The translations under genes were made by a program, and so were the position numbers. From an uncultured Candidatus Saccharibacteria bacterium (lineage in GTDB: Bacteria > Patescibacteriota > Minisyncoccia > 2-02-FULL-40-12 > GWA2-44-9): DNA of 64,000 bases. Every line of letters starts with the position of its first letter. Within the stretch, counting starts at the first letter, position 1. Location: assembly GCA_964513645.1 (NCBI GenBank), contig CAZENF010000002.1, forward strand, positions 73,409 to 137,408. Reading direction: 5' to 3'. Below, in pieces: positions 1 to 64,000 of this stretch. The notes beneath the pieces were generated by a model that saw only the letters and a list, made by a program, of their open reading frames with translations, made no database searches and had not been told where the DNA came from.

Positions 1-570
1 CATCATTTTTAACAATTCTTCCAGAACAACTGGGATTTCTGATATACCGGAATCATCACTAAAATGTTCTTTATTATGTTCGACCACGATCTTTGCTTCT
101 AGTTTATTTCTAAAAATCTTACTATCACTTATGGTTACATCCGGGTCATTATCAGAGAATATAGCCACAATCTTATTTTTAACACTCGTTTTCACTCTTG
201 TATAATCAAGGGGTGTTTCCAGCCATTCCTTGGCAATATCCCTTTCTTTCTTAGTGACAAGATTAGGCAAATGAAAGAATCCGGCAACGAAGATAGCCCC
301 ACCAACCATAGTTTCAGTTGGAAGATTTTCTAAATATCTCATTATAGTCTGGCAACCTATACTATGGCCGACAAAATATGTTTTCTCGTTTGGTTTTTTA
401 ACTTCTTTAGCAAGGAATTCAACCCAAGACTTAATTGTAGGTTCATCAGTATTAGGCATGGCCGGTACAGACGTTTTTATACCTCTAGATTTTAGTTCTT
501 GTTCAAGCCATACCAACCAAAGATTTTTGGGTGAGCCTGACCAACCGTGAATTACAAATACTCTTTCCAA
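1..570 (-). CDS. Partial (3'-truncated by window start) alpha/beta serine hydrolase, RBBP9/YdeN-like
   Basis: Not in the ORF track because there is no stop in the window. Own translation of the minus strand from TTG (complement of 568-570): (M)ERVFVIHGWSGSPKNLWLVWLEQELKSRGIKTSVPAMPNTDEP...YFVGHSIGCQTIMRYL... This shows the VxVIHGWxGS and GHSxG nucleophile-elbow motifs typical of PF06821-type serine hydrolases. No in-frame ATG lies upstream before a stop, so the start is probably TTG. Confidence 0.55.
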   Translation of the reverse strand, partial: MERVFVIHGWSGSPKNLWLVWLEQELKSRGIKTSVPAMPNTDEPTIKSWVEFLAKEVKKPNEKTYFVGHSIGCQTIMRYLENLPTETMVGGAIFVAGFFHLPNLVTKKERDIAKEWLETPLDYTRVKTSVKNKIVAIFSDNDPDVTISDSKIFRNKLEAKIVVEHNKEHFSDDSGISEIPVVLEELLKMM

Positions 571-715
571 TGTTTTTATTTTATAAAATCCCGCGTAGGC
601 TTCAGTCTATGAAGGGACTTGCGCAGGCCGACTGGGCCGAGCACGAAGCAAAATTTCAGCAGAAATTTATGCTGTGCCCTGAATGGGCTGAAGCCGAGAG
701 CGGGATTTTAAGAAA

Positions 716-3700
716 CTATTTTGTAACTCCGATCCAAATCTTTTTCTGGGGCGCAAGCTCAAATTCTTTTTCAATGTCGTATTTTTTGTTCGCTGGGCCG
801 GACTCGAATTTTTCAAGCAAGACATCTTTCTTTATTTCTTCCGTCCATTGTTCAACCGCTTCGATTATATCTTTGTCTTCCGAATGCCAGTGACCAAGGA
901 CTTTCTCGTCTAAACGGTATTTGGCCTCTTTGCGCATATCCTGAAGCTGGCGCATCAACTCACGAGCATAACCTTCGTGGATGAGAGCTTTATCCAAAAC
1001 TGTATCAAAAGTTATTCCTGATTCCTGTTTGGCATCATAGGTCAGGCCCTTAACATTGAGTTCTTCTTTAACCAACGATTCGATATCTTTGCTGAACTTC
1101 GAAGTTCGTTTGGTAATTGCCGAACGCAAAGGTTGGCGAACCTTTAATTGTTTTTCCTTTCGTACGGCCAAACCAGAAGCGATGACATTTCTGGCTTCTT
1201 CCATTTCTTTTTCAAGTTTTACGTCAATAAGTTTTTTATCTGCTTTGGGCCAGTCTTCGAGATGAACCGATGTCTTGCTTTTTAAATTGTGAAATATCTC
1301 TTCAGAGACAAAAGGTGTAAAAGGAGCGATTAGCTTGGCCGTTTCGAGGATCAAAAATTTAAGCAACCCGAGAGCTTCTTTTCTTTTTCTCGAACGTCTT
1401 AACCACCAGTTAGAGAGGTCCTCGACTGTAAATTTTTCTATGGCTCGAGTAGCCGTCGTCGGGTCGTATTTATCAAGAGCGGTTGTTACTTCGGCAATCA
1501 GAACATTTAAACGGGAGATTATCCATTTATCAAGAAGGTTGGATGTTTTGGATGTATGGGTAAAATTCTTCGAACCTTCTCCGTATAGTTCATAAAATCT
1601 AACACAATTCTCAAGAGTCGAGATAAAACCTTTAAGTTTGGCTTCGACATCTTTCATCGCAAAAAGTTTATACTCCCCTGGCTGATTAAGGGTATAAAAA
1701 TACCAGCGGGCTGCATCGGCCCCGACTTTATCCATTACTTCAAAAGGTGAAACAACGTTGCCTTTGGATTTAGACATCTTCTTGCCTTTGTCATCGAGAA
1801 CATGACCAAGGGACATTACGTTCTTATACGACGATCCTTTGCCTAAAAGAGTTGAGATAGCCAAAAGGGTATAGAACCAGCCCCGGGTCTGGTCAACCGC
1901 CTCGACTATGAAATCCGCCGGGAACTGCTCCTCAAACATCTTCTTGTTTTCAAAAGGCCAATGCCACTGGGCATAAGGCATTGCACCGGAATCGAACCAG
2001 ACATCTATTAGATCCGCGATCTTTTTCATGGACGCCCCGCACTCATCACATTTGAGAGAAACGCTGTCGATGTAGGGTCGGTGAAGATCAAGCTCGCCTA
2101 TCTCGTTCCTTGGAATTTTCCGCCATTTCATTTCACCGCAAAAAGCAACTCCAGGATAATTATCCTTCCTGGCATTATCTTCTATCTCCCGCCCGGTCAT
2201 TCCTTTTCCCATGCATGTTAAAATCCACAACGGATCACCGTGACTGACGATCAGGATATTTTTACCGGAATATTTATTTTCCATTTCCTGCATAAAATCG
2301 GACATTCTCGTGCGAACATCGTTCCAGCTTTCACCAGTCACATGCGCCTTAAAATCAATCGTCCTTCTCAAATCTTCAACTGAACAAACCTTATGCGGCA
2401 AGCCGTCACAACTGCCATGACTTATCTCTCTTAATCTTTCGTCGGAAGTGACCTTAAGATGCAGGGTTTTAGAAACTATTTCCGCCGTCTCGGCAGTTCT
2501 CAAGAAAGGAGAGCTGAAAATAAGGTCGATGTCATAATTATTCTTTATCTTCTGGGCATTTCGCTCGGCCTGTTTTTCTCCTTCTTTGGTCAGGTGGTAT
2601 TTATCCAATTTCAGATCGGAACTGATTATCATTTTGCCAGCTTCGTCACGGGTAGTGTAACCGTGGCGCAGGACTATATACCTATTGTTCTTGACAGGGT
2701 CCGAAGCACTAAGTTTTTCCATTTCTTCGACCGAACCGACAACCTTAACATCTCCGCACTTCTGACATTTCCAGGCCGGTAAAGGCGTGCCCCAATAGCG
2801 TTCGCGAGAAAAAGCCCAATCCTTGCCCTCGGCCAACCATTGGCCGAAACGTCCTTCTTTTATATTTTCCGGTACCCAGTTTATTTTCTGATTGTTGGCC
2901 ATGATTTCTTTGTTGACCGCCGACATTTTAATGAACCAGGAATTTTTGGCGTAATACAAAAGCGGCGAATCACAGCGCCAGCAGAAAGGATAATCGTGCT
3001 CATACTCTTCTTCTTTGAAAAGGAGGTTATTTTTATTCAGATACTCGATTATCTTCGAGGTCGTTTTTTCTTCGGTCGGTTTGTCTTTGCTTTTTACCAG
3101 CATGCCGTCGAGATCCTGTCCGACCCCGGTAAACCTGCCCTGCTCATCAACCGTGTGAACTTTTGGCAGACCTAATTTAGTCCCGAGAACATAATCTTCT
3201 TCTCCATACATCACAGCGGTATGAACCACTCCCGTGCCGTCTTCGGTCGAAACAAAACCTGCTTCATAAACCTGGTATGAAGTATTTGACTTGAGCTCTT
3301 TGATATCGAAAAGCGGTTCATAAATTAAACCGGCGAGATCTTTGCCTTTAAATTCTCCAACGACCTCGTAATCACTGCCGAGAACTTTTTGGATGAGATC
3401 TTTGGCGATAACTAAATTTTCTGAAAATTTTCTGACCAGAACATAATCTATGTTTTTGCCGACTGCCAAGGCAACATTGCCGGGTAAAGTCCAAGGCGTG
3501 GTTGTCCAGGCGAGAATATAATCCCCTCTTTTCACATGTGAATTCCCGGTTTTAACTTTGAATTTTATGTAAACAGATTTTTCTTTTACTTTTTTGTAAC
3601 CCTGGGCCACCTCATGAGATGACAAGGATGTTCCGCAACGGACACAAAAAGGCACAACCTTGTGGGCCTGATAAAGAAGTTTTTTGTCCCAGATCTGGCG

Positions 3701-4168
3701 GATGATATGCCAAACGCTTTCTATATAGTTATTCTCATAGGTTATGTATGGATGGTCGAGGTCAAGCCAAAAACCCATTTTCCTGGTCATGTCTTCCCAT
3801 TCGGTCTTATATTTCCAGACACTCGCTTTAGCCTTCTTGTTGAATTTTCCTATTCCGTAATCTTCGATATCTTTCTTTTTCTTAAAACCAAGTTCTTTTT
3901 CTATTTCTATTTCGACGGGTAAGCCGTGCGTATCCCAACCGGCCTTACGCAAAACAAAAAAGCCCTGCATGGTCTTATAGCGACAGATAAGGTCCTTGAA
4001 AGCGCGAGCTAAAAGATGGTGGATGCCCGGCCGACCGTTGGCAGTCGGTGGTCCTTCAAAAAAAACGAACCTTTTGCCTTTCTTCCTGTTCTCTAATGAT
4101 TTTTGAAAAGTATCGTTATTGCGCCAAAATTCGAGTATTTTATGCTCTGTTCCTTTAAAATCGTACAT
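716..4168 (-). CDS. ileS: Isoleucine--tRNA ligase, type-2 (eukaryote/archaea-like), with a histidine-phosphatase-like insertion
   Basis: HIGH-type motif PGIHHLLARA, KMSKSKGN, a CP1 editing domain, and the type-2 signatures SRERYWGTPLP, C-x2-C, DLHRPYID and DVWFDSG. The track ORF extends to 4237, but the conserved N-terminus MYDFKGTEHKILEFW begins at the ATG 4166-4168. The upstream 69 nt is read-through of a hairpin element that re-creates an in-frame ATG at 4235-4237. Confidence 0.9.
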   Translation of the reverse strand: MYDFKGTEHKILEFWRNNDTFQKSLENRKKGKRFVFFEGPPTANGRPGIHHLLARAFKDLICRYKTMQGFFVLRKAGWDTHGLPVEIEIEKELGFKKKKDIEDYGIGKFNKKAKASVWKYKTEWEDMTRKMGFWLDLDHPYITYENNYIESVWHIIRQIWDKKLLYQAHKVVPFCVRCGTSLSSHEVAQGYKKVKEKSVYIKFKVKTGNSHVKRGDYILAWTTTPWTLPGNVALAVGKNIDYVLVRKFSENLVIAKDLIQKVLGSDYEVVGEFKGKDLAGLIYEPLFDIKELKSNTSYQVYEAGFVSTEDGTGVVHTAVMYGEEDYVLGTKLGLPKVHTVDEQGRFTGVGQDLDGMLVKSKDKPTEEKTTSKIIEYLNKNNLLFKEEEYEHDYPFCWRCDSPLLYYAKNSWFIKMSAVNKEIMANNQKINWVPENIKEGRFGQWLAEGKDWAFSRERYWGTPLPAWKCQKCGDVKVVGSVEEMEKLSASDPVKNNRYIVLRHGYTTRDEAGKMIISSDLKLDKYHLTKEGEKQAERNAQKIKNNYDIDLIFSSPFLRTAETAEIVSKTLHLKVTSDERLREISHGSCDGLPHKVCSVEDLRRTIDFKAHVTGESWNDVRTRMSDFMQEMENKYSGKNILIVSHGDPLWILTCMGKGMTGREIEDNARKDNYPGVAFCGEMKWRKIPRNEIGELDLHRPYIDSVSLKCDECGASMKKIADLIDVWFDSGAMPYAQWHWPFENKKMFEEQFPADFIVEAVDQTRGWFYTLLAISTLLGKGSSYKNVMSLGHVLDDKGKKMSKSKGNVVSPFEVMDKVGADAARWYFYTLNQPGEYKLFAMKDVEAKLKGFISTLENCVRFYELYGEGSKNFTHTSKTSNLLDKWIISRLNVLIAEVTTALDKYDPTTATRAIEKFTVEDLSNWWLRRSRKRKEALGLLKFLILETAKLIAPFTPFVSEEIFHNLKSKTSVHLEDWPKADKKLIDVKLEKEMEEARNVIASGLAVRKEKQLKVRQPLRSAITKRTSKFSKDIESLVKEELNVKGLTYDAKQESGITFDTVLDKALIHEGYARELMRQLQDMRKEAKYRLDEKVLGHWHSEDKDIIEAVEQWTEEIKKDVLLEKFESGPANKKYDIEKEFELAPQKKIWIGVTK

Positions 4169-4287
4169 CCCGTTAGAAGTAGCCCGCCCGAGGTCATTGA
4201 CCGCGTAAGCGCGGGCGAGACTTCTAACGGGATACATCCAATAATTATAAATTATCCAGAGGAAAATTCAACTAAAACCTGGACTAT

Positions 4288-5961
4288 TTACATCTTTTTT
4301 GGCGCCGAGATCCCCATCAGAGAAAGGCATTCGCCAATAACAATAGCTATCGCCGAACATAAAGCTACTCTGGCCTTTTCTATTTTTTTGTCATCCCCGC
4401 CTGCTCGCCTCGCTGAAGCATCGGCGGAGCGGACCGGCGAAGCAGGATTTACAACTCTATGTTTCTCATAAAAATTATGGAACTCCGAAGCCAGTTCAAA
4501 GGCATATTGAGCCAAGCGGTGGGCCTGATAGTTAAGAGCTATTTCTTCTATCAATTCCGGGAACTTTGACATTTTCCGCATCAACCCAAATTCTTCTTTT
4601 TCTTTCAAACCCTCGAACACAGAAGGGTCATTTTTGGGTCTAAGTTCAGTAAGGTTTAATTTTCCAAAAATACTGTTAAGCCGGGCGTTAGCATACTGAA
4701 TGTAATAGACTGGGTTCTTTTTCGATTCTTCCTTGGCCAAGTCAACATCAAATTCCATATGAGTATTGAGATCCTTGACCAGAAAAAAATACCGGACAGC
4801 ATCCTTGCCAACCTCTTTAAAAAGTTCATCCAAAAGAACGAACTCCCCTTTTCTTTTGGACATCTTTTGTTTTTCTCCTCCGGCTTTCAAGGAAACCAGC
4901 TGGTGGAGAAGTATCTCAAGTTTGCCGTCTTCGTAGCCCAAGGCTCTGACTCCGGCCTTTAAGCGGTGTACATCGCCGTGATGGTCGGTTCCCCAAATAT
5001 TTATCGCTTTTCCGAAACCACGAATAAATTTATTCCTGGTATAGGAAATGTCGGCCATAAGGTACGAGTAGGATTTGTCGCTTTTGACCAATACCGCATC
5101 GCGTTCACCTGAATCATCTATCTTTAGCCATTCCGCACCTTCTTTTTCATAAACATGCTCGCCTTTTTTGAGCATCTTTAAAGTGTTATCGATTTCGCCC
5201 GAGTCATATAATTTTTTCTCGGAGAACCAGGTATCAAAATCTATATTAAGTTTCGACAAAGAAGCTTTGGCGGAATCGATCATTTTTTTCAATGCAAACT
5301 CGCGGCAAACAGATGTCAGTTCGTCGAAATTCTCTATGTCTTTGACCAAACCCTTATCATCCATCTCTTTGGCGACATCGATGATATATTCTCCCTGGTA
5401 AAGATTGTCAGGAAAATCTATGGTTTTTCCTTTTAAGCGAAGGTAGCGGCGGGCAACTGATTCACCCAATAGCTTAACCTGGTTCCCGGCATCATTGATG
5501 TAATATTCTTTTGTTATCTCGTAGCCGTATTTTTTAAAGATTGCGGCCAGAGTATCACCGAAAGCTGCCGCCCGGATGTTAGCAACCGTTAAGGGACCGG
5601 TGGGGTTGGCAGAAACAAATTCAAGATTTATGCTTAATTTTTTATTTTCTCCTGAACCATAATTTTCTTTTTGTTCCAGTATCTTAACCAGTTCTTGCCT
5701 TAAAAAATCTTCAGATAAGTAAAAATTAACAAAACCGTCGGCGGGTTCTATTTTGCTGAAATATTTGCTTAATTCTTTATTTTCTAAAAATTCTTCAGCT
5801 AAACGACCAGCTACATCCTTAGGATGCTGTTTCTCTTTTTTAGCCAATACAAAAGCAAGATTTATGGAATAATCCCCCATTTCATTGTTTGGCGGGGTCA
5901 GAACATCAAAATCAACACCAGGATAGAGTTCTTTAATCTTGTTTTCTATCCACATTTTCAT
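4288..5961 (-). CDS. argS: Arginine--tRNA ligase
   Basis: Arg_tRNA_synt_N-like N-terminus, core NPTGPL motif and a C-terminal DALR-type anticodon-binding end (…LSLMGISAPKKM). KMSKRKG is present. The HIGH position reads TVAN instead of H-x-G-H. A C-terminal in-frame insert lies at 4391-4446. Confidence 0.9.
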   Translation of the reverse strand: MKMWIENKIKELYPGVDFDVLTPPNNEMGDYSINLAFVLAKKEKQHPKDVAGRLAEEFLENKELSKYFSKIEPADGFVNFYLSEDFLRQELVKILEQKENYGSGENKKLSINLEFVSANPTGPLTVANIRAAAFGDTLAAIFKKYGYEITKEYYINDAGNQVKLLGESVARRYLRLKGKTIDFPDNLYQGEYIIDVAKEMDDKGLVKDIENFDELTSVCREFALKKMIDSAKASLSKLNIDFDTWFSEKKLYDSGEIDNTLKMLKKGEHVYEKEGAEWLKIDDSGERDAVLVKSDKSYSYLMADISYTRNKFIRGFGKAINIWGTDHHGDVHRLKAGVRALGYEDGKLEILLHQLVSLKAGGEKQKMSKRKGEFVLLDELFKEVGKDAVRYFFLVKDLNTHMEFDVDLAKEESKKNPVYYIQYANARLNSIFGKLNLTELRPKNDPSVFEGLKEKEEFGLMRKMSKFPELIEEIALNYQAHRLAQYAFELASEFHNFYEKHRVVNPASPVRSADASARRAGGDDKKIEKARVALCSAIAIVIGECLSLMGISAPKKM

Positions 5962-6011
5962 GTTTTTATCTTATCACCTTCATCTAAAAACAAAAAATCC
6001 TTAAGTCTTGC

Positions 6012-6710
6012 TTAAGGATTTTTACCTATCTTCTTTTTGGTGTTGCCTATTTCTAAATCTCCTAATCTTTCGACGACCACATCCAAACAAATGATACTGC
6101 AGCTTTCAATTTTTAACTTTTTGATTAACTTTAATTGGATCTCCTTTAAAACTTTTTCATCGGGTTTGTTCAGCTTAGAAAACAATCTTGAAACAGCATT
6201 GGTAACCTTTTTTCGATACTGAAGATCGTAGCATCCGGCAACAAATATCTTTGCTTCCGAATCATTTTCCTGATCTTCATCAGTAAAAAAATGATAATCT
6301 CCAGTAAAATAGATCACTACCAGCCGACCAAGAATATCAACGATGGCAAACTCAGCGGCTAAACCTCGAGCCGTATCCTTGTCCTCAAGGTCGATTTTCA
6401 TCAACCTGGCCAAATCATCTCTCAAAATCGTGCAATGAACATCATAAGAAGAGAAGGTGGTTGCCCAACTCGACACTATCCTTCTCACATTTCTTACACC
6501 TTCAGCAATATCTCCCGAAGAACCACCTGTAACTATTGCCGCGAAGTTGGGGCTCCGATATAAACCGGCCATTTCATCTCCGCCGGCTATCAAAAAATTA
6601 GTTCCATTAACCTTGACGCAACAAATGAAGTTTTTCTTCAATCTTGCCCGAACATTATTTTTTTTATTCTCAAATTCGTTGACCAGACTAAGCCCTTGGT
6701 TTTTAGACAT
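6012..6710 (-). CDS. Proteasome-like (Ntn-hydrolase fold) subunit lacking catalytic Thr; putative alpha-type or inactive partner
   Basis: NFICCVKVNGTNFLIAGGDE…GSSGDIAEGVRNVRR matches the proteasome-subunit pattern (G.T.VGIK..DGVVLA.D…G..AD), but CC replaces the Thr1 position. The start is chosen at the internal M (MSKNQGL), giving an 8 nt overlap with the upstream gene. The track ORF extends to 6785. Confidence 0.45.
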   Translation of the reverse strand: MSKNQGLSLVNEFENKKNNVRARLKKNFICCVKVNGTNFLIAGGDEMAGLYRSPNFAAIVTGGSSGDIAEGVRNVRRIVSSWATTFSSYDVHCTILRDDLARLMKIDLEDKDTARGLAAEFAIVDILGRLVVIYFTGDYHFFTDEDQENDSEAKIFVAGCYDLQYRKKVTNAVSRLFSKLNKPDEKVLKEIQLKLIKKLKIESCSIICLDVVVERLGDLEIGNTKKKIGKNP

Positions 6711-7476
6711 TGTCGCCTCGTTTCCCTTTAAAAAGTTTCGCTCGAATTGTTTCGAGGGTCTTATTTTCGACATTTTTAAAACCACCCGTAACGGTGATGG
6801 TTGCCACCGAAGGTAAGACTGAAGATAAAGGAGAAACTCCGCTCTCCCATTTTCCAGATTTATAGAGAGCTTCTAAGGCGATGAAAATCGCACTTTTGAG
6901 ATTGAGGGATCTACTATTAATTTCCTGCCTATAGTCTTCCATGACTTGGAGAGCTTCAAAAGTACCCGAACCGACAGCACTATATTCTCTCTCTTCTTTA
7001 CAACCATCTTCCCAAATATCAAAAATTTGATAAGTCCCAAAAAAATTAAGACCACAAATGATCATCTCGGTCATCAAGGGTATTCCATAGTAACAGTAGT
7101 CGCGGAGAAGATCTGCGACATAATTTGCCTGGCCTTCGATGGTCAAAGGCACACCTGATCTCTCCATAAACGTAAGGTTTATTTGTTGAAGAATGGATTT
7201 TATGTACTGCGCATCGCTGACCGAACCGGCACAGCCAACCCCGGTAAACATAGCGACCTGATCGATTTTGACCGTTTCATCGCTCATAATTTTATGGCCA
7301 AAAGACGTTCTCCTGTCTCCGGCGATTAAAACGCCATCTTCAAATTTAAGAGCAATGATGGTTGTCCCCTTTTTTCGGTCCATTTCCTTGGACCCGGAAC
7401 TACCCTTAAATCTCTGAATTGATTTTTGGGGCAAGGAAGATTTAAGGATCTGATCTATAATTCTTTCCCTATTCAC
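6703..7476 (-). CDS. 20S proteasome beta-type subunit with a 36-aa propeptide and intact catalytic residues
   Basis: …KKG|TTIIALKFEDGVLIAGDRRTSFGHKIMSDETVK: cleavage after G would expose Thr1, with Asp17 and Lys33 at exactly canonical spacing. A downstream GSG motif (AVGSGTFEA) is present. Length 257 aa. Confidence 0.7.
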   Translation of the reverse strand: MNRERIIDQILKSSLPQKSIQRFKGSSGSKEMDRKKGTTIIALKFEDGVLIAGDRRTSFGHKIMSDETVKIDQVAMFTGVGCAGSVSDAQYIKSILQQINLTFMERSGVPLTIEGQANYVADLLRDYCYYGIPLMTEMIICGLNFFGTYQIFDIWEDGCKEEREYSAVGSGTFEALQVMEDYRQEINSRSLNLKSAIFIALEALYKSGKWESGVSPLSSVLPSVATITVTGGFKNVENKTLETIRAKLFKGKRGDNV

Positions 7477-7594
7477 AGGTTTTCCTTTTCAATGAAACTG
7501 GTAGATAGATTAACATTAACGCCCTCAATGTCAAAGCCAAGATAGTTGCTCCAGGTCTATTGAAAAGTTGCACGTTTAGCCTCATAATATAAGT

Positions 7595-8629
7595 ATGAAT
7601 TCACAAGAATATGACAAGGTAATAATTGAGGCGGTAAAAAAGGTTGCTGACTCGGTTGTCAGCATAGTTATCTCAAAAAACCTGCCCAAAATTAAAAGCA
7701 TGTACCAGGCTCCGTTCATGAGCCCTTTTATGTTCGGCGAGGCAGAAGGCGGAACGGAAAAAGTAAAGGTTGGCGGCGGCTCTGGATTTGTCGTCCACCC
7801 GGAAGGTCTTATCCTGACCAACAAGCACGTGGTTTTCGATACTGATGCGGAATACACTGTGCTTACGACCGATGGAAAAGAATATGTAGCCAAAGTCCTG
7901 TCTCGTGACCCGATAAACGATATTGCCGTATTAAAAATAGCCGCAACCGGAATGCCGGCAGTCCGCCTTGGAAACTCGGTTAAACTTGAACTCGGCCAAA
8001 CTGTAGTCGCCATCGGCAATGCTCTGGGTCTTTTTTCAAACACCGTCTCAAAGGGCATTGTTTCCGGATTATCAAGAAAAATTTCCGCTTCCCTCGGCAC
8101 CGGCGGACAGATGGAACACTTGCGCGGTGTCATCCAGACGGATGTAGCGATCAACCAGGGCAATTCAGGCGGTCCGCTGATTAACGTCGAGGGTGAAGTT
8201 GTCGGTATTAATACCGCGATAATTTTCGGCGCCCAGAACATCGGCTTTTCAATTCCCATCAACTGGGCCAAGGAGGATCTGGAAGATATCATCAAGCATG
8301 GCCGAATCATCAAGCCTTTCATCGGTCTTCAGTATGTAATGCTTGGCAAAGAACTTCAGAAAAAATATTCCCTGCCCGTCGACTACGGCGCTTTGGTTGT
8401 TCGAGACCATGTGCCTGGTTCGTTGGCAGTTGTTCCCGATTCCCCTGCCGCTAAAGCCGGTATCCGGGAAAACGACATCATCACTGCTTTAAACAATGAG
8501 AAATTGACCGAAGAGAAAGACCTTCGGGATATGATACAGAAATGCGGCGTCGACGATGAAATAGACCTCACGGTTCTGCGCAAGAACGAAACTCTCAATC
8601 TCAAAACCAAACTGGTCGAGCGTAAATAA
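7595..8629 (+). CDS. HtrA/DegP-family (S1C) trypsin-like serine protease with C-terminal PDZ domain
   Basis: The TNKHVV (His), D, and GNSGGPL (Ser) catalytic-triad context, followed by a PDZ-like region (…GALVVRDHVPGSLAVVPDSPAAKAGIRENDII…). Confidence 0.85.
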   Translation: MNSQEYDKVIIEAVKKVADSVVSIVISKNLPKIKSMYQAPFMSPFMFGEAEGGTEKVKVGGGSGFVVHPEGLILTNKHVVFDTDAEYTVLTTDGKEYVAKVLSRDPINDIAVLKIAATGMPAVRLGNSVKLELGQTVVAIGNALGLFSNTVSKGIVSGLSRKISASLGTGGQMEHLRGVIQTDVAINQGNSGGPLINVEGEVVGINTAIIFGAQNIGFSIPINWAKEDLEDIIKHGRIIKPFIGLQYVMLGKELQKKYSLPVDYGALVVRDHVPGSLAVVPDSPAAKAGIRENDIITALNNEKLTEEKDLRDMIQKCGVDDEIDLTVLRKNETLNLKTKLVERK

Positions 8630-8635
8630 ACGCTC

Positions 8636-9079
8636 ATGAGCGACTACGCCTCAAACCCAAAAGCCAATTTTGACTATGACATCCTCGAGACAATTGAGGC
8701 CGGGATTGTTTTAGAAGGACACGAAGTAAAATCTGTCAAAACCGGCAAGGCCTCGATAAAAGGTTCCTACGTTAAAATATTAAACGAAGAAGCATATCTT
8801 ATCGGCGCAACCATCTCCCCTTACCAGCCGGCCAATACTCCTCAAAACTACGATCCCCAGCGTTCGAGAAAATTATTATTATCCCGCAAAGAAATATCCG
8901 AACTTATCGGCACTTCGCAAGCCAAAGGCACGACCTTGGTACCCCTAAAACTCTACGGCAAAAAAGGTCTTGTAAAACTCCTCGTCGGTATCGCCCGCGG
9001 CAAGAAAAAATACGACAAACGCGAGACCATCAAGAAAAAAGACATCGCCCGCTCAAAACAGAGAGGACTTGAGAATTAA
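8636..9079 (+). CDS. smpB: SsrA-binding protein SmpB
   Basis: Typical SmpB length (147 aa) and sequence pattern (…IEAGIVLEGHEVKS…YLIGATISPY…). Its cognate tmRNA lies immediately downstream. Confidence 0.9.
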   Translation: MSDYASNPKANFDYDILETIEAGIVLEGHEVKSVKTGKASIKGSYVKILNEEAYLIGATISPYQPANTPQNYDPQRSRKLLLSRKEISELIGTSQAKGTTLVPLKLYGKKGLVKLLVGIARGKKKYDKRETIKKKDIARSKQRGLEN

Positions 9080-9098
9080 CTGTTTTTGTGGTATAATC
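9069..9098 (+). promoter_or_regulatory. Candidate sigma70-type promoter for tmRNA (TTGAGA-N18-TATAAT)
   Basis: TATAAT at 9093-9098 lies 7 nt upstream of the tmRNA 5' end GGGGATGACGGG at 9106. A -35-like TTGAGA is at 9069-9074. Confidence 0.4.
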
Positions 9099-9105
9099 TG
9101 GAAAT

Positions 9106-9455
9106 GGGGATGACGGGATTCGACAAGGTTCGTTCCAAATTATCTGCAAGTAATGGATGGGTATCACCATTTAAATCATTATCCAAATTCATAATTGCCA
9201 AAAACAATTATTCATCTGCTTTAGCTTTTGCTTAACAGACGTTCTCTCATTGATTCTCGCTATTTGAAGAGGGCGCCATCAGCGGGATACTGTTTGCGGG
9301 GTCTTGGTGAGTTCTAAGCCGTAGATAGGAAAATTAATTAGAATTCTGGCTTGGCATTTTTGCTAATTTCAAAGCCGAGCAATAAAAAATTAGCTAAACT
9401 TGTAGACTATAATTTGATAAAACTTTGCACGGCGGTTCAACTCTGCCCATCTCCA
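9106..9455 (+). ncRNA. ssrA: tmRNA (ssrA), with predicted tag peptide (A)KNNYSSALAFA
   Basis: The 5' end GGGGATGACGGGATTCGACAAGG is an acceptor/tRNA-like start. An internal ORF GCC AAA AAC AAT TAT TCA TCT GCT TTA GCT TTT GCT TAA runs 9197-9235. The 3' end has a T-arm GGCGG-TTCAACT-CTGCC, then CATCTCC pairing with the 5' GGGGATG, and discriminator A at 9455. No CCA is encoded. The gene sits directly after smpB. Confidence 0.7.
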
Positions 9456-9465
9456 CTTTTGAAAA

Positions 9466-9494
9466 TAAAACAGTCGTTATGACTGTTTTATTTT
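9466..9494 (+). terminator. Rho-independent terminator after tmRNA
   Basis: aaaacagtc-gttat-gactgtttt followed by a T-run. Confidence 0.5.
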
Positions 9495-9739
9495 ACAATG
9501 AATGGCAGAGTTGAACCGGAAAGGGGTCGGGAAAACACCAATGTTTTCCCGTGGCGGAAGAATTGAAACCGAGGGGTTTCAAAGACGGGAGTAAAATGCC
9601 GGCGAAGCAGGTCATTTTGTGGAGAATGTGAAACTCTGCCCATCTCCACAATAAACTAAAACTCCTCTTAAAAGAGGGGTTTTAGTTTTGTTGTATTCGT
9701 GGTATACGATATTCAGGTACTTGAAACAGGAAACGGACT

Positions 9740-10030
9740 ATGGCCCTTCTGCCAGAAGTTGTTAATCTTACTCCTTCGAGGAAGAAATTACTTGAACAGT
9801 TGCATGATGGCCGGTGGCATCACAAATTCCCCGGAATAGGAATCAGGACCTTCGACCTGATGAGTATCCTGGATTTTATAGATGTAAAATTTTCATCCAA
9901 GAACCCTGATAAAACCAATAACTGGAAAGTTAAAGCAAGGATTACTCAAAAAGGCAGGTTCCTGCTCAAGAACAAAAAAGCCACGATAGTATACGGGAGA
10001 GATGTCGCAATCAGAGAAATGGGCGTTTAA
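9740..10030 (+). CDS. Hypothetical small basic protein
   Basis: ORF only. It is followed by a hairpin plus T-run at 10029-10056. No motif recognised. Confidence 0.3.
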   Translation: MALLPEVVNLTPSRKKLLEQLHDGRWHHKFPGIGIRTFDLMSILDFIDVKFSSKNPDKTNNWKVKARITQKGRFLLKNKKATIVYGRDVAIREMGV

Positions 10031-10051
10031 ACAGGCGCTTTGCCTGTTTTT

Positions 10052-10774
10052 TTATTTAAAATATTTCTCCCAGAAATCTGGGCATTTAATTTTGAGTTTT
10101 ATAACTTCGTCTGTAGTTGCAGTTCGGAATTCTATTTCCGTCGCGCAAAGCGCGACGGAGTTGTCTTGAGTTTTTTCTTTACTGCCGTATTTTGAATCCC
10201 CGACTAAGGGATGCCCGGTGTGCGAAAATTGCGCTCTTATCTGATGGAATCTGCCGGTTATAAGTTTTATTTTCAGTAGAGAATAATTTTTATTTGATCT
10301 CACGACCTCGTATTCAAGTTCCGACATTTCATAATTTTCTTTGGCCGAATCCGAAACCGATGCCTTTCGGATGTTCTCATTCTTTGCCAGATAATGAATA
10401 AGTTTTCCTTTTTTCGACTCTAACTCTCCTTCGGCAACGGCATAATATATTTTTTGTATTTCGTTATCTCTGAATTGTTCAGATAATCTTGAAGCACCTT
10501 TTGAAGTTTTACCGAAAAGCACTATACCTGATACGTTCCGGTCGAGACGATGAACAAGGCCGAGAAACACGTTCCCGGGCTTTTTATATTTTTGTTTAAG
10601 ATATTCCTTAACCTTGTCGAGCAGACTCTTATCCCCGGTTTTGTCTCCCCCGTCTGCTCGCCTCGCTGAGGCTTCGCCGGATCGAGACAACGAGGCAGGC
10701 TGAACAAGTAAACCAGCCGGCTTATACACCGCAATTATGTGGTTATCTTCGTAGAGTATATTTAATTTAGACAT
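10052..10774 (-). CDS. RluA-family pseudouridine synthase
   Basis: VYKPAGLLVQ…LVHRLDRNVSGIVLFGKT contains the catalytic Asp motif HRLDxxTSG. An 18-aa in-frame insert (PASLSRSGEASARRADGGD) is encoded by the GC-rich element at 10644-10699. Confidence 0.8.
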   Translation of the reverse strand: MSKLNILYEDNHIIAVYKPAGLLVQPASLSRSGEASARRADGGDKTGDKSLLDKVKEYLKQKYKKPGNVFLGLVHRLDRNVSGIVLFGKTSKGASRLSEQFRDNEIQKIYYAVAEGELESKKGKLIHYLAKNENIRKASVSDSAKENYEMSELEYEVVRSNKNYSLLKIKLITGRFHQIRAQFSHTGHPLVGDSKYGSKEKTQDNSVALCATEIEFRTATTDEVIKLKIKCPDFWEKYFK

Positions 10775-12465
10775 TAGGATGGCGTCGAAGAGATAGTAGC
10801 TTGTTTTGCACGGTCTTTCAATATTTTCCAGACACCAAGACCGACAAGCAAAAACATTCCGCCGATAATATACGGCCAGTGGGAGTACGCCTGTTCCAGG
10901 AAAGATTTTTGATTGACTCTTACTTCTTCCGGTTTGGCAACTTTTTTATAAACTCCGTCGTCGTTTTGGTAAACTATTGTTTTGTAATCTCCTGCTGGGA
11001 GATCAGAAACATCGGCTTGGTGAACGCCCGGCCCAACATTTATTGTCTTAACTAATTTGTTATTGCTATCGAAAATATCCACTCGATAGCCGCCCGAGGG
11101 CTCGCCACCTAAAGGCGCTGACCATTCCACTTGCGGATTTGAACCGTTATCAGAAGGTGGGGAAGGGTTTTTGGACACCTGGGGCTGTGAAGTCAAATTG
11201 GGTTGAGATGTTGCTTGAGGCGGAACTGAAGAGGTGGCTTGGGGAGAATTTGTTGTAGTGGGTATAGGTGTCGGCCGGCTTGAAGGTGCGGGGGTTGGCT
11301 GGGTATTTAAAGTACTGAAGCTTGCGGTTGCAATGACCTCATTTCCATAAACATCGACTGACCTGACGGTGGCCAAATAATTGTTCCCGGCGCTTAAAAC
11401 AGGGTCAGTCGCCAAATAATGCTCAAGTTCTATTGTTGGATCAGAAGCAGCGGTAACAGTAATATGGTTGACCGGAAAACTTATAACCAGGTATGAATTT
11501 GCCGGCTCATTGGTCGTCCAGGTCAAACCCGCAGAATTATTTGTAATATCGACCGCTCTTAAATTAGAGATGGCCGGGAAAACACCTGAGGGCGGAGGAG
11601 TGGGCGCCGGTGTCTGTGCCTGGCCGGAAGTAAATGTGCCCGAAGACTGGCTTTCATTTCCCCAAGAATCTTTCAGGGTCATGATATATTGGTACTCAAA
11701 TCCTTCAGAAACCGGAATAGTGATGCTACAAACATCTATCCCTGGAGAACAGAGTTTATAATCGCCGGTAAAAGATGTGCCTTCGCCGTAACCACCGCCT
11801 AAGGGCCCATATTCAATTTTATAATCTACGGGCTCATTCGCATTAAAATCAACCCGCATCTGGTCTTGAGCAATAACCGTCCAGGCAATATTCGATACGA
11901 TCGGGGCAGAGTGTTCTATCGTTTCATAAAGCCCGTATTTAAAACTAAACTCTTTCTCAACTCCGTTAATTTCAGCTGCACCGTTAAGATAGTTCGAGAC
12001 ATACGGTTCATTGTGGCCCAGCATTCTCGTTCTGTCGCCATAATAGATCTGCAGTTCAGGTAAAGAACTGCTTATCTGGATCTTATATTTATTGCTGGCA
12101 ATTACCGGGATCTGACTGATAGCCACGTGGACTCTTTCCCCTCCCGCGACCGGATTGATGTGGGCAATATTTATCGTTTTGGAAACAAGGGTGTTACTGT
12201 TGTCATCCAAAAGTTCAAAAGTTGCCGGACCGGAACTGCCGGCGTTGTCGAACCAAAAATCAAAGCCACCCAAAAATTCATTGGCCGGCAAAAAATCTTC
12301 CGCAATCGTGCCAGAAGAAGACACGTTCAGAGATTGGGTCAGAAAATAGTCCGGATTAAACTCAAAATATTCGTTCGGCTGGAGATTATCGTCCGCCGAA
12401 GCAAGAGCCGGAGCAACAACAAAAACTATCGTTAAAGCCATTGCTCCGAGATTCTTTTTAATCAT
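10774..12465 (-). CDS. Secreted surface protein with Ig/Fn3-like repeats, PT-rich linkers and a C-terminal TM anchor
   Basis: N-terminal signal peptide, Pro/Thr-rich linkers (PTPAPSSRPTPIPTTT), and a C-terminal hydrophobic helix followed by a basic tail. Confidence 0.45.
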   Translation of the reverse strand: MIKKNLGAMALTIVFVVAPALASADDNLQPNEYFEFNPDYFLTQSLNVSSSGTIAEDFLPANEFLGGFDFWFDNAGSSGPATFELLDDNSNTLVSKTINIAHINPVAGGERVHVAISQIPVIASNKYKIQISSSLPELQIYYGDRTRMLGHNEPYVSNYLNGAAEINGVEKEFSFKYGLYETIEHSAPIVSNIAWTVIAQDQMRVDFNANEPVDYKIEYGPLGGGYGEGTSFTGDYKLCSPGIDVCSITIPVSEGFEYQYIMTLKDSWGNESQSSGTFTSGQAQTPAPTPPPSGVFPAISNLRAVDITNNSAGLTWTTNEPANSYLVISFPVNHITVTAASDPTIELEHYLATDPVLSAGNNYLATVRSVDVYGNEVIATASFSTLNTQPTPAPSSRPTPIPTTTNSPQATSSVPPQATSQPNLTSQPQVSKNPSPPSDNGSNPQVEWSAPLGGEPSGGYRVDIFDSNNKLVKTINVGPGVHQADVSDLPAGDYKTIVYQNDDGVYKKVAKPEEVRVNQKSFLEQAYSHWPYIIGGMFLLVGLGVWKILKDRAKQATISSTPS

Positions 12466-12487
12466 TGATTAATTATACCATTTTTAA

Positions 12488-12516
12488 CTAAAAACGCCCC
12501 GAAGGGCGTTTTTAGT
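12488..12516 (-). terminator. Rho-independent terminator downstream of pilin copy 1
   Basis: aaaaacgcccc-gaag-ggcgttttt, a perfect hairpin plus T-run. Confidence 0.6.
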
Positions 12517-12526
12517 TAAAACATTA

Positions 12527-12979
12527 TTAACGAGTAACAGATATAGGCGTGGTGATCTCGGCTCCAGGAGCGTCGACAGTTATTCTGCCTCCGCCTGCCG
12601 CTTGCATTATCCTGTATCCGGTATCGGCCGCCGTTCCTGTTGAGGGGTCCATGACCATGGTTGAAACATAGGTCGGGACGATGCATGAAGCAAGGTCAAT
12701 GTTGCCGGCTCCTGAACCGACTGCGGTCAAGGCAGCAGGCAATGTGACGGTTACAGCACCGCAGGTTGAACTCCAGACTCCTTTGTTATCAACCATTCTT
12801 TGCCAAACACCATTTAAAATAGTGTTGACGTTGGAAACTCTCTGGGTATCGCGGGCTTGGGCAAACTGTCTGGCCGGGTTCAAAGCAACGATAACCACGG
12901 CTGCCAAGATGGCGATAATACCGATAACGACCAAAATTTCTATAAGGGTGAATCCTGACTGTTTATTGTAATTTTTCAT
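12527..12979 (-). CDS. Type IV major pilin (PilA-like), copy 1
   Basis: N-terminal class III signal QSGFTLIEILVVIGIIAILAAVV (G|FTLIE prepilin cleavage and N-methylation motif). Confidence 0.8.
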   Translation of the reverse strand: MKNYNKQSGFTLIEILVVIGIIAILAAVVIVALNPARQFAQARDTQRVSNVNTILNGVWQRMVDNKGVWSSTCGAVTVTLPAALTAVGSGAGNIDLASCIVPTYVSTMVMDPSTGTAADTGYRIMQAAGGGRITVDAPGAEITTPISVTR

Positions 12980-13107
12980 TTGCGAAATGATTTAAAATGA
13001 TTTTGTTTAAAGACACTATCCGCTCAAGCGCTTTCGAGCAGATAATCGACCTCCAGTAGTAATTGTAACACCGAAAAATCATATAACTAAGATCGTTATC
13101 AACAAAA

Positions 13108-13137
13108 CTAAAACGTCCCAATCGGGGCGTTTTAGTT
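13108..13137 (-). terminator. Rho-independent terminator downstream of pilin copy 2
   Basis: aaaacgtccc-aatc-ggggcgtttt plus T-run. Confidence 0.5.
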
Positions 13138-13151
13138 TTATAAGAGAGATA

Positions 13152-13604
13152 TTACCTGGTAACAGTTATCGGGGTGGTAATTTCAGCACTCGGTGCATCA
13201 ACGGTAATTCTACCGCCTCCGGCCGCTTGCATAATACGGTAGCCGGTGTTAGCCGCCGTTCCTGTTGAGGGGTCCATGACCATGGTTGAAACATAGGTCG
13301 GGACGATGCATGAAGCAAGGTCAATGTTGCCGGCTCCTGAACCGACTGCGGTCAAGGCAGCAGGCAATGTGACGGTTACAGCACCGCAGGTTGAACTCCA
13401 GACTCCTTTGTTATCAACCATTCTTTGCCAAACACCATTTAAAATAGTGTTGACGTTGGAAACTCTCTGGGTATCGCGGGCTTGGGCAAACTGTCTGGCC
13501 GGGTTCAAAGCAACGATAACCACGGCTGCCAAGATGGCGATAATACCGATAACGACCAAAATTTCTATAAGGGTGAATCCTGACTGTTTATTGTAATTTT
13601 TCAT
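13152..13604 (-). CDS. Type IV major pilin, copy 2 (tandem duplicate)
   Basis: Identical to copy 1 except for 3 aa (D/N, G/S, S/T). The 625 bp duplicated unit includes the upstream region. Confidence 0.8.
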   Translation of the reverse strand: MKNYNKQSGFTLIEILVVIGIIAILAAVVIVALNPARQFAQARDTQRVSNVNTILNGVWQRMVDNKGVWSSTCGAVTVTLPAALTAVGSGAGNIDLASCIVPTYVSTMVMDPSTGTAANTGYRIMQAAGGGRITVDAPSAEITTPITVTR

Positions 13605-13730
13605 TTGCGAAATGATTTAAAATGATTTTGTTTAAAGACACTATCCGCTCAAGCGCTTTCGAGCAGATAATCGACCTCCAGTAGTAATTGTAACAAATAC
13701 TCGAAAACTAATTATCCACACCGATTGGGT

Positions 13731-15167
13731 CTACTTTACCTCGCTCCAGAATATCTCTTGATAATAATCGGAAGTCAATGGAAAGCTTGGCGGTGGCCCG
13801 TAGAGAAGATTACTATCATATATCAAATTTCTGTTGGTATATCCGGTATTATCAGTATAAGCGAAGCCATATCTTTGGTACGAACCTATCATGCCATAAG
13901 AAGTTATAGTATTTCTGACGTAACTCGCGCCACAGGATGAAGAATAGTAATAACGCCCGACCCGGCCGTTTTGAGCGATCAGAGCCGCATCCGCCCGTAA
14001 AATATCATCGCTGTTCAAACCGATGTTTATATTATTCTGGGCAATCAAACTGATAATATCCTTGCCGTCATAATTGGTATACAAGAGATTGGTATTTATC
14101 GTGATGCTTGTTCTGGTGGCAGGATTGTCCGGAAATTTTCCCGAAGCAATGGTCACGCGTGAATTATTTATTTGTCCCCTGACCCAGACATTGTCTTCGA
14201 CAAATATTAAACCATTCGCCGGTATCGGATGATTGCCGAGCAGGGTTTCTGTTGAAATGCTCCATGTCCCCCAGCCTGACTGGCCTAAACTGTCACTGCA
14301 ACCACCGGGAGCGTTTGTTAATTTAGTTACTTTATAGATATCGAAGGTATTATTTGTTTTAAGAACAATATCGTATCCATTCGAACCGGACGGGGCAAAA
14401 TACTGGCCACTGGCCTGCGCACTTATTTTAATTTGAGAAAGAGAGGAGGTTATGCCCGTAAAATCAACGGCCGGTACCGGGAACTGTCTTCCGGCTATAA
14501 AAACATCTGGACGATTGGGCACAGCTGCCGGAGGTAGTGGGTCAACTGGATTCACATGCGTATGGACCCCGAACTCATTTCCGCCGGCATGGTCAGGGTC
14601 GTCATAACTGACCACGGCGCTGGTAACAATATTGTGCGCTATCCCGTCAAATCTGATCCCTCCGTTCGAATGTATCTCTCCGAATACTTCTGTACCCGAA
14701 CCGAACCTGACATTGTCGTTCAACACGGCCGCATATTTGGCAAATGAAGGTTTGGCCAACTTGACCAAAATGGTCTTTGAAAGACCGGCGATGCCGCTGA
14801 TACTGCCAGTCGATTTAACAGTTACGACCGTGGAACCGATCGGCGGTGCGGTTATGTCGAGCTGGAACTGGCCGAGAAGATTGCCGGATTTATCATAAAA
14901 ATTGTGAGTATAGGGTCCCGCATGATTAGTACCGTCTTTGAAATCGAGGGGTGCATGAGCAAGATGCCAGCGGTAATATTCGATACCGGCCTCGGCGATC
15001 CTGAATGCTTGGTCCCGCTGGACATTGCGGCTCGCCGCATTGAAATTGGAACCGACCCAAAGCACAAGCCCGGAAAGTATTATCATCGCAACGAAAGCAA
15101 AAAGCAGAACCGCGATGGTCAGTTGGCCCGATTGTGGCCTGAACTTATTTTTTATCTCATTGGACAT
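13731..15167 (-). CDS. Pilus-associated protein (PilX-like N-terminal helix)
   Basis: A single N-terminal hydrophobic helix (LTIAVLLFAFVAMIILSG) followed by a large extracellular domain. It lies inside the pilus operon. The assignment is by context only. Confidence 0.35.
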   Translation of the reverse strand: MSNEIKNKFRPQSGQLTIAVLLFAFVAMIILSGLVLWVGSNFNAASRNVQRDQAFRIAEAGIEYYRWHLAHAPLDFKDGTNHAGPYTHNFYDKSGNLLGQFQLDITAPPIGSTVVTVKSTGSISGIAGLSKTILVKLAKPSFAKYAAVLNDNVRFGSGTEVFGEIHSNGGIRFDGIAHNIVTSAVVSYDDPDHAGGNEFGVHTHVNPVDPLPPAAVPNRPDVFIAGRQFPVPAVDFTGITSSLSQIKISAQASGQYFAPSGSNGYDIVLKTNNTFDIYKVTKLTNAPGGCSDSLGQSGWGTWSISTETLLGNHPIPANGLIFVEDNVWVRGQINNSRVTIASGKFPDNPATRTSITINTNLLYTNYDGKDIISLIAQNNINIGLNSDDILRADAALIAQNGRVGRYYYSSSCGASYVRNTITSYGMIGSYQRYGFAYTDNTGYTNRNLIYDSNLLYGPPPSFPLTSDYYQEIFWSEVK

Positions 15168-15816
15168 TTCGCAGATTTCTTATTAATACGGTGTTCGAAT
15201 AATCAGTACGGCTTTTTGTGTCTCCCGGAGTAGGGTCGACTGTGACAGTTATCTTCACCAGGCGGATCTGGTTAACATTGATCGGCGAAGGCATCGCTGT
15301 CTGCGTTCCGGTATAATTCGGGTCATAGTAAGTAAACAGGGACTGGCTTGCGACCGGCGCCAAAATTACATTATGAACAACATCTGTAAGTACTTCGTTC
15401 GCCGGATTATAGACCGCGGGATTTCCGGTCGGCTTGGTCAATCCTCTGGTCAAAGTTGTGCCTGAAACATAATATCTTACCCTCGAAAAAACACCGCTCC
15501 CGTCAACATCGCTGTAAAAAGTAAATGATTTTGATGAGGCCGACTCGATCGTATAGCTTCCGTTGGCGGAGGGCCCCATTCCTCTCATTTCAATTCCCAT
15601 ATTGCTCAAAGTTAAGCTGACCTCTTGCTGTTCGACAAATGACTGTCCTAAGAATATCTGAAGATTAAAAACGTTATAGCCGAAATAGCTGATAACAAAG
15701 ATCAGACCTGAGAGAATTGCCATCACAATAAGTATCTCAAGCAAAGTAAAACCCCGGCTTATAAATATTCTTGACCTGAAAAATTTAAAAATTTTTAAAT
15801 TAATTTTTTCTGTCAT
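15157..15816 (-). CDS. Minor pilin / pseudopilin with prepilin-type N-terminal domain
   Basis: RGFTLLEILIVMAIL motif. The start is chosen at M12, whose ATG overlaps the upstream stop (TAATG). The track ORF extends to 15849. Confidence 0.6.
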   Translation of the reverse strand: MTEKINLKIFKFFRSRIFISRGFTLLEILIVMAILSGLIFVISYFGYNVFNLQIFLGQSFVEQQEVSLTLSNMGIEMRGMGPSANGSYTIESASSKSFTFYSDVDGSGVFSRVRYYVSGTTLTRGLTKPTGNPAVYNPANEVLTDVVHNVILAPVASQSLFTYYDPNYTGTQTAMPSPINVNQIRLVKITVTVDPTPGDTKSRTDYSNTVLIRNLRNVQ

Positions 15817-17579
15817 TAAGGTGAAAGTGTTGCTCTGTATTCCTGCCAACCGTTAGAAATGGTTACGGGTACAGACATGTCCTGATATCCTGACTTGTGA
15901 AGAGTTAGGGTGTAATTGCCGTTGCTTAAGCCGTTGAAAAATGTCTGGCCATTAGGCAGACAAGTTGAACTGAAATTAACTGTTAGGTCGCTGATAGACG
16001 GCGTAATCGCTTGGTTATCGGTTCTAAGAATAACTTGGTATCGAAGATACCTGTTTCCATTATGAATCGCGTTCATCTGGACATCGCTGACCGTGTAGTA
16101 TGTAGAAGCGGTCCCGTCAGGCCCGACGAAATTCCAGGTTGCATTGTCATTATTTGTTGCGAGCTGGATCTTCAAGCTTGTCTGGGCAGGTTGAGAGAAG
16201 GTAAAAGATAAATTATAAAAATTCGTACTGGAAGTGCCGAAATCTATCGTGTTGGAGTTCAGCCATTCATCGCTTGAAGACGCATATTTGCCGTTTATAA
16301 GCTTGAGCGTTAACTGACCGACCGGACTATCGGCTTCGAGGTTAGTACTCTTGGCACTGTATTTACCGGCTGACCAGTCCGTATCAGTAGTCAAGTTCCG
16401 TCCGGTATATTTCTGGCTTGAAAATCCGCTTTTAGCCAAGGTGGCCGAAACGTCATTTATCCTTTGTCCGGAAGCGTCTTGAGCAGTAACCGAAAGAGAA
16501 GATTGGTTTTTAGGTTCCAGCATCCAGGCAACACTGAAATTACTGTTGGGATTGACAGTGAACGGCGACAAGAAAGAGGTCCCAGCTAAGTCGTAGTTTG
16601 CATCGGTATTCTGCAAAGTATAATTATCCCACTCGAGGTTTGTAGATCTATTTCCACTGACATCCGTCGTGTCACTGACTGAATACTTGAGAACGTTGGG
16701 TCCGGAACCGATCAATTTTGCCCCCTGTTCGGTGAAGTGAATAGCCGGTACAGCCTGACAGAATTTATTTTTGGTCGTAAGTGTCTGGGTGCTTAGTCGG
16801 TCAATGGCGAGAGTTAACAGTGTAACCTGATGACTGACGACTGTTGCATGCGGTTTCACCGGATTAGGGTTTGGCGGATCACCCGGTTTATAAGTCTTGT
16901 CTGTTGAATAGCCGGCCTTAGTGATGGTCACCTGATAGTTAAGAGAACTCGTGGCGATATCAACCAGCTGGAGCTGGCCATTGTTATTCGTAACGTCAGT
17001 AATGTTTATCGCCGGATTAACTGCATTGTTTACGACAGTCACGTTGGCTTGTGCTATCGGGTTGCCTGAAGCATCGATCGCATTCACAAAAAGATCGCCG
17101 TTTTTGGATGAACCTTCAAGATTGGCCGGACCGACATAAGTCGTAGTCGTTATGGGTTTAAAATTCGGACAGTTCTGACAAGTTAACGTAAGCTCAACTA
17201 ATTTGTAGTCGGCCGGAGCAATATCGTTCGGGACTCCGCCCAAAACTCCGTCGAAAGGATCGTCTATATTCCTGACCGTAGTATTTAAAACGAACTTAAA
17301 ACCGGATGTATTTATATTTTGCTGACCTGGAATTATTCCTGCCGGCGCTCCTCCTTGAATACCGATATCCTGATACTTGATGTTTCTTATAACTTCGAGC
17401 TGATTAGAAATAACCGTCAGACCGGTCGCACTCAACTGGGAAGCAACAGTAATATCTATTACACTTTGATAAGCCGAGTATATCGCCGAGGATACGATCG
17501 CAAATATTGCAATCGCAACCAGAGCCTCGACGAGGGTAAATCCTTTCTGACCATTTTTAATATTTAAATATTTGAACAT
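15816..17579 (-). CDS. Large minor pilin with prepilin-type N-terminus
   Basis: KGFTLVEALVAIAIFAIV motif, 587 aa, with a beta-rich Thr/Asn-rich ectodomain. Confidence 0.6.
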   Translation of the reverse strand: MFKYLNIKNGQKGFTLVEALVAIAIFAIVSSAIYSAYQSVIDITVASQLSATGLTVISNQLEVIRNIKYQDIGIQGGAPAGIIPGQQNINTSGFKFVLNTTVRNIDDPFDGVLGGVPNDIAPADYKLVELTLTCQNCPNFKPITTTTYVGPANLEGSSKNGDLFVNAIDASGNPIAQANVTVVNNAVNPAINITDVTNNNGQLQLVDIATSSLNYQVTITKAGYSTDKTYKPGDPPNPNPVKPHATVVSHQVTLLTLAIDRLSTQTLTTKNKFCQAVPAIHFTEQGAKLIGSGPNVLKYSVSDTTDVSGNRSTNLEWDNYTLQNTDANYDLAGTSFLSPFTVNPNSNFSVAWMLEPKNQSSLSVTAQDASGQRINDVSATLAKSGFSSQKYTGRNLTTDTDWSAGKYSAKSTNLEADSPVGQLTLKLINGKYASSSDEWLNSNTIDFGTSSTNFYNLSFTFSQPAQTSLKIQLATNNDNATWNFVGPDGTASTYYTVSDVQMNAIHNGNRYLRYQVILRTDNQAITPSISDLTVNFSSTCLPNGQTFFNGLSNGNYTLTLHKSGYQDMSVPVTISNGWQEYRATLSP

Positions 17580-17588
17580 TTAAATATG

Positions 17589-18659
17589 CTACCGTCCGAG
17601 AGTTTGAGTTATCTTGTATATCGGAGTAATAATGGCTAAAGCCACGAAAGCAACGATCATGCCCATCACCAGCAAAAGCAGTGGTTCCAGAACGTTCGAA
17701 ATAGATTTAGTGGTCTCATCGAGTTCTGATTCATAATAATCAGCCAGAAAGAGTATCGACTCGTCCAATTTGCCGGTATTTTCACCGACCAGTATCATCT
17801 GGGAAAATATCGGCGGAAAAAGTTTCGGGTTCTGGGTAAAATATTTCGACATTGGGTCTCCCTTTCTGACCCCTTCCGATATTTTCAGCAGTTCTCTTCT
17901 ATAAACCAGATTGGACAAGGTACTGGCTGTTATTTCAAGAGACTCGACTATTTTAATTCCTGATTTAAGGAGTAGACCGATAGTTCTTGAGAAGCTGATA
18001 ATATTTACTGACCGCACCATGTCTCCGATTAAGGGAATGGATATAAGTATTACATGCCAGACATACCTTATCTTCTCAACCCTTAAGAGAAGCCAGAAGG
18101 CGACAAGCATGGCAACTATACCGACTCCAACCAGGTAGCCGTAATGGATAAGAAATTGTGAAATTGCAATGAAGGCCAGAGTAGTTACCGGCAGGTCAAC
18201 ATGCAAGCTGGTCAGAACCGGTAATATCTTCGGAAAAATTACAAAGATCATTACCGAGGTGATCCCGACCGTGGCCACAAAAATAACTACCGGATAAGCC
18301 ATTGCCCCTTTTATCTTCTTCTGGAGCTCGTCTCTTTTTTTTAATTCCTCATATAAATATTTAAGGTTCTCGCTTAAGGTTCCCGAGGCTTCCCCTACTC
18401 GGATAAGATTGATGAAAAAATCTCCGAAAACATTCCGGTAGCGTTCAAGGCCGGCTGAAAGAAAGTGCCCGTTCTTAATATCAAGTATCAGCTGGTCAAG
18501 AATTTTGATAAAAGTCCTGGAGCGTGATTGTTTTTTTAATATCTCTAAGCTTTGAAGTATCTGCATGCCCGAACGCATCATCACCTCAAGATTCCTGGCA
18601 AAAAGCATTTTATCCTTATTCGAAAGCCGGAAAAAAAAATTTTTCAGATTAAATTTCAT
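17589..18659 (-). CDS. pilC: Type IV pilus platform protein PilC/GspF family
   Basis: T2SSF-domain pattern (FARNLEVMMRSGMQILQSLEIL…) with 3 predicted TM segments. At 356 aa it is shorter than the usual two-domain PilC. Confidence 0.75.
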   Translation of the reverse strand: MKFNLKNFFFRLSNKDKMLFARNLEVMMRSGMQILQSLEILKKQSRSRTFIKILDQLILDIKNGHFLSAGLERYRNVFGDFFINLIRVGEASGTLSENLKYLYEELKKRDELQKKIKGAMAYPVVIFVATVGITSVMIFVIFPKILPVLTSLHVDLPVTTLAFIAISQFLIHYGYLVGVGIVAMLVAFWLLLRVEKIRYVWHVILISIPLIGDMVRSVNIISFSRTIGLLLKSGIKIVESLEITASTLSNLVYRRELLKISEGVRKGDPMSKYFTQNPKLFPPIFSQMILVGENTGKLDESILFLADYYESELDETTKSISNVLEPLLLLVMGMIVAFVALAIITPIYKITQTLGR

Positions 18660-18662
18660 ATT

Positions 18663-20411
18663 TTATTCATTAACAACGCGTAAGATCTCCTCGAGGGTCG
18701 TATAGCCGGCTAAAGCTTTTTTGAAACCGTCCTCAAGAAGAGGTATCATTCCGTTCTTAACCGCGATCTTTTTTATCTCACCGGCATCAGCCCGCCTCAT
18801 TATCGCTTCCCTGATAAAATCATTGACCTCGAGTATTTCGTAAATTCCCATCCGACTGAAATAGCCGGTATCTCCGCACTCCTGACAACCTTTGCCGTAA
18901 TAAAAATCGCGGTGATTATCTATCAGATCCGACGGGAGAATACTTTTTAAGTTCTCAAGCTCTGCATCGGTAAGTTTTTTCTTGGTCTTACAATGGGGAC
19001 AGATCATCCTGACCAGACGCTGACCAATGGCAATATTTATCGTTGAGGCCACCAGGAACGGCTCGATCCCCATATCGAGCAGTCTGGGCAAGGTAGTTGC
19101 AGAATCATTGGTGTGAATGGTTGAAAGAAGTTTGTGTCCGGTCAAAGCGGCATTAACCGCTATTGAGGCGGTCTCCTGGTCACGTATCTCTCCGACCATG
19201 ATAACGTTCGGGTCCTGCCTAAGTATCGAACGTAGTCCAGCCGCAAAAGTAAGTCCGGTTCTGGTATTGACCTGGATTTGGTCAACACCTTCGAGAGAAT
19301 ATTCTATCGGATCTTCCACTGTGATAACCGATACCTCACGGGTATTAACTTCCTTAAGTATCGTGTAAAGCGTAGTCGTTTTACCGGAACCGGTCGGACC
19401 GGTAGCCAAGATCATTCCGTGTGGACGCTGGGTAGATTTTCTGATTTTCAGTTTATCTTCCCCCGTCAAAGCCAGGTCATCGAGTTTTGATATCTGGGTC
19501 TGCTCAGCCAAAAGACGAAGAACAGAATTTTCTCCGTAATAAGTCGGAATTATCGAGACCCGGACATCAAATTGGCTTGGCGGATTTGCGATTGCGATCT
19601 TAAAACGTCCGTCCTGGGCCGCTTGGTGTTCATCCGTTCTCATTCCGCCCAGAACTTTTATCCTGGTTATAATACCCGAGTGTATCTCTTTGGGAAAACT
19701 GAAAACATCGTGAAGAATCCCGTCTATTCTCAAGCGTGCAATTAGATGTTCTTCAAAAGGTTCGAGGTGTATGTCTGAAGCACGAGCCATGAAAGAATAT
19801 TCCATCATACTGTCAACCAAAGCAATTATAGAAACTTCGGCCGGCGGAGCGGTGAGCATTTTATCTATTTTGGCTTTTATCCGCTTAGGCGCTTCGAGCG
19901 GAATTACAGTTTTAGGCGAAGTTGAAGCTGGTTTACGGGCAGTAATGTCCACTGGGACAGATTCTTTTTTAACGATCGGTATTTTTTCTAAAGGTATTTC
20001 CCGGTTTTTACTCTTTAGGATTTCCTCTATCTTGGTCACTATCTCGTCGGTATTGGTCAGGGCTTTAACAAGATAAAAATTCGCTCCGACCTTCAGACTC
20101 TTTTCCATCGCTTCGGGCTGGTCGAGGTTGAAAAGGATCATTATCGGCAAAGCGACCTTGTCATAATTTTTTCTTAATTTTTCAATAAGCTCAAAACCAT
20201 CAACCTCACCGGCCAAGGGCAGGTCAAGAAGTATCAACAGAGGGTGTTCTTTGGCAATTTTTTCCGAAACCTCCTTGCCGTCATATAAAGTTACGGCTTC
20301 ATATCCGACATTGGATATCTTCTCGGCCAAAAGTTCAGCCATGAAGATGTTATCTTCGACTATTAGTATTTTGCCAAGATTTATTGCGGTTTTAATTTTT
20401 GAAACAGCCAT
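18663..20411 (-). CDS. pilB: Response-regulator receiver domain fused to PilB/GspE-family pilus assembly ATPase
   Basis: The N-terminus is a CheY-like receiver (ILIVEDN…LILLDLPLAGEVDGFELIEKL…LVKA). It is followed by Walker A GPTGSGKTTTLY, an Asp box (MVGEIRD), a His box, and the tetracysteine motif CPHC…CQEC. Confidence 0.85.
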   Translation of the reverse strand: MAVSKIKTAINLGKILIVEDNIFMAELLAEKISNVGYEAVTLYDGKEVSEKIAKEHPLLILLDLPLAGEVDGFELIEKLRKNYDKVALPIMILFNLDQPEAMEKSLKVGANFYLVKALTNTDEIVTKIEEILKSKNREIPLEKIPIVKKESVPVDITARKPASTSPKTVIPLEAPKRIKAKIDKMLTAPPAEVSIIALVDSMMEYSFMARASDIHLEPFEEHLIARLRIDGILHDVFSFPKEIHSGIITRIKVLGGMRTDEHQAAQDGRFKIAIANPPSQFDVRVSIIPTYYGENSVLRLLAEQTQISKLDDLALTGEDKLKIRKSTQRPHGMILATGPTGSGKTTTLYTILKEVNTREVSVITVEDPIEYSLEGVDQIQVNTRTGLTFAAGLRSILRQDPNVIMVGEIRDQETASIAVNAALTGHKLLSTIHTNDSATTLPRLLDMGIEPFLVASTINIAIGQRLVRMICPHCKTKKKLTDAELENLKSILPSDLIDNHRDFYYGKGCQECGDTGYFSRMGIYEILEVNDFIREAIMRRADAGEIKKIAVKNGMIPLLEDGFKKALAGYTTLEEILRVVNE

Positions 20412-20419
20412 TTTTAATT

Positions 20420-20827
20420 TTAATTAGAGACGGGTTGAAGTTCTTTTTTTACCCTCTCGATAACTTTGTCGAGGTCTTCTGTTTTTCTAAGATGGCCGAG
20501 CGCTCCGATGTCTTTGGCGAATTTTTCATCCAGAGGTTGGTCGGCCGTATTGGCCTCGCCGTAATTCGTTAAAAAAAGAACCTTGAGTCCTGCCGTTTCC
20601 GGGTCAGATTTTATCTTGGACAAAGTCTCAATGCCGTTCATCACCGGCATTTGAACATCGAGAAGGATCATGTCCGGTTTTATCGCTTTTGCCTTTTCAA
20701 ATGCAACCTGACCGTTTTCGGCTTCCTCAACCGCAAAACCGGCTACTTCGAGCTTTGTTCTCAAGAGCAAACGCATATCACCGTCGTCGTCAACTTCCAA
20801 AACAATAAATTTACCATTCTTAGGCAT
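20420..20827 (-). CDS. Stand-alone CheY-like response regulator receiver
   Basis: FIVLEVDDDGD…MILLDVQMPVMNGIETL…LKVLFLTNYG. The start is chosen at the MPKNGKF methionine. The track ORF extends to 20875. Confidence 0.7.
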   Translation of the reverse strand: MPKNGKFIVLEVDDDGDMRLLLRTKLEVAGFAVEEAENGQVAFEKAKAIKPDMILLDVQMPVMNGIETLSKIKSDPETAGLKVLFLTNYGEANTADQPLDEKFAKDIGALGHLRKTEDLDKVIERVKKELQPVSN

Positions 20828-20929
20828 ATAGTAATAATATACCATATTTACTCTCATTAATCGTCCACTTATCAAGACGTGTGCCAGATCGAGATTTACA
20901 CATTTTTTATATCGCAGTATAATTAAGTT

Positions 20930-21430
20930 GTGAGCGCATCTTCACCTAAACAAGTACTTCTCCGGGATATTATGACCAAAAAGGTATTTTCGATTTCGCC
21001 GGACGCTTCAATTCTCGAAGCGGCAAAAATAATAAGCGAGCATAACTTTGACGGTCTGCCGGTAACAGACAAAGAGAATCATCTGGTCGGAATAATCACA
21101 GAATATGACCTTATCCTGCGGACTTCGACCGTAAATTCTTCATTTCTACAAAAAGTACTGAATGAGGTAAGGACCAAAAAACAGGACGAAGAAGATCAAA
21201 ACGCTACAGAACAACTGTCTTCCCTGAAAGTATCGGACATCATGAACAAAGAACCGCTGGCTCTCCGAGAGGATATGAATTTTGAAGAAGCGGTAGCCGC
21301 TTTCATTACCCATCACAAAGTAAATCCGATACCCGTTGTCGACAAAGACAACAAGGTCGTCGGCATAATCAGCAGATATGATGCGCTGCGTCCGCTTAAT
21401 CTGCTTGGTTATACTTCACACAAAAAATAA
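20930..21430 (+). CDS. CBS-domain pair protein
   Basis: Two CBS motifs (…FDGLPVTDKENHLVGIITEYDL… and …HKVNPIPVVDKDNKVVGIISRYD…). Confidence 0.7.
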   Translation: MSASSPKQVLLRDIMTKKVFSISPDASILEAAKIISEHNFDGLPVTDKENHLVGIITEYDLILRTSTVNSSFLQKVLNEVRTKKQDEEDQNATEQLSSLKVSDIMNKEPLALREDMNFEEAVAAFITHHKVNPIPVVDKDNKVVGIISRYDALRPLNLLGYTSHKK

Positions 21431-21928
21431 ATGACGGACCAAAAAGAAACATCCAAAATAAGAGCCAGTGATATTATGACCCGAGAGGTCGTCTACGTTC
21501 ATCCGGACGTCCCGATATTGGAAGTGGCCAAAGTCCTGGCTGAACATAATTTTGACGGTGTTCCGGTGGTGGATAACGACAACAAACTCATCGGCATAGT
21601 TACTGAATACGACCTGATAAATAAAACTTCGGCCGTGCACCTGCCGACTCTTCAGATAGTTCTCAAGAATCTTCCCCAATTCAAAAAAGAAGGCGACCAA
21701 TTCCAACAGGAGATCCTGTCACTGAAAGTCTCCGACATTATGAATAAAGAACCGTTGGCCATTCCCCCGGAGATGGCTTATGATGAAGTAATAAACATCT
21801 TCAAGGACCACCATCGTGTTAACCCGATACCCGTCGTAGACAAAGACAACAAGGTCCTCGGCGTTATCAGCCGCTTCGACGTTCTGCGACCTTTCCATGT
21901 ACTCCAAGGAGTTCTGAAATATTTTTAA
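21431..21928 (+). CDS. CBS-domain pair protein (paralog of the preceding gene)
   Basis: Same architecture as the preceding gene at about 50% identity. Its ATG overlaps the preceding stop. Confidence 0.7.
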   Translation: MTDQKETSKIRASDIMTREVVYVHPDVPILEVAKVLAEHNFDGVPVVDNDNKLIGIVTEYDLINKTSAVHLPTLQIVLKNLPQFKKEGDQFQQEILSLKVSDIMNKEPLAIPPEMAYDEVINIFKDHHRVNPIPVVDKDNKVLGVISRFDVLRPFHVLQGVLKYF

Positions 21929-21955
21929 AAACCTCCGCTCAAGTGGAGGTTTTTA
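21927..21955. terminator. Bidirectional rho-independent terminator between the CBS gene (+) and the histidine kinase (-)
   Basis: aaaaacctccgctc-aa-gtggaggttttta: a stem with A-run and T-run on both sides. Confidence 0.55.
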
Positions 21956-23539
21956 TGTCAGAGGTATTTTAACCATAAATTTACTGCCCTTGCCACGCCC
22001 TTCCGATTCCACCCACATCTCGCCATGATGGCCGGTGACAATGGCATGGGCAATGAACAAACCAAGTCCGGTACCTTCTATCTGCTTGGTTGAGGAATCT
22101 CTTTTAAACTCTTCGAAAAGATGAGGCAAGAGCTCTTTGGATATGCCGTGGCCTGAATCAGAAACTGAAAACAAAAACTTGCCGTCAGAGAATTCCGTTC
22201 TGACCTTAACAAAACCTTGGTCCGTGTATTTGATCGAGTTTTCTATTAAATTCTGGAAAACCTGCCTTATCTTCTGGGCATCGGCATTTACCCATCCCCC
22301 GCCCGGCTGAACCTCGAGAGTGAATTCAAGTTTTTTATTTTGAGCCAACGGCTTAAGCTCTTCAAAAAGACTGCGGATGATCTCAACAACGTCTATCTTC
22401 TCCATTTGGTACTCCATTTTACCCTCCTCTATCTTTCTGATACTTAAAAAATCACTGACCAGCTGGACCATGCGGTCGGCAGAATCTTTTATCTTGTGGG
22501 CGCCTTCTTTAGCTTTTTCGGGAACATCGCCATAGGTTCCATCATAAATAAATGTTGAAAAACCTTTTATCGCAGCCAATGGGGCTTTTATCTGATGCGA
22601 AGCAAATGACAGGAACTCGGATTTTAAATGGTCGAGTTCTTTTAATTTTTCGTTAGCTTCACCTAATTCTTTTGTCAGAACTTCGAGCTTCTCCCTCTGT
22701 TCAACTTCTTTCAAAACACTCCGGATAAGAAAAACTCCGAACATAAATAAAAGACAGAATAGGGTTATTCTCAAGATAAGTTCAAGGGCGCTCCTGGCCG
22801 TAAAGACTTCGAAAAGGGATATCGAAAGAATTGCGAAAGTGACCATTTCCGTCGTAACCGCTTTCACATTCAGGAGATGGTGTTTCATTATCGCATAGCC
22901 CATTCCGATAATAGCCGGGAGAATGAATATCGGACCCAAATCAACAAAGAAAGTATTGTTGAACAGCACTACCAGCAGATAATTTGTGGTTACGAGTAGA
23001 ATAAATGTCGAAAACACACCTAAGACCATCGCACGCCATTGTTTTCTTTCGAGGTCTTTGGCGGCCAGATATTTTTTTATCATCATAAATATGCTCGCGA
23101 TAAGATAGCTCAAGACAACCAGCCCGAAAAGTGGCATCAATGGTCCGGGTATCGGCACAACCGAAGTTTTTCCAAGCTGGTAACCGCTGAAAACAAAAGG
23201 TGAGATTGTCGTTAACATCACCAAAAAAGTGCCGATCAGAACCAAAGAAAGATAAACCCGAGATATCCTTAACTTAACTTCCGGAAAGTTATAAATGAAC
23301 AGAAAGAAACTTGCCATCAGGGGAACGGCAAAGAAAAGGACCATCCTTATCCAGAACAGGACATTCACCGGTTCCGAGGTCAAAGAAAAATAATTTGCCA
23401 GAGACCAGAAAACAGCCGATAAGCTCATCAGAAAGAAGAACAGGTTGGTCATACTCTTTCGGTCATGAAAATAAACAATTATTCCCATAAAAAATATCCC
23501 GAAAGACCCGATCATTGTATATGCTAACTCCTGTGCCAT
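21953..23539 (-). CDS. Membrane sensor histidine kinase (multi-TM N-terminal sensor, HisKA, HATPase)
   Basis: About 7 N-terminal TM helices, an H-box SFASHQIKAPLAAIKGF, and N/G boxes (NLIENSIKYT, GTGLGLFIAHAIV). Confidence 0.8.
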   Translation of the reverse strand: MAQELAYTMIGSFGIFFMGIIVYFHDRKSMTNLFFFLMSLSAVFWSLANYFSLTSEPVNVLFWIRMVLFFAVPLMASFFLFIYNFPEVKLRISRVYLSLVLIGTFLVMLTTISPFVFSGYQLGKTSVVPIPGPLMPLFGLVVLSYLIASIFMMIKKYLAAKDLERKQWRAMVLGVFSTFILLVTTNYLLVVLFNNTFFVDLGPIFILPAIIGMGYAIMKHHLLNVKAVTTEMVTFAILSISLFEVFTARSALELILRITLFCLLFMFGVFLIRSVLKEVEQREKLEVLTKELGEANEKLKELDHLKSEFLSFASHQIKAPLAAIKGFSTFIYDGTYGDVPEKAKEGAHKIKDSADRMVQLVSDFLSIRKIEEGKMEYQMEKIDVVEIIRSLFEELKPLAQNKKLEFTLEVQPGGGWVNADAQKIRQVFQNLIENSIKYTDQGFVKVRTEFSDGKFLFSVSDSGHGISKELLPHLFEEFKRDSSTKQIEGTGLGLFIAHAIVTGHHGEMWVESEGRGKGSKFMVKIPLT

Positions 23540-25011
23540 TTTTGTTTTATCCCCGGAACAAAGAAATCTTTGTCTCCATACTCACGGAGGATTATTTTCG
23601 GTTCGATCAAAGAACCCATGGTTTTTGAGAGTTCATTGTACTCGGTGTTTTTTTGTTTAAGCGCTCTGACAACCGAACTTCTTACACTCCCCTCGAGTTT
23701 TGGTCCCGATTTTGCACCTTTTTTAAGTTCGATGTTTATCTCGAGATACTGATTAAGTTTTTCGTCGTTCATGGTCATCATCGTAAACTTTCCGCTGACG
23801 TGCCGGGAAACTTCATCCGCACTCAAACCATCCCGGATATTTTCAGGATAAATATTCATCCCGTATAAACTGGCAGTAAAATCATCCCGGCCAAAAACAT
23901 AAACGAACGGCAGCTGCCAGGTGTTTATTTTTTTCTTCTCGGCCTCTTTTTCCATATCAAATCCGCTTTCAGCTAATATGCTTTTCATTTCGGAGTATCC
24001 AACGACATCACCAGTATCACCGAGGTCGTACCGAACCAGCGGAATACCGCTTGAAGTTGAAAAAATAAGTTTCCCATCTTCGGCTTCGGTATATTTAAAA
24101 GCCGGATTATACTGCGCCAGGGTCGGCACCCGGCCGTCTTTTGAAAATATTTTTTTATAAAGTTCGGGTTTTTCATAAGTAACCGTCCGTCTTACCAGAT
24201 TAGACAGAGGCGTTTCGTGGGCCATGATAACCGCGTCGGCGGTCCCGTATATATTAAGCGAGCCTTTATACAGGTCTCCTGTACCGGCTTTTTTATATAA
24301 ATAATCCCGCCATTTTTCGCTGAAAGATTCCGCCGCAAAAAGAAACTTGATGTTATATTTCTTCCAGTTTATTCCGTTATCTTTGCCCTGGTCTATCATA
24401 TCTTTGACGAACGGCGGATAACCGGCAATGATTATCCGGTCATAGTGGTGGCCGATAGCTTTCACCACTTTGAACACTTCCGGAATATTTATCCCAGGAG
24501 TGACCACGGTCATTTTGTGATTTTCCGCGATCGCCTGAGTCGCTCGATATATCAAAGTTCCGCCTATCCAAACCCCCATCGCAAAAGAAACTATAAAAAG
24601 CGTTGAACCTCTGCCGACCCCGAACGCATCCTGATAAAAAGCATTCAGGGTCAGAACGGCTTCTTTTTCCTGTTCGTGACCGCGCAGCCAATAGAAAGGT
24701 TCCCCGGTCGAACCGGAGCTGACCGAGATCATATCCATTAGACCGGGCTCGCCATCCCAACATAATTCCGGGAACGGATATTTGCGCAGATAATTTTTTT
24801 TGTTGACTGTCGGTACTTTTTTGAGGTCGGCGGCAGTTTTGATCAAGCTATGCAAGATACCGTGATCCTTCAGGAATTTTTTATAAGCCGGGACTCTCGT
24901 AGCAGTTGAGTGAAATAACTTAAGAGCTTTTTTCTCGCCTTCGGCCAACCAAAAATCTTCTTTCTTGGTTTCAAGATATTTTTTATATTTTTCTGAATCT
25001 TCTTTAAACAT
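23524..25011 (-). CDS. PaaK/CapK/F390-synthetase-family adenylate-forming enzyme
   Basis: N-terminal PaaK-like region (…RVPAYKKFL…LKKVPTVNKKNYLRKYPF…) and the AMP-binding-like motif SSGSTGEPFYW. Confidence 0.55.
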   Translation of the reverse strand: MFKEDSEKYKKYLETKKEDFWLAEGEKKALKLFHSTATRVPAYKKFLKDHGILHSLIKTAADLKKVPTVNKKNYLRKYPFPELCWDGEPGLMDMISVSSGSTGEPFYWLRGHEQEKEAVLTLNAFYQDAFGVGRGSTLFIVSFAMGVWIGGTLIYRATQAIAENHKMTVVTPGINIPEVFKVVKAIGHHYDRIIIAGYPPFVKDMIDQGKDNGINWKKYNIKFLFAAESFSEKWRDYLYKKAGTGDLYKGSLNIYGTADAVIMAHETPLSNLVRRTVTYEKPELYKKIFSKDGRVPTLAQYNPAFKYTEAEDGKLIFSTSSGIPLVRYDLGDTGDVVGYSEMKSILAESGFDMEKEAEKKKINTWQLPFVYVFGRDDFTASLYGMNIYPENIRDGLSADEVSRHVSGKFTMMTMNDEKLNQYLEINIELKKGAKSGPKLEGSVRSSVVRALKQKNTEYNELSKTMGSLIEPKIILREYGDKDFFVPGIKQKWHRS

Positions 25012-26029
25012 ACACTTTCTCCATATTCAGATCGTAACGTCCGGACTTCATTTCTTTTCCTGAAATTATCCGCCTGACCACATAACTTAGCGCCGCTCCC
25101 CTCAAAAAAGACGACTCGGCAAGCTGGGGAATACCGGCAAGTTTTGAACCAACCAAGTGGAAAGATCTGACCAGGTCGGGATGAAGGTATTTTTTATCCA
25201 TAAAATCCATCATTAGTTTTATCTTTTTCTCAAAAGGCAGCGGCCCGGACTTTATATCTTCCGTCACTTTTTTACTTAAATGGCCGTTCAAAAAAGGAAG
25301 GTCGGGCTTAAGGTCAAATCTCTCTACATCAATTATAACATTGGGCCCGTTGCCGGTAACCATGACCACCGGGATTCGGTTCTCGCGGGCTATTTCCCTC
25401 AATTTCAACTTGAGGAGTAAATTATCCGTTTCCTCAACCAAAACGTCTATTTTAGGTTTAAGCAAAAAGGTTTTAATATTCTCATCACTAATACCTTGAT
25501 CAAAAACTTCGAGCTTGGCAAAAGGATTTATCTCATAGATTTGTCTCGAGGTCAGAACAGCCTTGTTTAGACCTAAATCAGGCAGACCGGCTCTGAAACG
25601 GTTAAGATTTGAAACTGAAAGCACATCATTGTCGGCCAATTTCATGCCAGCTTCAGATTCAAGCGCCAGGCAAACCGCTCCCGGATTGCCGACATTCAGT
25701 CCGGCGACGCCTATCCGCGCTTTGGATAGTTTAGCTTCCTCGTCGTCAGATATAAGATATTTGTTTCTCGAGGATCGTAAAAGTTTAAAATCTTTTTCGT
25801 TGAGACAATTAACCAACGCATGTCTCCACGGATAATGAACCCAGACTGATTCTGCTGAAAATTTATCCTTGGGGTCTGCTGTTTTCAAAAGTCCAGGATT
25901 TTTGACGAACTTAAGTTCTTTGAGCTGCTCCTCAAGTTCATCGATAATTTCAGGTCGGCCGTTCTTTATCTTCTGAAATTCTTTTTTATCGGCCGCTTTT
26001 TTAAGATCGAAAATTCGGGGTTGGGTCAT
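25004..26029 (-). CDS. ThiF/MoeB (E1-like) family protein
   Basis: ARIGVAGLNVGNPGAVCLA (a Rossmann GxGxxG-like region) followed by DNDVLSVSNLNRF (the E1-family D-x-D…SNLNRQ motif). Confidence 0.5.
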   Translation of the reverse strand: MTQPRIFDLKKAADKKEFQKIKNGRPEIIDELEEQLKELKFVKNPGLLKTADPKDKFSAESVWVHYPWRHALVNCLNEKDFKLLRSSRNKYLISDDEEAKLSKARIGVAGLNVGNPGAVCLALESEAGMKLADNDVLSVSNLNRFRAGLPDLGLNKAVLTSRQIYEINPFAKLEVFDQGISDENIKTFLLKPKIDVLVEETDNLLLKLKLREIARENRIPVVMVTGNGPNVIIDVERFDLKPDLPFLNGHLSKKVTEDIKSGPLPFEKKIKLMMDFMDKKYLHPDLVRSFHLVGSKLAGIPQLAESSFLRGAALSYVVRRIISGKEMKSGRYDLNMEKVYV

Positions 26030-27030
26030 ATTAATTTTTCTTCGATGCTGTGGCGTGGACTGTGCTTAGGTTTGTAATTCATATATCCGGCGCAGAACAG
26101 AAACTGGGGAGTTAAACTTATCTCCGCAATCTCCTGGACCTTCTTATACAAATCCCCCATTTCAATTGAAGCGACAAAGATAGAAGTTTTGATATCTTCC
26201 GAATTAAGCTGAAGCATATATCTCTGGGCAAGTCGTCCGACCTCAAGCCAAATCTCCGGATTTGACTCTTCAGAACTTAAAAGACAAATGAAAGGCGTTG
26301 AGGCCATGCTTTTGTAATTAAGTTTGGCCAAGAACGGTCCAATATCAAAAAATTTAACCATCGTCGGTATTAGGAACGAAAGAAGAAATGGCATTCTCAA
26401 AGAGTAGCCAGGCAGGCCGGTTTTTTTGGCAGATAAACTATTGTTCATCCAACCCGACATTTCTTTTCTAAAAGAAGGTTTCTTATAAGCAAGTTTGAGG
26501 CCTTCGGCGGTTAAGACGGCAAGGTTATTTATCTTTTCTTTATTTGTTATGAAGTCCGTCCGGATACGCCCGTCCTTCTTTAAAGACATCATCTCCGCCT
26601 GTATTTTCCCGGGCAAGGGCTTTTGTTCGAATAATCCCCTGGCATTTACCCTCTTGGGTATTGTATCGACAAGGTATTCAAGGTCCGTGTTGGCGGAACC
26701 ATTATTTTGAAAATCGAGCTGGGCAACCAAGTCATTCGAGAGAATAATTTTTTCACTTTTATATATCCCGAAATAGTTCGCGGCAATTATTAAATTTTCG
26801 ACAAGACAACCCATGCTGATATACAGGTCGCGACCCAACGGGTCGGCCTGGGGTATCTTAAGTTTGGGATCAAAATATATCTTTAAAGTGTTGTTTTCTA
26901 TTTTGAAAAGCCAGGGCTGACTGTTGTGAGTTGACGGTGCAAGAACGCCATAGTTAAGAATAAATTTAATTTTTTCATTTAAATTGCCGGTTTTAGTAAA
27001 ATCTTCTTTTTTGACATTCCAAGGGTTCAT
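26026..27030 (-). CDS. Nitroreductase-family protein (long, Acg-like two-lobe form)
   Basis: An N-terminal PSTHNSQPW motif characteristic of the nitroreductase fold. 334 aa. Confidence 0.6.
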   Translation of the reverse strand: MNPWNVKKEDFTKTGNLNEKIKFILNYGVLAPSTHNSQPWLFKIENNTLKIYFDPKLKIPQADPLGRDLYISMGCLVENLIIAANYFGIYKSEKIILSNDLVAQLDFQNNGSANTDLEYLVDTIPKRVNARGLFEQKPLPGKIQAEMMSLKKDGRIRTDFITNKEKINNLAVLTAEGLKLAYKKPSFRKEMSGWMNNSLSAKKTGLPGYSLRMPFLLSFLIPTMVKFFDIGPFLAKLNYKSMASTPFICLLSSEESNPEIWLEVGRLAQRYMLQLNSEDIKTSIFVASIEMGDLYKKVQEIAEISLTPQFLFCAGYMNYKPKHSPRHSIEEKLI

Positions 27031-27084
27031 AATGGAGCTAATAAACTTATTCAGACACTCCGTATTATATCATTTTTACCAATT

Positions 27085-27109
27085 AAAAACCGACTATTCA
27101 CAGTCGGTT
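27085..27109 (-). terminator. Rho-independent terminator after the secreted hydrolase gene
   Basis: Minus strand: aaccgact-gtgaat-agtcggttttt. Confidence 0.5.
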
Positions 27110-27129
27110 ATAATTGCGGAAAACTTTTA

Positions 27130-28455
27130 TTAACGGGTTATAGTTATCGTAACTGTCAGAAATCCTAAGTTATCCTCTAATTGCGTATCATTTATCGCTA
27201 AGAAGATGTTCCCGGACAAACCATCAGGGACGGTTTCAGAAAACACGCTTCCGATAAAGCCAGGACCATAAATACCTGCTCTTCCCGTTTCGGAACCTGT
27301 TTTGCCTGTTTCAGGGTTAAGATCCTTCCCGTCATCGAGCAAGGCATTACCGGCAAAAGAAGAGCCGATACTGCCTACCAATGCGCCGCCTGAAATGGTC
27401 GGCAACATTGGCTGAATATCGCCGGGCTGGACAACTAAGCTTGTTCCATTGGCGTTCGTTTGGAAGTTGGAAACTCCATAGGAATAAAATCCGCTGGTTG
27501 AAATACTTACTATGTCCCCTGCCTGTACAAATATACCGGTATCGTAAGAACCAAGACCTCCGAGCTGGATCAAACCAGCTCTTGAGTCAAGAGAAAATAC
27601 GGTACTTGGCGGCGGAGATGGAGGAAGCGGAATCGCACCAACGATTTGGGCAATGATTCTTGGACGACTGAACGAGCCGATTAAATATGAATCAGCAAAA
27701 CCATGACAAGAATAGGCAGTTACTCCTGGACTTTGTGGGTCGCCAGAATTTACCGTGCATTTAGAGCCAGAAACATCTGTGTTTGCATCTTGACGGCCTA
27801 GGGCAACCAAAATAATATCGCCATAAAGTGTTACGTGTTTATTACCAGAAATATCATCAGCCTGAAAAGAGTCTGGATTTGATACAGAAACGATTTTGAG
27901 CTTGTTAGTTGAATTGATTCCGAATATCTGATTATAAGCCTCGTTAGCATAGAAATTACCCTGAGAATGAGCAACAACAATAACTTTCCTACCTTGCGCT
28001 ATTTCTTGCTGATATCTTGATACATGCTGACCCAAATCACGACTAATCACGTAATTAACACTATTCCAAGATCTGATTATTGTTTCCAGCTTATTTTCCA
28101 CATATCCGGGCGTTGCAATTAATCTAAATATTGCCTGCCAGAGACTGGTTGTTGAAGAAGAGATAGCCTGAAGATAGCCTTCCAGAAGATCAAGTTTACC
28201 AAGTTCGTCCTGATTATAAGAAATTTGAAAACAAATACCTTCTTTCTCAATCGGAGGAATGAGATAAGGGTCGAGAGCTTGAGATAGCGCTTTTTTAGAA
28301 TCCCTGGCATCTTGTTTTGAATTATCCATTCCATTTCCAAAAAATATTACTGTATTGGTTGTTGATGGACAAATCTCATTATCTTGAGCGTAGAGATTCA
28401 TTCCTAATAATCCCATTGATGAGACTAAGATACCTATCCTGATTTTTATATACAC
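27130..28455 (-). CDS. Secreted protein with lipase/esterase-like nucleophile elbow (VVAHSQGN)
   Basis: Signal peptide and an A-H-S-Q-G motif. A Gly/Ser-rich beta-rich C-terminal domain. Confidence 0.4.
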   Translation of the reverse strand: MYIKIRIGILVSSMGLLGMNLYAQDNEICPSTTNTVIFFGNGMDNSKQDARDSKKALSQALDPYLIPPIEKEGICFQISYNQDELGKLDLLEGYLQAISSSTTSLWQAIFRLIATPGYVENKLETIIRSWNSVNYVISRDLGQHVSRYQQEIAQGRKVIVVAHSQGNFYANEAYNQIFGINSTNKLKIVSVSNPDSFQADDISGNKHVTLYGDIILVALGRQDANTDVSGSKCTVNSGDPQSPGVTAYSCHGFADSYLIGSFSRPRIIAQIVGAIPLPPSPPPSTVFSLDSRAGLIQLGGLGSYDTGIFVQAGDIVSISTSGFYSYGVSNFQTNANGTSLVVQPGDIQPMLPTISGGALVGSIGSSFAGNALLDDGKDLNPETGKTGSETGRAGIYGPGFIGSVFSETVPDGLSGNIFLAINDTQLEDNLGFLTVTITITR

Positions 28456-28456
28456 C

Positions 28457-29728
28457 TTAGTTCTCCATTAAATCTGGGTCGAAAGAACAAAATACTTTAA
28501 GATTTTGGCCGTAATAAGTTGGTATATCCGAAGTTCCACCAAGTTGAGAATCAGCTTTCAAGTACGCTCGGCTTCTTGTCTCTGTATTTAAAAGCTGAGC
28601 ACGAAGATTCTTTCTTGCTTTAATTGAATCGTTCAGGCCAAACACATAATCTGCGCAGTTTGCAGATTTTTCTTCATTCATATCGTTCACCAATGAAAGA
28701 TCTTTACTACTGGCATCAACAAGAAATTGCTGACTTGGTTTCACATACTGTATTAGTGCCGCTCGTCTCTTCGCAGAATCAAGATAATTTAGAACTATCC
28801 ATCTCTGGAGGTCGTCCCTAACTCCATCGCCATCAGAATCAATTCCTTGAAGGGTTACCTTGCCAGCATCTCCCGGGTCAACCGGAATCGGCTGGTCAAA
28901 TGTCACAACCGTTATCGGTAACGGCATAGAATATGTTCCATTATTGCCTGTCTTGTTTTTTAGCTGAAGCGTACCGGAATATCTGGTATTAACCGTATTC
29001 GGCACACGATAAGTTAGCGTGACCTGATAAGTATTGCCCTTGGTAATCGTCGAAAAACCCGCCGGACTGAAGGAAACAATCTCCTTCAATGACGGAGTAA
29101 GAAAGAAAGCGACATTACTTAAATTTTGATTGGCAGCAAACTTAACCACCACTTGAGAATATCCGTTCGGCATAAGAATTTCTGTATCTTGAGACGGGTT
29201 CCAGACTATCGGAAAACCACCATCTCCAAAAAGTAATTTTGTACCCATAAGGGTAATTACTAAGACCATGGATAGCACGACAAACCAGGGGGAACGGAGG
29301 ATTTTCATGCTCAACAACCCCGTTGTAAAAGAAGAGGCATGCCTTGGCATGCCGTCGATAGAATACGATAAAGATTGGTCCTTGTCAATGATAGAGTTGC
29401 TTTGTTTATCTTGCCCTGATTTGTCGCGATTTTTGAAATAATTTATTACTGAAATTATCAGATAAGCATACAGAGTCTGACCGATGAAAGGTAGAAAAAT
29501 AAATATATAGACAAGGGAAGGCGGTAAGTCTTTTTGGGATACCAATAAAGCGGCCAATAAAAATTGTAGGGATAAGTAACCCAAATTTAAAATTCCGAAA
29601 AATACAAAAAACACTGCACTCGTTCTGGTTATGACCTGACTTCCCCAAACAGAAAAAATGGTCATGCCTAACCCTAATACTATCGAGTAGAGAAATTTTT
29701 TCTTGGTAAATTTAAAAAAATCGAACAT
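28457..29728 (-). CDS. Hypothetical membrane-anchored extracellular protein
   Basis: 4 N-terminal TM helices followed by a large beta-rich ectodomain. ORF only. Confidence 0.4.
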   Translation of the reverse strand: MFDFFKFTKKKFLYSIVLGLGMTIFSVWGSQVITRTSAVFFVFFGILNLGYLSLQFLLAALLVSQKDLPPSLVYIFIFLPFIGQTLYAYLIISVINYFKNRDKSGQDKQSNSIIDKDQSLSYSIDGMPRHASSFTTGLLSMKILRSPWFVVLSMVLVITLMGTKLLFGDGGFPIVWNPSQDTEILMPNGYSQVVVKFAANQNLSNVAFFLTPSLKEIVSFSPAGFSTITKGNTYQVTLTYRVPNTVNTRYSGTLQLKNKTGNNGTYSMPLPITVVTFDQPIPVDPGDAGKVTLQGIDSDGDGVRDDLQRWIVLNYLDSAKRRAALIQYVKPSQQFLVDASSKDLSLVNDMNEEKSANCADYVFGLNDSIKARKNLRAQLLNTETRSRAYLKADSQLGGTSDIPTYYGQNLKVFCSFDPDLMEN

Positions 29729-29744
29729 ATCCTCAAAAACTCAA

Positions 29745-30266
29745 TTAATTACCAAGGTGCTTATTAAATCTCTCTTGGATGAGATAGATTGCGACAGAGG
29801 AAATAAAAACCAGCCAAAACATAACAATATAAAACTCTGTTTCAGTATGATGATTATAAAAATAGGTAGAAACTTGGAGGGCTAACTGCAAAGCCAAAAC
29901 AACTGTCGCCACAAAATAAGGGATGAGGACTACTGCATATTTTTGGCGATTCTCACCCATATAGACATTTGCGGTTATGGAGATGGCAAGTAAGGGCGAA
30001 ATCACTATGGCATGTAAGCCAATCGTTGCCAAATTATCAAAATAATTATATTCATTCGCCCCAACAAAAACTCTGGCCAGGTCATACAAAACTCTTTCTC
30101 CCAAAGCGAGTATCACCAAAAATAAAAGGCCGATTATAAAACCGTTTGAGGGCGTGATTTTATAATGCCAAAAGTTTTCATTTCCCTGACCACTCGAACT
30201 GCCGGTGGTTTTGCCCACAGTTCCCATAAAAATTAATACACCCACAAAAATAATAAATCCTATCAT
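29745..30266 (-). CDS. Hypothetical integral membrane protein
   Basis: 5 predicted TM helices. ORF only. Confidence 0.35.
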   Translation of the reverse strand: MIGFIIFVGVLIFMGTVGKTTGSSSGQGNENFWHYKITPSNGFIIGLLFLVILALGERVLYDLARVFVGANEYNYFDNLATIGLHAIVISPLLAISITANVYMGENRQKYAVVLIPYFVATVVLALQLALQVSTYFYNHHTETEFYIVMFWLVFISSVAIYLIQERFNKHLGN

Positions 30267-30270
30267 ATTT

Positions 30271-30957
30271 TTATTTATTTATATTTCTATAACGTTGAAT
30301 TGCCCAGACTACCCCGGTTAAAACAACCCCCATCAGAATTAAAACAAAATAAACCCCGAAAGTAGCGTTAGCGTTTAAGAGTACCAGTCCAACCTGAAAT
30401 AGTAGCCAAATTAAAAGCCAGCCTGAGGTTATGTAATACGGGAGGAGAAGAACCATCAGTCTTTCTTTTTTCTCCCTGTAAAAATAATACATTAAAAATG
30501 TAATGAACCAGAAAGGCACGACGATTAAGGCATCTACCGTCAGTCTGGTGGTGATATTATCACTAGCGTGGCCAGGAATGTCACCGTAGTAACTGGAATA
30601 TCCGGGGACAAAATAATTCACCGCATCGTCAATCGTTTTATTCATCAGGATTGCCAGGGAGATGAATAAAAGGATAGCCAAGATAAGTGAGTATGGAGAA
30701 GTTGTTTTAGGTCTCGAAACGGTCGCTTTTTTAGATTCCGCCGGCTTCATCTCACCCGGACTTACCGAAGAAGTTCCAGGAGTCAAAGGTTGAGGGATTG
30801 GTACTCCTGACATGTTCTCGAGGTTTATAAAATCAAAAGCGCCCTTAATCTGTTGTTCTTGCCAACCATTACCCAAGAGAACTTCCTTGATCGTTTCATC
30901 GGAAGCTCCCTGAGCCCGGGAATTCTTAATATAATTAACGAGATTTTTATCAGTCAT
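30271..30957 (-). CDS. Hypothetical membrane protein
   Basis: A soluble N-terminal domain followed by 4 TM helices. ORF only. Confidence 0.35.
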   Translation of the reverse strand: MTDKNLVNYIKNSRAQGASDETIKEVLLGNGWQEQQIKGAFDFINLENMSGVPIPQPLTPGTSSVSPGEMKPAESKKATVSRPKTTSPYSLILAILLFISLAILMNKTIDDAVNYFVPGYSSYYGDIPGHASDNITTRLTVDALIVVPFWFITFLMYYFYREKKERLMVLLLPYYITSGWLLIWLLFQVGLVLLNANATFGVYFVLILMGVVLTGVVWAIQRYRNINK

Positions 30958-31005
30958 AATAACTATATAATCCTATCACTTTAAAAAATAACCCTAAATA
31001 CATTA

Positions 31006-31905
31006 TCAACAAGATACCAGCCACTTCTTATACTTCCCGACCTGACCTCTCACTATCTTACCGTACTCTGAACTTATTTTCATAGTTACCGGGCCAGGAA
31101 TGCCTAAACCGATTTTGCGGCTGTCTAATTTAACGATCGGAGTTACTTCAACTGCCGTACCGGTAAAAAAAATCTCCTCCGCGTTTTTTAATTCCCCGGG
31201 TTTTATCTTTTTCTCAATCGTTCTTATTTCTAAATCTTTGGCTATCTTTATAACACTGTCACGGGTAATGCCGGGGAGGATTGAGCCCAGAGATGGTGTG
31301 AAAAGTTTGGAATTTTTAACCATGAAAACATTCTCACCTGCCCCCTCAGCCACATAACCCTCTTCATCAAGCAGGATTGCTTCGTCCGCTCCTTTTTTCT
31401 TTGCTTCGGCAGATGCTATTATCGAATTGACATAGTAGCCGGAAATCTTCGCCTCCATCGGAACAGCTTTGGGACTTAGCCGACGATGTTTAGCAATTGC
31501 GACCGACAAATTTCTATGGCCATAGAGCGCGCCCCAGGGCCAAGCAATTATCGCCACGTCAACTTTAGAACCTGCCACATCAAGATCTATCCGGTCATAA
31601 CCTGAAAAAGCGACCGGACGGATGTAGCACTCCGTCAGACCGTTTGATTTAATCGTGGCAAGGATGGCTTTTTTAATTTGTTCGCGTGAAAAAGGTATTT
31701 TTATCCCGAGATATCCGGCTGAATTAAAAAATCTTTTGACGTGATCATCGAGCCGAAATACCGATCCCCCGTTGCCAGTCCGGTAACACCTGATGCCTTC
31801 AAAAATTCCGGTCCCGTAATGCAGCGCATGCGTTAAAACATGGACCTTGGCCTTGTCCGAAGGAACGAGATTGCCGTTGAACCAAATTTTCTTAACTTTT
31901 AGCAC
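31006..31905 (-). CDS. ilvE: Branched-chain amino acid aminotransferase (class IV PLP fold)
   Basis: IWFNGNLVPSDKAKVHVLTHALHYGTGIFEGIRCY, the typical IlvE N-terminus. 299 aa. Confidence 0.8.
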   Translation of the reverse strand: MLKVKKIWFNGNLVPSDKAKVHVLTHALHYGTGIFEGIRCYRTGNGGSVFRLDDHVKRFFNSAGYLGIKIPFSREQIKKAILATIKSNGLTECYIRPVAFSGYDRIDLDVAGSKVDVAIIAWPWGALYGHRNLSVAIAKHRRLSPKAVPMEAKISGYYVNSIIASAEAKKKGADEAILLDEEGYVAEGAGENVFMVKNSKLFTPSLGSILPGITRDSVIKIAKDLEIRTIEKKIKPGELKNAEEIFFTGTAVEVTPIVKLDSRKIGLGIPGPVTMKISSEYGKIVRGQVGKYKKWLVSC

Positions 31906-31991
31906 GTATTTACTATATCATCAATTTATGCTAAATTATACCGAGGTTCTACGATATATCTATGTCGTCCGGAACCTCGTTAATTCAATAA

Positions 31992-32504
31992 ATGGAAAAA
32001 CATCTCAGAATAAATGCCCAGATACGCATCCCTGAAGTCCAGTTAATCGACGACAAGGGTGCTCAATTGGGTACAATGTCGACGTTCGACGCCATGCGCT
32101 TGGCCCATGAAAAAGGCTTAGATTTGGTAGAGGTTGGGCCTCAAATGAAGCCCCCCATTGCCAAAATCATGGATTATGGTAAATATATGTACCGCAAAGA
32201 GAAGCAGGAGCGCAGTCAAACCAGGCAAAAAGACCAGGAGATGAAAACCGTTCGCGTCGGTTTCAAAACCGGTGAGCACGATCTCAAATTCAAATCCGAA
32301 CAGATAGACGAGTTCCTCAAAGACAACCGTCCGGTCAAAGTAGAGCTGACGTTAAGAGGTAGAGAGAAAGGTCTGGCAGGAATGGGTAAACAAAAATTAG
32401 AGAACTTTCTCAAACTTATCGCCGAATCGTATTCTGTCAGTAATCCTATCTCAAAGTCCCCTTACGGCTGGATAATCGTAATTAGAAAAGATAAGAAAAA
32501 ATAA
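31992..32504 (+). CDS. infC: Translation initiation factor IF-3
   Basis: INAQIRIPEVQLIDDKGAQLGTMSTFDAMRLAHEKGLDLVEV. First gene of the infC-rpmI-rplT order. A non-ATG start is likely, as is typical for infC. Confidence 0.85.
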   Translation: MEKHLRINAQIRIPEVQLIDDKGAQLGTMSTFDAMRLAHEKGLDLVEVGPQMKPPIAKIMDYGKYMYRKEKQERSQTRQKDQEMKTVRVGFKTGEHDLKFKSEQIDEFLKDNRPVKVELTLRGREKGLAGMGKQKLENFLKLIAESYSVSNPISKSPYGWIIVIRKDKKK

Positions 32505-32514
32505 AATTTAAACT

Positions 32515-32715
32515 ATGAAAAGCGCAAGCGATAAAACAAATAAATCATTGGCGAAAAGAATAAAGATAACCGGCAGCGGGAAGATTATGAAGCGTCCGCC
32601 GGGACAGAATCATTTTAACGCCAAAGATTCAGGTTCAAAAGGCCGCAGAAAGCACGGTTTTGTTCAGGCACCCAACGAATTGGACAGAAAAGTAAAAGCT
32701 TTAATTTTCAACTAA
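32515..32715 (+). CDS. rpmI: Ribosomal protein L35
   Basis: 66 aa, basic, …KRIKITGSGKIMKR…. Conserved operon position. Confidence 0.8.
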   Translation: MKSASDKTNKSLAKRIKITGSGKIMKRPPGQNHFNAKDSGSKGRRKHGFVQAPNELDRKVKALIFN

Positions 32716-32716
32716 T

Positions 32717-33055
32717 ATGGCACGAGTAAAAAGAGGGGTAAAACAACACGCAAGAAAGAAAAGACTCTTGGAAAATACCAAGGGTTTTAAGTGGCGCCGT
32801 AAGACCCATTACCGAGCTGCCAAAGAAGCAATGCTTCATGCCTGGTCATTCCAGTTCGCCGACAGAAAGAAAAAGAAACGTGACTTCCGCCGGCTGTGGA
32901 ACGTCAAGATAAACGCCGCCGCCAGAGAGAACGGACTAAGTTATTCGAAACTTATCAATAAACTCAAACAGGCCCAGATAGAACTCGACCGGAAGATGCT
33001 TTCACACCTCGCTGAAGTGCATCCGGAAGTTTTCAAAAAAGTTATCTCCCAATAA
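32717..33055 (+). CDS. rplT: Ribosomal protein L20
   Basis: MARVKRGVKQHARKKRLLENTKGF…. Confidence 0.9.
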   Translation: MARVKRGVKQHARKKRLLENTKGFKWRRKTHYRAAKEAMLHAWSFQFADRKKKKRDFRRLWNVKINAAARENGLSYSKLINKLKQAQIELDRKMLSHLAEVHPEVFKKVISQ

Positions 33056-33080
33056 AAATCCCCTCTCGGGGATTTTTATT
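33054..33080 (+). terminator. Rho-independent terminator after rplT
   Basis: aaaatcccc-tctc-ggggattttt. Confidence 0.6.
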
Positions 33081-33304
33081 TATTGTTCGAGTTTTCGTAT
33101 TTCTTCTTCTATCTTCTCGAGCTGTTCAGCATCGTCCGGATGAGACTCTGTACTCATTCCTGTTTCGACCTGGGCCTTCCAATCTCTAAGCTCGGCCAGT
33201 CTTTTTTCTTTATCCTCGGGTGTCATCTCTTCGACGCTGGGAGTCAGCTGGGTATTATCATCCGCCGCCTCACTGCCGAACATATTTTTAAATGGGTTTT
33301 CCAT
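33080..33304 (-). CDS. Hypothetical small acidic protein
   Basis: ORF only. Its ATG directly abuts a conserved hairpin element (33305-33412). Confidence 0.3.
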   Translation of the reverse strand: MENPFKNMFGSEAADDNTQLTPSVEEMTPEDKEKRLAELRDWKAQVETGMSTESHPDDAEQLEKIEEEIRKLEQ

Positions 33305-33412
33305 CCCGTACGAAGTAGCCCTTGCAGGGTCTGAAGGTCAAATATTTGCCATTCACATCCACACAAGAACCCAATAACTACCCCGTCCAAAGTTTTCACT
33401 ACTTCGTACGGG
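33305..33412. repeat. Hairpin element with 16 bp terminal inverted repeat ATCCCGTACGAAGTAG…CTACTTCGTACGGGAT
   Basis: A perfect 14-16 bp inverted repeat separated by about 80 nt. It belongs to the same family as 4169-4231 and 42173-42202. Confidence 0.6.
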
Positions 33413-33510
33413 ATCCATACACTAATTTTATCAAATTAATCCGGAGCGCAAACTTTTTTTGTTCACAACTCTATTCAAAATAAAAAGCCGACAAATTGTC
33501 AGCTAATATC

Positions 33511-33903
33511 TTATGGATTCACTAATTGGAAATTCCCGCTACCAACAGTGAAGATTTGAGCGTTATCCTGAAGTACTATCTGGTAAACTCCCGGCAACAA
33601 AGAAATGTTCTGCAGAGTCGAGCCAGCGGTCCAGGTCTTAGTATCCGTGAATAGTGCGTTAGTTGAGATTAGGTAAGCGTTATAACCGTCATAAACGTAA
33701 ACATTCACAAAATCCCCGGTCGGAAAACCGGTACAGCCGGAACAGGTCCAGCTTATAATTACCGAAGCGCCCATTCTGTAAGTTTCGCCTGCCAGAGGAC
33801 TGCTTATCGTCATTGTTCCGGACGGTGAAGGTGAAGTAGGAGATTTGGAACAACCAAGAAAGAACAGACTATTTAAAAGAACAAAAACTGTAAAAGCTTT
33901 CAC
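33511..33903 (-). CDS. Hypothetical lipoprotein/secreted protein
   Basis: Signal peptide with a lipobox-like LGCS. Confidence 0.35.
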   Translation of the reverse strand: MKAFTVFVLLNSLFFLGCSKSPTSPSPSGTMTISSPLAGETYRMGASVIISWTCSGCTGFPTGDFVNVYVYDGYNAYLISTNALFTDTKTWTAGSTLQNISLLPGVYQIVLQDNAQIFTVGSGNFQLVNP

Positions 33904-33966
33904 ATTTTTCCATACATATGAAAGTGGCGATATATTAGCATTCTGGACGGAGGATGTCTATAAATT

Positions 33967-33996
33967 AAAAGGTGCGGGAGTTCCCGCACCAAAAAG
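33967..33996 (-). terminator. Rho-independent terminator (usable on both strands)
   Basis: aaaaggtgcggga-gt-tcccgcaccaaaaag. Confidence 0.55.
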
Positions 33997-34007
33997 AATC
34001 GTGAAAA

Positions 34008-34367
34008 TTATAACCCTCTAAACTGGAGCAAATTCTGAGCATCTGCTCGTAACAGGATCTCTTTAACTTCTTTAACTTGTTTTACAACTTTACGACGGAA
34101 GAAAAGTCCAAATTTCTCGATAACTTCACGGGTTTGAAAAACAATCAGACTCGGCCCTTCTGGGATTATTCTGACCTTATCCATTCCCTTATCGATACCA
34201 CAATCCACACTTGCACCAAGAGTGACCGAAGCGTAAATGTCGACAGAATCACCCGTTTCCGCGTCTCCGTAGACTATGGTAATACCATGACCCATCGCGG
34301 CTGATGAAAAAGGAAACATAAGCAATATCGGATATGACTTTTCGCCGGTTCCAAGCTGGGTATTCAT
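34008..34367 (-). CDS. Hypothetical protein
   Basis: ORF only. A weak resemblance to a small beta-barrel was considered but not accepted. Confidence 0.3.
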   Translation of the reverse strand: MNTQLGTGEKSYPILLMFPFSSAAMGHGITIVYGDAETGDSVDIYASVTLGASVDCGIDKGMDKVRIIPEGPSLIVFQTREVIEKFGLFFRRKVVKQVKEVKEILLRADAQNLLQFRGL

Positions 34368-34470
34368 TCTCCGCTTCTCCTTTAAAGGATCTGACTGGTT
34401 ACATTTATATAATATAATAGAAATAATGTCAATAGGCCTGCGCTATTCTTTGAGAATTAAAACGCCGGAA

Positions 34471-34683
34471 TTATCCAGCGTTTCTTTTCTTGATCCTATT
34501 GAAAACATATTTAAGAACAGATCGGATGACCAAGGTCCAATATACAACCGTAAATCCGATAAGCAGGATTGGATCGTTTTCCCTAAATGCGATTAAAAAA
34601 TAAGGTCCTCCAAAGACCATGTACACAACAATCACCGATAGAGGAGCTGGCAAAGTGTGTAGCCAGTCCAAAAAGCGGCTCAT
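34471..34683 (-). CDS. Hypothetical small membrane protein
   Basis: Two predicted TM helices. Confidence 0.3.
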   Translation of the reverse strand: MSRFLDWLHTLPAPLSVIVVYMVFGGPYFLIAFRENDPILLIGFTVVYWTLVIRSVLKYVFNRIKKRNAG

Positions 34684-35004
34684 CTGATCCTCGCAATTTA
34701 AGTTAGCTTTAAGATTATAAAGGAATATGAGTTGTGTGTCAATGGATATGGCCGACGGGATTTGGCTACAAGTTTGAATCTCATCGGATCACTCGACTCA
34801 ACTCGTGGCCTCTCACGGTTTAAATCTGCTGACCGAAACATCGCTTCGGTTTTAAAATCCCGTACGCAAGAACTCAAATCCTCGCTCGGAGCCCCCCCCC
34901 TCTCTAAAAGCAGAATCAAAACCACCCATTGCAGGTGGTTTTGATAGGATGCGCACCTCGGTCTACTGGCCTCGGTACTTCCTCACTCATCTTTCGGTCG
35001 CAGC

Positions 35005-35130
35005 GCCAATAGACCCGTCTTGACTCGGTCGATCCGAGGCGGACCCGTCTCGCCAAAGGCGAAGCCGAGGCGGAGAACACTGGAAAACTTTGTTACTGGA
35101 TATCTATAGTTATTTTATCAGAAACCCGCA
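35005..35130. repeat. Composite GC-rich intergenic repeat, copy A
   Basis: Shares gccaatagacccgtcttgactcggtcgatccgaggcggaccc(g/a)tctcgccaaaggc… with copy B. Shares gagaacactggaaaactttgtt…ctatagttattttat with copy C. Internal palindrome ctcggtcgatccgag. Confidence 0.7.
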
Positions 35131-35230
35131 ATTGTTGATAAATCATTGACATTTCATGCTATATTTGATAACATTGGTATACAAATGGCTTAGGCCTCGC
35201 CCCCGCCCTCAAAAGCGGGGGAGAACTTTT

Positions 35231-35635
35231 TTAGGGCTGTTTTTTCTTAAAATTTACCTGAGTAATTGCTTCAAACAAATTATTAAAGACATCTTCATCA
35301 AGTATGCCGACTTTATTGGCTAATCTTTTACGGTCTATAAACCTGACCTGCGACAAAATAGCTGTTGCCTCTCTGCCGTCAACTTCTCCCACAACAAAAT
35401 AATACTTACCCTTCTTTTTTGTTGTAGTTAGGGGCACAATAAGACAAGCGTCTAAGTTAAATTTCTTTATTATAACTACTGGCCTTTGAAAATCTTTACC
35501 TGTTCCGTCTTGTTCAAAACCAATATTGACTCCGAGCGAACACCACCAGACTTCCCTCTCGTGAAAAAATACCTCGCTTTTTCGAACATCAAGATTTTCT
35601 TTAATGCCATGCCACTTCTTAAAATCTTTATTCAT
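35231..35635 (-). CDS. mazF: MazF/PemK-family endoribonuclease toxin
   Basis: …REVWWCSLGVNIGFEQDG…RPVVII…SQVRFIDRKRLANKVGILDEDVFNNLFEAI is closely parallel to the NdoA/MazF pattern …EQIRTIDKQRLTDKIT.LDDEMM.KVDEAL. The start is chosen at MNKDFKKW. The track ORF extends to 35794 by reading through repeat copy B. Confidence 0.7.
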   Translation of the reverse strand: MNKDFKKWHGIKENLDVRKSEVFFHEREVWWCSLGVNIGFEQDGTGKDFQRPVVIIKKFNLDACLIVPLTTTKKKGKYYFVVGEVDGREATAILSQVRFIDRKRLANKVGILDEDVFNNLFEAITQVNFKKKQP

Positions 35636-35681
35636 TCCGTTATTAAAACAAAAACTGGATTTAATTACCAGTTTTATCGGG

Positions 35682-35865
35682 CCAATAGACCCGTCTTGAC
35701 TCGGTCGATCCGAGGCGGACCCATCTCGCCAAAGGCCAGCTTCAACCCAATGAGACAAGCGAAGCCGAGGCGGAGAACACTGCCTGCCCGCCAAAGCCTT
35801 GGCGTAGGCGGGGAAAACTTTGTTAATACGGATTCATACATATTGTATTAGAAATCCATTGAATA
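35682..35865. repeat. Composite GC-rich intergenic repeat, copy B
   Basis: Same modules as copy A, plus an inserted block cctgcccgccaaagccttggc that is the reverse complement of a block in copy C. Confidence 0.7.
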
Positions 35866-35937
35866 TGCCAGAATTAACATTAATATCAAAACAGAAAACC
35901 TCGCACCAGAAAGACACGAGGTCTCCTATGTACGAGG

Positions 35938-36576
35938 TTATGAGTTGGAATGCTCCAGGTGTTCTGAGGCTACTTGGTACAGCCCTGATTCTTCATCGGC
36001 AACATGCTGAATCATGGCCCAATCGTTTTGGTCCAGCTTATTTTCGAAACGAAGGGCTTTTTGCAGAAAGGCTTCATTCTCTTCAAGATGCAAGCAGACA
36101 TCCTTATAATACATTCTGTTCGCCACTTGCATTAGCTCATTGACAGTCGTTGCCGACTTGATGGCCTTGAGCAATCGAGAGTCAGCCTCATCTTCGTTAT
36201 ACCTAGTCAAACGCTCTACAACCCAGCCGTAAAGGTATTTTGGCCAGATAATACTGTCCACCAAGAGGCCAACTGTGATGAAAATTACGCCCCAGAGGAC
36301 TTTGTGATTCTTGCAGAACTCGTCTAAGGCAGTGGCAACCTTGACGGTCATTTCTTGCTCTCGACTATTGATGGGATAGTGGACGGTCCTTTCTCCGAAA
36401 ACTTCTTTTTTGATACCCTTCTTTTTCAGAAGAGTGTCGCCAACCGTATCAAATTCTTCTTCACCAAACAACGCATCCATCAATGCACCCCAGCCCTTAA
36501 AAACAGATACTGTATGGGCTATGCCAATGAGAAAACTAACCAGAAGATACATCTCGATATACCACATAAAACACAC
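35938..36576 (-). CDS. Hypothetical membrane protein
   Basis: ORF with 2-3 TM helices. No motif recognised. Confidence 0.4.
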   Translation of the reverse strand: MCFMWYIEMYLLVSFLIGIAHTVSVFKGWGALMDALFGEEEFDTVGDTLLKKKGIKKEVFGERTVHYPINSREQEMTVKVATALDEFCKNHKVLWGVIFITVGLLVDSIIWPKYLYGWVVERLTRYNEDEADSRLLKAIKSATTVNELMQVANRMYYKDVCLHLEENEAFLQKALRFENKLDQNDWAMIQHVADEESGLYQVASEHLEHSNS

Positions 36577-36763
36577 CCCCTCAAAGAACTGATTATCTAT
36601 ATTATACCACTATTTTAAGTAATTACAATAGCAACCAAGAGACACTGTTTCTGGTGTTTTTTGTAAGTTAATTTTTCCATTCCCCTTGGCCCCCGCCAAA
36701 AATTAGTTTTCGGAAAACTTAAAAAATTAAAGTAATACCTTAATTCCTTGGTCATTTCATCCT

Positions 36764-36880
36764 GACCCCGCCTGTGCCAAGGCTTTGGCGGGCAGGCATT
36801 CTCCTTGAGCAGGGCCAATAGAGAACACTGGAAAACTTTGTTCCGGGAGCTCTATAGTTATTTTATTAGGAATCCCTTTG
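36764..36880. repeat. Composite GC-rich intergenic repeat, copy C
   Basis: gccaaggctttggcgggcagg…gggccaatagagaacactggaaaactttgtt…ctatagttattttat. Confidence 0.7.
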
Positions 36881-37309
36881 CTCCAGATTCGGCTTATTTT
36901 TGAAGAAAAAAAGCTGAATAAGATTAACAACGCCCAAGAACATTAAGAAATCGATAAAGAGCCCCAGGGGGTTAAAATAAACATTACATATTTCATCATT
37001 AATTCTGTCCCAATGGCCATTTACATCCACAGGCAATGGATTAAATGTTTCATAAAATGTTGACTGCAAAGGGGGACAAAATATTGGTTCAAAATCAATC
37101 GAATTTATATGAGGAAAATTGGACGAACTTTCAGCTTCAGATATTTTATTTCTATGCCAGATTATTAGATAGCTCTCAATCGGTAATTTCAATGTGGGAA
37201 ATTCTAAATATGCATTAACTTTAGCGACAGCAATTAATAACAAAATGGAAGTTATAACTAATTTCGGCTTAAAGAATTTAATCATTTTCAATAACCATCC
37301 TCGCGGCAA
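36866..37309 (-). CDS. Hypothetical secreted/membrane-anchored protein
   Basis: ORF with an N-terminal hydrophobic segment. Confidence 0.35.
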   Translation of the reverse strand: MPRGWLLKMIKFFKPKLVITSILLLIAVAKVNAYLEFPTLKLPIESYLIIWHRNKISEAESSSNFPHINSIDFEPIFCPPLQSTFYETFNPLPVDVNGHWDRINDEICNVYFNPLGLFIDFLMFLGVVNLIQLFFFKNKPNLEQRDS

Positions 37310-37586
37310 GCCGCGAGGTATTACAACAAGGCTAATTGCCCCTTGTGAAGCCTAACGTATTCTTGCTCTTTTCCTTGATTTTTAACATATGTAGTTATAG
37401 CCTCTTCGCTCTTGTGTTTTCCCACGGTTGAAATGAAGTGGACCCCATTCTTAAGACACTGAGTTGATATGTATTTTCATTGTATCAAGACTGCATTTTT
37501 GAGCAAATATCGTCGGCGGCATCTTTAAGGCAGAATGTATCTGCATTGGATTTTCGAGCTTTCCAAACCAAATGCAGATACAAAAT

Positions 37587-37658
37587 CTCAACTAGCAGCG
37601 CCACGGGGAATCGAACCCCGATACCAGCCTTGAAAAGGCTGTGTCCTAACCGTTAGAC
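37587..37658 (-). tRNA. tRNA-Glu (anticodon TTC)
   Basis: Minus-strand sequence GGCGCCA-TC-GTCTAACGGTTAGGAC-A-CAGCC-TTTTCAA-GGCTG-GTATC-GGGGG?TTCGATTCCCC-GTGGCGCT. Cloverleaf with anticodon stem CAGCC/GGCTG, loop TTTTCAA (anticodon TTC) and T-loop TTCGATT. G1·U72. No CCA encoded. Confidence 0.7.
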
Positions 37659-37990
37659 GATGGCGCCATATTATATAAGATTATGTCAAAAATTTTACCG
37701 AAATTCAAGAAAAATGACGGCACGTTGCCGTCATTCAAACCCTTAGGTTAAGGAGTTATTTATCCTTCGACTTGGCTTTCTCCAGCACCCTCTTACAGTG
37801 AAGGAACAGGTTTACCCTTTCGATGATGGTCATCTGGGGTCCCGCCTGAACAATTTTCTCTTCTTTTTCCACCCTTAGGCCTCCTTGAAACTTTCGAGTA
37901 TTATACCACCAAATTAAATTAAAATCAATATCTCTATTGACGTTTATTTTTTTCGTATATAATTAAAGAACCCTTTCAAAGGAGTCAGAT

Positions 37991-38176
37991 ATGAGCCAGA
38001 GTGTTCTTGAGCGAACCAAGGTTGATATACAAGAAGCAATGGAATTGGCGGGAGTTTCTCGGAGAACCATTTACAATTGGTTGCGCGATAACAAGGTTGA
38101 GTATGTCAGAACCGCCGGCGGATGTGTAAGAATTTTCACAGATTCACTCTTCAAAGAAGGCAACAAAGCCCAGTAA
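37991..38176 (+). CDS. Excisionase/MerR-like helix-turn-helix DNA-binding protein
   Basis: AMELAGVSRRTIYNWLRDNKVEYVRTAGGCVRIF, the HTH_17/excisionase-type pattern. A candidate promoter TTGACG…TATAAT lies about 35 nt upstream. Confidence 0.55.
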   Translation: MSQSVLERTKVDIQEAMELAGVSRRTIYNWLRDNKVEYVRTAGGCVRIFTDSLFKEGNKAQ

Positions 38177-38238
38177 CGAACCGGCCCTTGGACCGGTTTT
38201 TAATTGTAAAAATCCGGAGTTTGTTATAATTTTAAGCC

Positions 38239-39381
38239 ATGAAAATATTAGGAATAGAGACCTCCTGCGATGAAACAGCGGTAGCGATGCTTGAGATAAA
38301 CGATAAGGAAATCAAAGTCCTGGCCAATACTATTTCATCTCAAGTAAAACTTCACGCTAAATACGGCGGGGTTGTGCCGAACCTCGCCGCCCGAGAACAT
38401 GTTAAGAACATCGAGCATGTTTTTAAGCTTGCTCTTAGAGAAGCCGGCGTCAAAAGCCTCGAAAAGGAAATAGATCTAATTGCGGTGACTCGCGGTCCAG
38501 GACTGGGTCCGGCCCTCCTGGTCGGAATAACATTTGCCAAAACCTTAGCCTGGAAATACCAGAAACCATTGATAGGAGTTAATCATTTAGAAGGACACAT
38601 TTATTCCAACTGGTTGAAGTCAGTTGGAATAAATTCAAAAATCAAAGGTCAAAATTCTAAATTATTTCCGATACTGAATCTTATCGTTTCAGGCGGACAC
38701 ACCGAACTTGTTTTAATGACCGGTTATGGAAAATACAAGCTTATCGGCGAAACCCTCGACGATGCTATCGGCGAAGCATTCGACAAGGTCGCCCGATTAC
38801 TTGGCCTTGGTTATCCAGGCGGACCCGCCATTTCGCAAAAAGCTGAGAAATGGAATTACCGATCACCAATTTCCAATTTCCAAACAAATTCTAAAATCCA
38901 AATTCCAAAAATTGAATTTCCCAGACCGATGGAAAACTCCAAGGATTATAATTTTTCGTATTCAGGATTAAAAACCTCAGTTCTTTACAAGATTCGCGAT
39001 CTGGAAAAGGCCGGTATAAAAATTAACGATGATGTTAAAAACAAGATCTGTTACGAATTCCAAAAATCAGCCTGCGAAGTCATAATTAAAAAAACCATAA
39101 AGGCCGCTTTAGAATACGAGGTTAAGTCCATATTCCTTGCCGGCGGTGTTTCGGCAAACAAATACCTCCGGACCGAGCTTAGAAAAAGAGCCGAAGAAGC
39201 CGGTTTTAACTATGCCCAGCCTGAATTTGAGTACACCGGCGATAACGCCGCGATGATAGGCCTGGCCGGTTATTTTTCCGCCAAAGGCGGATCCGCCGCT
39301 GGTGGAAATTATAAAAATAAAAAAACCCAAGATTTAACCTGGGATTCTGTCGAAATGGATGCGAACCTCAACATCGGGTAA
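38239..39381 (+). CDS. tsaD: tRNA N6-adenosine threonylcarbamoyltransferase TsaD (Kae1/Gcp)
   Basis: MKILGIETSCDETAVAM…VNHLEGH…SGGHTEL…DKVARLLGLGYPGGP…FSYSGLKT…AGGVSAN. Two small insertions relative to the canonical roughly 340 aa length. Confidence 0.9.
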   Translation: MKILGIETSCDETAVAMLEINDKEIKVLANTISSQVKLHAKYGGVVPNLAAREHVKNIEHVFKLALREAGVKSLEKEIDLIAVTRGPGLGPALLVGITFAKTLAWKYQKPLIGVNHLEGHIYSNWLKSVGINSKIKGQNSKLFPILNLIVSGGHTELVLMTGYGKYKLIGETLDDAIGEAFDKVARLLGLGYPGGPAISQKAEKWNYRSPISNFQTNSKIQIPKIEFPRPMENSKDYNFSYSGLKTSVLYKIRDLEKAGIKINDDVKNKICYEFQKSACEVIIKKTIKAALEYEVKSIFLAGGVSANKYLRTELRKRAEEAGFNYAQPEFEYTGDNAAMIGLAGYFSAKGGSAAGGNYKNKKTQDLTWDSVEMDANLNIG

Positions 39382-39909
39382 TCAAGCGATCCTTTTTGCT
39401 CGCCACCCCGGTTTAATAATTCCAAGGAGCATTTCAAGGAATGTAGGCGGCTTATGCATTCCTTCTCTTTTATATATCTCTTCATCGTACAGAAGCAATT
39501 TTGTTTTACAGTCGTTACAACGAAGATATATTAATCCTTCCCTAAGACCGTCATTAGAATAGCCATGGGGATAATCAACATTAAGAGCTTGGCATTCTCC
39601 GCAAACGAAAAGATAAAAAGCCGAATGGCCGATCCATCCATCCATGCAATAGAGACCGATGAATTTGGGTTCTTTTGTTGCGATCTGTCTGTTTTCTCGC
39701 GATACATGATAAAGAAAGATGTCTTGATTACAGGAGACAAAAACACATTCCTTACAGCCAGTGTCTTTGTGTTTTGGATTCAGGCGTCCATATTCTTCCT
39801 CGGACAGAGGTATTCTTTGGCCGTTTAGCAAAACCCCGGTAATAGTTCCTCTTTCAAAAACAAAGCAATCAAAATCAGACTTCTCTAACTCTCTGTCCAT
39901 TGTTATCAC
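39382..39909 (-). CDS. Hypothetical Cys-rich (putative Zn-binding) protein
   Basis: Multiple CxxC pairs (CKEC, CGEC, CNDC). ORF only. Confidence 0.4.
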   Translation of the reverse strand: MITMDRELEKSDFDCFVFERGTITGVLLNGQRIPLSEEEYGRLNPKHKDTGCKECVFVSCNQDIFLYHVSRENRQIATKEPKFIGLYCMDGWIGHSAFYLFVCGECQALNVDYPHGYSNDGLREGLIYLRCNDCKTKLLLYDEEIYKREGMHKPPTFLEMLLGIIKPGWRAKRIA

Positions 39910-39956
39910 TCGATTTTTAAGCTACAATAATATCTATAATACCACCTATTCAGCTA

Positions 39957-42122
39957 ATGTCAATCGAACTGCCAAAAGCCTATAATCCTGGAGAAACCGA
40001 AGAAAAAATTTATAAACTCTGGGAAGAGTCCGGTTTTTTTGATCCGGACAAATTGCCAAGGGGCCGCAAAAAACCTTACACGATAATTATGCCTCCACCC
40101 AACGCCAATGCACCACTACACGTTGGTCATGCTTTGGGCTTTGCGATTCAAGATATTCTTATCCGCTATCACCGGATGAAAGGCTTCCAAACTCTCTGGC
40201 TGCCGGGTACCGATCATGCCGGATTTGAAACCCAGGTTGTTTTTGAAAAGTATCTTGAGAAGAATGGTAAGAGCCGCTTCAATATGACCCGAGAAGAATT
40301 CTACAAAGAGTGCTGGGATTTTGTTCAGAACAACAAGCACATCAGCGAGAACGGCATGAAGCGCTTGGGTGCATCTTGCGACTGGTCAAGAAATATTTTT
40401 ACTCTTGACCCGGAAGTGATCAAAGTAGTTTATTCTACCTTTAAAAAAATGTATAACGACGGCCTGGTTTATCGATCCGGCCGAATATCTAATTGGTGTC
40501 CCAAGCATCAGACGGGCCTGGCCGACCTTGAAACAAAATATGAAGAAAGAACGGAGCCGTTTTATTATTTCAAATACGGGCCTTTTATTATTGGTACTTC
40601 CCGACCTGAAACAAAATTCGGGGACAAATACGTCGTAATGCATCCGGACGACAAAAGATACAAGGATTACAAGGAAGGAGATAAATTCAAGCTCGAATGG
40701 ATTAACGGCCCGGTTGAAGCAACCGTCATTAAGGATGAGGTGATAGACATGTCCTTCGGCACCGGCGTTATGACCATTACTCCGGCTCATGACCCTGTTG
40801 ACTTTGAAATAGCCCAGCGCCACAAACTTGATGTTGAAAAAGTTATAGACGCCAGGGGGAAATTATTGCCGATTGCCGGAGAATTCGCAGGAATGAAAAT
40901 ACTCGAGGCCCGACCGAAAATAGTTGAAAAACTTAAATCAAAAGGTCTGCTTGAAAAAATAGACGAGAATTATAAGCACAGCGTCAAACTCTGCTACAAG
41001 TGCGGCAATCTTATCGAACCCCAGATAGTTGAACAGTGGTATATTAAAATGACCGAAAAATTAAAAGACGAGCGGCCATCGTTGCGAGATATGGCCGTTC
41101 AGACGGTTGAATCAGGTGAAGTAAAGTTTAACTCGGAAAGATTTTATAATCTTTTCATGAGCTGGATGAAAGAGCTCCGTGACTGGCCGATAAGCCGCCA
41201 GATATGGTGGGGAATTCCCATACCCGTCAAATATTGCGACAAGTGTTCTAAAACTTTTGTCGATACAGAGAACAAAATAAACAAATGCTCGAATTGTAAC
41301 GGCGAATTAAGAAACGACCCGGATACATTTGATACCTGGTTCTCTTCGGGTCAATGGCCGTATGCGACATTGATGGCCAATGACGCAAAGAATAAGAGCA
41401 AAGATTTTGACACATTTTTCCCGACCCAAGTCATGGAAACTGGCTGGGATATAATATTTTTCTGGGTTGCACGGATGATAATGCTTTCGTTCTACAGCAC
41501 CGGCAAAAAACCTTTCGAGAACGTAGTCCTTCACGGCTTGGTCAGAGATAAGGATCGCCAGAAGATGTCCAAATCCAAAGGCAACGTCATCGACCCTCTT
41601 GGCGTCATCGACACTTATGGCTCGGACGCACTTCGCTTTGCTCTGGTATTTTCTACAGCGGCCGGAAACGACATTCCTCTCTCGGAAGACAAGATAAAAG
41701 GCATGCAGCACTTTGCCAACAAACTCTGGAACATCGCCCGCTTCATACTTATGGACAATACGGCTGAGGTCATGGAAAAAACGCCTGAAGCTCTAACCAA
41801 GGCCGACCAAGAAATTTTAACTGCTTTGAAAACAGAAACAGAAGCGATAACCAAAAATCTTGAGATATTTAATTTTCACCAGGCCGCCCAAGAAATATAT
41901 CAGTTCGCCTGGCACAACTTTGCCGATATTTATCTTGAAGCATCCAAACCCCAGCTCAAGGACAACAAACAGAAAGAAAATACCCAGAAGATACTTCTCT
42001 ATACCTTATCACAAATCCTCAAACTCCTTCATCCTTTCATGCCTTTCGTGACTGAAGAACTCTGGTCAAAACTGCCCATGAAAAATAAAGGGCTTCTGAT
42101 TGTTGAAGAGTGGCCCCGATAG
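39957..42122 (+). CDS. valS: Valine--tRNA ligase (short form lacking C-terminal coiled coil)
   Basis: PPPNANAPLHVGHA, WLPGTDHAGFETQ (ValS-type), editing-domain motifs (TSRPETKFGD, GTGVMTITPAHDPVD), and KMSKSKGNVIDP. Confidence 0.85.
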   Translation: MSIELPKAYNPGETEEKIYKLWEESGFFDPDKLPRGRKKPYTIIMPPPNANAPLHVGHALGFAIQDILIRYHRMKGFQTLWLPGTDHAGFETQVVFEKYLEKNGKSRFNMTREEFYKECWDFVQNNKHISENGMKRLGASCDWSRNIFTLDPEVIKVVYSTFKKMYNDGLVYRSGRISNWCPKHQTGLADLETKYEERTEPFYYFKYGPFIIGTSRPETKFGDKYVVMHPDDKRYKDYKEGDKFKLEWINGPVEATVIKDEVIDMSFGTGVMTITPAHDPVDFEIAQRHKLDVEKVIDARGKLLPIAGEFAGMKILEARPKIVEKLKSKGLLEKIDENYKHSVKLCYKCGNLIEPQIVEQWYIKMTEKLKDERPSLRDMAVQTVESGEVKFNSERFYNLFMSWMKELRDWPISRQIWWGIPIPVKYCDKCSKTFVDTENKINKCSNCNGELRNDPDTFDTWFSSGQWPYATLMANDAKNKSKDFDTFFPTQVMETGWDIIFFWVARMIMLSFYSTGKKPFENVVLHGLVRDKDRQKMSKSKGNVIDPLGVIDTYGSDALRFALVFSTAAGNDIPLSEDKIKGMQHFANKLWNIARFILMDNTAEVMEKTPEALTKADQEILTALKTETEAITKNLEIFNFHQAAQEIYQFAWHNFADIYLEASKPQLKDNKQKENTQKILLYTLSQILKLLHPFMPFVTEELWSKLPMKNKGLLIVEEWPR

Positions 42123-42172
42123 AAGTAAAGCGACCGCATCACTCTTTAAATGAGGAAATATCGGTTATGCGG

Positions 42173-42202
42173 ACTTCTAACGGGGCTTGCCTCGTTAGAA
42201 GT
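42173..42202. repeat. Hairpin element ACTTCTAACGGGG-cttg-CCTCGTTAGAAGT directly upstream of prsW
   Basis: Same half-site family as 4169-4231. It overlaps an extended -10 (TGtTATAAT at 42202-42210). Confidence 0.55.
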
Positions 42203-42216
42203 GTTATAATTAATGT

Positions 42217-42963
42217 GTGCCTCCATTTCTCTATAATATCCTCCTCGTAATCCTCGGTTTTTTGCCCAGTTTGATCTGGCTTAATTTTTATTACCGGGAA
42301 GATTGCCATCCCGAACCCAAGACTCTTTTGGCCAAAGTTTTTTTGATGGGAATCATAATATCTCCCATCGCAATAGTTCTGCAGCTGATTTCAGTCAAAT
42401 GCAGCGAATTAAGCATCCATAACTTATGTTTTCCGACCGGGATATTCTTATCGAGCAGTCCTGAGTTTTTTCTCTGGTCGGCTTTCGTCGAAGAAATGGT
42501 CAAATACTACGCGGTCAGAATAATGGTCATAAAGCGACCCGAATTCGATGAACCGATAGACGCAATGATATATATGATGACCGCCTCTCTTGGTTTTGCC
42601 GCAATCGAGAACACTCTGATCGCCTTTCAAACCACGCCCGACGGAGTAGCGGTTACCGTAAACACTTTGCTCCTGCGTTTCGTTGGAGCAACTTTGCTTC
42701 ATGCACTTTCAAGTGGACTATTGGGGTATTTCCTGGCAATCTCCTGGTTCTTCCAGAATCACCGCAAAAAACTTCTCGTCGTTGGTATATTTTTGGCGAC
42801 CCTGTTCCACTTTACCTTCAACATGCTGATATTTATTTTTGACGGCCAGGTCGTGGCACTTCTTTATACCACTTCCCTACTGTTAGCCATGGCGTTTCTC
42901 GTCTCTGTCCTTTTCGACAAACTAAAAGACAGGACATCAAAAGCCCCCTTTGCGATAAATTAA
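42217..42963 (+). CDS. PrsW-family intramembrane metalloprotease
   Basis: Multi-TM protein with EExxK (FVEEMVKYYAVR) and FxxxH (…HALSSG…) motifs. A GTG start is likely. Confidence 0.7.
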   Translation: MPPFLYNILLVILGFLPSLIWLNFYYREDCHPEPKTLLAKVFLMGIIISPIAIVLQLISVKCSELSIHNLCFPTGIFLSSSPEFFLWSAFVEEMVKYYAVRIMVIKRPEFDEPIDAMIYMMTASLGFAAIENTLIAFQTTPDGVAVTVNTLLLRFVGATLLHALSSGLLGYFLAISWFFQNHRKKLLVVGIFLATLFHFTFNMLIFIFDGQVVALLYTTSLLLAMAFLVSVLFDKLKDRTSKAPFAIN

Positions 42964-42982
42964 AATTTTTATATAATTAGAT

Positions 42983-43366
42983 ATGCCAGATTTCGGATTT
43001 GAAAAAGAAGAAATTGTCGGCCAGCTCGCGGTCAAGAAAGAAGATAAGGAAGAGGGCCATTTAACCGTCGACGTTTTTCAGAACGGAGATGATATTGTTG
43101 TCCGTTCAACCGTGGCCGGCGTTAATCCTGACGATATAGACATTTCGATAACCAAAGACATGGTTACGATAAGAGGTCAGCGTAAGACCGAGGAAAAAAT
43201 AAACTCCTCTGACTACTATCACCGCGAGCTCTATTGGGGCTCTTTCTCCAGATCCATAATCCTTCCTTTTGATATCGACCCGGATAACGCTAAGGCCTCG
43301 ATGAAAAACGGAGTTCTGACCATCCGTCTGCCGAAAGCTGAACTTGGTCCGCCGGGTAGCAAATAA
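42983..43366 (+). CDS. Hsp20/alpha-crystallin family small heat-shock protein
   Basis: ACD pattern …DIDISITKDMVTIRGQRK…GVLTIRLPKAE. Confidence 0.8.
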   Translation: MPDFGFEKEEIVGQLAVKKEDKEEGHLTVDVFQNGDDIVVRSTVAGVNPDDIDISITKDMVTIRGQRKTEEKINSSDYYHRELYWGSFSRSIILPFDIDPDNAKASMKNGVLTIRLPKAELGPPGSK

Positions 43367-43378
43367 TCCTTACCTCAA

Positions 43379-44545
43379 ATGCCACGCTTCGGTAAAAATA
43401 CAATTACCTTGATCCAATATACTCTCGTTGTCGGCGGGAGTTTTTATTTAGGCGCCTTTCTCTACACTTATATCAGTTTTGATGAAAAAGTAATTAATAC
43501 TGTTTCTATAAAAAAATTCCAGCCTGCCCTTGATAAAGCGTCCGGAATGAATATTACCCTGAACGCGGGCAATACAAGCGAGGTTCTGAAAAGTGATGAT
43601 ATTAAAAAAATGATCGAGCCCTACGTCCGGAATTATACGGGGGAAAAAGACGAAAAAATATCTTATTCTGCCCTTGAAGATTATGTCGAATCTATTGCCG
43701 CTAACTTTGATATTCAGCCAGTAAACGCAAAACTTCGCTTTCAAGATAACCGGGCCGACATATTCACTCCTTCAATAAGCGGTAAGCGGCTTAATATCGG
43801 CGGTTCGGTTGCCACCATCGCCTACGCTCTGGTAAACAATACTGCCTCGGTCAGTTTGCCTTATGACACAATAGAACCTGACGTCACTCTCGAAAAAATT
43901 AACGACTTAGGTATCAAAACTCTCCTTGGTCGAGGAGAATCAGATTATGGAAGGTCGTCCGTTTCAAGAATAACCAACATTAAGATAGGTCTGGGTAAAT
44001 TCAACGGTATTATTTTGGCATCGGGAGAAGAGTTCTCATTCAACAAATTCCTCGGCGATGTGGATGAAACGGGCGGCTATCAGTCAGAACTAGTCATAAA
44101 AAGCGGTCTCTTGGTCAAAGAGTTCGGCGGCGGATTGTGCCAAGTTGCAACAACAGTTTTTCGTTCAGCGATAATGGCCGGCCTTCCAATAACAGAGCGC
44201 AAACCTCATTCATTTCCGGTCCATTACTACAATCCCCAGGGTTATGACGCAACAATTTACCCGGGAGTCGTTGACCTAAAATTCTTAAATAACACTTCCG
44301 GTCATATCCTTATCCAAGCGAAACTTGTCGGCAGCAGATTAGTGGTAGAGATTTACGGTTCGGAGGATGGGAGAAAGGTTGTGCTCGACGGACCTTATCA
44401 ATATGATGCAAAGCCAAATGGAGCTTTAAAAGCTTATTTTAACCGGATAATAAGTTATTCTGATGGCACTCAAAAGAAAGAACGTTTCGATTCGAGTTAC
44501 AATCCCCCGCCTGCCTCGCCTCTTGAAAAAAATCCGCTTGAGTAG
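43379..44545 (+). CDS. VanW-family protein
   Basis: N-terminal TM helix and the VanW core …GGGLCQVATTVFRSAIMAGLPITERKPHSFPVHYY. Confidence 0.75.
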   Translation: MPRFGKNTITLIQYTLVVGGSFYLGAFLYTYISFDEKVINTVSIKKFQPALDKASGMNITLNAGNTSEVLKSDDIKKMIEPYVRNYTGEKDEKISYSALEDYVESIAANFDIQPVNAKLRFQDNRADIFTPSISGKRLNIGGSVATIAYALVNNTASVSLPYDTIEPDVTLEKINDLGIKTLLGRGESDYGRSSVSRITNIKIGLGKFNGIILASGEEFSFNKFLGDVDETGGYQSELVIKSGLLVKEFGGGLCQVATTVFRSAIMAGLPITERKPHSFPVHYYNPQGYDATIYPGVVDLKFLNNTSGHILIQAKLVGSRLVVEIYGSEDGRKVVLDGPYQYDAKPNGALKAYFNRIISYSDGTQKKERFDSSYNPPPASPLEKNPLE

Positions 44546-44578
44546 TTAACAGTGCCCTCGAGAGGATTTGGCCACAAT

Positions 44579-44608
44579 AAAAGAGCTTGCCGTCGCAAGC
44601 TCTTTTTC
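44579..44608 (+). terminator. Rho-independent terminator after the VanW gene
   Basis: aaagagcttgc-cgtc-gcaagctctttttc. Confidence 0.6.
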
Positions 44609-44690
44609 TCAGCCCCGGCTCGTGGCGGTCATCTGCTGATGACCGCATCGCTCCGCCTTTCAAATCCTGGCACAATCAATCAATTGATTG

Positions 44691-44774
44691 TGCCCTCGAG
44701 AGGATTTGAACCTCTAATCCCTTACGGGAACAGCGTCCTAAGCGCTGCGCGTATGCCAATTCCGCCACGAGGGC
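44691..44774 (-). tRNA. tRNA-Leu (anticodon TAG), type II with long variable arm
   Basis: Minus strand: GCCCTCG-TG-GCG-GAATTGGCATA-CGC-G-CAGCG-CTTAGGA-CGCTG-TTCCCGTAAGGGAT-AGAGG-TTCAAAT-CCTCT-CGAGGGC-A. All stems pair. Anticodon loop CTTAGGA gives TAG. No CCA encoded. Confidence 0.75.
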
Positions 44775-44858
44775 ATAATTCAATATTTTACCATAAATTT
44801 TCTAAAAGTAAAAACCCCGCCGTGGCGGGGTTTTTACTTAATCAGTACTGATTAAACG

Positions 44859-45284
44859 TTAGACGTTGAAGAACTGGGTCCAGTTGACCAATGAGGCCAA
44901 GGTCTGGAGGATCAAACCGACAGCCAAGACTACCAAGGCGCCAATGATACCATTGACGATCCTCGATTTGGCTGCACCTGATTTTGATGAATCATCTCCA
45001 GCGGACATATAGCTGATACCGCCCCAAACAATGAATATAACGGCGATAACGACGCTGACAAATATCAGAAACCGTGCAATCGTCGTAATAACACCCTGGA
45101 TATCAAGCAACGTGACAGGTGCTCCGGCATAAGGTGATGTGGGAGTCGGCAATCCCTGGGCCAAGACAAATGCGGGTAATAAAGCTAAGGCTGTCGCGAT
45201 GGAAACTTTCGCTACTCTGTTTAATTTCAAACTAATACACCTCCGTTCATTTTTTTGTTTTATTTCTACTATTTTATTATACAA
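44859..45284 (-). CDS. TrbC/VirB2-like pilin-fold protein (P1)
   Basis: Signal peptide, then helix-AGDD..K.GAAKSRIVNGIIG-helix architecture. Paralog of P2 at about 75% identity. Confidence 0.6.
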   Translation of the reverse strand: MYNKIVEIKQKNERRCISLKLNRVAKVSIATALALLPAFVLAQGLPTPTSPYAGAPVTLLDIQGVITTIARFLIFVSVVIAVIFIVWGGISYMSAGDDSSKSGAAKSRIVNGIIGALVVLAVGLILQTLASLVNWTQFFNV

Positions 45285-45403
45285 AATAGACTTGGTAATG
45301 GTAGTCTAATAATCAACAACCCCCGCTGTAAGCGGGGGTTGTTTAAAGAAACCTAGATCCAGGCACCTATTACCGGGAGTAGCTAGCTAACCCCGGATAG
45401 GTA

Positions 45404-45778
45404 CTAGACGTTGAAGAAGACCGTCCAGTTGACCAATGAGGCCAAGGTCTGGAGGATCAAACCGACAGCCAAGACTACCAAGGCGCCAATGATACCATTG
45501 ACGATCCTCGATTTGGCTGCACCGGCTTTGGCGGCATCGTCACCTGCCATCATGTACATCATACCGCCCCAAACGATGAAGATAACAGCTACTACGACGC
45601 TAACCAGGATCAAAAACCTGGCAATAGTCGTAATGATACCCTGGATATCAACCAAGGTGATCGGCTGGCCGGCATACGGTGATGTCGGGGTCGGCAATTG
45701 GGCAAAAACCAATGCCATCGGCATCAACGCCATAGCGGCTGCGACTGAAACCTTCGCAACTGATTTAAATTTTGTCAT
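45404..45778 (-). CDS. TrbC/VirB2-like pilin-fold protein (P2)
   Basis: Same architecture as P1. Its C-terminal half is nearly identical to that of P1. Confidence 0.6.
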   Translation of the reverse strand: MTKFKSVAKVSVAAAMALMPMALVFAQLPTPTSPYAGQPITLVDIQGIITTIARFLILVSVVVAVIFIVWGGMMYMMAGDDAAKAGAAKSRIVNGIIGALVVLAVGLILQTLASLVNWTVFFNV

Positions 45779-45907
45779 ATGTACACCTCCCTTCGAAGCG
45801 TACCTTCTTAAAAGGCCGCTCTTTTTAATAAAATCCCTATTTCATATTATATCACCTTTACAACGAAAAATATCAACAAGCTAAAAACTTAGGAGATTTA
45901 AATCTTT

Positions 45908-46300
45908 TTATTGGCATATTGGAGGATTCGCGTTTTGATTACAAAATGCTGATGCGCAGTCATTACCACTGCAACACTGGGCACCGACAGGAAGAGTATT
46001 ATTGCCAGGGCAATTACCTCCCCCGCCAAAGAACTGGTTGGGATTTGTGGCAAATCCCTTAACGGTAGTCACTATAATACCCACGGAAAATATTATTAAA
46101 GCCCCGATTATGCCCGACTTAAGTACGCCTTTAGCGGTAGCAACCCTCTGTTGATTATTCCCGGCCGTAACATACATTATACCGGCAATAACTATGGTGA
46201 TGGTGGCCAGAATACCGCCAAGAGTGAGAAGAAAGCCCCCAATATTTTGAGCTATGGACAACAGGTCATTAAGAGAGATGGGTACTCCGGCGGGTGGCAT
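45908..46300 (-). CDS. Pilin-fold protein with C-terminal Cys-rich module (P3)
   Basis: Helix-AGNNQQRVATAKGVLKSGIIG-helix, then NCPGNNTLPVGAQCCSGNDCASAFCNQNANPPICQ. Confidence 0.55.
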   Translation of the reverse strand: MPPAGVPISLNDLLSIAQNIGGFLLTLGGILATITIVIAGIMYVTAGNNQQRVATAKGVLKSGIIGALIIFSVGIIVTTVKGFATNPNQFFGGGGNCPGNNTLPVGAQCCSGNDCASAFCNQNANPPICQ

Positions 46301-46317
46301 AATATAATTATTAAAAA

Positions 46318-46734
46318 TTATGAGTTAAAGAATGTCTGCCAGCTGGTGGCGAGAAGGACAATAGTATTGATTATGAGACCGGCAGCAAAGAGTATTAAAG
46401 CTCCGATAACTCCGTTTTTAAAAATGCCTTTTGCAGTCGTAACTCTGGCAGAATTATTTCCCGCACTGACCCAGACCAGTCCGGCAACAATTATGACGAT
46501 ACCGGCCACTATACCGGCAATTGCCATTAGAAAACCTCCGATACTTTGGGCAAGGGCAAATATTCCCTGGGCTCCCAAAGTATTCGACGCGTTATTAGCA
46601 GTGGTCTGGTAGCATAGCTGGGCATTGAAAGTAGGCCCAGGGTTACAATATATGTTCGGACTCTGCGCATAGCTATAATTGACCAGCGCCAGAGAAAGAG
46701 TAAGCAAAGATATGGCAATTACGGTCTTTTTCAT
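46318..46734 (-). CDS. Secreted pilin-fold protein with N-terminal Cys motif (P4)
   Basis: Signal peptide, CNPGPTFNAQLC, then helix-AGNNSARVTTAKGIFKNGVIG-helix. Confidence 0.55.
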   Translation of the reverse strand: MKKTVIAISLLTLSLALVNYSYAQSPNIYCNPGPTFNAQLCYQTTANNASNTLGAQGIFALAQSIGGFLMAIAGIVAGIVIIVAGLVWVSAGNNSARVTTAKGIFKNGVIGALILFAAGLIINTIVLLATSWQTFFNS

Positions 46735-46868
46735 ACGAAATCTGATTACTTGTCAGCTGAGACAACTACGTTATCCCGGCAAATCAGGTAATTTTAAATT
46801 AATACGATGGTATATCCATTATACAATCCGTAACGACAATGACAACCTCCGATTAATCCACAAATAAA

Positions 46869-48614
46869 TCAGGGCTGGGTTGCAACGGAACCCGTCTTAT
46901 CCAAGAAATATCCCAGATCATCAATGGATATCACGTAGTAATAGTAATTCGTATTAGGGCTAACCTTTGTTGAGGTTAGGGAGTGAGATAAAACCAAGTT
47001 AGTATCACTGACAGTCGCCCCCAAATAACAGAAGTAAAGAAATTTGCATATTACAAGCATACTTGTTGCCGGATAATCAGTATTCCAAGTGGCTGTTATT
47101 GATGTAGAGGTTGAATTCAAAACAGGATTAGAAATTACGGTTCCCGGCAAGGTTGTAAAGAGATTAGAAACAAAACTATAACCATAATTATTTTGGTCAT
47201 CTTTTGATATTACCAATACGGAATAATTCGTTTTCAAATTCAATTTTGATACGGTCAGAGAATGGGCAACAACTAAGTTGCCGTCTAATTGCCAGCTTCC
47301 AAAGCAGGCCGTAATGCTTAAACAGGCAACAGCCAAACTGGTAGAAGGTTTATCGGTATTCCAGCTAATAGTGGCGGAATTCCTTCCGATATTTGACACT
47401 TGGACGTTGGAGATGACCGGCGGGACAGGTACAGGTTTGGGAGTTGGAGTTGGCCTTAAGGTCGGTAAGGGAGTAGGCGTAACCGTCGGCCTTAAGGTCG
47501 GTACGGGGGTCGGAGTTGGGGTAGCCGAAGAGAGGGTTTTAAAAAGATAATATCCAAGGATAGCTAATTGGCTATCCGGACTTTTTGACCTGACCCAGAC
47601 ATAATAATAGGTATTTAATTTTAAACCAGAGAGATCGACCGAGTGGCTGGTTACCTGGTTTGTATCAACAGAGGTAAAGATATTGCACTTTCCTGCAGTA
47701 AGACAATACTCCAACTGGCTGTCAGACTGCTTATCCGTTGTCCAGGTTACAGTAGCTCCTGAACTTGTGATATTTATTATCTTGACGTTAGAAATCGTAG
47801 GGGCAGGAGCAGGTGTAGGCGGCGGACCGACATTTACTGTGACTGATGCTGTAACAGTACCCGCCGGTGAATTACAACTGACAGAATACGCTCTGGTCGC
47901 AGGCAAAGCCGGAGTGACTTGAGAACCGGACGTGCCGGTCCAACCGCCGGGGGAAACAGTGCAGGAGGTCGTATTCACCGAGGTCCAGCTTATCATTGCA
48001 GTTCCATTATAAGGAATCGAGCACGGATTTATACCGTTGCATTTAATTGAAACACTCGCCGGAGCGGCTGTCGGAGTCGGCGGCTTAACCTTGTTAAGCA
48101 CGACTAAGGTCCTCACATCTCCGTTTGTCAGCAATGTTATAAGTCCGTCCGAATTGCCGTTGTTCACGTCATATGCATAGAAATCGGCCAGAGATTGAAC
48201 CTGGACGCTAAATTGGTCGTTGTAATAAGTGTCCCATCGGTTAGTGTTAGTGCCTGAAAGCGTTTCTCTACCGTAATAATAAGTTCCTAACGGAAGATTG
48301 CTCTGGGAAACACATTGGGAATCATTACCGGAACTACTCCGAAGAATTGTGGCATTCAAAAGTAACGGAGTAGCAAAAGTTCTTTGGGTGAAAGAGCCGA
48401 CAGGATCAGGAAAAGACGGGTCGCTCTTACCGCTTGGCGGGATAACAAAGGTCGTGCCCATATTTCCGCCACTAAAAACATTGCCATTAGTGTCGACCAG
48501 AATCGTACATATAAATATTGTCCCGGTTTGGGACTGGGCTAAAGAAACCGAAGTATATACCGGCAGAGTAGCCAAGATGACAAATATCAGAGATTTTATT
48601 TTAAAATTAAGCAT
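46869..48614 (-). CDS. Large secreted repeat protein with Fn3/Ig-like domains and PT-rich linkers (P5)
   Basis: Signal peptide, PTPTPTPVPT linkers and repeated beta-rich modules. No TM anchor. Confidence 0.45.
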   Translation of the reverse strand: MLNFKIKSLIFVILATLPVYTSVSLAQSQTGTIFICTILVDTNGNVFSGGNMGTTFVIPPSGKSDPSFPDPVGSFTQRTFATPLLLNATILRSSSGNDSQCVSQSNLPLGTYYYGRETLSGTNTNRWDTYYNDQFSVQVQSLADFYAYDVNNGNSDGLITLLTNGDVRTLVVLNKVKPPTPTAAPASVSIKCNGINPCSIPYNGTAMISWTSVNTTSCTVSPGGWTGTSGSQVTPALPATRAYSVSCNSPAGTVTASVTVNVGPPPTPAPAPTISNVKIINITSSGATVTWTTDKQSDSQLEYCLTAGKCNIFTSVDTNQVTSHSVDLSGLKLNTYYYVWVRSKSPDSQLAILGYYLFKTLSSATPTPTPVPTLRPTVTPTPLPTLRPTPTPKPVPVPPVISNVQVSNIGRNSATISWNTDKPSTSLAVACLSITACFGSWQLDGNLVVAHSLTVSKLNLKTNYSVLVISKDDQNNYGYSFVSNLFTTLPGTVISNPVLNSTSTSITATWNTDYPATSMLVICKFLYFCYLGATVSDTNLVLSHSLTSTKVSPNTNYYYYVISIDDLGYFLDKTGSVATQP

Positions 48615-48615
48615 G

Positions 48616-49017
48616 CTACTGGCAAGTTATTATATTCGCTATCGTATAAGTGGGCACGTTCTGAAAACCAACAGCGGACATTATGCTCGTTACCGATAAA
48701 ATTATCGTGAAAACACCCAATATTACAACTCCGCCCATTATCCCGGCCCAAAGAGCTTTTTTTGCATCGGATAGGCTTGTAGCATTTCCACGGCTCAAAA
48801 GAAAGCTTATTCCGTAAACTATCATCATTACTCCGATCGCAATTATTCCAAACCGCAAAAACCAACAAGAAAGTCCGCTGATGAGACTGATAAGATTGTT
48901 CAGATCAAAAGGTCTGCCGGTCGCACTACCAAGGACGGTTGTAAATCCTTGTGCCATAGAAATATACGGTATGGCCGAACTTGAAATAAATATTGTTGCC
49001 CAAAAAAAATTTTTCAT
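48616..49017 (-). CDS. Pilin-fold protein (P6)
   Basis: Helix-SRGNATSLSDAKKALWAGIMG-helix architecture. Confidence 0.5.
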   Translation of the reverse strand: MKNFFWATIFISSSAIPYISMAQGFTTVLGSATGRPFDLNNLISLISGLSCWFLRFGIIAIGVMMIVYGISFLLSRGNATSLSDAKKALWAGIMGGVVILGVFTIILSVTSIMSAVGFQNVPTYTIANIITCQ

Positions 49018-49031
49018 TGTATATCACAAAT

Positions 49032-51209
49032 TTAACCGCCTAAAGATAGGATATTCTCAAGCAATGTCTTGAAACCTTGGCCGATGATAATAATAACCAA
49101 ACCGATTATCGCCCAAAGAAGTATTTTCTTTGCAGTCCTAACTTTTTCCGGTTCACCGCGGCCAAAAAGAAGCATCAATCCTGCAATAACTATCATCATT
49201 ACGATTATCGGTCCGACAATATAGTAAAGAAACGCCGCAATCGCCCCGAAAAGATCATCTAAAGTAGAGATGCCTCCCGAGAAAGGATTTTGAATCTCGA
49301 AAGTGTAAGGTGCCCCGGCACTTTGAGGAGTGGGAACGGGCGTGGGTATCGGCGTCGGGACCGGCGTCGGACAAATTAAAGTACCGCAGGCCTGACAAGT
49401 CCTTCCCTGATAAAAACATCCGGCGGAAGGATTACAGGGTACACAGGTTGGGACAGGCGTGGGCGGAGGTGTCGGAACCGGAGTAGGTGTAGGACTCGGT
49501 GTCGGAGTAGGAGTGGGCGTAGGAATAACCACAACTATTGGAGCAGAACAATTAACCGAAGTGCCAGCAACGTTTGTAGCAGTTAGAACACAGCTCTGAC
49601 TCAAATTTGGAGTAACGGTACTCGTACCGGTAGAAGTGGTGTTACCGGAACCTATGTTTCCATTACAAACATATTGCAATGTACCGTCGGCATCATTCAA
49701 TGATGACCAGGTCATTATTGTCGACTGGCCGAGAATAATACTCGTAGGGGTAAACGAAACCGTGCATGAAGGCTGTGGCGCAGCACCAACATTTACTGTA
49801 ACAGATTGCCTGGCTACTCCCCCAGGCCCGTTGCAGGTAAGATTAAAAGTGCCTGAAGTTGTCACACTATTTACAACTTGGGCATCGTTCAAGTTTGTCC
49901 AAACAGTAGAATTATATGTATTCGTTACTGAAGCCGTTGTTGAATTTATACAGGTCCAACTTATAGAGGGTGAAGAACCATAGGCAGCCGAACAGGCCCC
50001 GACCGAACCGTTGCAAACAATGTTGGCCACCGGCGGAACCGGATTGACAGTAACCGAAGCTGAACAAGTCGAAGGATTGCCTGAAATATTTACCACTGTG
50101 AAAGTACATGTTTGGCTTGCCGTGGGGATAACCGAGGTCGTACTGTTGGCGACCGTACTGCCTGAACCGATATTACCGGTACACGCATATTGAAGAGTCC
50201 CGTCCGCGTCGTTATTGGAAGACCAAGTTAAAGCCGAAGATTGTCCTGAAATGATAGACGCCGGAGAGAAAGAAGCTGCACATGAAGCCGGCGGAGCGGC
50301 GGAAACATTTACCTGAACACCACCCGAAGCATTTCCTCCGCCTCCGATACAGTTAACGGAATAAACTTGAGTCGAGGTCAGACCTCCAGTATTAAAACTT
50401 CCCGATACCCCGCTTGCACCACCAGGAGAAACACTGCAGGAAGTGGCGTCGGTCGTATTCCAGGCGATTGTAGCCGAACCTCCATAAGGTATCGTACATT
50501 GGCTTAAAGAACCATTACAGGTAACGCTCACGGTCGGCGGAGGTACGGGATAAATGGCCTGATTTCCGGCTGCATCGTAAACAATTATCCTAAATGTATA
50601 TTGGCCGGGAACAGGGGGATAAAAATAAACCGATGAACTCCAAAAATCACGGTTAGGCAAAGAGGCCTGGTAAAAAGCCAGACTCCAAACACAGCCGGTC
50701 ATGTCTGTTTTCATACAGTTAACTGCATTGTAAGGCGCGTAGTCCGCCGAGAATCCAGCCAAATGAGAGCCTCCGGAATCACCCAGACTCCAGGTAACCT
50801 GTTTTTGTCCAGGAGTTATATCGGTTACATCGAATTGAGATACTATAGGTGAGGTGGTATCGGTCGGCGTTCCGTTTAAGACGTTGACCACAACATTATA
50901 ACTATTCGTAACTCCTCCACTCGAACAATTTGCAAATAAAACGGTACTCGAAGTTACGCTTGTCAGAGCACTCGCTCCGGACATCCCAGCAAAGATCTGG
51001 TTATTCAATTGGTCAGTAACGTTACCTGACGTTGCGTTAGTACAACTCCAGACGATATTTGCCGAACTGCCGCTTTGAATATTGCAAATATCGGTTGAGC
51101 CGTTACAGGTTATAGCCGCATGGGGCGTGGCTTGTGCGGAAACATATTCCCCCATAAAAAGGAGCAGGAACCCCAGAGTAAGAAATAGGATATTAGCCTT
51201 CTTATTCAT
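49032..51209 (-). CDS. Large surface protein with a C-terminal pilin-fold anchor (P7)
   Basis: Signal peptide, Cys/Thr/Ser-rich repeated beta-rich domains and a PTPTPTP linker. The C-terminus has …GRGEPEKVRTAKKILLWAIIG… between two helices. Confidence 0.5.
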   Translation of the reverse strand: MNKKANILFLTLGFLLLFMGEYVSAQATPHAAITCNGSTDICNIQSGSSANIVWSCTNATSGNVTDQLNNQIFAGMSGASALTSVTSSTVLFANCSSGGVTNSYNVVVNVLNGTPTDTTSPIVSQFDVTDITPGQKQVTWSLGDSGGSHLAGFSADYAPYNAVNCMKTDMTGCVWSLAFYQASLPNRDFWSSSVYFYPPVPGQYTFRIIVYDAAGNQAIYPVPPPTVSVTCNGSLSQCTIPYGGSATIAWNTTDATSCSVSPGGASGVSGSFNTGGLTSTQVYSVNCIGGGGNASGGVQVNVSAAPPASCAASFSPASIISGQSSALTWSSNNDADGTLQYACTGNIGSGSTVANSTTSVIPTASQTCTFTVVNISGNPSTCSASVTVNPVPPVANIVCNGSVGACSAAYGSSPSISWTCINSTTASVTNTYNSTVWTNLNDAQVVNSVTTSGTFNLTCNGPGGVARQSVTVNVGAAPQPSCTVSFTPTSIILGQSTIMTWSSLNDADGTLQYVCNGNIGSGNTTSTGTSTVTPNLSQSCVLTATNVAGTSVNCSAPIVVVIPTPTPTPTPSPTPTPVPTPPPTPVPTCVPCNPSAGCFYQGRTCQACGTLICPTPVPTPIPTPVPTPQSAGAPYTFEIQNPFSGGISTLDDLFGAIAAFLYYIVGPIIVMMIVIAGLMLLFGRGEPEKVRTAKKILLWAIIGLVIIIIGQGFKTLLENILSLGG

Positions 51210-51268
51210 TTGCGTTAATTATACTACGAAACTCGACATGATTAATCCTTGAAGTACTGACGGCTCGT

Positions 51269-52045
51269 TTATCCTGTCGGCGGAGGCGGCGGCGGAGATA
51301 ACGGCGGAGGCATTGCCGGAGTATTGGAGTTGGGCGGAAGGAAACTTTCTTCTTTTCTCTTTTTCCACCATCTCCATCCAAACCAGGCAACTACTAAAAC
51401 CCCAACGCCTCCCACAGCATAGATAAGTATTGTGTTGAGGTCGAAACCGCCTAAAATCCCTGTTGGTTCAGGCGCGGCCGGTATTGGGGTTGCTTTTATT
51501 TTTTTACAGTCATTCGAGCATGTCTTGGTTGTCTCCCCCGCTCCGGCATCGCAAGTTCCGTCGTCATTACAGATCGAAGCGCCGTTAATGAAGATGGAAA
51601 CCGATTGGTTCCCTTTATTATCTGCAAATTGCACAACCAAGGCATCAGGAACATATGGGCCTCTGACCATTATTTTGCCGGCAGTAAAACTGCTGCTACC
51701 GCCGGTCGGATCAAATTTAAAAGTCTGAACCGTTTCATGTTTAATATTCACGATCTGACCTGTAAAAGCGGCTGTATCGGACGGGGTTTGCGGTGTAAAG
51801 GACTCCGACAGAACGTCAAACTTAACCTCATAATCCCTGTCGGGTAAAAGCTGACCATGGTCATAGTAAAGATAGAAGACATAACTTAACTTCGACGGGT
51901 CGGCATCCGGACCAGGTTTATTCAATGCGAAGGCAAAAGAAAACGACGCAAAGAGTGCCGCAATTCCCGTAACTATATAAATTAATTTTTTCATCAAAGA
52001 AAACAGATATTGCTGTGCCGCTATTACCTTGGGTAATAGTAACAT
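51269..52045 (-). CDS. Secreted protein with C-terminal TM helix and Pro-rich tail (P8)
   Basis: Signal peptide, and a C-terminal TM followed by WWKKRKEE…PPPLSPPPPPP. Confidence 0.4.
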   Translation of the reverse strand: MLLLPKVIAAQQYLFSLMKKLIYIVTGIAALFASFSFAFALNKPGPDADPSKLSYVFYLYYDHGQLLPDRDYEVKFDVLSESFTPQTPSDTAAFTGQIVNIKHETVQTFKFDPTGGSSSFTAGKIMVRGPYVPDALVVQFADNKGNQSVSIFINGASICNDDGTCDAGAGETTKTCSNDCKKIKATPIPAAPEPTGILGGFDLNTILIYAVGGVGVLVVAWFGWRWWKKRKEESFLPPNSNTPAMPPPLSPPPPPPTG

Positions 52046-52092
52046 GACATTATCTCCATTATTTTTAAATTATACCATTTTTATTTTGCTAA

Positions 52093-52824
52093 CTACTCAC
52101 ACACAGGCGGATTTACGTTCTGATTACAGAAAGCCGATTGACAATCGTTCCCAGAACAACAAGTTGACCCGTTAGGAAGACTGTTATCGCCCGGACAGTT
52201 TCCCGGAGGATTCTGGCATATAAAAGTTGGGTCGCAATATCCTGACTGACAATCGGAATTATTGGCACAGTCCCGACCGTTCGGATATGGGGGTCCGCCG
52301 CCCCCACCCGGAGGATTAGTAGGCGTACAATCAAACTTGAACCAATTTGTACTCGTCCACTGCTGGCCGTTCGGTAAAGTTACAGTTGTCGCCGCCAAAC
52401 TCTGGATAATAGTATTGGTTATAAGCCAGGCCATCATCACGATAAGCAGGCCTATCATTGTATCTTTGAAAATTCTCTTACCCTGAGCAAGCATTCCCGG
52501 ATTTGAACCGCCAAGCATCATCATCACGCCCGCAATAACAAAAAAGAGTGTCGCCAATATCGGCGAAAGACCTATCATAATAAAATCGATTATGTCACGG
52601 CCAAGTTTATAAAGATCGCAGCTATTGGTACACTCCGGCGGTTGCCAGCAGTCTTCTTTAGTATTACAGGCCCCGCCATAGTTACACACATTATTTATGC
52701 AACTATTGGTCCAGCCGCACGAGACTATCGGTTCGCCCGGAACCCAGGCATAAGCAAAACTTACGGCCGTCATTAACATGGCCGGAAAGATCAAGGCCAG
52801 CATAAAAGTTCTATAATTTTTCAT
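52093..52824 (-). CDS. Cys-rich pilin-fold protein with C-terminal module shared with P3 (P9)
   Basis: N-terminal Cys cluster, helix-GGSNPGMLAQGKRIFKDTMIG-helix, then NCPGDNSLPNGSTCCSGNDCQSAFCNQNVNPPVCE, which is about 75% identical to the P3 C-terminus. Confidence 0.55.
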   Translation of the reverse strand: MKNYRTFMLALIFPAMLMTAVSFAYAWVPGEPIVSCGWTNSCINNVCNYGGACNTKEDCWQPPECTNSCDLYKLGRDIIDFIMIGLSPILATLFFVIAGVMMMLGGSNPGMLAQGKRIFKDTMIGLLIVMMAWLITNTIIQSLAATTVTLPNGQQWTSTNWFKFDCTPTNPPGGGGGPPYPNGRDCANNSDCQSGYCDPTFICQNPPGNCPGDNSLPNGSTCCSGNDCQSAFCNQNVNPPVCE

Positions 52825-54164
52825 TATGGTCCGGGGTAAGCGCTCTTCGTCATAAGAGTATTAACCTTTGATTCGGCCGACCTTATGGCGGACTTGAGGG
52901 CCTGACGTTTGAGGTTCACGTCATCAATCATATCAGCAAATATCTGGTCGATGGCATTATTGTCTACTTGGTACCAGGATTTGGCCGACAGCGCCTGAAC
53001 CGCAAAAACTCCAAGTTTAGGATCATTCCTCTGGACATCGATGATGTCCCTTCTGGCCGACGGACGTGAAGCCGCAGTAACATACGCTAGCGAACCGTCA
53101 TGAGACCCTAAATAGTTAAGGAATCTCCATGCCGCATTCTGATTTTTTGACTGGGCGGACACTCCAACCGCCCAATAGCTGGCAAAGTTTTTGGTATTAA
53201 GTTCCGAAAATTGAGGCACCGGAGCAATACCAAAATTAAGTCGGTTGAACCTGCCTTGAACGACAGGGATTTGATGAGAATAATTAAACATCATGGCCAG
53301 GCTGCCTTCGACAAAAGCGTCGATTGAATAATGCTGGTCATCATTCCAGGTGTAAACTTTTTTAGCTGGATTCGCAAAATCCGTATAATACTGGAGTGCG
53401 TTTTCACCGACCAGAGTAGAGTTGACGGAGCGGGTGAAAGTCGCAGCAGTATTAGTCTCGTTGGTCATCTTGGTTCCGTTCTGTATCATCAGCTCACTAA
53501 GTATATCTGAAGAACGGTTTACGTTTCTGGCCGTTCCCATCGCCGCTCCGGCCTGAATAATATTATCTTTAGTATCGAATTTTGTAAGAAGTTCGACATC
53601 GTTATTAAAATCCTCCCAGGTCTTGGGCGGCGCAGTTATGCCGGCGGTATTGAACATATCTTTGTTGTAAAAAAGAGCCAAAGTATCGACATACAAGGGT
53701 ATGGCATATATCTTGTCCTGATAAACAAGGTCTTTTGAAACGACGTCAACGAATTGTTTTTGAAAATCAGAGAGGGTGAAGAATTGGACGGTCTTTGAAC
53801 CGGAAGTTGCCGGCATCGGCGAAAGTATGTCGCGATGTTTTGCCAGCCAGGTGTTGTCTATCATTATCAGGTCCGGTCCGGTGCCCGATGCCAGAGCATC
53901 GATCAGAGATTTTTCATAATCAGCGTATGAAAATTGTCTATAATTAACTTTTATACCTGGTTCGGCACCTTTAAACGCGTTGATAAGGGCCGTGAGGGTC
54001 TGGCGGTCATCATAAACACCCCAGAATTCCAAACTGGCCTGGGCATTGCCCGTTCCACCACCGACATTTCTCAAAAACAGCAGTATCGTTACAAAAACAA
54101 TAAAAATTATACCTCCGATAAGTAGGTAGAAAAATTTGCTTGAACTAAAAAAACTTGTATTCAT
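52824..54164 (-). CDS. ABC transporter extracellular solute-binding protein (family 1), orphan
   Basis: N-terminal anchor and an SBP_bac_1-like pattern (…KVNYRQFSYADYEKSLIDALASGTGPDLIMIDNTWL…). No adjacent permease or ATPase. Confidence 0.7.
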   Translation of the reverse strand: MNTSFFSSSKFFYLLIGGIIFIVFVTILLFLRNVGGGTGNAQASLEFWGVYDDRQTLTALINAFKGAEPGIKVNYRQFSYADYEKSLIDALASGTGPDLIMIDNTWLAKHRDILSPMPATSGSKTVQFFTLSDFQKQFVDVVSKDLVYQDKIYAIPLYVDTLALFYNKDMFNTAGITAPPKTWEDFNNDVELLTKFDTKDNIIQAGAAMGTARNVNRSSDILSELMIQNGTKMTNETNTAATFTRSVNSTLVGENALQYYTDFANPAKKVYTWNDDQHYSIDAFVEGSLAMMFNYSHQIPVVQGRFNRLNFGIAPVPQFSELNTKNFASYWAVGVSAQSKNQNAAWRFLNYLGSHDGSLAYVTAASRPSARRDIIDVQRNDPKLGVFAVQALSAKSWYQVDNNAIDQIFADMIDDVNLKRQALKSAIRSAESKVNTLMTKSAYPGP

Positions 54165-54165
54165 T

Positions 54166-54756
54166 TTAAGGTTTTTTGAAAATTAGCCCGAAATGAAATT
54201 CTCCTGCATCTATCGGGCCTTCGGACTTAAGTCCGCTCTCTCCGGCAGCTTTAGTTATATTTTCTTCACTTAAGCGTATATCATCCGGCGGACCGAATCC
54301 CCCGGTGGATTTTTTCCAATCAATTATTATCATGTTTCCTCCTCCTTTAAGAACCCTGACGCCTTCTTTTATTATATCGGCGTATTTTCTGGATTGGAAA
54401 AGAATATTTGCCAACAAAACTATATCTTGAGAGCTGTCAGCCAAGCTTGAACCGCCTAATATTTCAAGATTTGTTCTGATAGTTTGTATATTATTTATAC
54501 CTTCGGCTCCGGCTCTGGCCCGAACATTATCAAGAGCCATCTCCTGAACATCCAGAGCATAAACGATGCCTTCGGGACCGGTTTTTTCAGCAAGAATGAT
54601 GGTAAAATATCCGGCGCCCGAACCAAAATCAGATATCACCATTCCCTCCTTTATTCCAAAACGTTCGGCAATAATTTCAGGGTGAAGAAAGCCCCCCGTT
54701 CCAAAGGGTTTTTGTCGAGAGATTGGTGTTGCTGATAGAGCTTCCATCTCTATCAT
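54166..54756 (-). CDS. Class I SAM-dependent methyltransferase
   Basis: Motif I VISDFGSGAGYFTI, with acidic motif II and motif III (DIVLLANILF). Confidence 0.7.
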   Translation of the reverse strand: MIEMEALSATPISRQKPFGTGGFLHPEIIAERFGIKEGMVISDFGSGAGYFTIILAEKTGPEGIVYALDVQEMALDNVRARAGAEGINNIQTIRTNLEILGGSSLADSSQDIVLLANILFQSRKYADIIKEGVRVLKGGGNMIIIDWKKSTGGFGPPDDIRLSEENITKAAGESGLKSEGPIDAGEFHFGLIFKKP

Positions 54757-54777
54757 TTTACCAAATAGAAGATTGGG

Positions 54778-55323
54778 TTAAAAGAAAAAGTAATAAACAA
54801 GTACACCGGCAGTGGCCAGAGCAGCGAGACCAAAAAGTATCCATACCAAATTATTCCCGGAAGGAACCGCCGGAGATTTTTCTATATTTGAATTATTAGT
54901 TTGAGATGAAGGAACCCTGTTAACCTGGGGACTGATGCCGAATTCTTTGAATAATTTAACCATATCATAGCGGCTTATTATGCCGACGACTTTCTTATCA
55001 GAATTTACGACTGGTATCGGGTCCACCCTGTGGTGCTCGGCAAAAGCCGTGACCGCATCCTCAACTGTCATATTATCCGATAAAAACAACGGGTCTGTGT
55101 TCATTACTTCACTGGCTTTTGTGTCGTCATGAATATAACCCCGCTTGGTTATAAGATCATATTTAGTGAGTATGCCGACCAGGACACCATTTTTGTCTGT
55201 GACTGGCAATCCGTTAAAATTATTGGTCAAGATTATGTCTATGGCCACCAAAATAAGAGTATCCGGCAGAACCGAGATAACCCGAGAGCTCATCAATGAT
55301 TTTACGGAATCTTGTAGAGGCAT
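54778..55323 (-). CDS. CBS-domain protein with C-terminal TM helix
   Basis: CBS pair (…FNGLPVTDKNGVLVGILTKYDL…HRVDPIPVVNSDKKVVGIISRYD) plus a C-terminal hydrophobic segment. Confidence 0.6.
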   Translation of the reverse strand: MPLQDSVKSLMSSRVISVLPDTLILVAIDIILTNNFNGLPVTDKNGVLVGILTKYDLITKRGYIHDDTKASEVMNTDPLFLSDNMTVEDAVTAFAEHHRVDPIPVVNSDKKVVGIISRYDMVKLFKEFGISPQVNRVPSSQTNNSNIEKSPAVPSGNNLVWILFGLAALATAGVLVYYFFF

Positions 55324-55332
55324 GTTTACCTA

Positions 55333-57759
55333 TTATACCACTGCTACCGAAGCGAGGCCATCACCGGCTTCCATTTTCATTATCCTAACACCTTGAGTTG
55401 CCCGTCCAAGTATCGAAATACCCTCGACTTGAGTTCTGATCACTTGGCCTTTTCTGGAAACAGCGACGAGTTCTTTTATTTCTTCCGAGATGACGTGAGC
55501 AGAAACAACTTTTCCCGTCTTTGCCGTAACTTTAGCCGTCATTATCCCCCGTCCACCGCGCTTCTGTATCTTATAAAACTTGAGGTCGGTACGCTTGCCA
55601 TAACCGTTCTCCATTACTGCCAATATCTGAAGACCTTTCTCAACTCCAGAAGGAACGACATCCGCCCCGATGACTTTTTGCTCTTTATCCAGACGTATAC
55701 CAATAACGCCGGAAGCAGCACGGCCCATCGGACGCACATCGTTCTCCTTGAACCTGATGGCATTGCCGTCAGAGGTGACAAGCATGACCTGGTCTTTGCC
55801 GGAAATTGAAAGAACCCATTTCAATTCATCATCGCCGTGAAGCTTTATCGCTATCATACCGTTCCGCCTGACCTGCGAAAAAGAATCCATGTCTACCTTT
55901 TTGACCACACCGTTAGCGGTAACCATGAACAAAAAGTCACCCTTTTGATCTTTGGGTATCGGAACTACGGCCGTAATTATATCGGAGGGCAGGATTTGAA
56001 GAAAGTTAACAATTGCCTTGCCTTTTGATTGACGAGAGGCTTCTGGAACTTCATAGCCCTTGGTCTGAAAAACTTTTCCTGAATTAGTGAAGAACAAAAG
56101 ATTGTCATGAGTATTTGCCAAAAAGAACTGGGTGATAACATCCTCCTCTTTTGTTGCCATGCCGATCAGACCCTTGCCACCGCGTTTTTGGCTTCGAATA
56201 TCTTCAGGCTGCATCCGTTTGATATATCCGCCGCGGGTAAGCATAAAAAGAGAATCTTCTTCAGGTACCAATTCTTCATCTCCAAGTTCTTTAAGGGCGG
56301 ATTTAACAACTTTGGTTCGGCGCTGATCGCCGTATTTGGCTTTAACCTCATTCAATTCTTCCTTAATAACCGTCATGATCTTCTTGGGGCTGGCCAAAAG
56401 ATCTTCGAGATAGGCAATGAGGTCTTTCTTCTCTTTGAGCTCATCGTTTATTTTTTTTCTTTCGAGTCCGGCCAAGGCCTGAAGTCTCATTTCCAAGATC
56501 GCAGCCGCCTGACGGTCGGAGAATTTGAATTTCTTAATTAAATTGCCAAAAGCATCGTCCCGGGACTCGGATGATTTTATTATTTTGATTATTTCGTCTA
56601 TGTGGTCAAGGGCTTTTTTAAGGCCCTCCAGAATATGAGCCCGGTCTTTGGCTTTTTGAAGATCGTATTTTGCCCGGCGAGTCACTATCTCCTTTCGATG
56701 TTCTATGAATTTTTCAAGAAGAGATTTAAGGCCAAGTATCTGCGGCTGAATACCGTCAACGAGGCCGAGCATATTGAAATGAAAGGCTTTCTGAAGTTCT
56801 GTGTACTTATAAAGCTGATTAAGTACTTTGCGAGGAAAAGAATCCTGCTTAAGATCAATTGCGATCCTTAAACCATCTTTGTCTGATTCGTCGCGGATAT
56901 CTTTTATCCCGTCTATTTTCTTGTCTTTGACCAAATCAGCTATTTTTATTATAAGTTCGGCTTTGTTAACCTGATATGGTATTTCAGTAACTATTATTTG
57001 GAAACCTCGCTTTCCTTCGACAATATCGGCAACTCCTCTTATCATCACAGGTCCCCTGCCGGTGGCATAGGCGCTGTTTATTTCCTTTTCATTATATATG
57101 ATACCTCCGGTCGGAAAATCAGGCCCTTTTACGAACTGGGTCAGATCCGAAGTATCGGCGTCTTTGTTATCTATAAGATACATTGAGGCATCTAAAACTT
57201 CAGTCAGGTTGTGAGGAGGAATGTTGGTCGCCATACCGACCGCAATACCCATTGAGCCATTTATCAGAAGATTCGGGATTCTGGTCGGCAAAACCGCCGG
57301 TTCCTGGGTTGAACCGTCATAATTAGGAATAAAGTTAACCGTATCTTTATCAATATCCGCCAAAAGAGGTTCGGCGATAGGAGCGAGTCTGGCTTCGGTA
57401 TAACGCATGGCGGCCGCGGTATCACCGTCAATTGAGCCGAAATTTCCCTGACCGTCGACAAGAGGATAGCGTAGTGAAAAATCTTGAGCCATCCTGACCA
57501 TGGATTCGTATGCCGCCGAGTCACCGTGAGGATGGTACTGACCAAGAACATAACCAACGACCTTTGCTGACTTCTGATATTTTGCTCCAGGCCGCAAACC
57601 CATTTCATGCATCGAATACAGAACCCGGCGATGAACGGGCTTTAAGCCGTCGCGGACATCAGGTAAGGCACGCGAAACAATAACGCTCATCGCGTATTCT
57701 ATATAAGACTTCTGCATTTCCTCCGTTATCTCGCGTTTTTGGATCGAAGAATCGGCCAT
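55333..57759 (-). CDS. gyrA: DNA gyrase subunit A
   Basis: N-terminal …[23 protein letters not shown]…, a catalytic Tyr region, a GyrA-box-like QKRGGKG, and C-terminal beta-pinwheel repeats. Confidence 0.9.
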
Positions 57760-57844
57760 AAAATATTAATAAAAACCCCTTAATAAAATCATTGAAGTCG
57801 CCGTAGGCGACAACAATGGTAATTTCTTAATTTAAAATTTAAAC

Positions 57845-58195
57845 TTACTTATCCTCGGATATCGGCAACTTATGGACCTCTCCAGTGTATTCCTGTTCTA
57901 CGTTAACTTGATTGTTGTTGCGGCTCTCAATAAAACCAAAAGCATTGTACAAGGTCGCTCTCATGTTGCCAAGAGCTTTGGTTAAATTGGCATATATCAC
58001 CGGGTCACTCTTATCCATCTCGGCAAAAAACTTACTTTGTTTATCGGGTTCAGGATTGAGCATCACGAAAAGATTTGTTTCAAAAGAACGGAACCAGATT
58101 ATCCCGACCAAGGACACGGTTATGGTCACACACAAACCAAACATTATCTCTCTAATATGCTTCGGCTGTTTATGTATCTCTTCGAGAATTTTCAT
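57845..58195 (-). CDS. Hypothetical membrane protein
   Basis: ORF with one TM helix. Confidence 0.3.
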   Translation of the reverse strand: MKILEEIHKQPKHIREIMFGLCVTITVSLVGIIWFRSFETNLFVMLNPEPDKQSKFFAEMDKSDPVIYANLTKALGNMRATLYNAFGFIESRNNNQVNVEQEYTGEVHKLPISEDK

Positions 58196-58205
58196 TTTGA
58201 TGTGA

Positions 58206-58868
58206 TTAAACTTCGAGTAATACCAATTTTGTCTCTTCGACCGGTAAGGTCTTCTTAACTATCTTAAGTTTATCAATTTTTTCAGGCTCAAGTCCAATCT
58301 CTTTAATGAACTTGTCGGGCCCGGCTATGTCAATTTTTAAATCTTTTAATTTATAGTGCATCGGGATTACTATCTTAGGTTCTATCTGGCCTATAATACT
58401 TATCGCCTCTTTGTGGTCGATAGTATAATTTCCGCCAACCGGTATCATTAACACATCGATATCGCCTATATCTTCTATTTGCTTGTCTTCAAGCTTATCT
58501 TGTCCAAAATCACCCATATGGCAGACGGTTATATCCTCGGATTTGATAACATATATAGTGTTTAATCCCCTTTCCTTGCCGCTCGACTTGTCATGAAAAG
58601 AACTGATACCTCTGATATATACGCCCTGTTTCTCGTACTCTCCGGGTCCGTCTATCAAAAAACTTTCCGGACCAGCTTCCGAAACATTGTCGTGGTCGAA
58701 ATGATGGTGGGTAACCAAGACAATATCGTCTTTTACCTTGGGTGGTTTGAGTCCGATTTCTTTAGGAAACGGGTCTATCAGAATACTGACCCCCTCTTTG
58801 TTTTGGCCTGCAGCGCTCGAACGCGTATCTATTCTGAAGCAAGAATGTCCTAACCAGGTTATAGTCAT
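58206..58868 (-). CDS. MBL-fold metallo-hydrolase
   Basis: VTHHHFDHDN, the HxHxDH zinc-binding motif. Confidence 0.75.
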   Translation of the reverse strand: MTITWLGHSCFRIDTRSSAAGQNKEGVSILIDPFPKEIGLKPPKVKDDIVLVTHHHFDHDNVSEAGPESFLIDGPGEYEKQGVYIRGISSFHDKSSGKERGLNTIYVIKSEDITVCHMGDFGQDKLEDKQIEDIGDIDVLMIPVGGNYTIDHKEAISIIGQIEPKIVIPMHYKLKDLKIDIAGPDKFIKEIGLEPEKIDKLKIVKKTLPVEETKLVLLEV

Positions 58869-58903
58869 ATGTTATAAAATATCATATTTGGACCCAAAAA
58901 TCA

Positions 58904-60061
58904 ATGGCTTTTAAGCCCGGAAGAATTTGCATTAGAAAGCAATATACTGTATACTTTTCCAGTATTATGATTACTCAAACTGCCCAGAACAATCAGGTTA
59001 AATCAATGAAGGACCTTCTTTCGAGAGAGGGCTTTGATCTGCCGAGAGTCGGCCAGATACTAAGCGGCGAGATTATCGGCGTTTCAAAATCAAGCATCAT
59101 TATAAATCTCGGTTCAGCCGGTATCGGTATCATTTATCCAGGCCATTTTTATGACAATCCCGAAAGAACCAAAACTCTCAAAAAGGGCGACCATGTTTCA
59201 GCAATGCTTCTTGAACTTGAGAATGATGAGGGCTACCGGGAACTTTCTTTGAAAGCGGCCCAGTTGACCACCGCCCGTGAAGATATCAGAGAAAAAATGG
59301 AAAAAGGCGAACTTATAAACGCACCGGTAATCAATATGAACAAAGGCGGATTGATCCTTGAGATAAACGGCCTCCAGGGATTTTTGCCATTATCTCAGTT
59401 GGCCAGCGAACATTACCCTAAAGTTGAAGGCGGCGATACGACCAAGATTGTTCAGGCTCTTCAGAAATTTAAAGGGCAGTCTTTGCTTGTTAAAATTATA
59501 GATTTTTCAGAATCAGAGAATCGGCTTATCGTCTCGGAACGGGCAATAAAAGAAGGTGCGGCCAAAGAAGAATTAGCTAAATTAAAAGTTGGCGACGTGC
59601 TCGACGGCGAAATAACGGAAGTTACTGATTTTGGTGCCTTCGTCAGAATAAGCGACTCACTTGATGCACTTATACACTCATCCGAGATAGACTGGAAATT
59701 CGTCGATAACCCCAAAGACATACTTCATAGCGGAGATAAAATTAAAGCCAAGATCATAAATCTCGAACCAGCAACTGGAAGAATATTCCTTTCACTCAAA
59801 GCATTGAAAGAAGACCCCTGGCTTAAAGCCGAAGAACAATATCCTGTTGGCCAAAAAGTTACCGGTAAGGTTATAAAGATACGTCAGAATGGGGCTTTTA
59901 TAGAAATACCTGGAAATCTTATCGGAATTTTACCAACCTCTGAACTTGGCGGAAAAACCCCGTCCGAAGTTCTGGAAGCAGGCAAGGAATATCCAATGGC
60001 AGTAATAAGCATCGACGCAAAGGATCATAAGATGACCCTGACACTCGAGAAAAAAGAATAA
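58904..60061 (+). CDS. rpsA: 30S ribosomal protein S1 (four S1 domains)
   Basis: Repeated S1-domain pattern (GQILSGEIIGV…, GELINAPVINMNKGGLILEI…, GDVLDGEITEVTDFGAFVRI…, GQKVTGKVIKIRQNGAFIEI…). The true start is likely an internal Met (MKDLLS…). Confidence 0.8.
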   Translation: MAFKPGRICIRKQYTVYFSSIMITQTAQNNQVKSMKDLLSREGFDLPRVGQILSGEIIGVSKSSIIINLGSAGIGIIYPGHFYDNPERTKTLKKGDHVSAMLLELENDEGYRELSLKAAQLTTAREDIREKMEKGELINAPVINMNKGGLILEINGLQGFLPLSQLASEHYPKVEGGDTTKIVQALQKFKGQSLLVKIIDFSESENRLIVSERAIKEGAAKEELAKLKVGDVLDGEITEVTDFGAFVRISDSLDALIHSSEIDWKFVDNPKDILHSGDKIKAKIINLEPATGRIFLSLKALKEDPWLKAEEQYPVGQKVTGKVIKIRQNGAFIEIPGNLIGILPTSELGGKTPSEVLEAGKEYPMAVISIDAKDHKMTLTLEKKE

Positions 60062-60096
60062 ATTAAAAGGCCGGTCGCTATGCGACCGGCCTGCCT

Positions 60097-61116
60097 TTAT
60101 AGGGCACGCTGGTATTCTGGGATATCGGCCTCGAACCAGCGGGCATACTCTTCATCTTCCTGTTTCCGCATTTCTTCTACTGTCGGGACTCCGTCGGAAT
60201 CCTCCGAACCTTCGACTTCCGACGTCGGCTGCTTGGCTTCTTTCGTATTTTCATCTACAGGCGATCTTTCACGCCCTATTTCTTCGCCGAAAAGTTCCCA
60301 TAAAAAATCATTGCTGACCGCTTCCATCTTTTTTTCAACCGCAGTATTGAAAAGATGATACCACTGTTCAGGTGACAAACGGTATCCTTCGTCCGGAAAA
60401 CGATCATCCCCCTTGCCGATCTGGGAAACAGACCGCCAGGAAGAATGGATCCGCCTCGGGACATTAAGCACGTAGCCGTCGGTGTTATCGCGAGTATAGC
60501 GGTAGATCGATAGCATTCCGTAAAGCACCGCCCGGACATGCGACCAATAAGGTCTGTCCGGCCGTTCGAGTCTGTTGAAAAACTGACCGAAAAGAGACTC
60601 GGACAGATCGAACCAGGCGGTCCGGTCTATCTCGTGGTCCTCGATGATTTTATGCGTCTTCAGAGAATTGAGCTGTCCCCAAAGGGTTATTTTCCTATGG
60701 CCACCGAGGTGTACCCGGCCCCTTTTATCTACCCAGTCCCGATAGCGGTAGTTATACAAAAATATATCGGTATAATCTGTCCTGATATCGATGTCCCGGT
60801 AACCTGATTCGCAGATGAATTCTCTGATCCCACCGGCAACCGCCAGTCTCTCGTCGTCAGACAAGGAATTGTCTGTAAATATTCTGTGATTTGGTACAAA
60901 TTTTGCCAATGTTTCAAGATCGTCCTTTTCTAATCCTCCGCCGCCATTGCCCCAACCAGGAGGTTTTGGCTTATGGTCGAACTGCGCAAGATTAGAAGGT
61001 TCCTGCTCAAGAATATTGTGTACCCACATGAATCCCATCGGGTCGTCCGGATGGGGTGCGAGAACCTGAACAGTTGTACCGTGAACCCAATCAAGTTTGA
61101 ATTCAGGCCTTATCAT
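60097..61116 (-). CDS. Hypothetical protein with N-terminal LAPHPDDP motif and acidic C-terminal tail
   Basis: ORF only. HPDD weakly recalls the LmbE/PIG-L motif, which is not sufficient for a call. Elevated GC (about 50%). Confidence 0.35.
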   Translation of the reverse strand: MIRPEFKLDWVHGTTVQVLAPHPDDPMGFMWVHNILEQEPSNLAQFDHKPKPPGWGNGGGGLEKDDLETLAKFVPNHRIFTDNSLSDDERLAVAGGIREFICESGYRDIDIRTDYTDIFLYNYRYRDWVDKRGRVHLGGHRKITLWGQLNSLKTHKIIEDHEIDRTAWFDLSESLFGQFFNRLERPDRPYWSHVRAVLYGMLSIYRYTRDNTDGYVLNVPRRIHSSWRSVSQIGKGDDRFPDEGYRLSPEQWYHLFNTAVEKKMEAVSNDFLWELFGEEIGRERSPVDENTKEAKQPTSEVEGSEDSDGVPTVEEMRKQEDEEYARWFEADIPEYQRAL

Positions 61117-61268
61117 GGTAAAGAACCCTCACTTTCTAATTCATGAGTATACCCTAAAAATTATGGTTCGTCAACAGAAACCTTTGACTAATGCTACGAA
61201 AAGGTATATAATATTCCGAGTACTTGGAAACAGCCGTTTGTGATCTTTTTTGAACAGATCCTAACCGA

Positions 61269-62138
61269 TTGTTCCCTGACAAAAACCCGCCGGATGAGAG
61301 TGGAGTTAAGCCAATGGAGAAGCGTCCGAGAGCTGACGATTTTATCAGAAAAATAAAAAATCCTGACCTATTTGTTCCAGACCCGGATAAAGATTTTGGC
61401 ATGTTCCAACAGATGGATATTGCTTTCGAAGGCATCCACGATAAGCTTGATGAATTGCGGCGCAATCACGGCCGCCTGGGTTACAGTGCCCAGAATTTGA
61501 TGAGCGACCTTAGTAAATCCTACATCGAAGCGGCTCAATTTGATGATGAAGAAGCCATGGCCTGGGCAGAAAAGGGCATGACAGAACTTACTGAAGGGTT
61601 CAGTGAAGCAAGTCTGAATGACCAGCTCGCTGAAACCGGAAACAGGTTCAGCCGGACAATTTGGCAAGAACAGCTTGAGGCAGGTTTATTCGGAAAAGTC
61701 TGGCCCGTCATCACAGGAAAGAACGATCAAATACCGTCACTTATTTCCTGGAAAGATTTTCGTGGAAATATCCAGGCTTATTTATATGCCTATCTCGATG
61801 TGGTGAGTGAGCCTGCTAAAGCTTTGACTAACGAACTTTCCAAACCAGAAATGACGTCGAGTGTCGAGTTCATGATACTCGAAAGATACCTTGCCATTGC
61901 CGACTCCATCACCTTGCGGCTTTCTTTAGAACGCCATATTCCCGGCTATGTTATCAATAACGCTTACGGTCCTTGGGCTGCTTACACAAACAAGCTTCGG
62001 ACAGCATACGGAACAATTGCCCATGTCCGCCGGGAGTATAATTTGCGCCGTAGTATTCAGCGAATGAACCGCCAACTGTTATTGGATATTGAGGAAATGT
62101 TCCTGAAAACACTCTTAAAACTCAAAGAACCGGTTTAG
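61269..62138 (+). CDS. Hypothetical protein
   Basis: ORF followed by a strong terminator at 62164-62188. No motif recognised. Confidence 0.35.
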   Translation: MFPDKNPPDESGVKPMEKRPRADDFIRKIKNPDLFVPDPDKDFGMFQQMDIAFEGIHDKLDELRRNHGRLGYSAQNLMSDLSKSYIEAAQFDDEEAMAWAEKGMTELTEGFSEASLNDQLAETGNRFSRTIWQEQLEAGLFGKVWPVITGKNDQIPSLISWKDFRGNIQAYLYAYLDVVSEPAKALTNELSKPEMTSSVEFMILERYLAIADSITLRLSLERHIPGYVINNAYGPWAAYTNKLRTAYGTIAHVRREYNLRRSIQRMNRQLLLDIEEMFLKTLLKLKEPV

Positions 62139-62163
62139 CTACCTTGTTCTGCTCCAATATATC

Positions 62164-62188
62164 AAGGCCCCCTCGAAAGGGGCCTTTT
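62164..62188 (+). terminator. Rho-independent terminator
   Basis: aaggcccc-ctcgaaa-ggggcctttt. Confidence 0.6.
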
Positions 62189-62190
62189 AC

Positions 62191-62219
62191 TTGACAAAAT
62201 ATCCAGATTTTGATAGAAT
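62191..62219 (+). promoter_or_regulatory. Near-consensus sigma70-type promoter (TTGACA-N17-TAGAAT) for the GC-rich gene
   Basis: TTGACA at 62191-62196, a 17 nt spacer, TAGAAT at 62214-62219. AGGAG lies 9 nt upstream of the ATG at 62290. Confidence 0.5.
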
Positions 62220-62289
62220 ATTGTGCAGAGTAGGTTTAGTACCTTCAAATCACATCGTTTCGTCAACTCGTTCATCAGGAGAAATTGTC

Positions 62290-64000
62290 ATGGACAACAC
62301 AATGAGAGAAGCGCTCGGAAACATTGTCACGACTGCCCCCCAGCGGCAACACCGAACCCGTCAAGGAAGTTCGGTGCGAGCAAACCCGCCACTATCAACG
62401 ACCGCGCAGCGGACACCCGAAGACGTTCTCCGGGATCTCCGCGAGAACAAAGTCAAGGAGGCAAACGCCAAGGCCGCCGCAGAAGAGACCGAGGAATCAC
62501 GGGCCAGGCACGACATGGTGATCGAATCCGTCGCCGAACTCATCTACGCGGATCAGGACCTGACGGTCAGAGCCGCAGAGCTCGACCGGAAAAGGAAGAG
62601 CTACGCACGCGGTTCCGTTCAAGATGGTGAGATCGCGAAGAACATCGACCAGGTCGCCGACGACCGAAAGATCGTTTCCGCCGCACTCGGCAAGATCAAA
62701 GCCGAAAATCTCTTGGCCTATGAGGATGGCCAACAGCGGTACAACGTCCGCCAAGCCGCCCTCGCTGCCGAGGAGAAGATTCGTCAACACGGCGAAGTCA
62801 AGGCGGCAGACATCGAACAGTTTGTTTCAAGCGCCGTCCTTTCTGGCTTCATCGTCGTCCCAACGGCCGAAGACAAGCCGTGCGAAGCGTCGTTCACGTT
62901 CAGGCATCAGTCGTACCAGTCGGCCTGGCCGTATGACCCTTCGGTTTCCGAAGTCGCCTTCAGCTTGAAGAAGATGATTGCCGACTTTCATCAGCACATG
63001 GAAGACCGTGAAGACACCATCGTCGGCGAACTGCGCCACGGCGGCTTCTACCTCTCGACCCAACGTCTCCCCCGGAACCCCAACAAGCCGGACGGAGATA
63101 AACTCGATTCCGAGTTTGACCTCTTCAAGAGAGAGAACCGGAAACGAATCGTCCGTCTGTCGACCCTTCTCGGAAGAACCAACGACAGCGACATTTCGAT
63201 CGTTCCGTTGGGCCGTCCGCGGAGCTTCGTTGTCATCGAGCGGCGCGACGGCAAAATCGTCGCCTCAAAGACGACCGACTACCGTTTCGGCAACTTCCTT
63301 TTCTACCGAAGAAACAACCAGGATCAGCGGGTCGTCAAGACCGAGCCGGTGAACTTGTACATCACGGGCGCAGACCTGTCCGAGATGAAGATAGATGAGC
63401 TCCGTCAGGCCATGGAACACCAGGTCCGGACCGAAACAGAAAACATCACCTTCGAAGAACTGCGGAGCGGCCGCAAAGGAACGTGTTCGGTTTCCGTCCA
63501 TTGGAAGGTCCGGGACGAGCAAGGAGTGACGGTGAAGATTCCCATCAGATTCAACCTGACCGGGGACGGCGCCGGAACTTTCGTTCGTACCGGAAACACC
63601 CCGGAACACCTCATCAAGAGGGTTGATCCCAAGGGTTACTGGCTCGCCAAGACCGGTCAACCCCAGAAGCTCGACGTCCTGAACAGCCTGCCTGTCTGGG
63701 GCGCCTTATCCGGCGAGAACAAGCAGCACGAACGTGACTGGCAGCTCTCGAACGAAGCTGAAGTCCAGAATGCGGTCCGCGTTTCAAAGGAAAACCTGGA
63801 CGAGCTCATCGGCCTCGACAGCCGGGACGGTCTGTACAGCGTTTCCGCGGTTCTCCGAAAGACAGTCGGTGGTGGCAAGGGTAAGCCCAACTACCACTAC
63901 AACCCCGTCGGTTACCTCATCGCACGGCGTGGTTCGAAGGTCGAGATCGTCTGGGCAGTGCCCGGAACCTCGGCCAACTTCGCCAGCCAGCTCACCGGTG
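62290..64000 (+). CDS. Partial (3' end beyond window) hypothetical protein encoded in a high-GC segment
   Basis: Absent from the ORF track because it has no stop in the window. Own frame-1 translation is stop-free for 570 codons and reads as a balanced globular protein (MDNTMREALGNIVTTAPQ…ESVAELIYADQDLTVRAAELDRKRKSY…IVWAVPGTSANFASQLTG). All competing-frame ORFs listed for this region are R/S/P/T-rich low-complexity sequences typical of high-GC shadow frames. Confidence 0.55.
   Translation, partial: MDNTMREALGNIVTTAPQRQHRTRQGSSVRANPPLSTTAQRTPEDVLRDLRENKVKEANAKAAAEETEESRARHDMVIESVAELIYADQDLTVRAAELDRKRKSYARGSVQDGEIAKNIDQVADDRKIVSAALGKIKAENLLAYEDGQQRYNVRQAALAAEEKIRQHGEVKAADIEQFVSSAVLSGFIVVPTAEDKPCEASFTFRHQSYQSAWPYDPSVSEVAFSLKKMIADFHQHMEDREDTIVGELRHGGFYLSTQRLPRNPNKPDGDKLDSEFDLFKRENRKRIVRLSTLLGRTNDSDISIVPLGRPRSFVVIERRDGKIVASKTTDYRFGNFLFYRRNNQDQRVVKTEPVNLYITGADLSEMKIDELRQAMEHQVRTETENITFEELRSGRKGTCSVSVHWKVRDEQGVTVKIPIRFNLTGDGAGTFVRTGNTPEHLIKRVDPKGYWLAKTGQPQKLDVLNSLPVWGALSGENKQHERDWQLSNEAEVQNAVRVSKENLDELIGLDSRDGLYSVSAVLRKTVGGGKGKPNYHYNPVGYLIARRGSKVEIVWAVPGTSANFASQLTG

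Follow-up and report, generated by a model that had tools for sequence, protein, structure and literature searches.

The ileS locus and its synthetase

The window, by which we mean the whole 64-kb stretch of DNA analyzed here, carries a single visible copy of ileS, the gene for isoleucyl-tRNA synthetase (IleRS). It lies between argS and the gene for a Ser_hydrolase and forms one uninterrupted reading frame in the ORF list (Table 1). Judging by the N-termini of its homologues, translation probably starts at M24 (nt 4168). A histidine phosphatase is nested within this frame; the window holds no second copy of it and, more specifically, no stand-alone phosphatase gene between argS and ileS.

Table 1. 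Genes, domains and key residues at the ileS locus, with valS as an internal control (nucleotide positions refer to the window, aa numbers to the 1173-aa reading frame)
Feature	Position (nt)	Strand	Basis
YdeN/RBBP9-type Ser_hydrolase, directly downstream of ileS, cut by the window edge	1..573	-	PF06821 E 3.9e-24; 1UXO E 9e-28
ileS, longest ORF 1173 aa, type-2 isoleucyl-tRNA synthetase	716..4237	-	Pfam, NCBIfam and PDB matches
KMSKS, intact, aa 820-824	1766..1780	-	sequence
WFDSG, catalytic core, intact, aa 747-751	1985..1999	-	sequence
Zinc knuckle, second CxxC, C730-C733, C-terminal side of the insert	2039..2050	-	sequence; alignment A3
Nested His_Phos_1 domain (branch-1 histidine phosphatase), aa 518-712	2102..2686	-	Pfam
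H666, second catalytic His (IVSHGD)	2240..2242	-	100% in 171 full-length site-A homologues
E604, probable proton donor (RLREI)	2426..2428	-	98% in 171 full-length site-A homologues
R580, second phosphate-binding Arg (SSPFLRT)	2498..2500	-	100% in 171 full-length site-A homologues
R524-H525, RHG motif: phosphate-binding Arg and nucleophilic His	2663..2668	-	100% in 171 full-length site-A homologues
Zinc knuckle, first CxxC, C491-C494, N-terminal side of the insertion point	2756..2767	-	sequence; almost invariant in alignment A3
Class I signature variant P-G-I-H-H (GxHH, not HxGH), aa 70-74	4016..4030	-	sequence
argS, upstream neighbor	4288..5961	-	conserved argS-(phosphatase)-ileS synteny
valS, paralogous class Ia synthetase without insertion, internal control	39921..42119	+	single colinear match to T. 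thermophilus ValRS

The host protein is an IleRS of type 2. In Pfam searches of the whole protein, tRNA-synt_1 matches residues 33-513, is interrupted by the insert and then resumes, while the C-terminal part matches Anticodon_1 (PF08264, 903-1040) and DUF5915 (PF19302, 998-1152). Anticodon_1 followed by the DUF5915/ARD region, without a C-terminal treble-clef Zn domain, is the type-2 C-terminal organization. The NCBIfam model for ileS, TIGR00392, gives 875.7 bits against a cutoff of 621.4, and the best matches in the PDB are all IleRS2, with 8C8W at E 4.5e-247. A structure prediction of the full protein, as suggested in the earlier note, was obtained with AF2 (pLDDT 86.9) and superimposes on 8C8W with a Foldseek TM of 0.82. 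That note had described the flanking IleRS motifs as intact, which holds for KMSKS, WFDSG and the CP1 editing-domain segment, which is present and aligns to 8C8W; the HIGH motif, however, is not canonical and corresponds to the [A/G]XHH variant. From the integrity of these motifs, we infer that the enzyme aminoacylates tRNA-Ile. Two more specialized assignments were rejected: the exception models for acquired mupirocin-resistance IleRS (MupA/MupB) reach 823-829 bits with a cutoff of 1900, and NF040702 (ileS_w_GNAT) reaches 296 bits with a cutoff of 1999, the window protein having no GNAT match in Pfam.

A phosphatase between the halves of a zinc knuckle

The earlier note had recognized the inserted segment as a branch-1 histidine phosphatase by its RHG motif and second His, and had placed it between the synthetase landmarks WKCQKCG and DLHRPYID/CDECG. 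We find all four motifs quoted there, and boundaries and position are as described. In the alignment to P. megaterium IleRS2 (8C8W), query residues 510 to 715 correspond to residues 478 to 485, so that about 200 residues are added in a loop of about six; insert-less CPR IleRS have 6-10 residues at the same position. The loop is part of the connective-peptide region and separates the two CxxC pairs of a zinc knuckle. The identity of the segment was borne out by the PF00300 search proposed alongside it: His_Phos_1 matches residues 521-683 of the whole protein (E 5.3e-34, 118 bits, cutoff 21.7), and the 195-aa segment searched alone against Pfam yields E 6.5e-35 (118-121 bits overall).

Besides exceeding the Pfam threshold, the insert has the catalytic core residues and the alpha/beta fold of branch 1 of the superfamily. 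The segment folds as a histidine phosphatase of the PhoE/iPSP/CobC type, and its catalytic residues are intact, although the position of E604 is occupied by Asp in most stand-alone homologues. Among the 171 homologues, mean identity is 39% in the insert versus 54-64% in the IleRS core. Because the catalytic residues remain fixed while the rest of the insert drifts, its activity appears to have been preserved, and we predict that the nested domain acts as a phosphatase via a phospho-histidine intermediate. The essential IleRS of a Patescibacteria (CPR) bacterium holds a complete, apparently active phosphatase in a surface loop.

The nearest structural relatives of the domain are small-molecule phosphatases, acting on phosphoserine, glucosyl-3-phosphoglycerate or alpha-ribazole phosphate, and not nucleic-acid enzymes; protein phosphatases among its structural neighbors score lower than this group (SixA 14.9, PGAM5 14.4, Sts-2 13.8). 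None of the curated subfamilies that we considered accommodates it. For dPGM, the model dPGM_arch scores 92 with a cutoff of 225 and the remaining models stay far under theirs; moreover, the catalytic Glu is followed as E-I-S-H-G and not as E-R-H-Y, which we take to be the substrate residues of dPGM. PspA phosphoserine phosphatase (78.4/350), CobC alpha-ribazole phosphatase (76.9/162.9) and SixA (39.7/74.5) likewise fall under their curated cutoffs.

Distribution and linkage to ileS

More than 300 database proteins share this insertion site (site A). They come from Yanofsky-, Taylor- and Nealsonbacteria and other Paceibacteria, and the nested insert is also found in 12 GTDB genomes. The search for orthologues in CPR genomes that the earlier note had recommended therefore reveals a widespread insert. 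Such proteins have been public since the CPR genomes of 2015-16, annotated automatically as IleRS or 'hypothetical'. The genome scan was run with alignment A2, A1 (15 diverse fragments) being too divergent. Outside the CPR, we found no other domains in the same loop: the longer tblastn matches, from Ignavibacteriales (L041) and Flammeovirga (L086), contain tRNA-synt_1 only. On one contig (L001), the gene is split into database fragments; the assembly is error-prone, and thyA is split there too.

In sister Patescibacteria, the same phosphatase is a separate gene for about 195 aa, located directly upstream of an insert-less ileS, whose start it abuts or overlaps. This arrangement was seen for all five stand-alone homologues examined, and in each of the best 80 metagenomic loci with the phosphatase, it is either nested in ileS or upstream of it. 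The pair persists even where the upstream neighbors differ. By contrast, none of 68 loci outside the CPR has the phosphatase within 4 kb of a type-2 ileS. The stand-alone proteins are basic, with a median pI of 9.6.

The downstream Ser_hydrolase gene recurs at this place in the window's close relatives only and was not found downstream of ileS in loci L001-L089. The gene may encode a second module associated with IleRS.

Further insertion sites and co-inserted enzymes

The IleRS of Gracilibacteria and Peregrinibacteria has one to three copies of the phosphatase, located at three sites other than A; P0308, P0393 and P0396 reach the maximum of three in one protein. We verified sites A, A', C and B in the sequences: A, A' and C flank WFDSG, and B lies in the distal linker before the anticodon-binding domain. 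In a neighbor-joining tree, the phosphatase domains form a star, with clear clusters for site C and for the stand-alone proteins but for no others, and in the IleRS tree, nested and stand-alone states interleave. Given its occurrence as a separate gene upstream of ileS and its nesting at these further sites, the phosphatase is an obligate partner of IleRS, and in the lineage of the window, this partnership has been hard-wired as a domain insertion.

Some IleRS of Gracilibacteria and Peregrinibacteria contain, instead or in addition, HAD phosphatases, a Pnkp-like P-loop kinase, GNAT, Ser_hydrolase or DUF559 domains. In P0451, two tandem HAD phosphatases (HAD_2-type) occupy site C in place of the histidine phosphatase, which suggests selection for phosphatase activity as such. 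P0442 has a nested Ser_hydrolase domain. GNAT and phosphatase occur together in some CPR relatives, and the nested GNAT has only weak matches to RimI, ElaA and NAA30. For the nested P-loop kinases, the best solved relative is Pnkp1 (4XRP), as found with P0452, P0467 and a 5-sequence profile (E 1e-5, 7e-4 and 8.7e-7). Their DDxR motif aligns with that of Pnkp1, but the similarity is modest (32 bits), with BH3686, APS kinase and adenylate kinase close behind. In P0452, the kinase shares the protein with a histidine phosphatase. The kinase is restricted to some relatives of the Gracilibacteria type; the window protein contains no P-loop kinase, and hence none of the Pnkp type.

Possible functions

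Taken together, the comparative data argue strongly for cooperation between phosphatase and IleRS: in some lineages the neighboring gene is obligate, nesting has taken place at no fewer than four sites and in up to three copies, and in one relative an unrelated phosphatase family has taken over. Established are only this coupling to IleRS and the preserved catalytic machinery, and what follows on the substrate is a proposal.

The reading that we prefer, although it is doubtful, is that the domain is a phosphomonoesterase tethered to IleRS, with phosphorylated tRNA ends as the substrate to be healed. IleRS would then hold out tRNA-Ile to the end-processing enzymes attached to it, where the phosphatase would strip a terminal 2'- or 3'-phosphate from a damaged or toxin-modified tRNA end. 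With its free hydroxyl regained, the tRNA could be repaired or re-charged. Ribonuclease toxins leave terminal phosphates of this kind once a 2',3'-cyclic phosphate is opened. Where relatives have a Pnkp-like 5'-kinase nested alongside, that kinase would contribute the complementary end-healing activity. The suggestion draws on the likeness of the nested kinases to Pnkp1, the co-occurrence of kinase and phosphatase in P0452, the basic character of the stand-alone phosphatases and the existence of toxins that cut tRNA-Ile, for which cleavage leaving a 2',3'-cyclic phosphate and a 5'-OH is documented (PMC11724271, PMC9424206). Against end healing, the closest structural relatives act on small molecules, the kinases resemble Pnkp1 only modestly and the window protein is kinase-free. 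We also know of no histidine phosphatase that dephosphorylates RNA ends. Furthermore, tRNA repair does not explain the restriction to IleRS alone, and the GNAT, Ser_hydrolase and DUF559 insertions match a tRNA-processing theme only loosely. In passing, we noticed no RNA ligase in the examined loci. The earlier note had offered a small molecule, a nucleotide or the tRNA 3' end as targets, a range that the genomic context narrows weakly.

In a wider form, which we consider unlikely, the CPR IleRS would serve tRNA repair or defense as a platform built of modules: the end-healing enzymes inside it (histidine or HAD phosphatase, Pnkp-like kinase) would be joined by others directed at tRNA or aminoacyl-tRNA (GNAT, Ser_hydrolase, a DUF559 nuclease fold). 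If so, damaged or toxin-modified tRNA-Ile would be fixed on the very enzyme that recharges it, and a new class of immunity of the translation apparatus would be built into an aminoacyl-tRNA synthetase (aaRS).

Alternatively, the domain may act on the nucleotide or adenylate side and hydrolyze a small phosphomonoester that the IleRS active site produces or requires, for example AMP or a different nucleotide by-product; local product clearing or nucleoside salvage could be of importance to organisms unable to make nucleotides. The position of sites A, A' and C beside the active-site motif WFDSG fits this view, and the HAD_2-type phosphatases of P0451 and the adenylate/APS-kinase-like P-loop domains could both use AMP. 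Yet site B is remote, in the linker before the anticodon-binding domain, and AMP is a product of every aaRS, whereas the domain is confined to IleRS and missing from the ValRS of the window. Product clearance also leaves three copies per protein and the GNAT, Ser_hydrolase and DUF559 insertions unexplained. We regard this possibility as rather unlikely.

It seems quite improbable that the insert is a built-in defense module, inactivating an IleRS-directed inhibitor or reversing a toxin's modification, for example phosphorylation of IleRS, on the target itself. The inserted set of GNAT, Ser_hydrolase, kinase and phosphatases does resemble drug- and toxin-modifying enzymes; aaRSs are phosphorylated by HipA-type kinases, and aminoacyl-adenylate mimics are detoxified by the GNATs MccE/RimL. 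In addition, the window IleRS has the GxHH variant linked to mupirocin hyper-resistance in IleRS2, and its presence in roughly every second family member suggests that IleRS inhibitors have been a selective force. The association is not exclusive, however, with about 80 GxHH and about 85 HxGH members; the protein-phosphatase neighbors rank under the small-molecule group, and to our knowledge there is no phosphorylated IleRS inhibitor.

We see as little likelihood in an independent housekeeping phosphatase, acting for instance on phosphoserine or a glycolytic intermediate, that shared the operon and repeatedly fell into permissive IleRS loops without any interplay. Such an origin would agree with the faster evolution of the insert relative to the IleRS core and with the many unrelated domains that IleRS loops tolerate. 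It sits poorly with the ileS linkage in 80/80 of the best metagenomic loci, with the retention of the pair next to different upstream genes, with up to three site-specific and anciently diverged copies per IleRS, and with the unrelated HAD phosphatase in the same place in one relative. ValRS, despite having the same fold and loops, is free of inserts, and the scores for dPGM_arch (92/225), PspA (78/350) and CobC (77/163) are each under the subfamily cutoff.

A non-catalytic structural or tRNA-binding module, i.e. a pseudo-enzyme, is very improbable in view of catalytic residues that are conserved at 98-100% above a drifting surface. The chance that we are dealing with a misassembly, a chimeric gene call or a pseudogene, or else with an intein or other mobile element, is practically nil. 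The earlier note had already read the insert as neither a pseudogene nor an intein, citing the intact flanking motifs and the lack of Cys/Ser and HN. We find that the frame is continuous, that the junctions (...LSAS/DPVKNN... and ...NEIGEL/DLHRP...) lack the Cys/Ser/Thr and His-Asn of splice sites, that Pfam detects no Hint/intein family, that the insert is kept as a conserved enzyme domain in hundreds of orthologues, and that the identical junction recurs in the independent database proteins, from many samples, and in the GTDB genomes.

Significance

aaRSs are among the most studied enzymes, and each kind of accessory domain in them, be it for editing, tRNA binding or eukaryotic signaling, has given rise to its own field of research. 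No counterpart has been described for an aaRS that contains a catalytic phosphatase. The architecture, which was unfamiliar to the earlier note, is indeed unusual, and our literature search found no published description of a phosphatase in IleRS, but with hundreds of examples in public databases it is not rare. A 2026 survey of 96,219 IleRS sequences makes no mention of phosphatase, acetyltransferase or CPR (bioRxiv 10.64898/2026.02.03.703510). The wider pattern is new as well: the neighbor gene in sister lineages, the four or more insertion sites and the co-inserted enzymes. It points to an unrecognized step in the biology of tRNA-Ile or IleRS, in bacteria that have not been cultivated and that make up a very large share of the bacterial tree. 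The insertions also provide a natural map of IleRS loops that tolerate whole domains, which is useful for engineering, and a shared target of the co-inserted enzymes could reveal new chemistry of tRNA damage, repair or antibiotic defense.

Comparison with known systems

The window IleRS shares the domain order of IleRS2 (Priestia megaterium 8C8U/8C8V/8C8W, T. thermophilus 1ILE), namely catalytic core, editing domain, zinc knuckles, anticodon-binding and type-2 C-terminal domains, and is colinear with it on both sides of the insert; it differs by the extra residues at the loop 478-485 of 8C8W. Its GIHH arrangement is natural in some IleRS2 and engineered in 8C8W, which is mupirocin hyper-resistant; for the meaning of the GxHH variant, see bioRxiv 10.64898/2026.02.03.703510.

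Nested insertions as such are familiar in synthetases. A curated precedent for an IleRS with an extra enzymatic domain is the family NF040702 ('isoleucine--tRNA ligase, N-acetyltransferase domain-containing'), to which the GNAT-free window protein does not belong. In class Ia, the leucine-specific domain of LeuRS is a lineage-specific insertion. The CP1 editing domain and the INS subdomain in ARD2 of IleRS2 are likewise nested in surface loops (bioRxiv 10.64898/2026.02.03.703510). These three serve tRNA binding or the hydrolysis of mis-acylated products, and none is a phosphatase.

The combination of phosphatase and Pnkp1-like P-loop kinase in relatives recalls Pnkp (T4 Pnkp; Pnkp1 of Pnkp1-Rnl-Hen1, 4XRP), whereas in the window protein, the kinase is absent, the phosphatase is of a different superfamily and a ligase partner is not seen. 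The HAD family, present in P0451, is what we take to be the superfamily of the T4 Pnkp phosphatase.

Histidine phosphatases are also joined to nucleic-acid or nucleotide enzymes in the RNase H/acid phosphatase (PRK07238, M. tuberculosis Rv2228c type) and in MutT1 (Nudix plus histidine phosphatase, 9CXX). Those are end-to-end fusions with other partners, while the window domain is nested in an aaRS and scores far under the family cutoff of 326. Finally, the PhoE, iPSP1 (PspA), GpgP and CobC group is 22-26% identical to the insert, which stays under every curated subfamily cutoff. These enzymes are free-standing metabolic phosphatases, whereas the domain described here is nested in IleRS or, in relatives, adjoins ileS.

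The phosphatase domain within IleRS

The ileS ORF is assigned to isoleucyl-tRNA synthetase (IleRS) by NCBIfam TIGR00392 (875.7 bits against a cutoff of 621.4), and a comparison of homologue N-termini makes M24 (nt 4168) the likelier start. In Pfam, its tRNA-synt_1 domain is interrupted by His_Phos_1 and followed by Anticodon_1 and DUF5915. An earlier note, made from the sequence alone, had placed a histidine phosphatase inside this type-2 IleRS and had called for a His_Phos_1 search, a structure prediction and a search for the same insert in other genomes. Its nucleotide positions (see table) match the insert exactly, the Pfam match lies within it (residues 521–683, E 5.3e-34), and the other two checks likewise bear the claim out.

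Features of the window
Feature	Position (nt)	Strand	Remarks
Ser_hydrolase gene (YdeN/RBBP9-type, PF06821)	1..573	−	Directly downstream of ileS; truncated at window edge
ileS	716..4237	−	Single unbroken ORF, 1173 aa
Phosphatase insert	2102..2686	−	IleRS residues 518–712
Class I signature PGIHH	4016..4030	−	IleRS aa 70–74, [A/G]XHH variant
ORF with Proteasome-subunit domain	6706..7488	−	PF00227, E 2.4e-28
HtrA-like trypsin/PDZ protease	7580..8626	+	Adjoins Proteasome-subunit ORF
smpB	8636..9079	+	
tmRNA gene	9106..9458	+	Directly after smpB; Rfam 129.8 bits; tag peptide AKNNYSSALAFA
Type IV pilus cluster	12527..12979, 13152..13604, 15819..17579, 18666..20423	−	
ValRS	39921..42119		No insert; colinear with T. 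thermophilus ValRS
728-aa protein	49035..51218	−	Sole recognisable part: C-terminal T4SS pilin/TrbC-VirB2 domain

Residues 510 and 715 align with residues 478 and 485 of P. megaterium IleRS2 (8C8W), so that about 200 residues are accommodated inside a loop of about six; in insert-less IleRS of Patescibacteria (CPR), this loop has 6–10 residues. A CxxC pair borders it on either side (C491/C494 before it, C730/C733 after it), each nearly invariant among relatives; we read the two as putative halves of one zinc knuckle, located past the editing domain in the connective-peptide region, presuming for them the zinc role of T. thermophilus IleRS.

In an AlphaFold model of the full-length protein (mean pLDDT 86.9, pTM 0.77), the IleRS body superimposes on 8C8W with a TM score of 0.82 and the insert mostly reaches pLDDT values of 86–96; modelled separately, it reaches 88.8. 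Across 171 full-length homologues, R524, H525, S576, R580 and H666 are invariant and E604, E636 and R644 are 98–99% conserved, at a mean identity of 39% for the whole insert versus 54–64% for the IleRS core. Such conservation of catalytic residues amid general divergence indicates selection on catalysis in the insert, a genuine folded domain that is probably active as an enzyme within a functional synthetase. Models of the dPGM, PspA, CobC and SixA subfamilies all scored below their cutoffs, and the window protein has no intein features, as the earlier note had maintained. Its statement that the IleRS motifs are intact holds for KMSKS, WFDSG and the editing domain, but the class I signature is P-G-I-H-H in place of HxGH. 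About half of the phosphatase-bearing relatives (~80/171) carry GxHH, the remainder HxGH; the [A/G]XHH variant has been reported to make IleRS2 hyper-resistant to mupirocin (bioRxiv 10.64898/2026.02.03.703510).

Distribution of nested and stand-alone forms

An identical protein is present in NCBI (P0121, on a 283-kb contig). PF00133 and PF00300 co-occur in 120/120 best full-length matches (56–73% identity), with Candidatus Yanofskybacteria, Taylorbacteria and Paceibacterota as named sources; Nealsonbacteria are among the sources of fragment matches. A junction-spanning query run against a library of 1.84 billion 50%-identity representatives matches 181 proteins at E ≤ 1e-30, most of them in a single continuous match over about positions 450–750 and with about 1150 residues. 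The nested form occurs in at least 12 GTDB species genomes. No phosphatase was found within 4 kb of type-2 ileS in 68 loci from other phyla, nor a second copy within the window.

Four metagenome-assembled genomes with a Paceibacteria-type nested IleRS (L014, L017, L018, L019) are titled 'uncultured Gammaproteobacteria' or 'Candidatus Saccharibacteria' in their GTDB genome records, which probably mislabels the organisms. On another contig (L001, ENA ERZ1286166 contig_675), the phosphatase-bearing ileS is spread over three ORFs and thyA is split too; the ileS split most likely reflects long-read frameshift errors rather than a genuine gene split.

In sister lineages, the phosphatase is a separate gene whose product of about 195 aa shares about 40% identity with the insert. 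The first five cases examined all have it immediately upstream of an insert-less ileS (949–958 aa), with a gap of 1–4 nt or an ATGA overlap. The genes usually run argS, phosphatase, ileS, recO, the pair being kept even next to a different upstream neighbour; in the window, ileS directly follows argS without a free phosphatase gene between them. When metagenomes were scanned with the phosphatase alone, the best 80 loci comprised 57 nested forms, six nested forms cut at a contig end, 14 stand-alone genes directly upstream of ileS and three with ileS on the same strand, 1–2.3 kb downstream; ileS was missing from none. When IleRS cores are placed on a neighbour-joining tree, built without bootstrap, those with the upstream gene form at least four clades, with nested ones interspersed between them, a pattern that implies repeated changes between the two states. 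Stand-alone copies (P0025–P0120), with a median pI of 9.6 (n=72), are strongly basic, nested ones near neutral (6.7, n=285), and the catalytic Glu of nested copies is Asp in most stand-alone ones.

Further insertion sites and enzymes

In IleRS named Gracilibacteria, Peregrinibacteria and Peribacteria (P0308, P0316, P0373, P0381, P0383, P0345, P0392–P0473), where sites were read directly from the sequences, the phosphatase occupies four positions: site A, as in the window; A', immediately past the second CxxC; C, between WFESG..PYA and ADFIAEGxDQTRGW; and B, after the catalytic/stem-contact region and ahead of the anticodon-binding helices. B alone is used in 44 proteins, A/A' in 40, C+B in nine, C in five and A'+B in two; P0308, P0393 and P0396 carry three copies each. 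Loop spacing in insert-less IleRS is constant (67–74 and 32–36 residues). Site-C copies group together in the phosphatase-domain tree, so that the copies are old and specific to their sites rather than recent duplicates. Because UGA encodes Gly in Gracilibacteria, some of their very long proteins may contain neighbour-gene read-through; domains with IleRS sequence on both sides are unaffected.

The same loops harbor other Pfam-verified enzymes: GNAT acetyltransferases, DUF559 (in P0467 additionally within the CP1/editing region), a YdeN-type Ser_hydrolase (P0442), P-loop kinases (P0452, P0467 and others) and HAD phosphatases. P0451 has two tandem HAD phosphatases and no histidine phosphatase; that an unrelated phosphatase family holds the same position suggests that the phosphatase chemistry itself is under selection. 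Among solved structures, the nested kinases are closest to the Pnkp1 kinase domain, part of an RNA-repair complex of bacteria (E 1e-5 and 7e-4; 8.7e-7 for a five-sequence profile; DDxR motif aligned), with generic nucleotide kinases scoring close behind.

Neighbouring genes

In close relatives, too, ileS is followed by the Ser_hydrolase gene, directly in L090 and with one gene between in L091, whereas the more distant loci sampled lack it; since such a domain is nested in P0442, the gene may represent a second module linked to IleRS. The Yanofskybacteria relative L091 has a proteasome-family gene at the same place as the window, and the smpB-argS-ileS neighbourhood is kept in many Paceibacteria loci. 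In the type IV pilus cluster, two pilin-like ORFs of 150 aa each score identically for N_methyl and are likely tandem duplicates; the cluster also encodes an N_methyl protein of 587 aa that has Ig-like domains, and a T2SSE ATPase with an N-terminal response-regulator receiver domain. The 728-aa protein is unusually long for a pilin.

Proposed function

In the data examined, these results establish that a catalytically preserved phosphomonoesterase is obligately partnered with IleRS and with no other protein. Its substrate we predict only tentatively: IleRS would present a tRNA end, from which the tethered phosphatase would remove the phosphate. This is favoured because the companion Pnkp-like kinase and HAD phosphatase match the pair of activities with which polynucleotide kinase-phosphatases heal ends, because the free-standing phosphatases are basic, and because the active-site entrance, where we expect the acceptor end to enter as in class Ia synthetase-tRNA complexes, is flanked by three of the four sites. 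It is also favoured because toxins are documented that cleave tRNA-Ile to give 5'-OH and 2',3'-cyclic phosphate ends, or that cut the tRNA acceptor end (PMC11724271, PMC9424206, PMC9071432). Against it, the nearest structural relatives of the insert are metabolite phosphatases, evidence from the kinases is weak and the window protein lacks one, no ligase partner was found in the loci examined, and the restriction to IleRS is left without explanation.

Rather unlikely is a nucleotide or product phosphatase acting at the IleRS active site. A module that would defend IleRS, on the enzyme itself, from inhibitors or modifying toxins, weakly echoed by the link of the GxHH variant to mupirocin hyper-resistance, appears improbable, and we equally doubt a hitch-hiking housekeeping phosphatase, given linkage to ileS in 80/80 best loci, multi-copy site-specific insertions and the HAD replacement. 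Set beside the conserved catalytic residues and the recurrence of the nested form, a non-catalytic module is very unlikely and an artefact has a negligible probability.

Relation to known synthetases

Our literature search found no paper on a phosphatase in or beside an aminoacyl-tRNA synthetase, nor on CPR IleRS insertions, and a 2026 preprint annotating domains in 96,219 IleRS mentions neither phosphatase, acetyltransferase nor CPR (bioRxiv 10.64898/2026.02.03.703510). The architecture, unfamiliar to the earlier note, is thus undescribed in the papers found, but such proteins have been public for years under automatic labels such as 'isoleucyl-tRNA synthetase/phosphohistidine phosphatase SixA/...GNAT'. 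Nor are accessory enzymes in IleRS wholly unrecorded, since the curated NCBI model NF040702 describes IleRS with a GNAT domain. We therefore rate the phosphatase-IleRS among the aminoacyl-tRNA synthetases with accessory domains; its interest lies in a recurrent, multi-site, multi-enzyme pattern that is easy to test.

What the first reader, a model, noticed from the sequence alone, without database searches (positions are those of the whole stretch)
4391..4446. The same 56 bp GC-rich palindromic element inserted in-frame into argS and the rluA-like gene (RPE-like coding insertion)
argS 4391-4446 (tcatccccgcctgctcgcctcgctgaagcatcggcggagcggaccggcgaagcagg) and the rluA-like gene 10644-10699 (tctcccccgtctgctcgcctcgctgaggcttcgccggatcgagacaacgaggcagg) are about 75% identical. 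Both are about 60% GC in a 40% GC background. Both can form a hairpin (CTGCTCGCCTCG…CGAGGCAGG). In both genes the element is translated in the same frame as PAS(P/L)(V/S)RS(A/G)(D/E)ASARRA(G/D)GGD. It sits where homologs of ArgS (between the last helix and the KIEKARVAL C-terminus) and of RluA (just after the PAGLLV motif) have no such segment. This resembles the Rickettsia palindromic elements, which invade coding sequences in-frame. I am not aware of this in these lineages.
Basis: seen in the sequence. Interest (0 to 1): 0.7.

Follow-up and report, generated by a model that had tools for sequence, protein, structure and literature searches.

The report
Hairpin repeat inserted in-frame in genes
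Two essential genes of an uncultured ultra-small (CPR/Patescibacteria) bacterium each carry, in frame, a 51-base copy of a GC-rich hairpin repeat that also occurs in more than 140 places in many other uncultured bacteria, so this looks like selfish DNA of the Rickettsia type in a group where I found no report of it.

Summary
Window 4396-4446 (in argS) and 10649-10699 (in an RluA-family gene) are two 51-nt copies of one element. They are 40/51 identical and 69-75% GC in a 43.5% GC window. Both are read in the same frame as a 17-residue A/S/R/G-rich peptide. Most ArgS and RluA orthologues lack the segment, including a syntenic relative that lacks both. An empty RluA site shows a precise 51-nt insertion with no target duplication. 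AlphaFold models put each insert in the only very-low-confidence segment of an otherwise confident fold.

The element is not private to this genome. Pattern scans found more than 140 copies in low-GC genomes and metagenomes, in many CPR phyla and in MAGs labelled Elusimicrobia, Omnitrophota, WOR-3 and Bdellovibrionales. A profile built from foreign copies alone recovers both window copies. About a third of copies lie in frame inside long ORFs (RpoB, TopA, DnaG, PheT and others), in both orientations and in five frames.

Only a ~35-nt core is conserved; the outer stems vary. There was no Rfam, plasmid or phage match, no linked transposase, and no paper found for these lineages. Verdict: the RPE-like reading is supported. 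It is a new family of a known kind, and how it moves is unknown.

The parts
4396..4446 (+). Copy 1 of the 51-nt GC-rich hairpin element. The element's reference strand is +; the host gene is on -. It is translated as PASPVRSADASARRAGG, residues ~507-523 of ArgS.
   Evidence: It is 47/51 identical to a copy in another Patescibacteria MAG (L106). Family HMM E=9e-11. AF2 pLDDT<50 only at residues 507-522.
10649..10699 (+). Copy 2 of the same element, more decayed. It is translated as PASLSRSGEASARRADG, residues 26-42 of the RluA-family protein.
   Evidence: An empty-site orthologue (L244) reads GTT CAA|GGA GAT against the window's GTT CAG|51 nt|GGA GAC. Family HMM E=2.7e-4. AF2 pLDDT<50 only at residues 30-43.
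4288..5961 (-). Host gene 1: arginine--tRNA ligase (557 aa). The insert lies between the last two helices of the C-terminal DALR anticodon-binding domain.
   Evidence: (Pfam PF03485, PF00750, PF05746).
10052..10774 (-). Host gene 2: RluA-family pseudouridine synthase (240 aa). The insert follows the KPAGLLVQ strand.
   Evidence: (PF00849).
35783..35812 (+). Sister 30-nt GC-rich hairpin (CCTGCCCGCCAAAGCCTTGGCGTAGGCGGG) with termini similar to the main element. It is the filled site of a filled/empty pair inside the window; the empty site is at 35082|35083.
   Evidence: Alignment A5: a clean 30-nt insertion in one of two copies of a duplicated ~90-nt segment, with no target duplication.
36767..36796 (-). 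Second copy of the sister 30-nt hairpin, in inverted orientation.
   Evidence: exact 21-mer in two places, 0.01 expected by chance.

Best explanation
The two segments are independent insertions of a short, non-autonomous, GC-rich hairpin-forming repeat, a selfish palindromic element. It landed inside two unrelated housekeeping genes of a CPR/Patescibacteria bacterium. Each insertion added exactly 51 nt with no stop codon, so the reading frame survived. The element is most probably translated as a 17-residue disordered surface loop that the enzyme tolerates. The DNA hairpin has since decayed by point mutation. The element belongs to a large family whose ~35-nt core (G-CTCGCCTCGCTGAAGC-TYY-GGCGAAGCGGG) is shared by copies in many uncultured low-GC phyla. 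The GC-rich outer stem arms differ between subfamilies.

Shown: repeat family membership; precise insertion without target-site duplication; absence from most orthologues; in-frame occupancy of many conserved genes elsewhere; predicted loop location.

Inferred: translation of the insert, neutrality, and the mode of movement. My best guess for movement is mobilisation in trans as a single-stranded DNA hairpin, as for REP or IS200/IS605-type elements, which also leave no duplication. No enzyme was identified, so this step is weak (about 0.3). The confidence given (0.8) is for the insertion-of-a-repeat-element reading as a whole, not for the mode of movement.
For: Two copies with an exact 16-mer and 40/51 identity. 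Each is closer to a foreign copy (47/51 and 42/51 to L106) than to the other, as expected for descent from a master sequence. Independent family HMM hits at E=9e-11 and 2.7e-4. Orthologues lack the segment, and a syntenic relative lacks both. The empty-site DNA shows a precise 51-nt gain and no duplication. A sister hairpin shows a clean filled/empty pair inside the window. Of 143 copies, 50 lie 40 or more codons deep in ORFs, in both orientations and five frames. Nine of ten tested host ORFs are conserved proteins: RpoB, TopA, DnaG, PheT, P-type ATPase, class II aldolase, PilM, a sensor protein and a DUF11-domain protein. The consensus folds at z=-4.4. Flanks of the same copy are more complementary to each other than to flanks of other copies (p=1.5e-8). 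AF2 gives the insert as the only segment below pLDDT 50 in both proteins.
Against: Only two copies occur in 64 kb, so activity in this genome is not shown. No transposase or other shared neighbouring gene was found in 0.9 Mb of element-bearing DNA. The hairpins of the two window copies are not better than shuffles. Translation is not demonstrated. The same RluA codon boundary holds different hairpins in other orthologues. That could mean one old insertion later remodelled, rather than repeated insertion. High conservation of a 35-nt core across phyla is unusual for a purely selfish repeat and hints at a constraint I cannot name.
Confidence: 0.8

Rival explanations
1. The conserved core is a functional nucleic-acid signal kept by selection, and the coding copies are incidental. 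The signal could be an RNA hairpin such as a REP-like mRNA stabiliser or terminator, or a DNA site bound by a conserved host or mobile-element protein.
For: About half of the copies are non-coding. The 35-nt core is nearly invariant while the flanks vary. The consensus is a strong hairpin. The core contains GCGAAGC, which I recall as a very stable DNA mini-hairpin (own knowledge, not tested here).
Against: Copies occur in both orientations relative to host genes, at roughly the 3:2 ratio expected from the number of open frames. No T-tract follows the hairpin. No Rfam family matches. Core invariance is partly forced by the search patterns used. The two window copies have lost hairpin quality, which argues against selection on structure here.
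Confidence: 0.1
2. A DNA uptake or recombination signal. CPR bacteria depend on scavenged DNA, and such signals are tolerated in coding DNA in all frames.
For: Cross-phylum sharing of a short core, and presence in coding and non-coding DNA in both orientations.
Against: Density is far too low (2 per 64 kb). Known uptake sequences are 9-12 nt cores at roughly one per kb (own knowledge). The hairpin architecture and variable stems do not fit.
Confidence: 0.04
3. The insert is removed or skipped during expression (a mini-intron, or translational bypass as in T4 gene 60 or yeast mitochondrial byp elements), so the protein lacks it.
For: It is a GC-rich structured insert in an AT-rich gene, which superficially resembles byp elements (own knowledge).
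Against: Both inserts are exact multiples of three, stop-free and in frame. Bypass and intron elements have no such requirement. The family uses five frames and both orientations inside ORFs. No ribozyme or intron family matches.
Confidence: 0.04
4. An ancestral or convergent low-complexity protein segment, or a chance resemblance.
For: A/S/R/G-rich linkers are common. A few orthologues carry something at the same site.
Against: The DNA-level identity includes a 16-mer. There are family HMM hits. Most orthologues lack it. The same DNA occurs in non-coding places and in other frames.
Confidence: 0.02

Closest known systems
Rickettsia palindromic elements (RPE; Ogata et al. 2000, 2002, as summarised in PMC10969869)
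   Same: A repeated palindromic DNA that sits in frame inside unrelated housekeeping genes without destroying them. It adds a peptide at a position compatible with the fold, also occurs between genes, and decays after insertion.
   Different: RPEs are described as ~150 bp (PMC10969869), against 51 nt (17 aa) here, and are described in Rickettsia. This family is strongly GC-rich in an AT-rich genome. It is spread over many phyla and has a short conserved core with variable stems. Sequence relatedness to RPEs was not tested and is not expected.
REP / BIME repeats and intragenic REPs (GTAG- or CGTC-tagged; RAYT transposases; PMC3733652)
   Same: Short imperfect palindromes. I recall REPs as leaving no target duplication (own knowledge). 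Most are extragenic, but some are in frame in genes, notably replication and repair genes.
   Different: The ends carry no GTAG or CGTC tag. No Y1/RAYT gene was seen. REP families are usually specific to a species or genus, whereas this core is shared across phyla.
Bacterial MITEs (Correia, ERIC, BOX, Nezha; PMC10969869)
   Same: Non-autonomous elements with inverted arms that can create in-frame fusions.
   Different: MITEs make target-site duplications and are usually 100-400 bp. No duplication is seen here. A true MITE with 13-nt terminal repeats and a 4-nt duplication does co-exist in this window (4168-4232), which shows the contrast directly.
GC clusters of yeast mitochondrial DNA (own knowledge, not checked here)
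   Same: 30-50 nt GC-rich palindromic mobile elements in an AT-rich genome, occasionally in frame in a coding gene (var1).
   Different: They are organellar, unrelated in sequence, and have flanking short duplications.

Membership tests
Rickettsia palindromic elements (RPE) | Repeated palindromic sequence inserted in frame in unrelated protein-coding genes, leaving the ORF intact | tested here: met
   the wider family.
Rickettsia palindromic elements (RPE) | Insert falls at a surface or loop position compatible with the fold | tested here: met
   AF2 models: the only segments with pLDDT<50 are residues 507-522 of ArgS and 30-43 of RluA. This is a prediction, not an experiment.
Rickettsia palindromic elements (RPE) | Length of about 150 bp (PMC10969869) and occurrence in Rickettsia | tested here: not met
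   The element is 51 nt. The host is CPR/Patescibacteria by best named ArgS and RluA hits.
Rickettsia palindromic elements (RPE) | Sequence homology to one of the RPE consensus families | not tested
   No RPE sequences were available in the tools used.
REP / BIME (RAYT-associated) | Short imperfect palindrome present in many copies | tested here: met
   The consensus folds at z=-4.4. More than 140 copies across genomes, but only 2 in this 64-kb window.
REP / BIME (RAYT-associated) | Conserved GTAG or CGTC tetranucleotide at one end (PMC3733652) | tested here: not met
   The ends are CC(T/C)GCC... and ...GGCAGG in the window's subfamily. Flank positions outside the core carry almost no information.
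REP / BIME (RAYT-associated) | A cognate Y1 (RAYT/IS200-like) transposase gene in the genome | tested here: inconclusive
   tblastn with an IS200 TnpA sequence written from memory found nothing in 0.9 Mb of element-bearing loci plus the window. No shared neighbour gene was found. Whole genomes were not available.
MITE | Terminal inverted repeats | tested here: met
   The arms CCTGCCTGC and GCAGGCAGG in the consensus.
MITE | Target-site duplication flanking the element | tested here: not met
   RluA filled versus empty site, the sister hairpin filled/empty pair, and no consistent direct repeats in 20 subfamily copies.
MITE | A related autonomous insertion sequence sharing the termini | tested here: inconclusive
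   None was seen in the sampled loci. No full-genome search was possible.
Intein / intron / bypass element | Splicing motifs, or frame interruption that requires removal | tested here: not met
   The inserts are 17 codons, stop-free and in frame. No Rfam intron or ribozyme match.

The most novel reading that the evidence does not exclude
It behaves as a module that sits at the apex of otherwise unrelated GC-rich stems. The same stems (TTCCCGC..GCGGGAA, CCTGCC..GGCAGG) also occur with 0-9 nt loops. Different hairpin families occupy the very same codon boundary in RluA orthologues. Both window copies sit exactly in the centre of TTGT-N8-ACAA. Together this could mark an undescribed mechanism, with no transposase or a trans-acting one, that homes to small inverted repeats or hairpin tips and moves between phyla. 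Such a mechanism would continuously remodel essential proteins of CPR bacteria.
Probability: 0.2. Interest if true: 0.8.

Novelty: new member of a known kind. Interest (0 to 1): 0.55.

Why it matters
In-frame selfish palindromes are the textbook oddity of Rickettsia. This finding shows the same behaviour in the Candidate Phyla Radiation and neighbouring uncultured lineages, hitting core genes (ArgS, RluA, RpoB, TopA, DnaG, PheT, RplF, MiaA).

It offers a likely explanation for at least some of the short G/A/P/R/S-rich lineage-specific inserts that pepper CPR proteins. I also expect such repeats to yield spurious hypothetical ORFs. That is useful to know for annotation, alignment and phylogenomics of MAGs.

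A 35-nt core that is nearly identical across phyla implies either a very broad mobilome link between these organisms or an unknown constraint. Either can be tested with existing metagenomes.

Tried and rejected
- Third copy in the window: blastn-short, a 2-sequence nhmmer model and a 132-copy family HMM all found none.
- Rfam on the window copy and on eight loci with consensus-like copies: no family.
- IMG/VR scan: three hits, all chance matches without extended similarity.
- GenBank phages: no match. PLSDB plasmids: one chance hit in Streptomyces.
- The genome scan was dominated by chance or genic hits in high-GC genomes such as Streptomyces, which I discarded because they show no similarity beyond the pattern.
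- The peptide search of the protein database failed twice. 
- Transposase hunt: tblastn with a from-memory IS200 TnpA found nothing, and clustering of 1,597 neighbouring ORFs gave no family shared by more than four loci.
- Target motif or target-site duplication in 20 subfamily copies: none is consistent. The L038 flanking direct repeat lies in a host tandem repeat, so I did not count it.
- DNA for the syntenic empty relative (P0127) and for P0123 could not be fetched. P0003, the short ArgS version, has no contig on record.
- The PVRS peptide shared by the ArgS insert and the PVRS..TSNG MITE is encoded by different codons, so I treat it as coincidence.

Full report
**Observation.** The 56-nt stretches are 43/56 identical and 71% and 68% GC in a 43.5% GC window. 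They share the exact 16-mer CTGCTCGCCTCGCTGA. Both lie in minus-strand ORFs: 4288..5961, a 557-aa arginine--tRNA ligase, and 10052..10774, a 240-aa RluA-family pseudouridine synthase (Pfam assignments). Both are read in the same frame, as ...VVN-PASPVRSADASARRAGG-DDKK... and ...LLVQ-PASLSRSGEASARRADG-GDKT.... No third copy exists in the window by blastn, by a two-sequence HMM or by a family HMM.

**Boundaries and lineage specificity.**
- ArgS: in an alignment of 28 orthologues (51-69% identical) the segment is absent from 26. One (P0003) has a shorter PASP--AGGD at the same place, and one (P0007) has an unrelated short insert there.
- RluA: in 30 orthologues, 16 read LLV-QGDKTGDKSL with nothing in between.
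- Synteny: a JGI contig with the same gene neighbourhood (IleS-like gene, 539-aa ArgS, 222-aa RluA) lacks both inserts.
- Empty site: DNA of an empty RluA orthologue reads GTT CAA|GGA GAT where the window reads GTT CAG|51 nt|GGA GAC.

The unit is therefore exactly 51 nt (10649-10699, and by the same codon logic 4396-4446), with no target-site duplication. The 51-nt copies are 40/51 identical to each other. They are 47/51 and 42/51 identical to a copy in an unrelated Patescibacteria MAG (L106). That pattern fits independent descent from a master sequence better than one copy seeding the other.

**A widespread family.** About 95 hits are in high-GC genomes and show no similarity beyond the pattern. 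About 22 hits are in low-GC genomes and share the whole element, with consensus CC(T/C)GCCTGCTCGCCTCGCTGAAGCTCCGGCGAAGCGGGCCGGCAGGCAGG. By record title the hosts are:
- CPR lineages: Yanofsky-, Saccharibacteria, Sungii-, Moranii-, Shapiro- and Lipton-bacteria, and "Patescibacteria group".
- MAGs labelled Elusimicrobia, Omnitrophota, WOR-3, Bdellovibrionales and Gammaproteobacteria.

I did not verify these labels. An HMM built from 132 of these foreign copies, with the window copies left out, recovers the argS copy at E=9e-11 and the rluA copy at E=2.7e-4. Nothing matches in Rfam, in IMG/VR beyond three chance hits, in GenBank phages, or in PLSDB plasmids beyond one chance hit.

**Coding habit of the family.** Of 143 copies:
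- 50 lie at least 40 codons deep on both sides inside an open frame;
- 19 lie at ORF edges;
- 74 lie in non-coding DNA.

Chance open frames of that depth should be rare in AT-rich DNA. The consensus is open in five of six frames, and all five are used, in both orientations. The peptides are PASPELQRGEQ, GPLRRSFSEAS, ARFAGASARRAG (the window's frame), LLASLKLRRSG and ARLAEAPAKRAG. Nine of ten tested host ORFs are conserved proteins with the insert inside or between their domains: RpoB, topoisomerase I, DnaG, PheT, a P-type ATPase, class II aldolase, PilM, a PAS/HAMP sensor and a DUF11-domain protein. By eye, the context sequences also look like ribosomal protein L6 and MiaA.

**Where the inserts sit in the proteins.** AlphaFold2 with the orthologue alignments gives confident models: mean pLDDT 85.8 for ArgS and 87.9 for RluA. 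In each model the only segment of three or more residues below pLDDT 50 coincides with the insert.
- ArgS: residues 507-522, between helices 481-500 and 522-549 of the C-terminal DALR anticodon-binding domain.
- RluA: residues 30-43, after the KPAGLLVQ strand.

This supports a tolerated, probably disordered surface loop, but it is only a prediction.

**Anatomy.** In the metagenome sample, positions outside the search pattern show that conservation is confined to about 35 nt: G-CTCGCCTCGCTGAAGC-TYY-GGCGAAGCGGG-Y-N-GG. Beyond -5 and +34 the information content falls to background, and 108 different 8-mers precede the core in 135 copies. Flanks of the same copy are nevertheless more complementary to each other than to flanks of other copies (-10.6 vs -8.0 kcal/mol, p=1.5e-8). 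Subfamilies with long outer stems exist (CCTGCCTG..CAGGCAGG, TGTCATTCCCGC..GCGGGAATGACA, TTCCGGAT..ATCCGGAA). These same stems also occur in the loci with loops of 0-9 nt, which gives a bimodal size distribution. The family therefore looks modular: a conserved apical core carried on variable stems. The consensus folds at -35.9 kcal/mol (z=-4.4), whereas the two window copies fold no better than shuffles. That fits decay after insertion.

**Other hairpin elements in the same genome and at the same sites.**
- The window holds a sister 30-nt hairpin, CCTGCCCGCCAAAGCCTTGGCGTAGGCGGG, at 35783-35812 and, inverted, at 36767-36796. The first copy is a clean insertion into one of two copies of a duplicated ~90-nt segment; the empty site is CACTG|GAAAAC at 35082/35083. 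This is a filled/empty pair inside the window, again without duplication.
- The RluA codon boundary used here is occupied in other orthologues by different hairpins: a 33-nt CCCGCCTCGCCGAAAACGGCGAGTCGAGGCGGG (L247), a 15-nt remnant (L245), and a larger element with 13-nt terminal repeats and a TTCA duplication (L246).
- That larger element is a conventional MITE. It is also present in the window between ileS and argS (4168-4232, terminal repeats TCCCGTTAGAAGT/ACTTCTAACGGGA, duplication TACA) and at about 42114-42185. It accounts for the PVRS...TSNG inserts in several ArgS and RluA orthologues.

The site is thus either an insertion hotspot or a place where only insertions survive. I cannot separate the two.

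**Unexplained detail.** Both window copies sit exactly in the middle of TTGT-N4|N4-ACAA. These flanks are host codons (V-Q and D-K in orthologues). The empty orthologue L244 does not have this motif. Other subfamily copies in other genomes do not show it either.

**Mechanism.**
- Shown: the segments are copies of a repeat family. They were gained precisely. They keep the frame. The family does this in many genes.
- Inferred: the inserts are translated, and they are neutral.
- Weakly inferred: the mode of movement. A hairpin with no target duplication fits single-strand, REP or IS200/IS605-like mobilisation in trans. However, no Y1 transposase was found with a from-memory query in 0.9 Mb, and no gene family is shared by more than four of the ~145 loci.
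- Rivals: a functional RNA or DNA signal, an uptake sequence, or removal at the RNA or translation level. They are less likely for the reasons listed under each rival.

**Comparison with what is known.** The behaviour matches the Rickettsia palindromic elements as summarised in PMC10969869, and the intragenic REPs described for several species in PMC3733652. Membership fails for each named family.
- RPE: wrong size and wrong host.
- REP: the GTAG/CGTC tag is absent.
- MITE: the target duplication is absent.

Seven full-text searches found no paper describing such elements in CPR/Patescibacteria. That is absence in the held library, not proof of novelty. I file this as a new family of a known kind. 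The cross-phylum core and the modular stems are the features that could make it more than that.

**Limits.**
- Only 64 kb of the source genome was available.
- The invariance of the core is partly imposed by the exact patterns used.
- Taxon labels are taken from record titles.
- The last protein search was wasted on a query the tool could not use.

Noticed in passing
window 4168-4232: An intergenic 65-nt element between the IleS-like ORF and argS. It has 13-nt terminal inverted repeats (TCCCGTTAGAAGT/ACTTCTAACGGGA) and a flanking TACA duplication, so it is a conventional MITE. The same family is inserted in frame (peptide PVRS...TSNG) in ArgS orthologues P0013 and P0014 and in RluA orthologues P0131, P0152, P0159 and P0201. 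In L246 it is flanked by a TTCA duplication.
   Followed up: partly
window 42114-42202: A second copy of that MITE (CCCGATAGAAGT...ACTTCTAACGGG), whose left repeat supplies the stop codon of the 721-aa ORF 39957..42122. It is followed by a solo terminal repeat at 42191-42202.
   Followed up: partly
window 34985-35115 and 35678-35835: A duplicated ~90-nt GC-rich segment flanking a PemK/MazF-like ORF (35231..35794, Pfam E=1.3e-11). The second copy carries two clean insertions, of 24 nt and 30 nt. The 30-nt one is the sister hairpin listed under parts.
   Followed up: partly
window 12527-12979 and 13152-13604: Two tandem minus-strand ORFs of 150 aa each, apparently a recent tandem duplication. 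Each is followed by a similar terminator-like hairpin (12482-12521 and 13104-13139). The syntenic relative has a 149-aa N_methyl (pilin-like) gene in this neighbourhood.
   Followed up: no
window 62000-64000: GC content jumps to 56% from about 43% at the right end of the window. The ORFs tested there (61269..62138, 62223..62630) have no Pfam match. This could be an island of foreign origin or an assembly join.
   Followed up: no
window 44859-45284: A small ORF matching type IV secretion pilin families (PF18895, E=7.6e-9; TrbC/VirB2 weaker), upstream of several very large minus-strand ORFs. This may be a conjugation-type secretion locus.
   Followed up: no
ArgS orthologues P0007, P0011, P0019, P0032, P0040 (alignment A2): Other lineage-specific G/A/P/R/S-rich inserts at other ArgS positions: SARGGPVSGGKD, (N/Y)PPEADQP(L/T)AGK, TEIPGFAREPYPRN, REAVGAPTKASEISN and TPHQADPLTAIKKGSGLGAGQ. 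They probably come from further hairpin families. Their DNA was not examined.
   Followed up: no
L129:2287-5241 (-): A DnaG primase ORF from a metagenome contig carries both an intein (Intein_splicing plus LAGLIDADG matches) and, further downstream, an in-frame copy of the hairpin element.
   Followed up: no
L163 (12.8-kb metagenome locus): A dense cluster of different GC-rich hairpins, including two core-bearing copies about 600 nt apart in opposite orientation (9153-9180 and 9791-9818) and several CCCGCC..GGCGGG hairpins.
   Followed up: no

What the first reader, a model, noticed from the sequence alone, without database searches (positions are those of the whole stretch)
6012..7476. Two-gene 20S-proteasome-like pair (active beta with propeptide, plus Thr-less partner) in a reduced, CPR-like genome
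Gene 6703-7476 has a 36-aa propeptide ending in Gly, followed by TTIIALKFEDGVLIAGD…TVK. This puts Thr1, Asp17 and Lys33 at exactly the canonical 20S beta positions, with the downstream GSG motif. The next gene (6012-6710, 8 nt overlap) has the same fold pattern but CC in place of Thr1, as an alpha-type or inactive subunit would. The beta-then-alpha order matches actinobacterial prcB-prcA. No Pup, ARC/Mpa or HslU is adjacent. A self-compartmentalised protease of this type is unexpected outside Actinobacteria and a few other lineages. It may mark horizontal acquisition or an undescribed proteasome homolog family.
Basis: partly seen in the sequence, partly recalled or inferred. Interest (0 to 1): 0.7.

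Follow-up and report, generated by a model that had tools for sequence, protein, structure and literature searches.

The report
Divergent two-subunit proteasome in Patescibacteria
Two overlapping genes in this candidate-phyla-radiation bacterium encode an apparently active proteasome beta subunit and a very diverged, catalytically dead alpha-like partner. They look like a stripped-down 20S-type protease core, in a group where I found no published report of one, and no tagging or unfolding machinery lies nearby.

Summary
Gene 1 (6703-7476, minus strand) is a PF00227 protein (E=2e-28). It has a 37-residue propeptide ending in Gly, with Thr1, Asp17, Lys33 and GSG at the canonical positions. Its best matches are 20S beta subunits, not HslV, Anbu or BPH.

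The pair recurs in about 30 distinct Patescibacteria loci, always as smpB-htrA <> beta-partner-argS. No Pup, Dop/PafA or AAA+ gene lies in any flank.

The beta subunits score far below both the bacterial and the archaeal beta equivalog cut-offs.

I read this as a lineage-specific, PrcB/PrcA-like 20S core with an extremely diverged alpha subunit. Assembly, activity and substrate delivery are inferred, not shown. I found no paper describing it. Rating: new variant of a known kind, interest about 0.6.

The parts
6703..7476 (-). Gene 1: proteasome beta-type subunit precursor, 257 aa.
   Evidence: PF00227 at E=2.3e-28. The top PDB hits are 20S beta subunits. Thr1, Asp17, Lys33 and GSG are invariant in the family.
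7366..7476 (-). Propeptide, residues 1-37, ending in Gly37. The Thr1 codon lies at 7363-7365.
   Evidence: The alignment with PrcB precursors places G37|T38 at the processing site. Pro16 in an (L/I/V)P motif is conserved in all seven family betas and in two of three PrcB propeptides. Autoprocessing itself is inferred.
6012..6710 (-). Gene 2: catalytically inactive, alpha-like proteasome-fold partner, 232 aa.
6703..6710 (-). 8-nt overlap, ATGTCTAA, between the gene 1 stop and the gene 2 start. A GAGG ribosome-binding site lies at 6716-6719.
   Evidence: Read directly from the sequence. The same small overlap or abutment is seen in related loci.
7477..7594 (.). Divergent intergenic region shared with htrA. 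It holds the AAGGAAA ribosome-binding site (7481-7487) for gene 1 and presumably the promoter of the pair.
   Evidence: Sequence. The consensus scan found only a plus-strand promoter-like site here. The promoter for the pair is inferred.
5993..6023 (-). Terminator-like hairpin with a 13-bp stem and a T tract, at the end of gene 2.
   Evidence: Consensus scan. Function not shown.
7595..8629 (+). Conserved divergent neighbour: HtrA/DegP-type serine protease with a PDZ domain.
   Evidence: Pfam Trypsin_2 plus PDZ. It is adjacent to the pair in nearly all related loci.
8636..9458 (+). Conserved neighbours: smpB (8636-9079) and tmRNA (9106-9458, tag AKNNYSSALAFA).
   Evidence: Rfam tmRNA at 129.8 bits. 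ARAGORN. SmpB is conserved next to htrA in related loci.
4288..5961 (-). Conserved downstream neighbour: arginyl-tRNA synthetase.
   Evidence: It follows the partner gene in every related locus that is long enough to show it.

Best explanation
The two genes form a bicistronic, translationally coupled operon. It encodes the core of a divergent bacterial-type (PrcB/PrcA-like) 20S proteasome that is specific to a clade of Patescibacteria (Parcubacteria/Paceibacteria, near Ca. Yanofskybacteria).

Gene 1 is the catalytic beta subunit. It is made as a precursor with a 37-residue propeptide. On assembly it is expected to cleave itself at Gly37|Thr38, exposing the Thr1 nucleophile, which works with Asp17 and Lys33.

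Gene 2 is a very diverged alpha-type subunit. It keeps the proteasome alpha/beta sandwich and an N-terminal helix but has no nucleophile. It is expected to form the outer rings of an alpha7-beta7-beta7-alpha7 barrel, scaffolding beta-ring assembly and controlling entry.

The system lacks the Pup/Dop/PafA/Mpa module that accompanied the three canonical bacterial proteasome operons recovered here. Substrates, probably unfolded or damaged proteins, are most likely admitted without tagging. Entry could be ATP-independent or use an unlinked ATPase.

Shown here: family membership of the beta subunit, active-site conservation, the predicted fold and alpha-like affinity of the partner, strict co-occurrence and synteny, and absence of linked accessory genes.

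Inferred: autoprocessing, 28-mer stoichiometry, proteolytic activity, substrates and gating.
For: Beta subunit:
- PF00227 at E=2e-28.
- The best PDB matches are Rhodococcus, M. tuberculosis and archaeal beta subunits.
- Thr1, Asp17, Lys33 and GSG are invariant across seven family members.

Partner:
- Exhaustive phmmer finds 25 representatives of a 210-245-aa family.
- The AF2 model built from that alignment has pLDDT 87.4.
- Foldseek gives E about 1e-8 to chains I read as alpha subunits.
- hhalign of the 31-sequence partner profile against PrcA gives Prob 64% and E=6.7e-5 over 99 columns. Partner residues D90, E120, G137 and G159 fall on PrcA-invariant D92, E120, G142 and G154.
- The same profile against PrcB gives Prob 0.3%.
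- Divergent family members reach PF00227 directly. The L019 partner scores 21.9 bits and the second ORF of L024 scores 22.7 bits, against a 22.4-bit cut-off.

Linkage and distribution:
- The 8-nt overlap, the ribosome-binding sites and the terminator-like hairpin support one transcription unit.
- The beta-partner pair is adjacent in all 9 Patescibacteria genome loci that carry window-type pairs.
- It is adjacent in 19 of 27 metagenome loci and in all 7 family members looked up by contig.
- Canonical PrcB loci show the same beta-then-alpha order.
Against: - No experimental or multimer-model evidence shows that the two proteins assemble.
- The window's own partner protein has no significant sequence hit to any proteasome family.
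- The beta subunits score far below both equivalog cut-offs. They reach 75-100 bits against 224 for archaeal beta and 40-83 bits against 192 for bacterial beta.
- In my reading of the alignment, the window beta has Glu at the position aligning with Asp166 and Val at the Ser/Thr169-equivalent position.
- Gly-1 is replaced by Lys or Gln in two family members.
- No unfoldase or activator was identified, and whole genomes could not be examined.
Confidence: 0.72

Rival explanations
1. The partner is not an alpha-ring subunit. It is an inactive beta-type paralogue or another structural partner. The complex would then be a two-ring or mixed-ring particle without a separate gating ring, as in HslV, Anbu or BPH, or as with the inactive eukaryotic beta subunits.
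Confidence: 0.15
2. The pair was taken from archaea, for example from archaeal hosts of these episymbionts, and is not of bacterial PrcB/PrcA descent. The alpha gene then diverged rapidly.
For: All seven CPR beta subunits score slightly higher against the archaeal beta model than against the bacterial one. The family profile's top PDB hits are archaeal betas from 6he5/1j2q and 3h4p, which I recall as A. fulgidus and M. jannaschii, at 99-109 bits. Rhodococcus scores 98 and M. tuberculosis 81.5. Ca. Yanofskybacteria are reported as symbionts of methanogens (PMC9600506, listed).
Against: The partner aligns with bacterial PrcA, but no archaeal alpha profile was available for comparison. The long propeptide carries an (L/I/V)P motif shared with PrcB. 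The adjacent beta-then-alpha order with overlap is the bacterial arrangement. From my own knowledge, archaeal psmA and psmB are usually unlinked. Deep divergence inside the CPR family (27-63% beta identity), together with fixed synteny, argues for long vertical residence. This rival concerns origin only and is compatible with the proposed mechanism.
Confidence: 0.2
3. The beta protein works alone as a homo-oligomeric HslV-like peptidase. The downstream gene has an unrelated function and is linked only by synteny.
For: The window's partner has no sequence-family hit. Synteny in this region, including argS and ileS, is conserved generally.
Against: The partner has a confident proteasome fold. 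The genes overlap by 8 nt. The two genes stay adjacent even in the second type of locus, which sits in a different context next to uvrC. The HslV models score poorly, at 28.6 bits or less against a 137-bit cut-off. From my own knowledge, HslV also has no propeptide.
Confidence: 0.05

Closest known systems
Bacterial 20S proteasome core PrcB/PrcA (Actinobacteria; also Nitrospirae, NC10, Acidobacteria and others)
   Same: - An adjacent beta-then-alpha gene pair.
- A beta precursor with a long propeptide containing an (L/I/V)P motif.
- Thr1, Asp17, Lys33 and GSG.
   Different: - No Pup, Dop/PafA or Mpa/ARC gene lies nearby, whereas all three canonical loci recovered here have them.
- The beta scores 40-83 bits against a 192-bit cut-off for TIGR03690.
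- The window's partner gets no TIGR03691 or PF00227 hit.
- Beta identity to PrcB is only 26-30%.
Archaeal 20S proteasome PsmA/PsmB
   Same: The beta profile's highest PDB and NCBIfam scores are to archaeal beta subunits. It is a simple one-alpha, one-beta composition with no pupylation.
   Different: - Scores of 75-100 bits lie far below the 224-bit equivalog cut-off.
- The propeptide is long, and the genes are linked and overlapping. Short propeptides and unlinked genes in archaea are from my own knowledge.
- No PAN- or Cdc48-type ATPase lies nearby.
HslV, Anbu, BPH and the 22 homolog families of Fuchs, Alva and Lupas 2021 (PMC8665760)
   Same: They belong to the same Ntn-hydrolase proteasome-like superfamily. 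Like the new families in that census, this one is rare and lineage-restricted.
   Different: - Those proteins were described as individual families, not as an active/inactive pair. That is my reading plus my own knowledge of HslV, Anbu and BPH; 'operon' has no hits in the paper.
- HslV models score 29 bits or less.
- Anbu, HslV and BPH structures rank below alpha and beta subunits for the partner.
- That paper does not mention CPR, Patescibacteria or Candidatus lineages.

Membership tests
Proteasome family T1 / Pfam PF00227 (gene 1) | Score above the Pfam gathering threshold | tested here: met
   99.6 bits against a 22.4-bit cut-off, E=2.3e-28, covering profile positions 2-175 of 189.
Active 20S beta subunit (gene 1) | A propeptide ending at Gly-1, followed by the Thr1 nucleophile, with Asp17 and Lys33 | tested here: met
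   G37|T38, D54 and K70 are at exactly the canonical spacing. T, D and K are invariant in 7 family members plus 3 PrcB. Gly-1 is Lys or Gln in two distant members.
Active 20S beta subunit (gene 1) | The Ser129/Gly130 (GSG) and Asp166/Ser169 structural residues | tested here: inconclusive
   GSG is invariant. In my reading of the alignment, the window has Glu at the Asp166-equivalent column and Val at the Ser/Thr169-equivalent column, where most relatives have D and T/S. The alignment in this region is uncertain.
Bacterial proteasome beta PrcB (NCBIfam TIGR03690, equivalog) | Score above the curated cut-off of 191.9 bits | tested here: not met
   The window scores 83.2 bits and six relatives score 40-76 bits.
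Archaeal proteasome beta (NCBIfam TIGR03634, equivalog) | Score above the curated cut-off of 224 bits | tested here: not met
   The window scores 85.5 bits and relatives score 75-100 bits.
20S alpha subunit (gene 2) | Sequence membership: PF00227, or TIGR03691 / TIGR03633 | tested here: not met
   The window protein has no hit, and none of 26 family members hit PF00227. Only divergent relatives reach it: 21.9 bits for L019 and 22.7 bits for L024, against a 22.4-bit cut-off. hhalign of the family against PrcA gives E=6.7e-5 and Prob 64%.
20S alpha subunit (gene 2) | The proteasome alpha/beta-sandwich fold with an extra N-terminal helix (H0) and no Thr1 nucleophile | tested here: met
20S proteasome complex | Assembly into an alpha7-beta7-beta7-alpha7 barrel with autoprocessing of the beta subunit | not testable with these tools
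   Only monomer prediction was available. Adjacency and co-occurrence are indirect evidence.
Pup-proteasome system | Pup, Dop/PafA (PF03136) and Mpa/ARC AAA+ genes linked to prcBA | tested here: not met
   They are present in canonical loci L002-L004. None was found among the window ORFs scanned. No AAA+-like P-loop ORF lies in the flanks of about 40 related loci. Whole genomes were not examined, and Pup-sized ORFs were not scanned.
HslVU | An HslV equivalog score, no propeptide, and an adjacent hslU | tested here: not met
   28.6 bits against a 137-bit cut-off. A 37-residue propeptide is present. No hslU was found in the window.
Anbu / BPH | Closest structural or sequence match to Anbu or BPH | tested here: not met

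The most novel reading that the evidence does not exclude
Patescibacteria carry their own ancient, vertically inherited lineage of alpha/beta 20S proteasomes. At least two types exist: this one, next to htrA-smpB, and a second next to uvrC. The lineage is equidistant from archaeal and actinobacterial proteasomes and works with no Pup system and no dedicated AAA+ unfoldase. That would mean the two-subunit 20S architecture was present deep in Bacteria, rather than being confined to Actinobacteria and spread from there by transfer. It would also supply a minimal, activator-free proteasome for study.
Probability: 0.25. Interest if true: 0.8.

Novelty: new variant of a known kind. Interest (0 to 1): 0.6.

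Why it matters
Bacterial proteasomes are usually described as restricted to Actinobacteria, Nitrospirae and a few Gram-negative groups thought to have gained them by transfer (PMC5666114). All three canonical loci recovered here also carry the pupylation and Mpa machinery.

A conserved alpha/beta pair in genome-reduced, episymbiotic Patescibacteria, without that machinery, matters in three ways:
- It adds a deep-branching bacterial lineage to the debate on proteasome origin.
- It shows that an alpha-type subunit can diverge beyond the reach of every current sequence model while keeping its fold. Genome annotation will therefore report a lone 'beta subunit' plus a hypothetical protein.
- It offers a small, possibly activator-independent 20S core, which is a tractable target for structural and biochemical work on gating and assembly.

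Its fixed position next to htrA, smpB and tmRNA hints at a protein quality-control role in organisms with few proteases. That role is inferred from synteny only.

Tried and rejected
Searches that gave nothing for the partner:
- A word-index homolog search found only the protein itself.
- The single-sequence AF2 model was unusable, at pLDDT 39.
- Profile HMM searches of the partner family against PDB sequences found no proteasome.
- A Pfam scan of 26 family members gave no consistent hit.
- hhalign of the partner against PrcB-type alignments was non-significant.

Locus searches that failed:
- With a 2-sequence alignment it found nothing in GTDB genomes. I replaced it with a hand-built degenerate DNA pattern.
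- The afdb50 fold library was unavailable.

Readings tested and not supported:
- Phage or defence origin: the only PHROG hit is a weak 'HslV family' match for gene 1, and PADLOC gives none.
- HslV, Anbu or BPH identity.
- A link between the ThiF-like E1 gene at 25-26 kb and ubiquitin-like tagging. That gene is one half of a split Rv1355c-type protein, next to an Acg nitroreductase and a PaaK-like ligase. The SAMP-E1 model scores only 23 bits against a 450-bit cut-off.

Literature: searches for proteasome together with CPR, Patescibacteria, Parcubacteria or Yanofskybacteria returned nothing relevant.

Full report
**1. Observation**

Both ORFs are on the minus strand at the stated coordinates.

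Gene 1 (6703-7476) starts at GTG 7476, seven bases after AAGGAAA. It encodes 257 aa. Residues 1-37 end in Gly37 and are followed by T38-T39. D54 and K70 fall at mature positions 17 and 33, and GSG is at 169-171.

Gene 2 starts at ATG 6710 after GAGG. It overlaps the gene 1 stop in ATGTCTAA, an 8-nt overlap. A terminator-like hairpin with a 13-bp stem and a T tract spans 6023-5993, at the end of gene 2. The two genes therefore look like one translationally coupled unit. It is transcribed divergently from htrA across a 118-bp spacer.

**2. Gene 1 is a 20S-type beta subunit**

- Pfam PF00227 scores 99.6 bits, E=2.3e-28.
- The best solved-structure matches are Rhodococcus beta (64 bits), an archaeal beta (63 bits) and M. 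tuberculosis PrcB (58 bits). The alignment to the Rhodococcus precursor runs through the processing site.
- Among NCBIfam models, archaeal beta scores 85.5 bits and bacterial beta 83.2 bits. HslV scores only 28.6 bits.
- Both beta scores are far below the curated equivalog cut-offs of 224 and 191.9 bits. Six relatives behave the same way: 75-100 bits for archaeal beta and 40-76 bits for bacterial beta.
- A profile of seven family members ranks archaeal betas first in the PDB (99-109 bits). Rhodococcus follows at 98, eukaryotic beta5 at about 93 and M. tuberculosis at 81.5. No HslV, Anbu or BPH appears among the 60 hits listed.
- Thr1, Thr2, Asp17, Lys33 and GSG are invariant across the seven family members and three canonical PrcB.
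- The propeptide carries a conserved (L/I/V)P motif (Pro16) that is also present in PrcB propeptides.

Two caveats apply. Gly-1 is Lys or Gln in two distant members. In my reading of the same alignment, the window has Glu and Val at the Asp166- and Ser169-equivalent columns.

**3. Gene 2 is a proteasome-fold, alpha-like, inactive partner**

By sequence it is close to an orphan. It has no Pfam, NCBIfam or PDB hit. The word-index search finds only the protein itself.

An exhaustive phmmer search of 1.84 billion representatives finds 25 relatives of 144-245 aa, most of them 204-245 aa. None of 26 members hits PF00227. Sources that name them call them 'hypothetical protein'.

The single-sequence AF2 model failed at pLDDT 39. 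With the 26-sequence alignment the model reaches pLDDT 87.4 and pTM 0.82. Its secondary-structure order is helix 9-23, four strands, two long helices, four strands, two helices, then a strand.

| Comparison for the partner | Result |
|---|---|
| Foldseek, PDB | E about 1e-8, probability 1.00; top hits are mostly proteasome A/G chains and M. tuberculosis chains of alpha length, which I read as alpha subunits |
| hhalign, 31-sequence partner profile vs 20 bacterial PrcA | Prob 63.8%, E=6.7e-5, 99 columns in structural register |
| hhalign, same profile vs CPR beta | Prob 16%, E=1.5e-3 |
| hhalign, same profile vs PrcB | Prob 0.3% |

Sequence bridges exist as well:
- The L019 partner is a clear member of this family (hmmsearch E=2e-14). 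It hits PF00227 at 21.9 bits.
- The second ORF of locus L024 hits PF00227 at 22.7 bits. The cut-off is 22.4 bits.
- In the PrcA alignment, the partner's near-invariant D90, E120, G137 and G159 fall on PrcA-invariant D92, E120, G142 and G154.

The Cys residues are not conserved, and they sit three or four residues after the Thr1-equivalent column in the non-significant alignments.

**4. Conservation and distribution**

Contig look-ups for seven family members, down to 24% partner identity, all show a PF00227 gene immediately followed by the partner and then argS. htrA is usually divergent upstream, sometimes with a 3-methyladenine glycosylase gene in between. An ileS carrying a His_Phos_1 insertion lies downstream.

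I built a degenerate DNA pattern for the beta active-site region. It matches every family locus it was designed for and none of the canonical PrcB loci.

In 185,579 GTDB species genomes the pattern found 11 loci:
- Ca. Yanofskybacteria, three loci
- Ca. Paceibacterota, three loci
- 'Patescibacteria group', two loci
- Ca. Roizmanbacteria, one locus
- Ca. Saccharibacteria, one locus
- the archaeon Nanobdella, one locus

Nine of these carry the window-type beta-partner pair. The tenth bacterial locus, L024, carries a second-type pair.

In JGI metagenomes the pattern found 27 loci, mostly from groundwater. Nineteen have the window-type pair. Five more are truncated at the pair, and most of those have htrA next to the beta gene. 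The rest are two eukaryote-like betas (L027 and L031) and one canonical Pup locus (L039).

Within the family, beta identity to the window ranges from 27% to 63%. That is as distant as canonical PrcB at 26-30%, yet the synteny is fixed. This points to long vertical residence in a Parcubacteria/Paceibacteria clade rather than recent transfer.

A second type of pair sits next to uvrC (L024=L036 and L033; L030 has the beta gene but is cut before any partner). Its partner is more recognisable, and in L033 a ClpP-like gene lies upstream.

The window's own genome is not among the GTDB representatives. Its placement in Patescibacteria therefore rests on these relatives, and NCBI phylum labels for MAGs may be imprecise.

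**5. Missing accessory machinery**

Canonical relatives at about 30% identity lie in mpa-dop-pup-prcB-prcA-pafA loci. In the 64-kb window the only ORFs with a Walker A motif are a PilB-type ATPase and a chance match in the RluA-like gene. Pfam scans of about 30 ORFs found no AAA+, Pup-ligase or HslU domain. Several mid-size ORFs and all Pup-sized ORFs were not scanned.

In the flanks of about 40 related loci, the only P-loop ORFs of 250 aa or more are a UvrA-like ORF and three motif matches in an RluA-like ORF, an IleRS and one unidentified ORF. I take the last three as chance or unrelated; they were not checked against Pfam. Whole genomes could not be examined.

**6. Mechanism**

Shown:
- a beta precursor with a complete catalytic set
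- a partner with a proteasome fold and alpha affinity
- strict genetic coupling of the two genes

Inferred from established 20S biology:
- The partner forms outer heptameric rings that template beta-ring assembly.
- Half-proteasomes dimerise and beta cleaves itself at Gly37|Thr38.
- The chamber degrades unfolded polypeptides.

With no linked unfoldase or tag system, entry is most likely ATP-independent or served by an unlinked ATPase. The conserved neighbours htrA, smpB and tmRNA (tag AKNNYSSALAFA) suggest a protein quality-control setting. That is synteny, not evidence of function.

**7. Comparison and novelty**

The closest known system is the bacterial PrcB/PrcA core. The pair works like it on current evidence but fails the equivalog tests for both subunits and lacks pupylation. 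It is not HslV, Anbu or BPH.

Reviews of the family state that bacterial proteasomes occur in Actinobacteria and Nitrospirae, plus Armatimonadetes and Verrucomicrobia (PMC5666114). The 2021 census of 22 new homolog families does not mention CPR lineages (PMC8665760). Six literature searches found nothing linking proteasomes to CPR (passage check). Absence from this library is not proof of novelty.

I rate it a new variant of a known kind, with interest about 0.6.

Noticed in passing
window 716-4237 (-): The isoleucyl-tRNA synthetase is 1173 aa. It carries a complete histidine-phosphatase domain (His_Phos_1, residues 521-683, E=5e-34) inserted inside the catalytic domain. The same fusion is present in related loci L007 and L011, so it is a conserved lineage feature and not an assembly artefact.
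   Followed up: partly
window 4386-4454 and 10639-10707: A GC-rich, hairpin-forming element of about 69 nt (77% identical copies; predicted folds of -27.6 and -28.8 kcal/mol for the 81-nt stretches around the copies) is inserted in frame in two unrelated genes. The genes are argS (adding 'PASPVRSADASARRAGG') and an RluA-type pseudouridine synthase. All eight ArgRS homologs from related loci lack the insertion. From my own knowledge, this resembles the palindromic elements that insert into coding regions in Rickettsia.
   Followed up: yes
window 35005-35060 / 35681-35736, 35059-35082 / 35759-35782, 35774-35813 / 36766-36805: Further GC-rich direct and inverted repeats (88-100% identical) cluster in a 2-kb stretch with few convincing ORFs. 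They may be related to the element above, or they may be a small mobile or structured-RNA region.
   Followed up: no
window 7595-9458 (+): htrA (Trypsin_2 plus PDZ), smpB and tmRNA (tag AKNNYSSALAFA) sit directly beside the proteasome pair. They form a compact protein quality-control neighbourhood that is conserved across the family.
   Followed up: partly
window 23524-27030 (-): Three overlapping or abutting genes lie here. They are a PaaK-like adenylating ligase (weak hit), a ThiF-type E1-like protein matching the N-terminal half of the 'Rv1355c family' model (290 bits), and an Acg-type FMN nitroreductase matching the other half. This is a split Rv1355c-type system of unknown role. It is not a SAMP/ubiquitin-like E1, whose model scores 23 bits against a 450-bit cut-off.
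   Followed up: partly
window 12525-13604 (-) and 15816-20411 (-): Two tandem 150-aa ORFs with near-identical pilin-like N-termini share a 300-nt repeat that is 91% identical. They were not scanned against Pfam. They lie next to a type IV pilus/T2SS set: an N_methyl-motif (pilin-like) protein, a T2SSF protein, and a PilB-type ATPase fused to an N-terminal response-regulator receiver domain.
   Followed up: no
window 62001-64000: GC content rises to 0.56, against about 0.43 elsewhere. The region is covered by a 603-aa ORF that runs off the window end and has no Pfam hit. No Rfam family matches there. It may be foreign or unusual DNA.
   Followed up: no
L024 (=L036) 5157-6615; L033 3592-6056; L030 908-1753 (beta gene only, contig ends before any partner): A second type of Patescibacteria beta/alpha-like pair lies next to uvrC instead of htrA/argS. 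Its partner is longer or more canonical: the L024 ORF reaches PF00227 at 22.7 bits. In L033 a ClpP-like gene (PF00574, E=2e-16) lies immediately upstream.
   Followed up: partly
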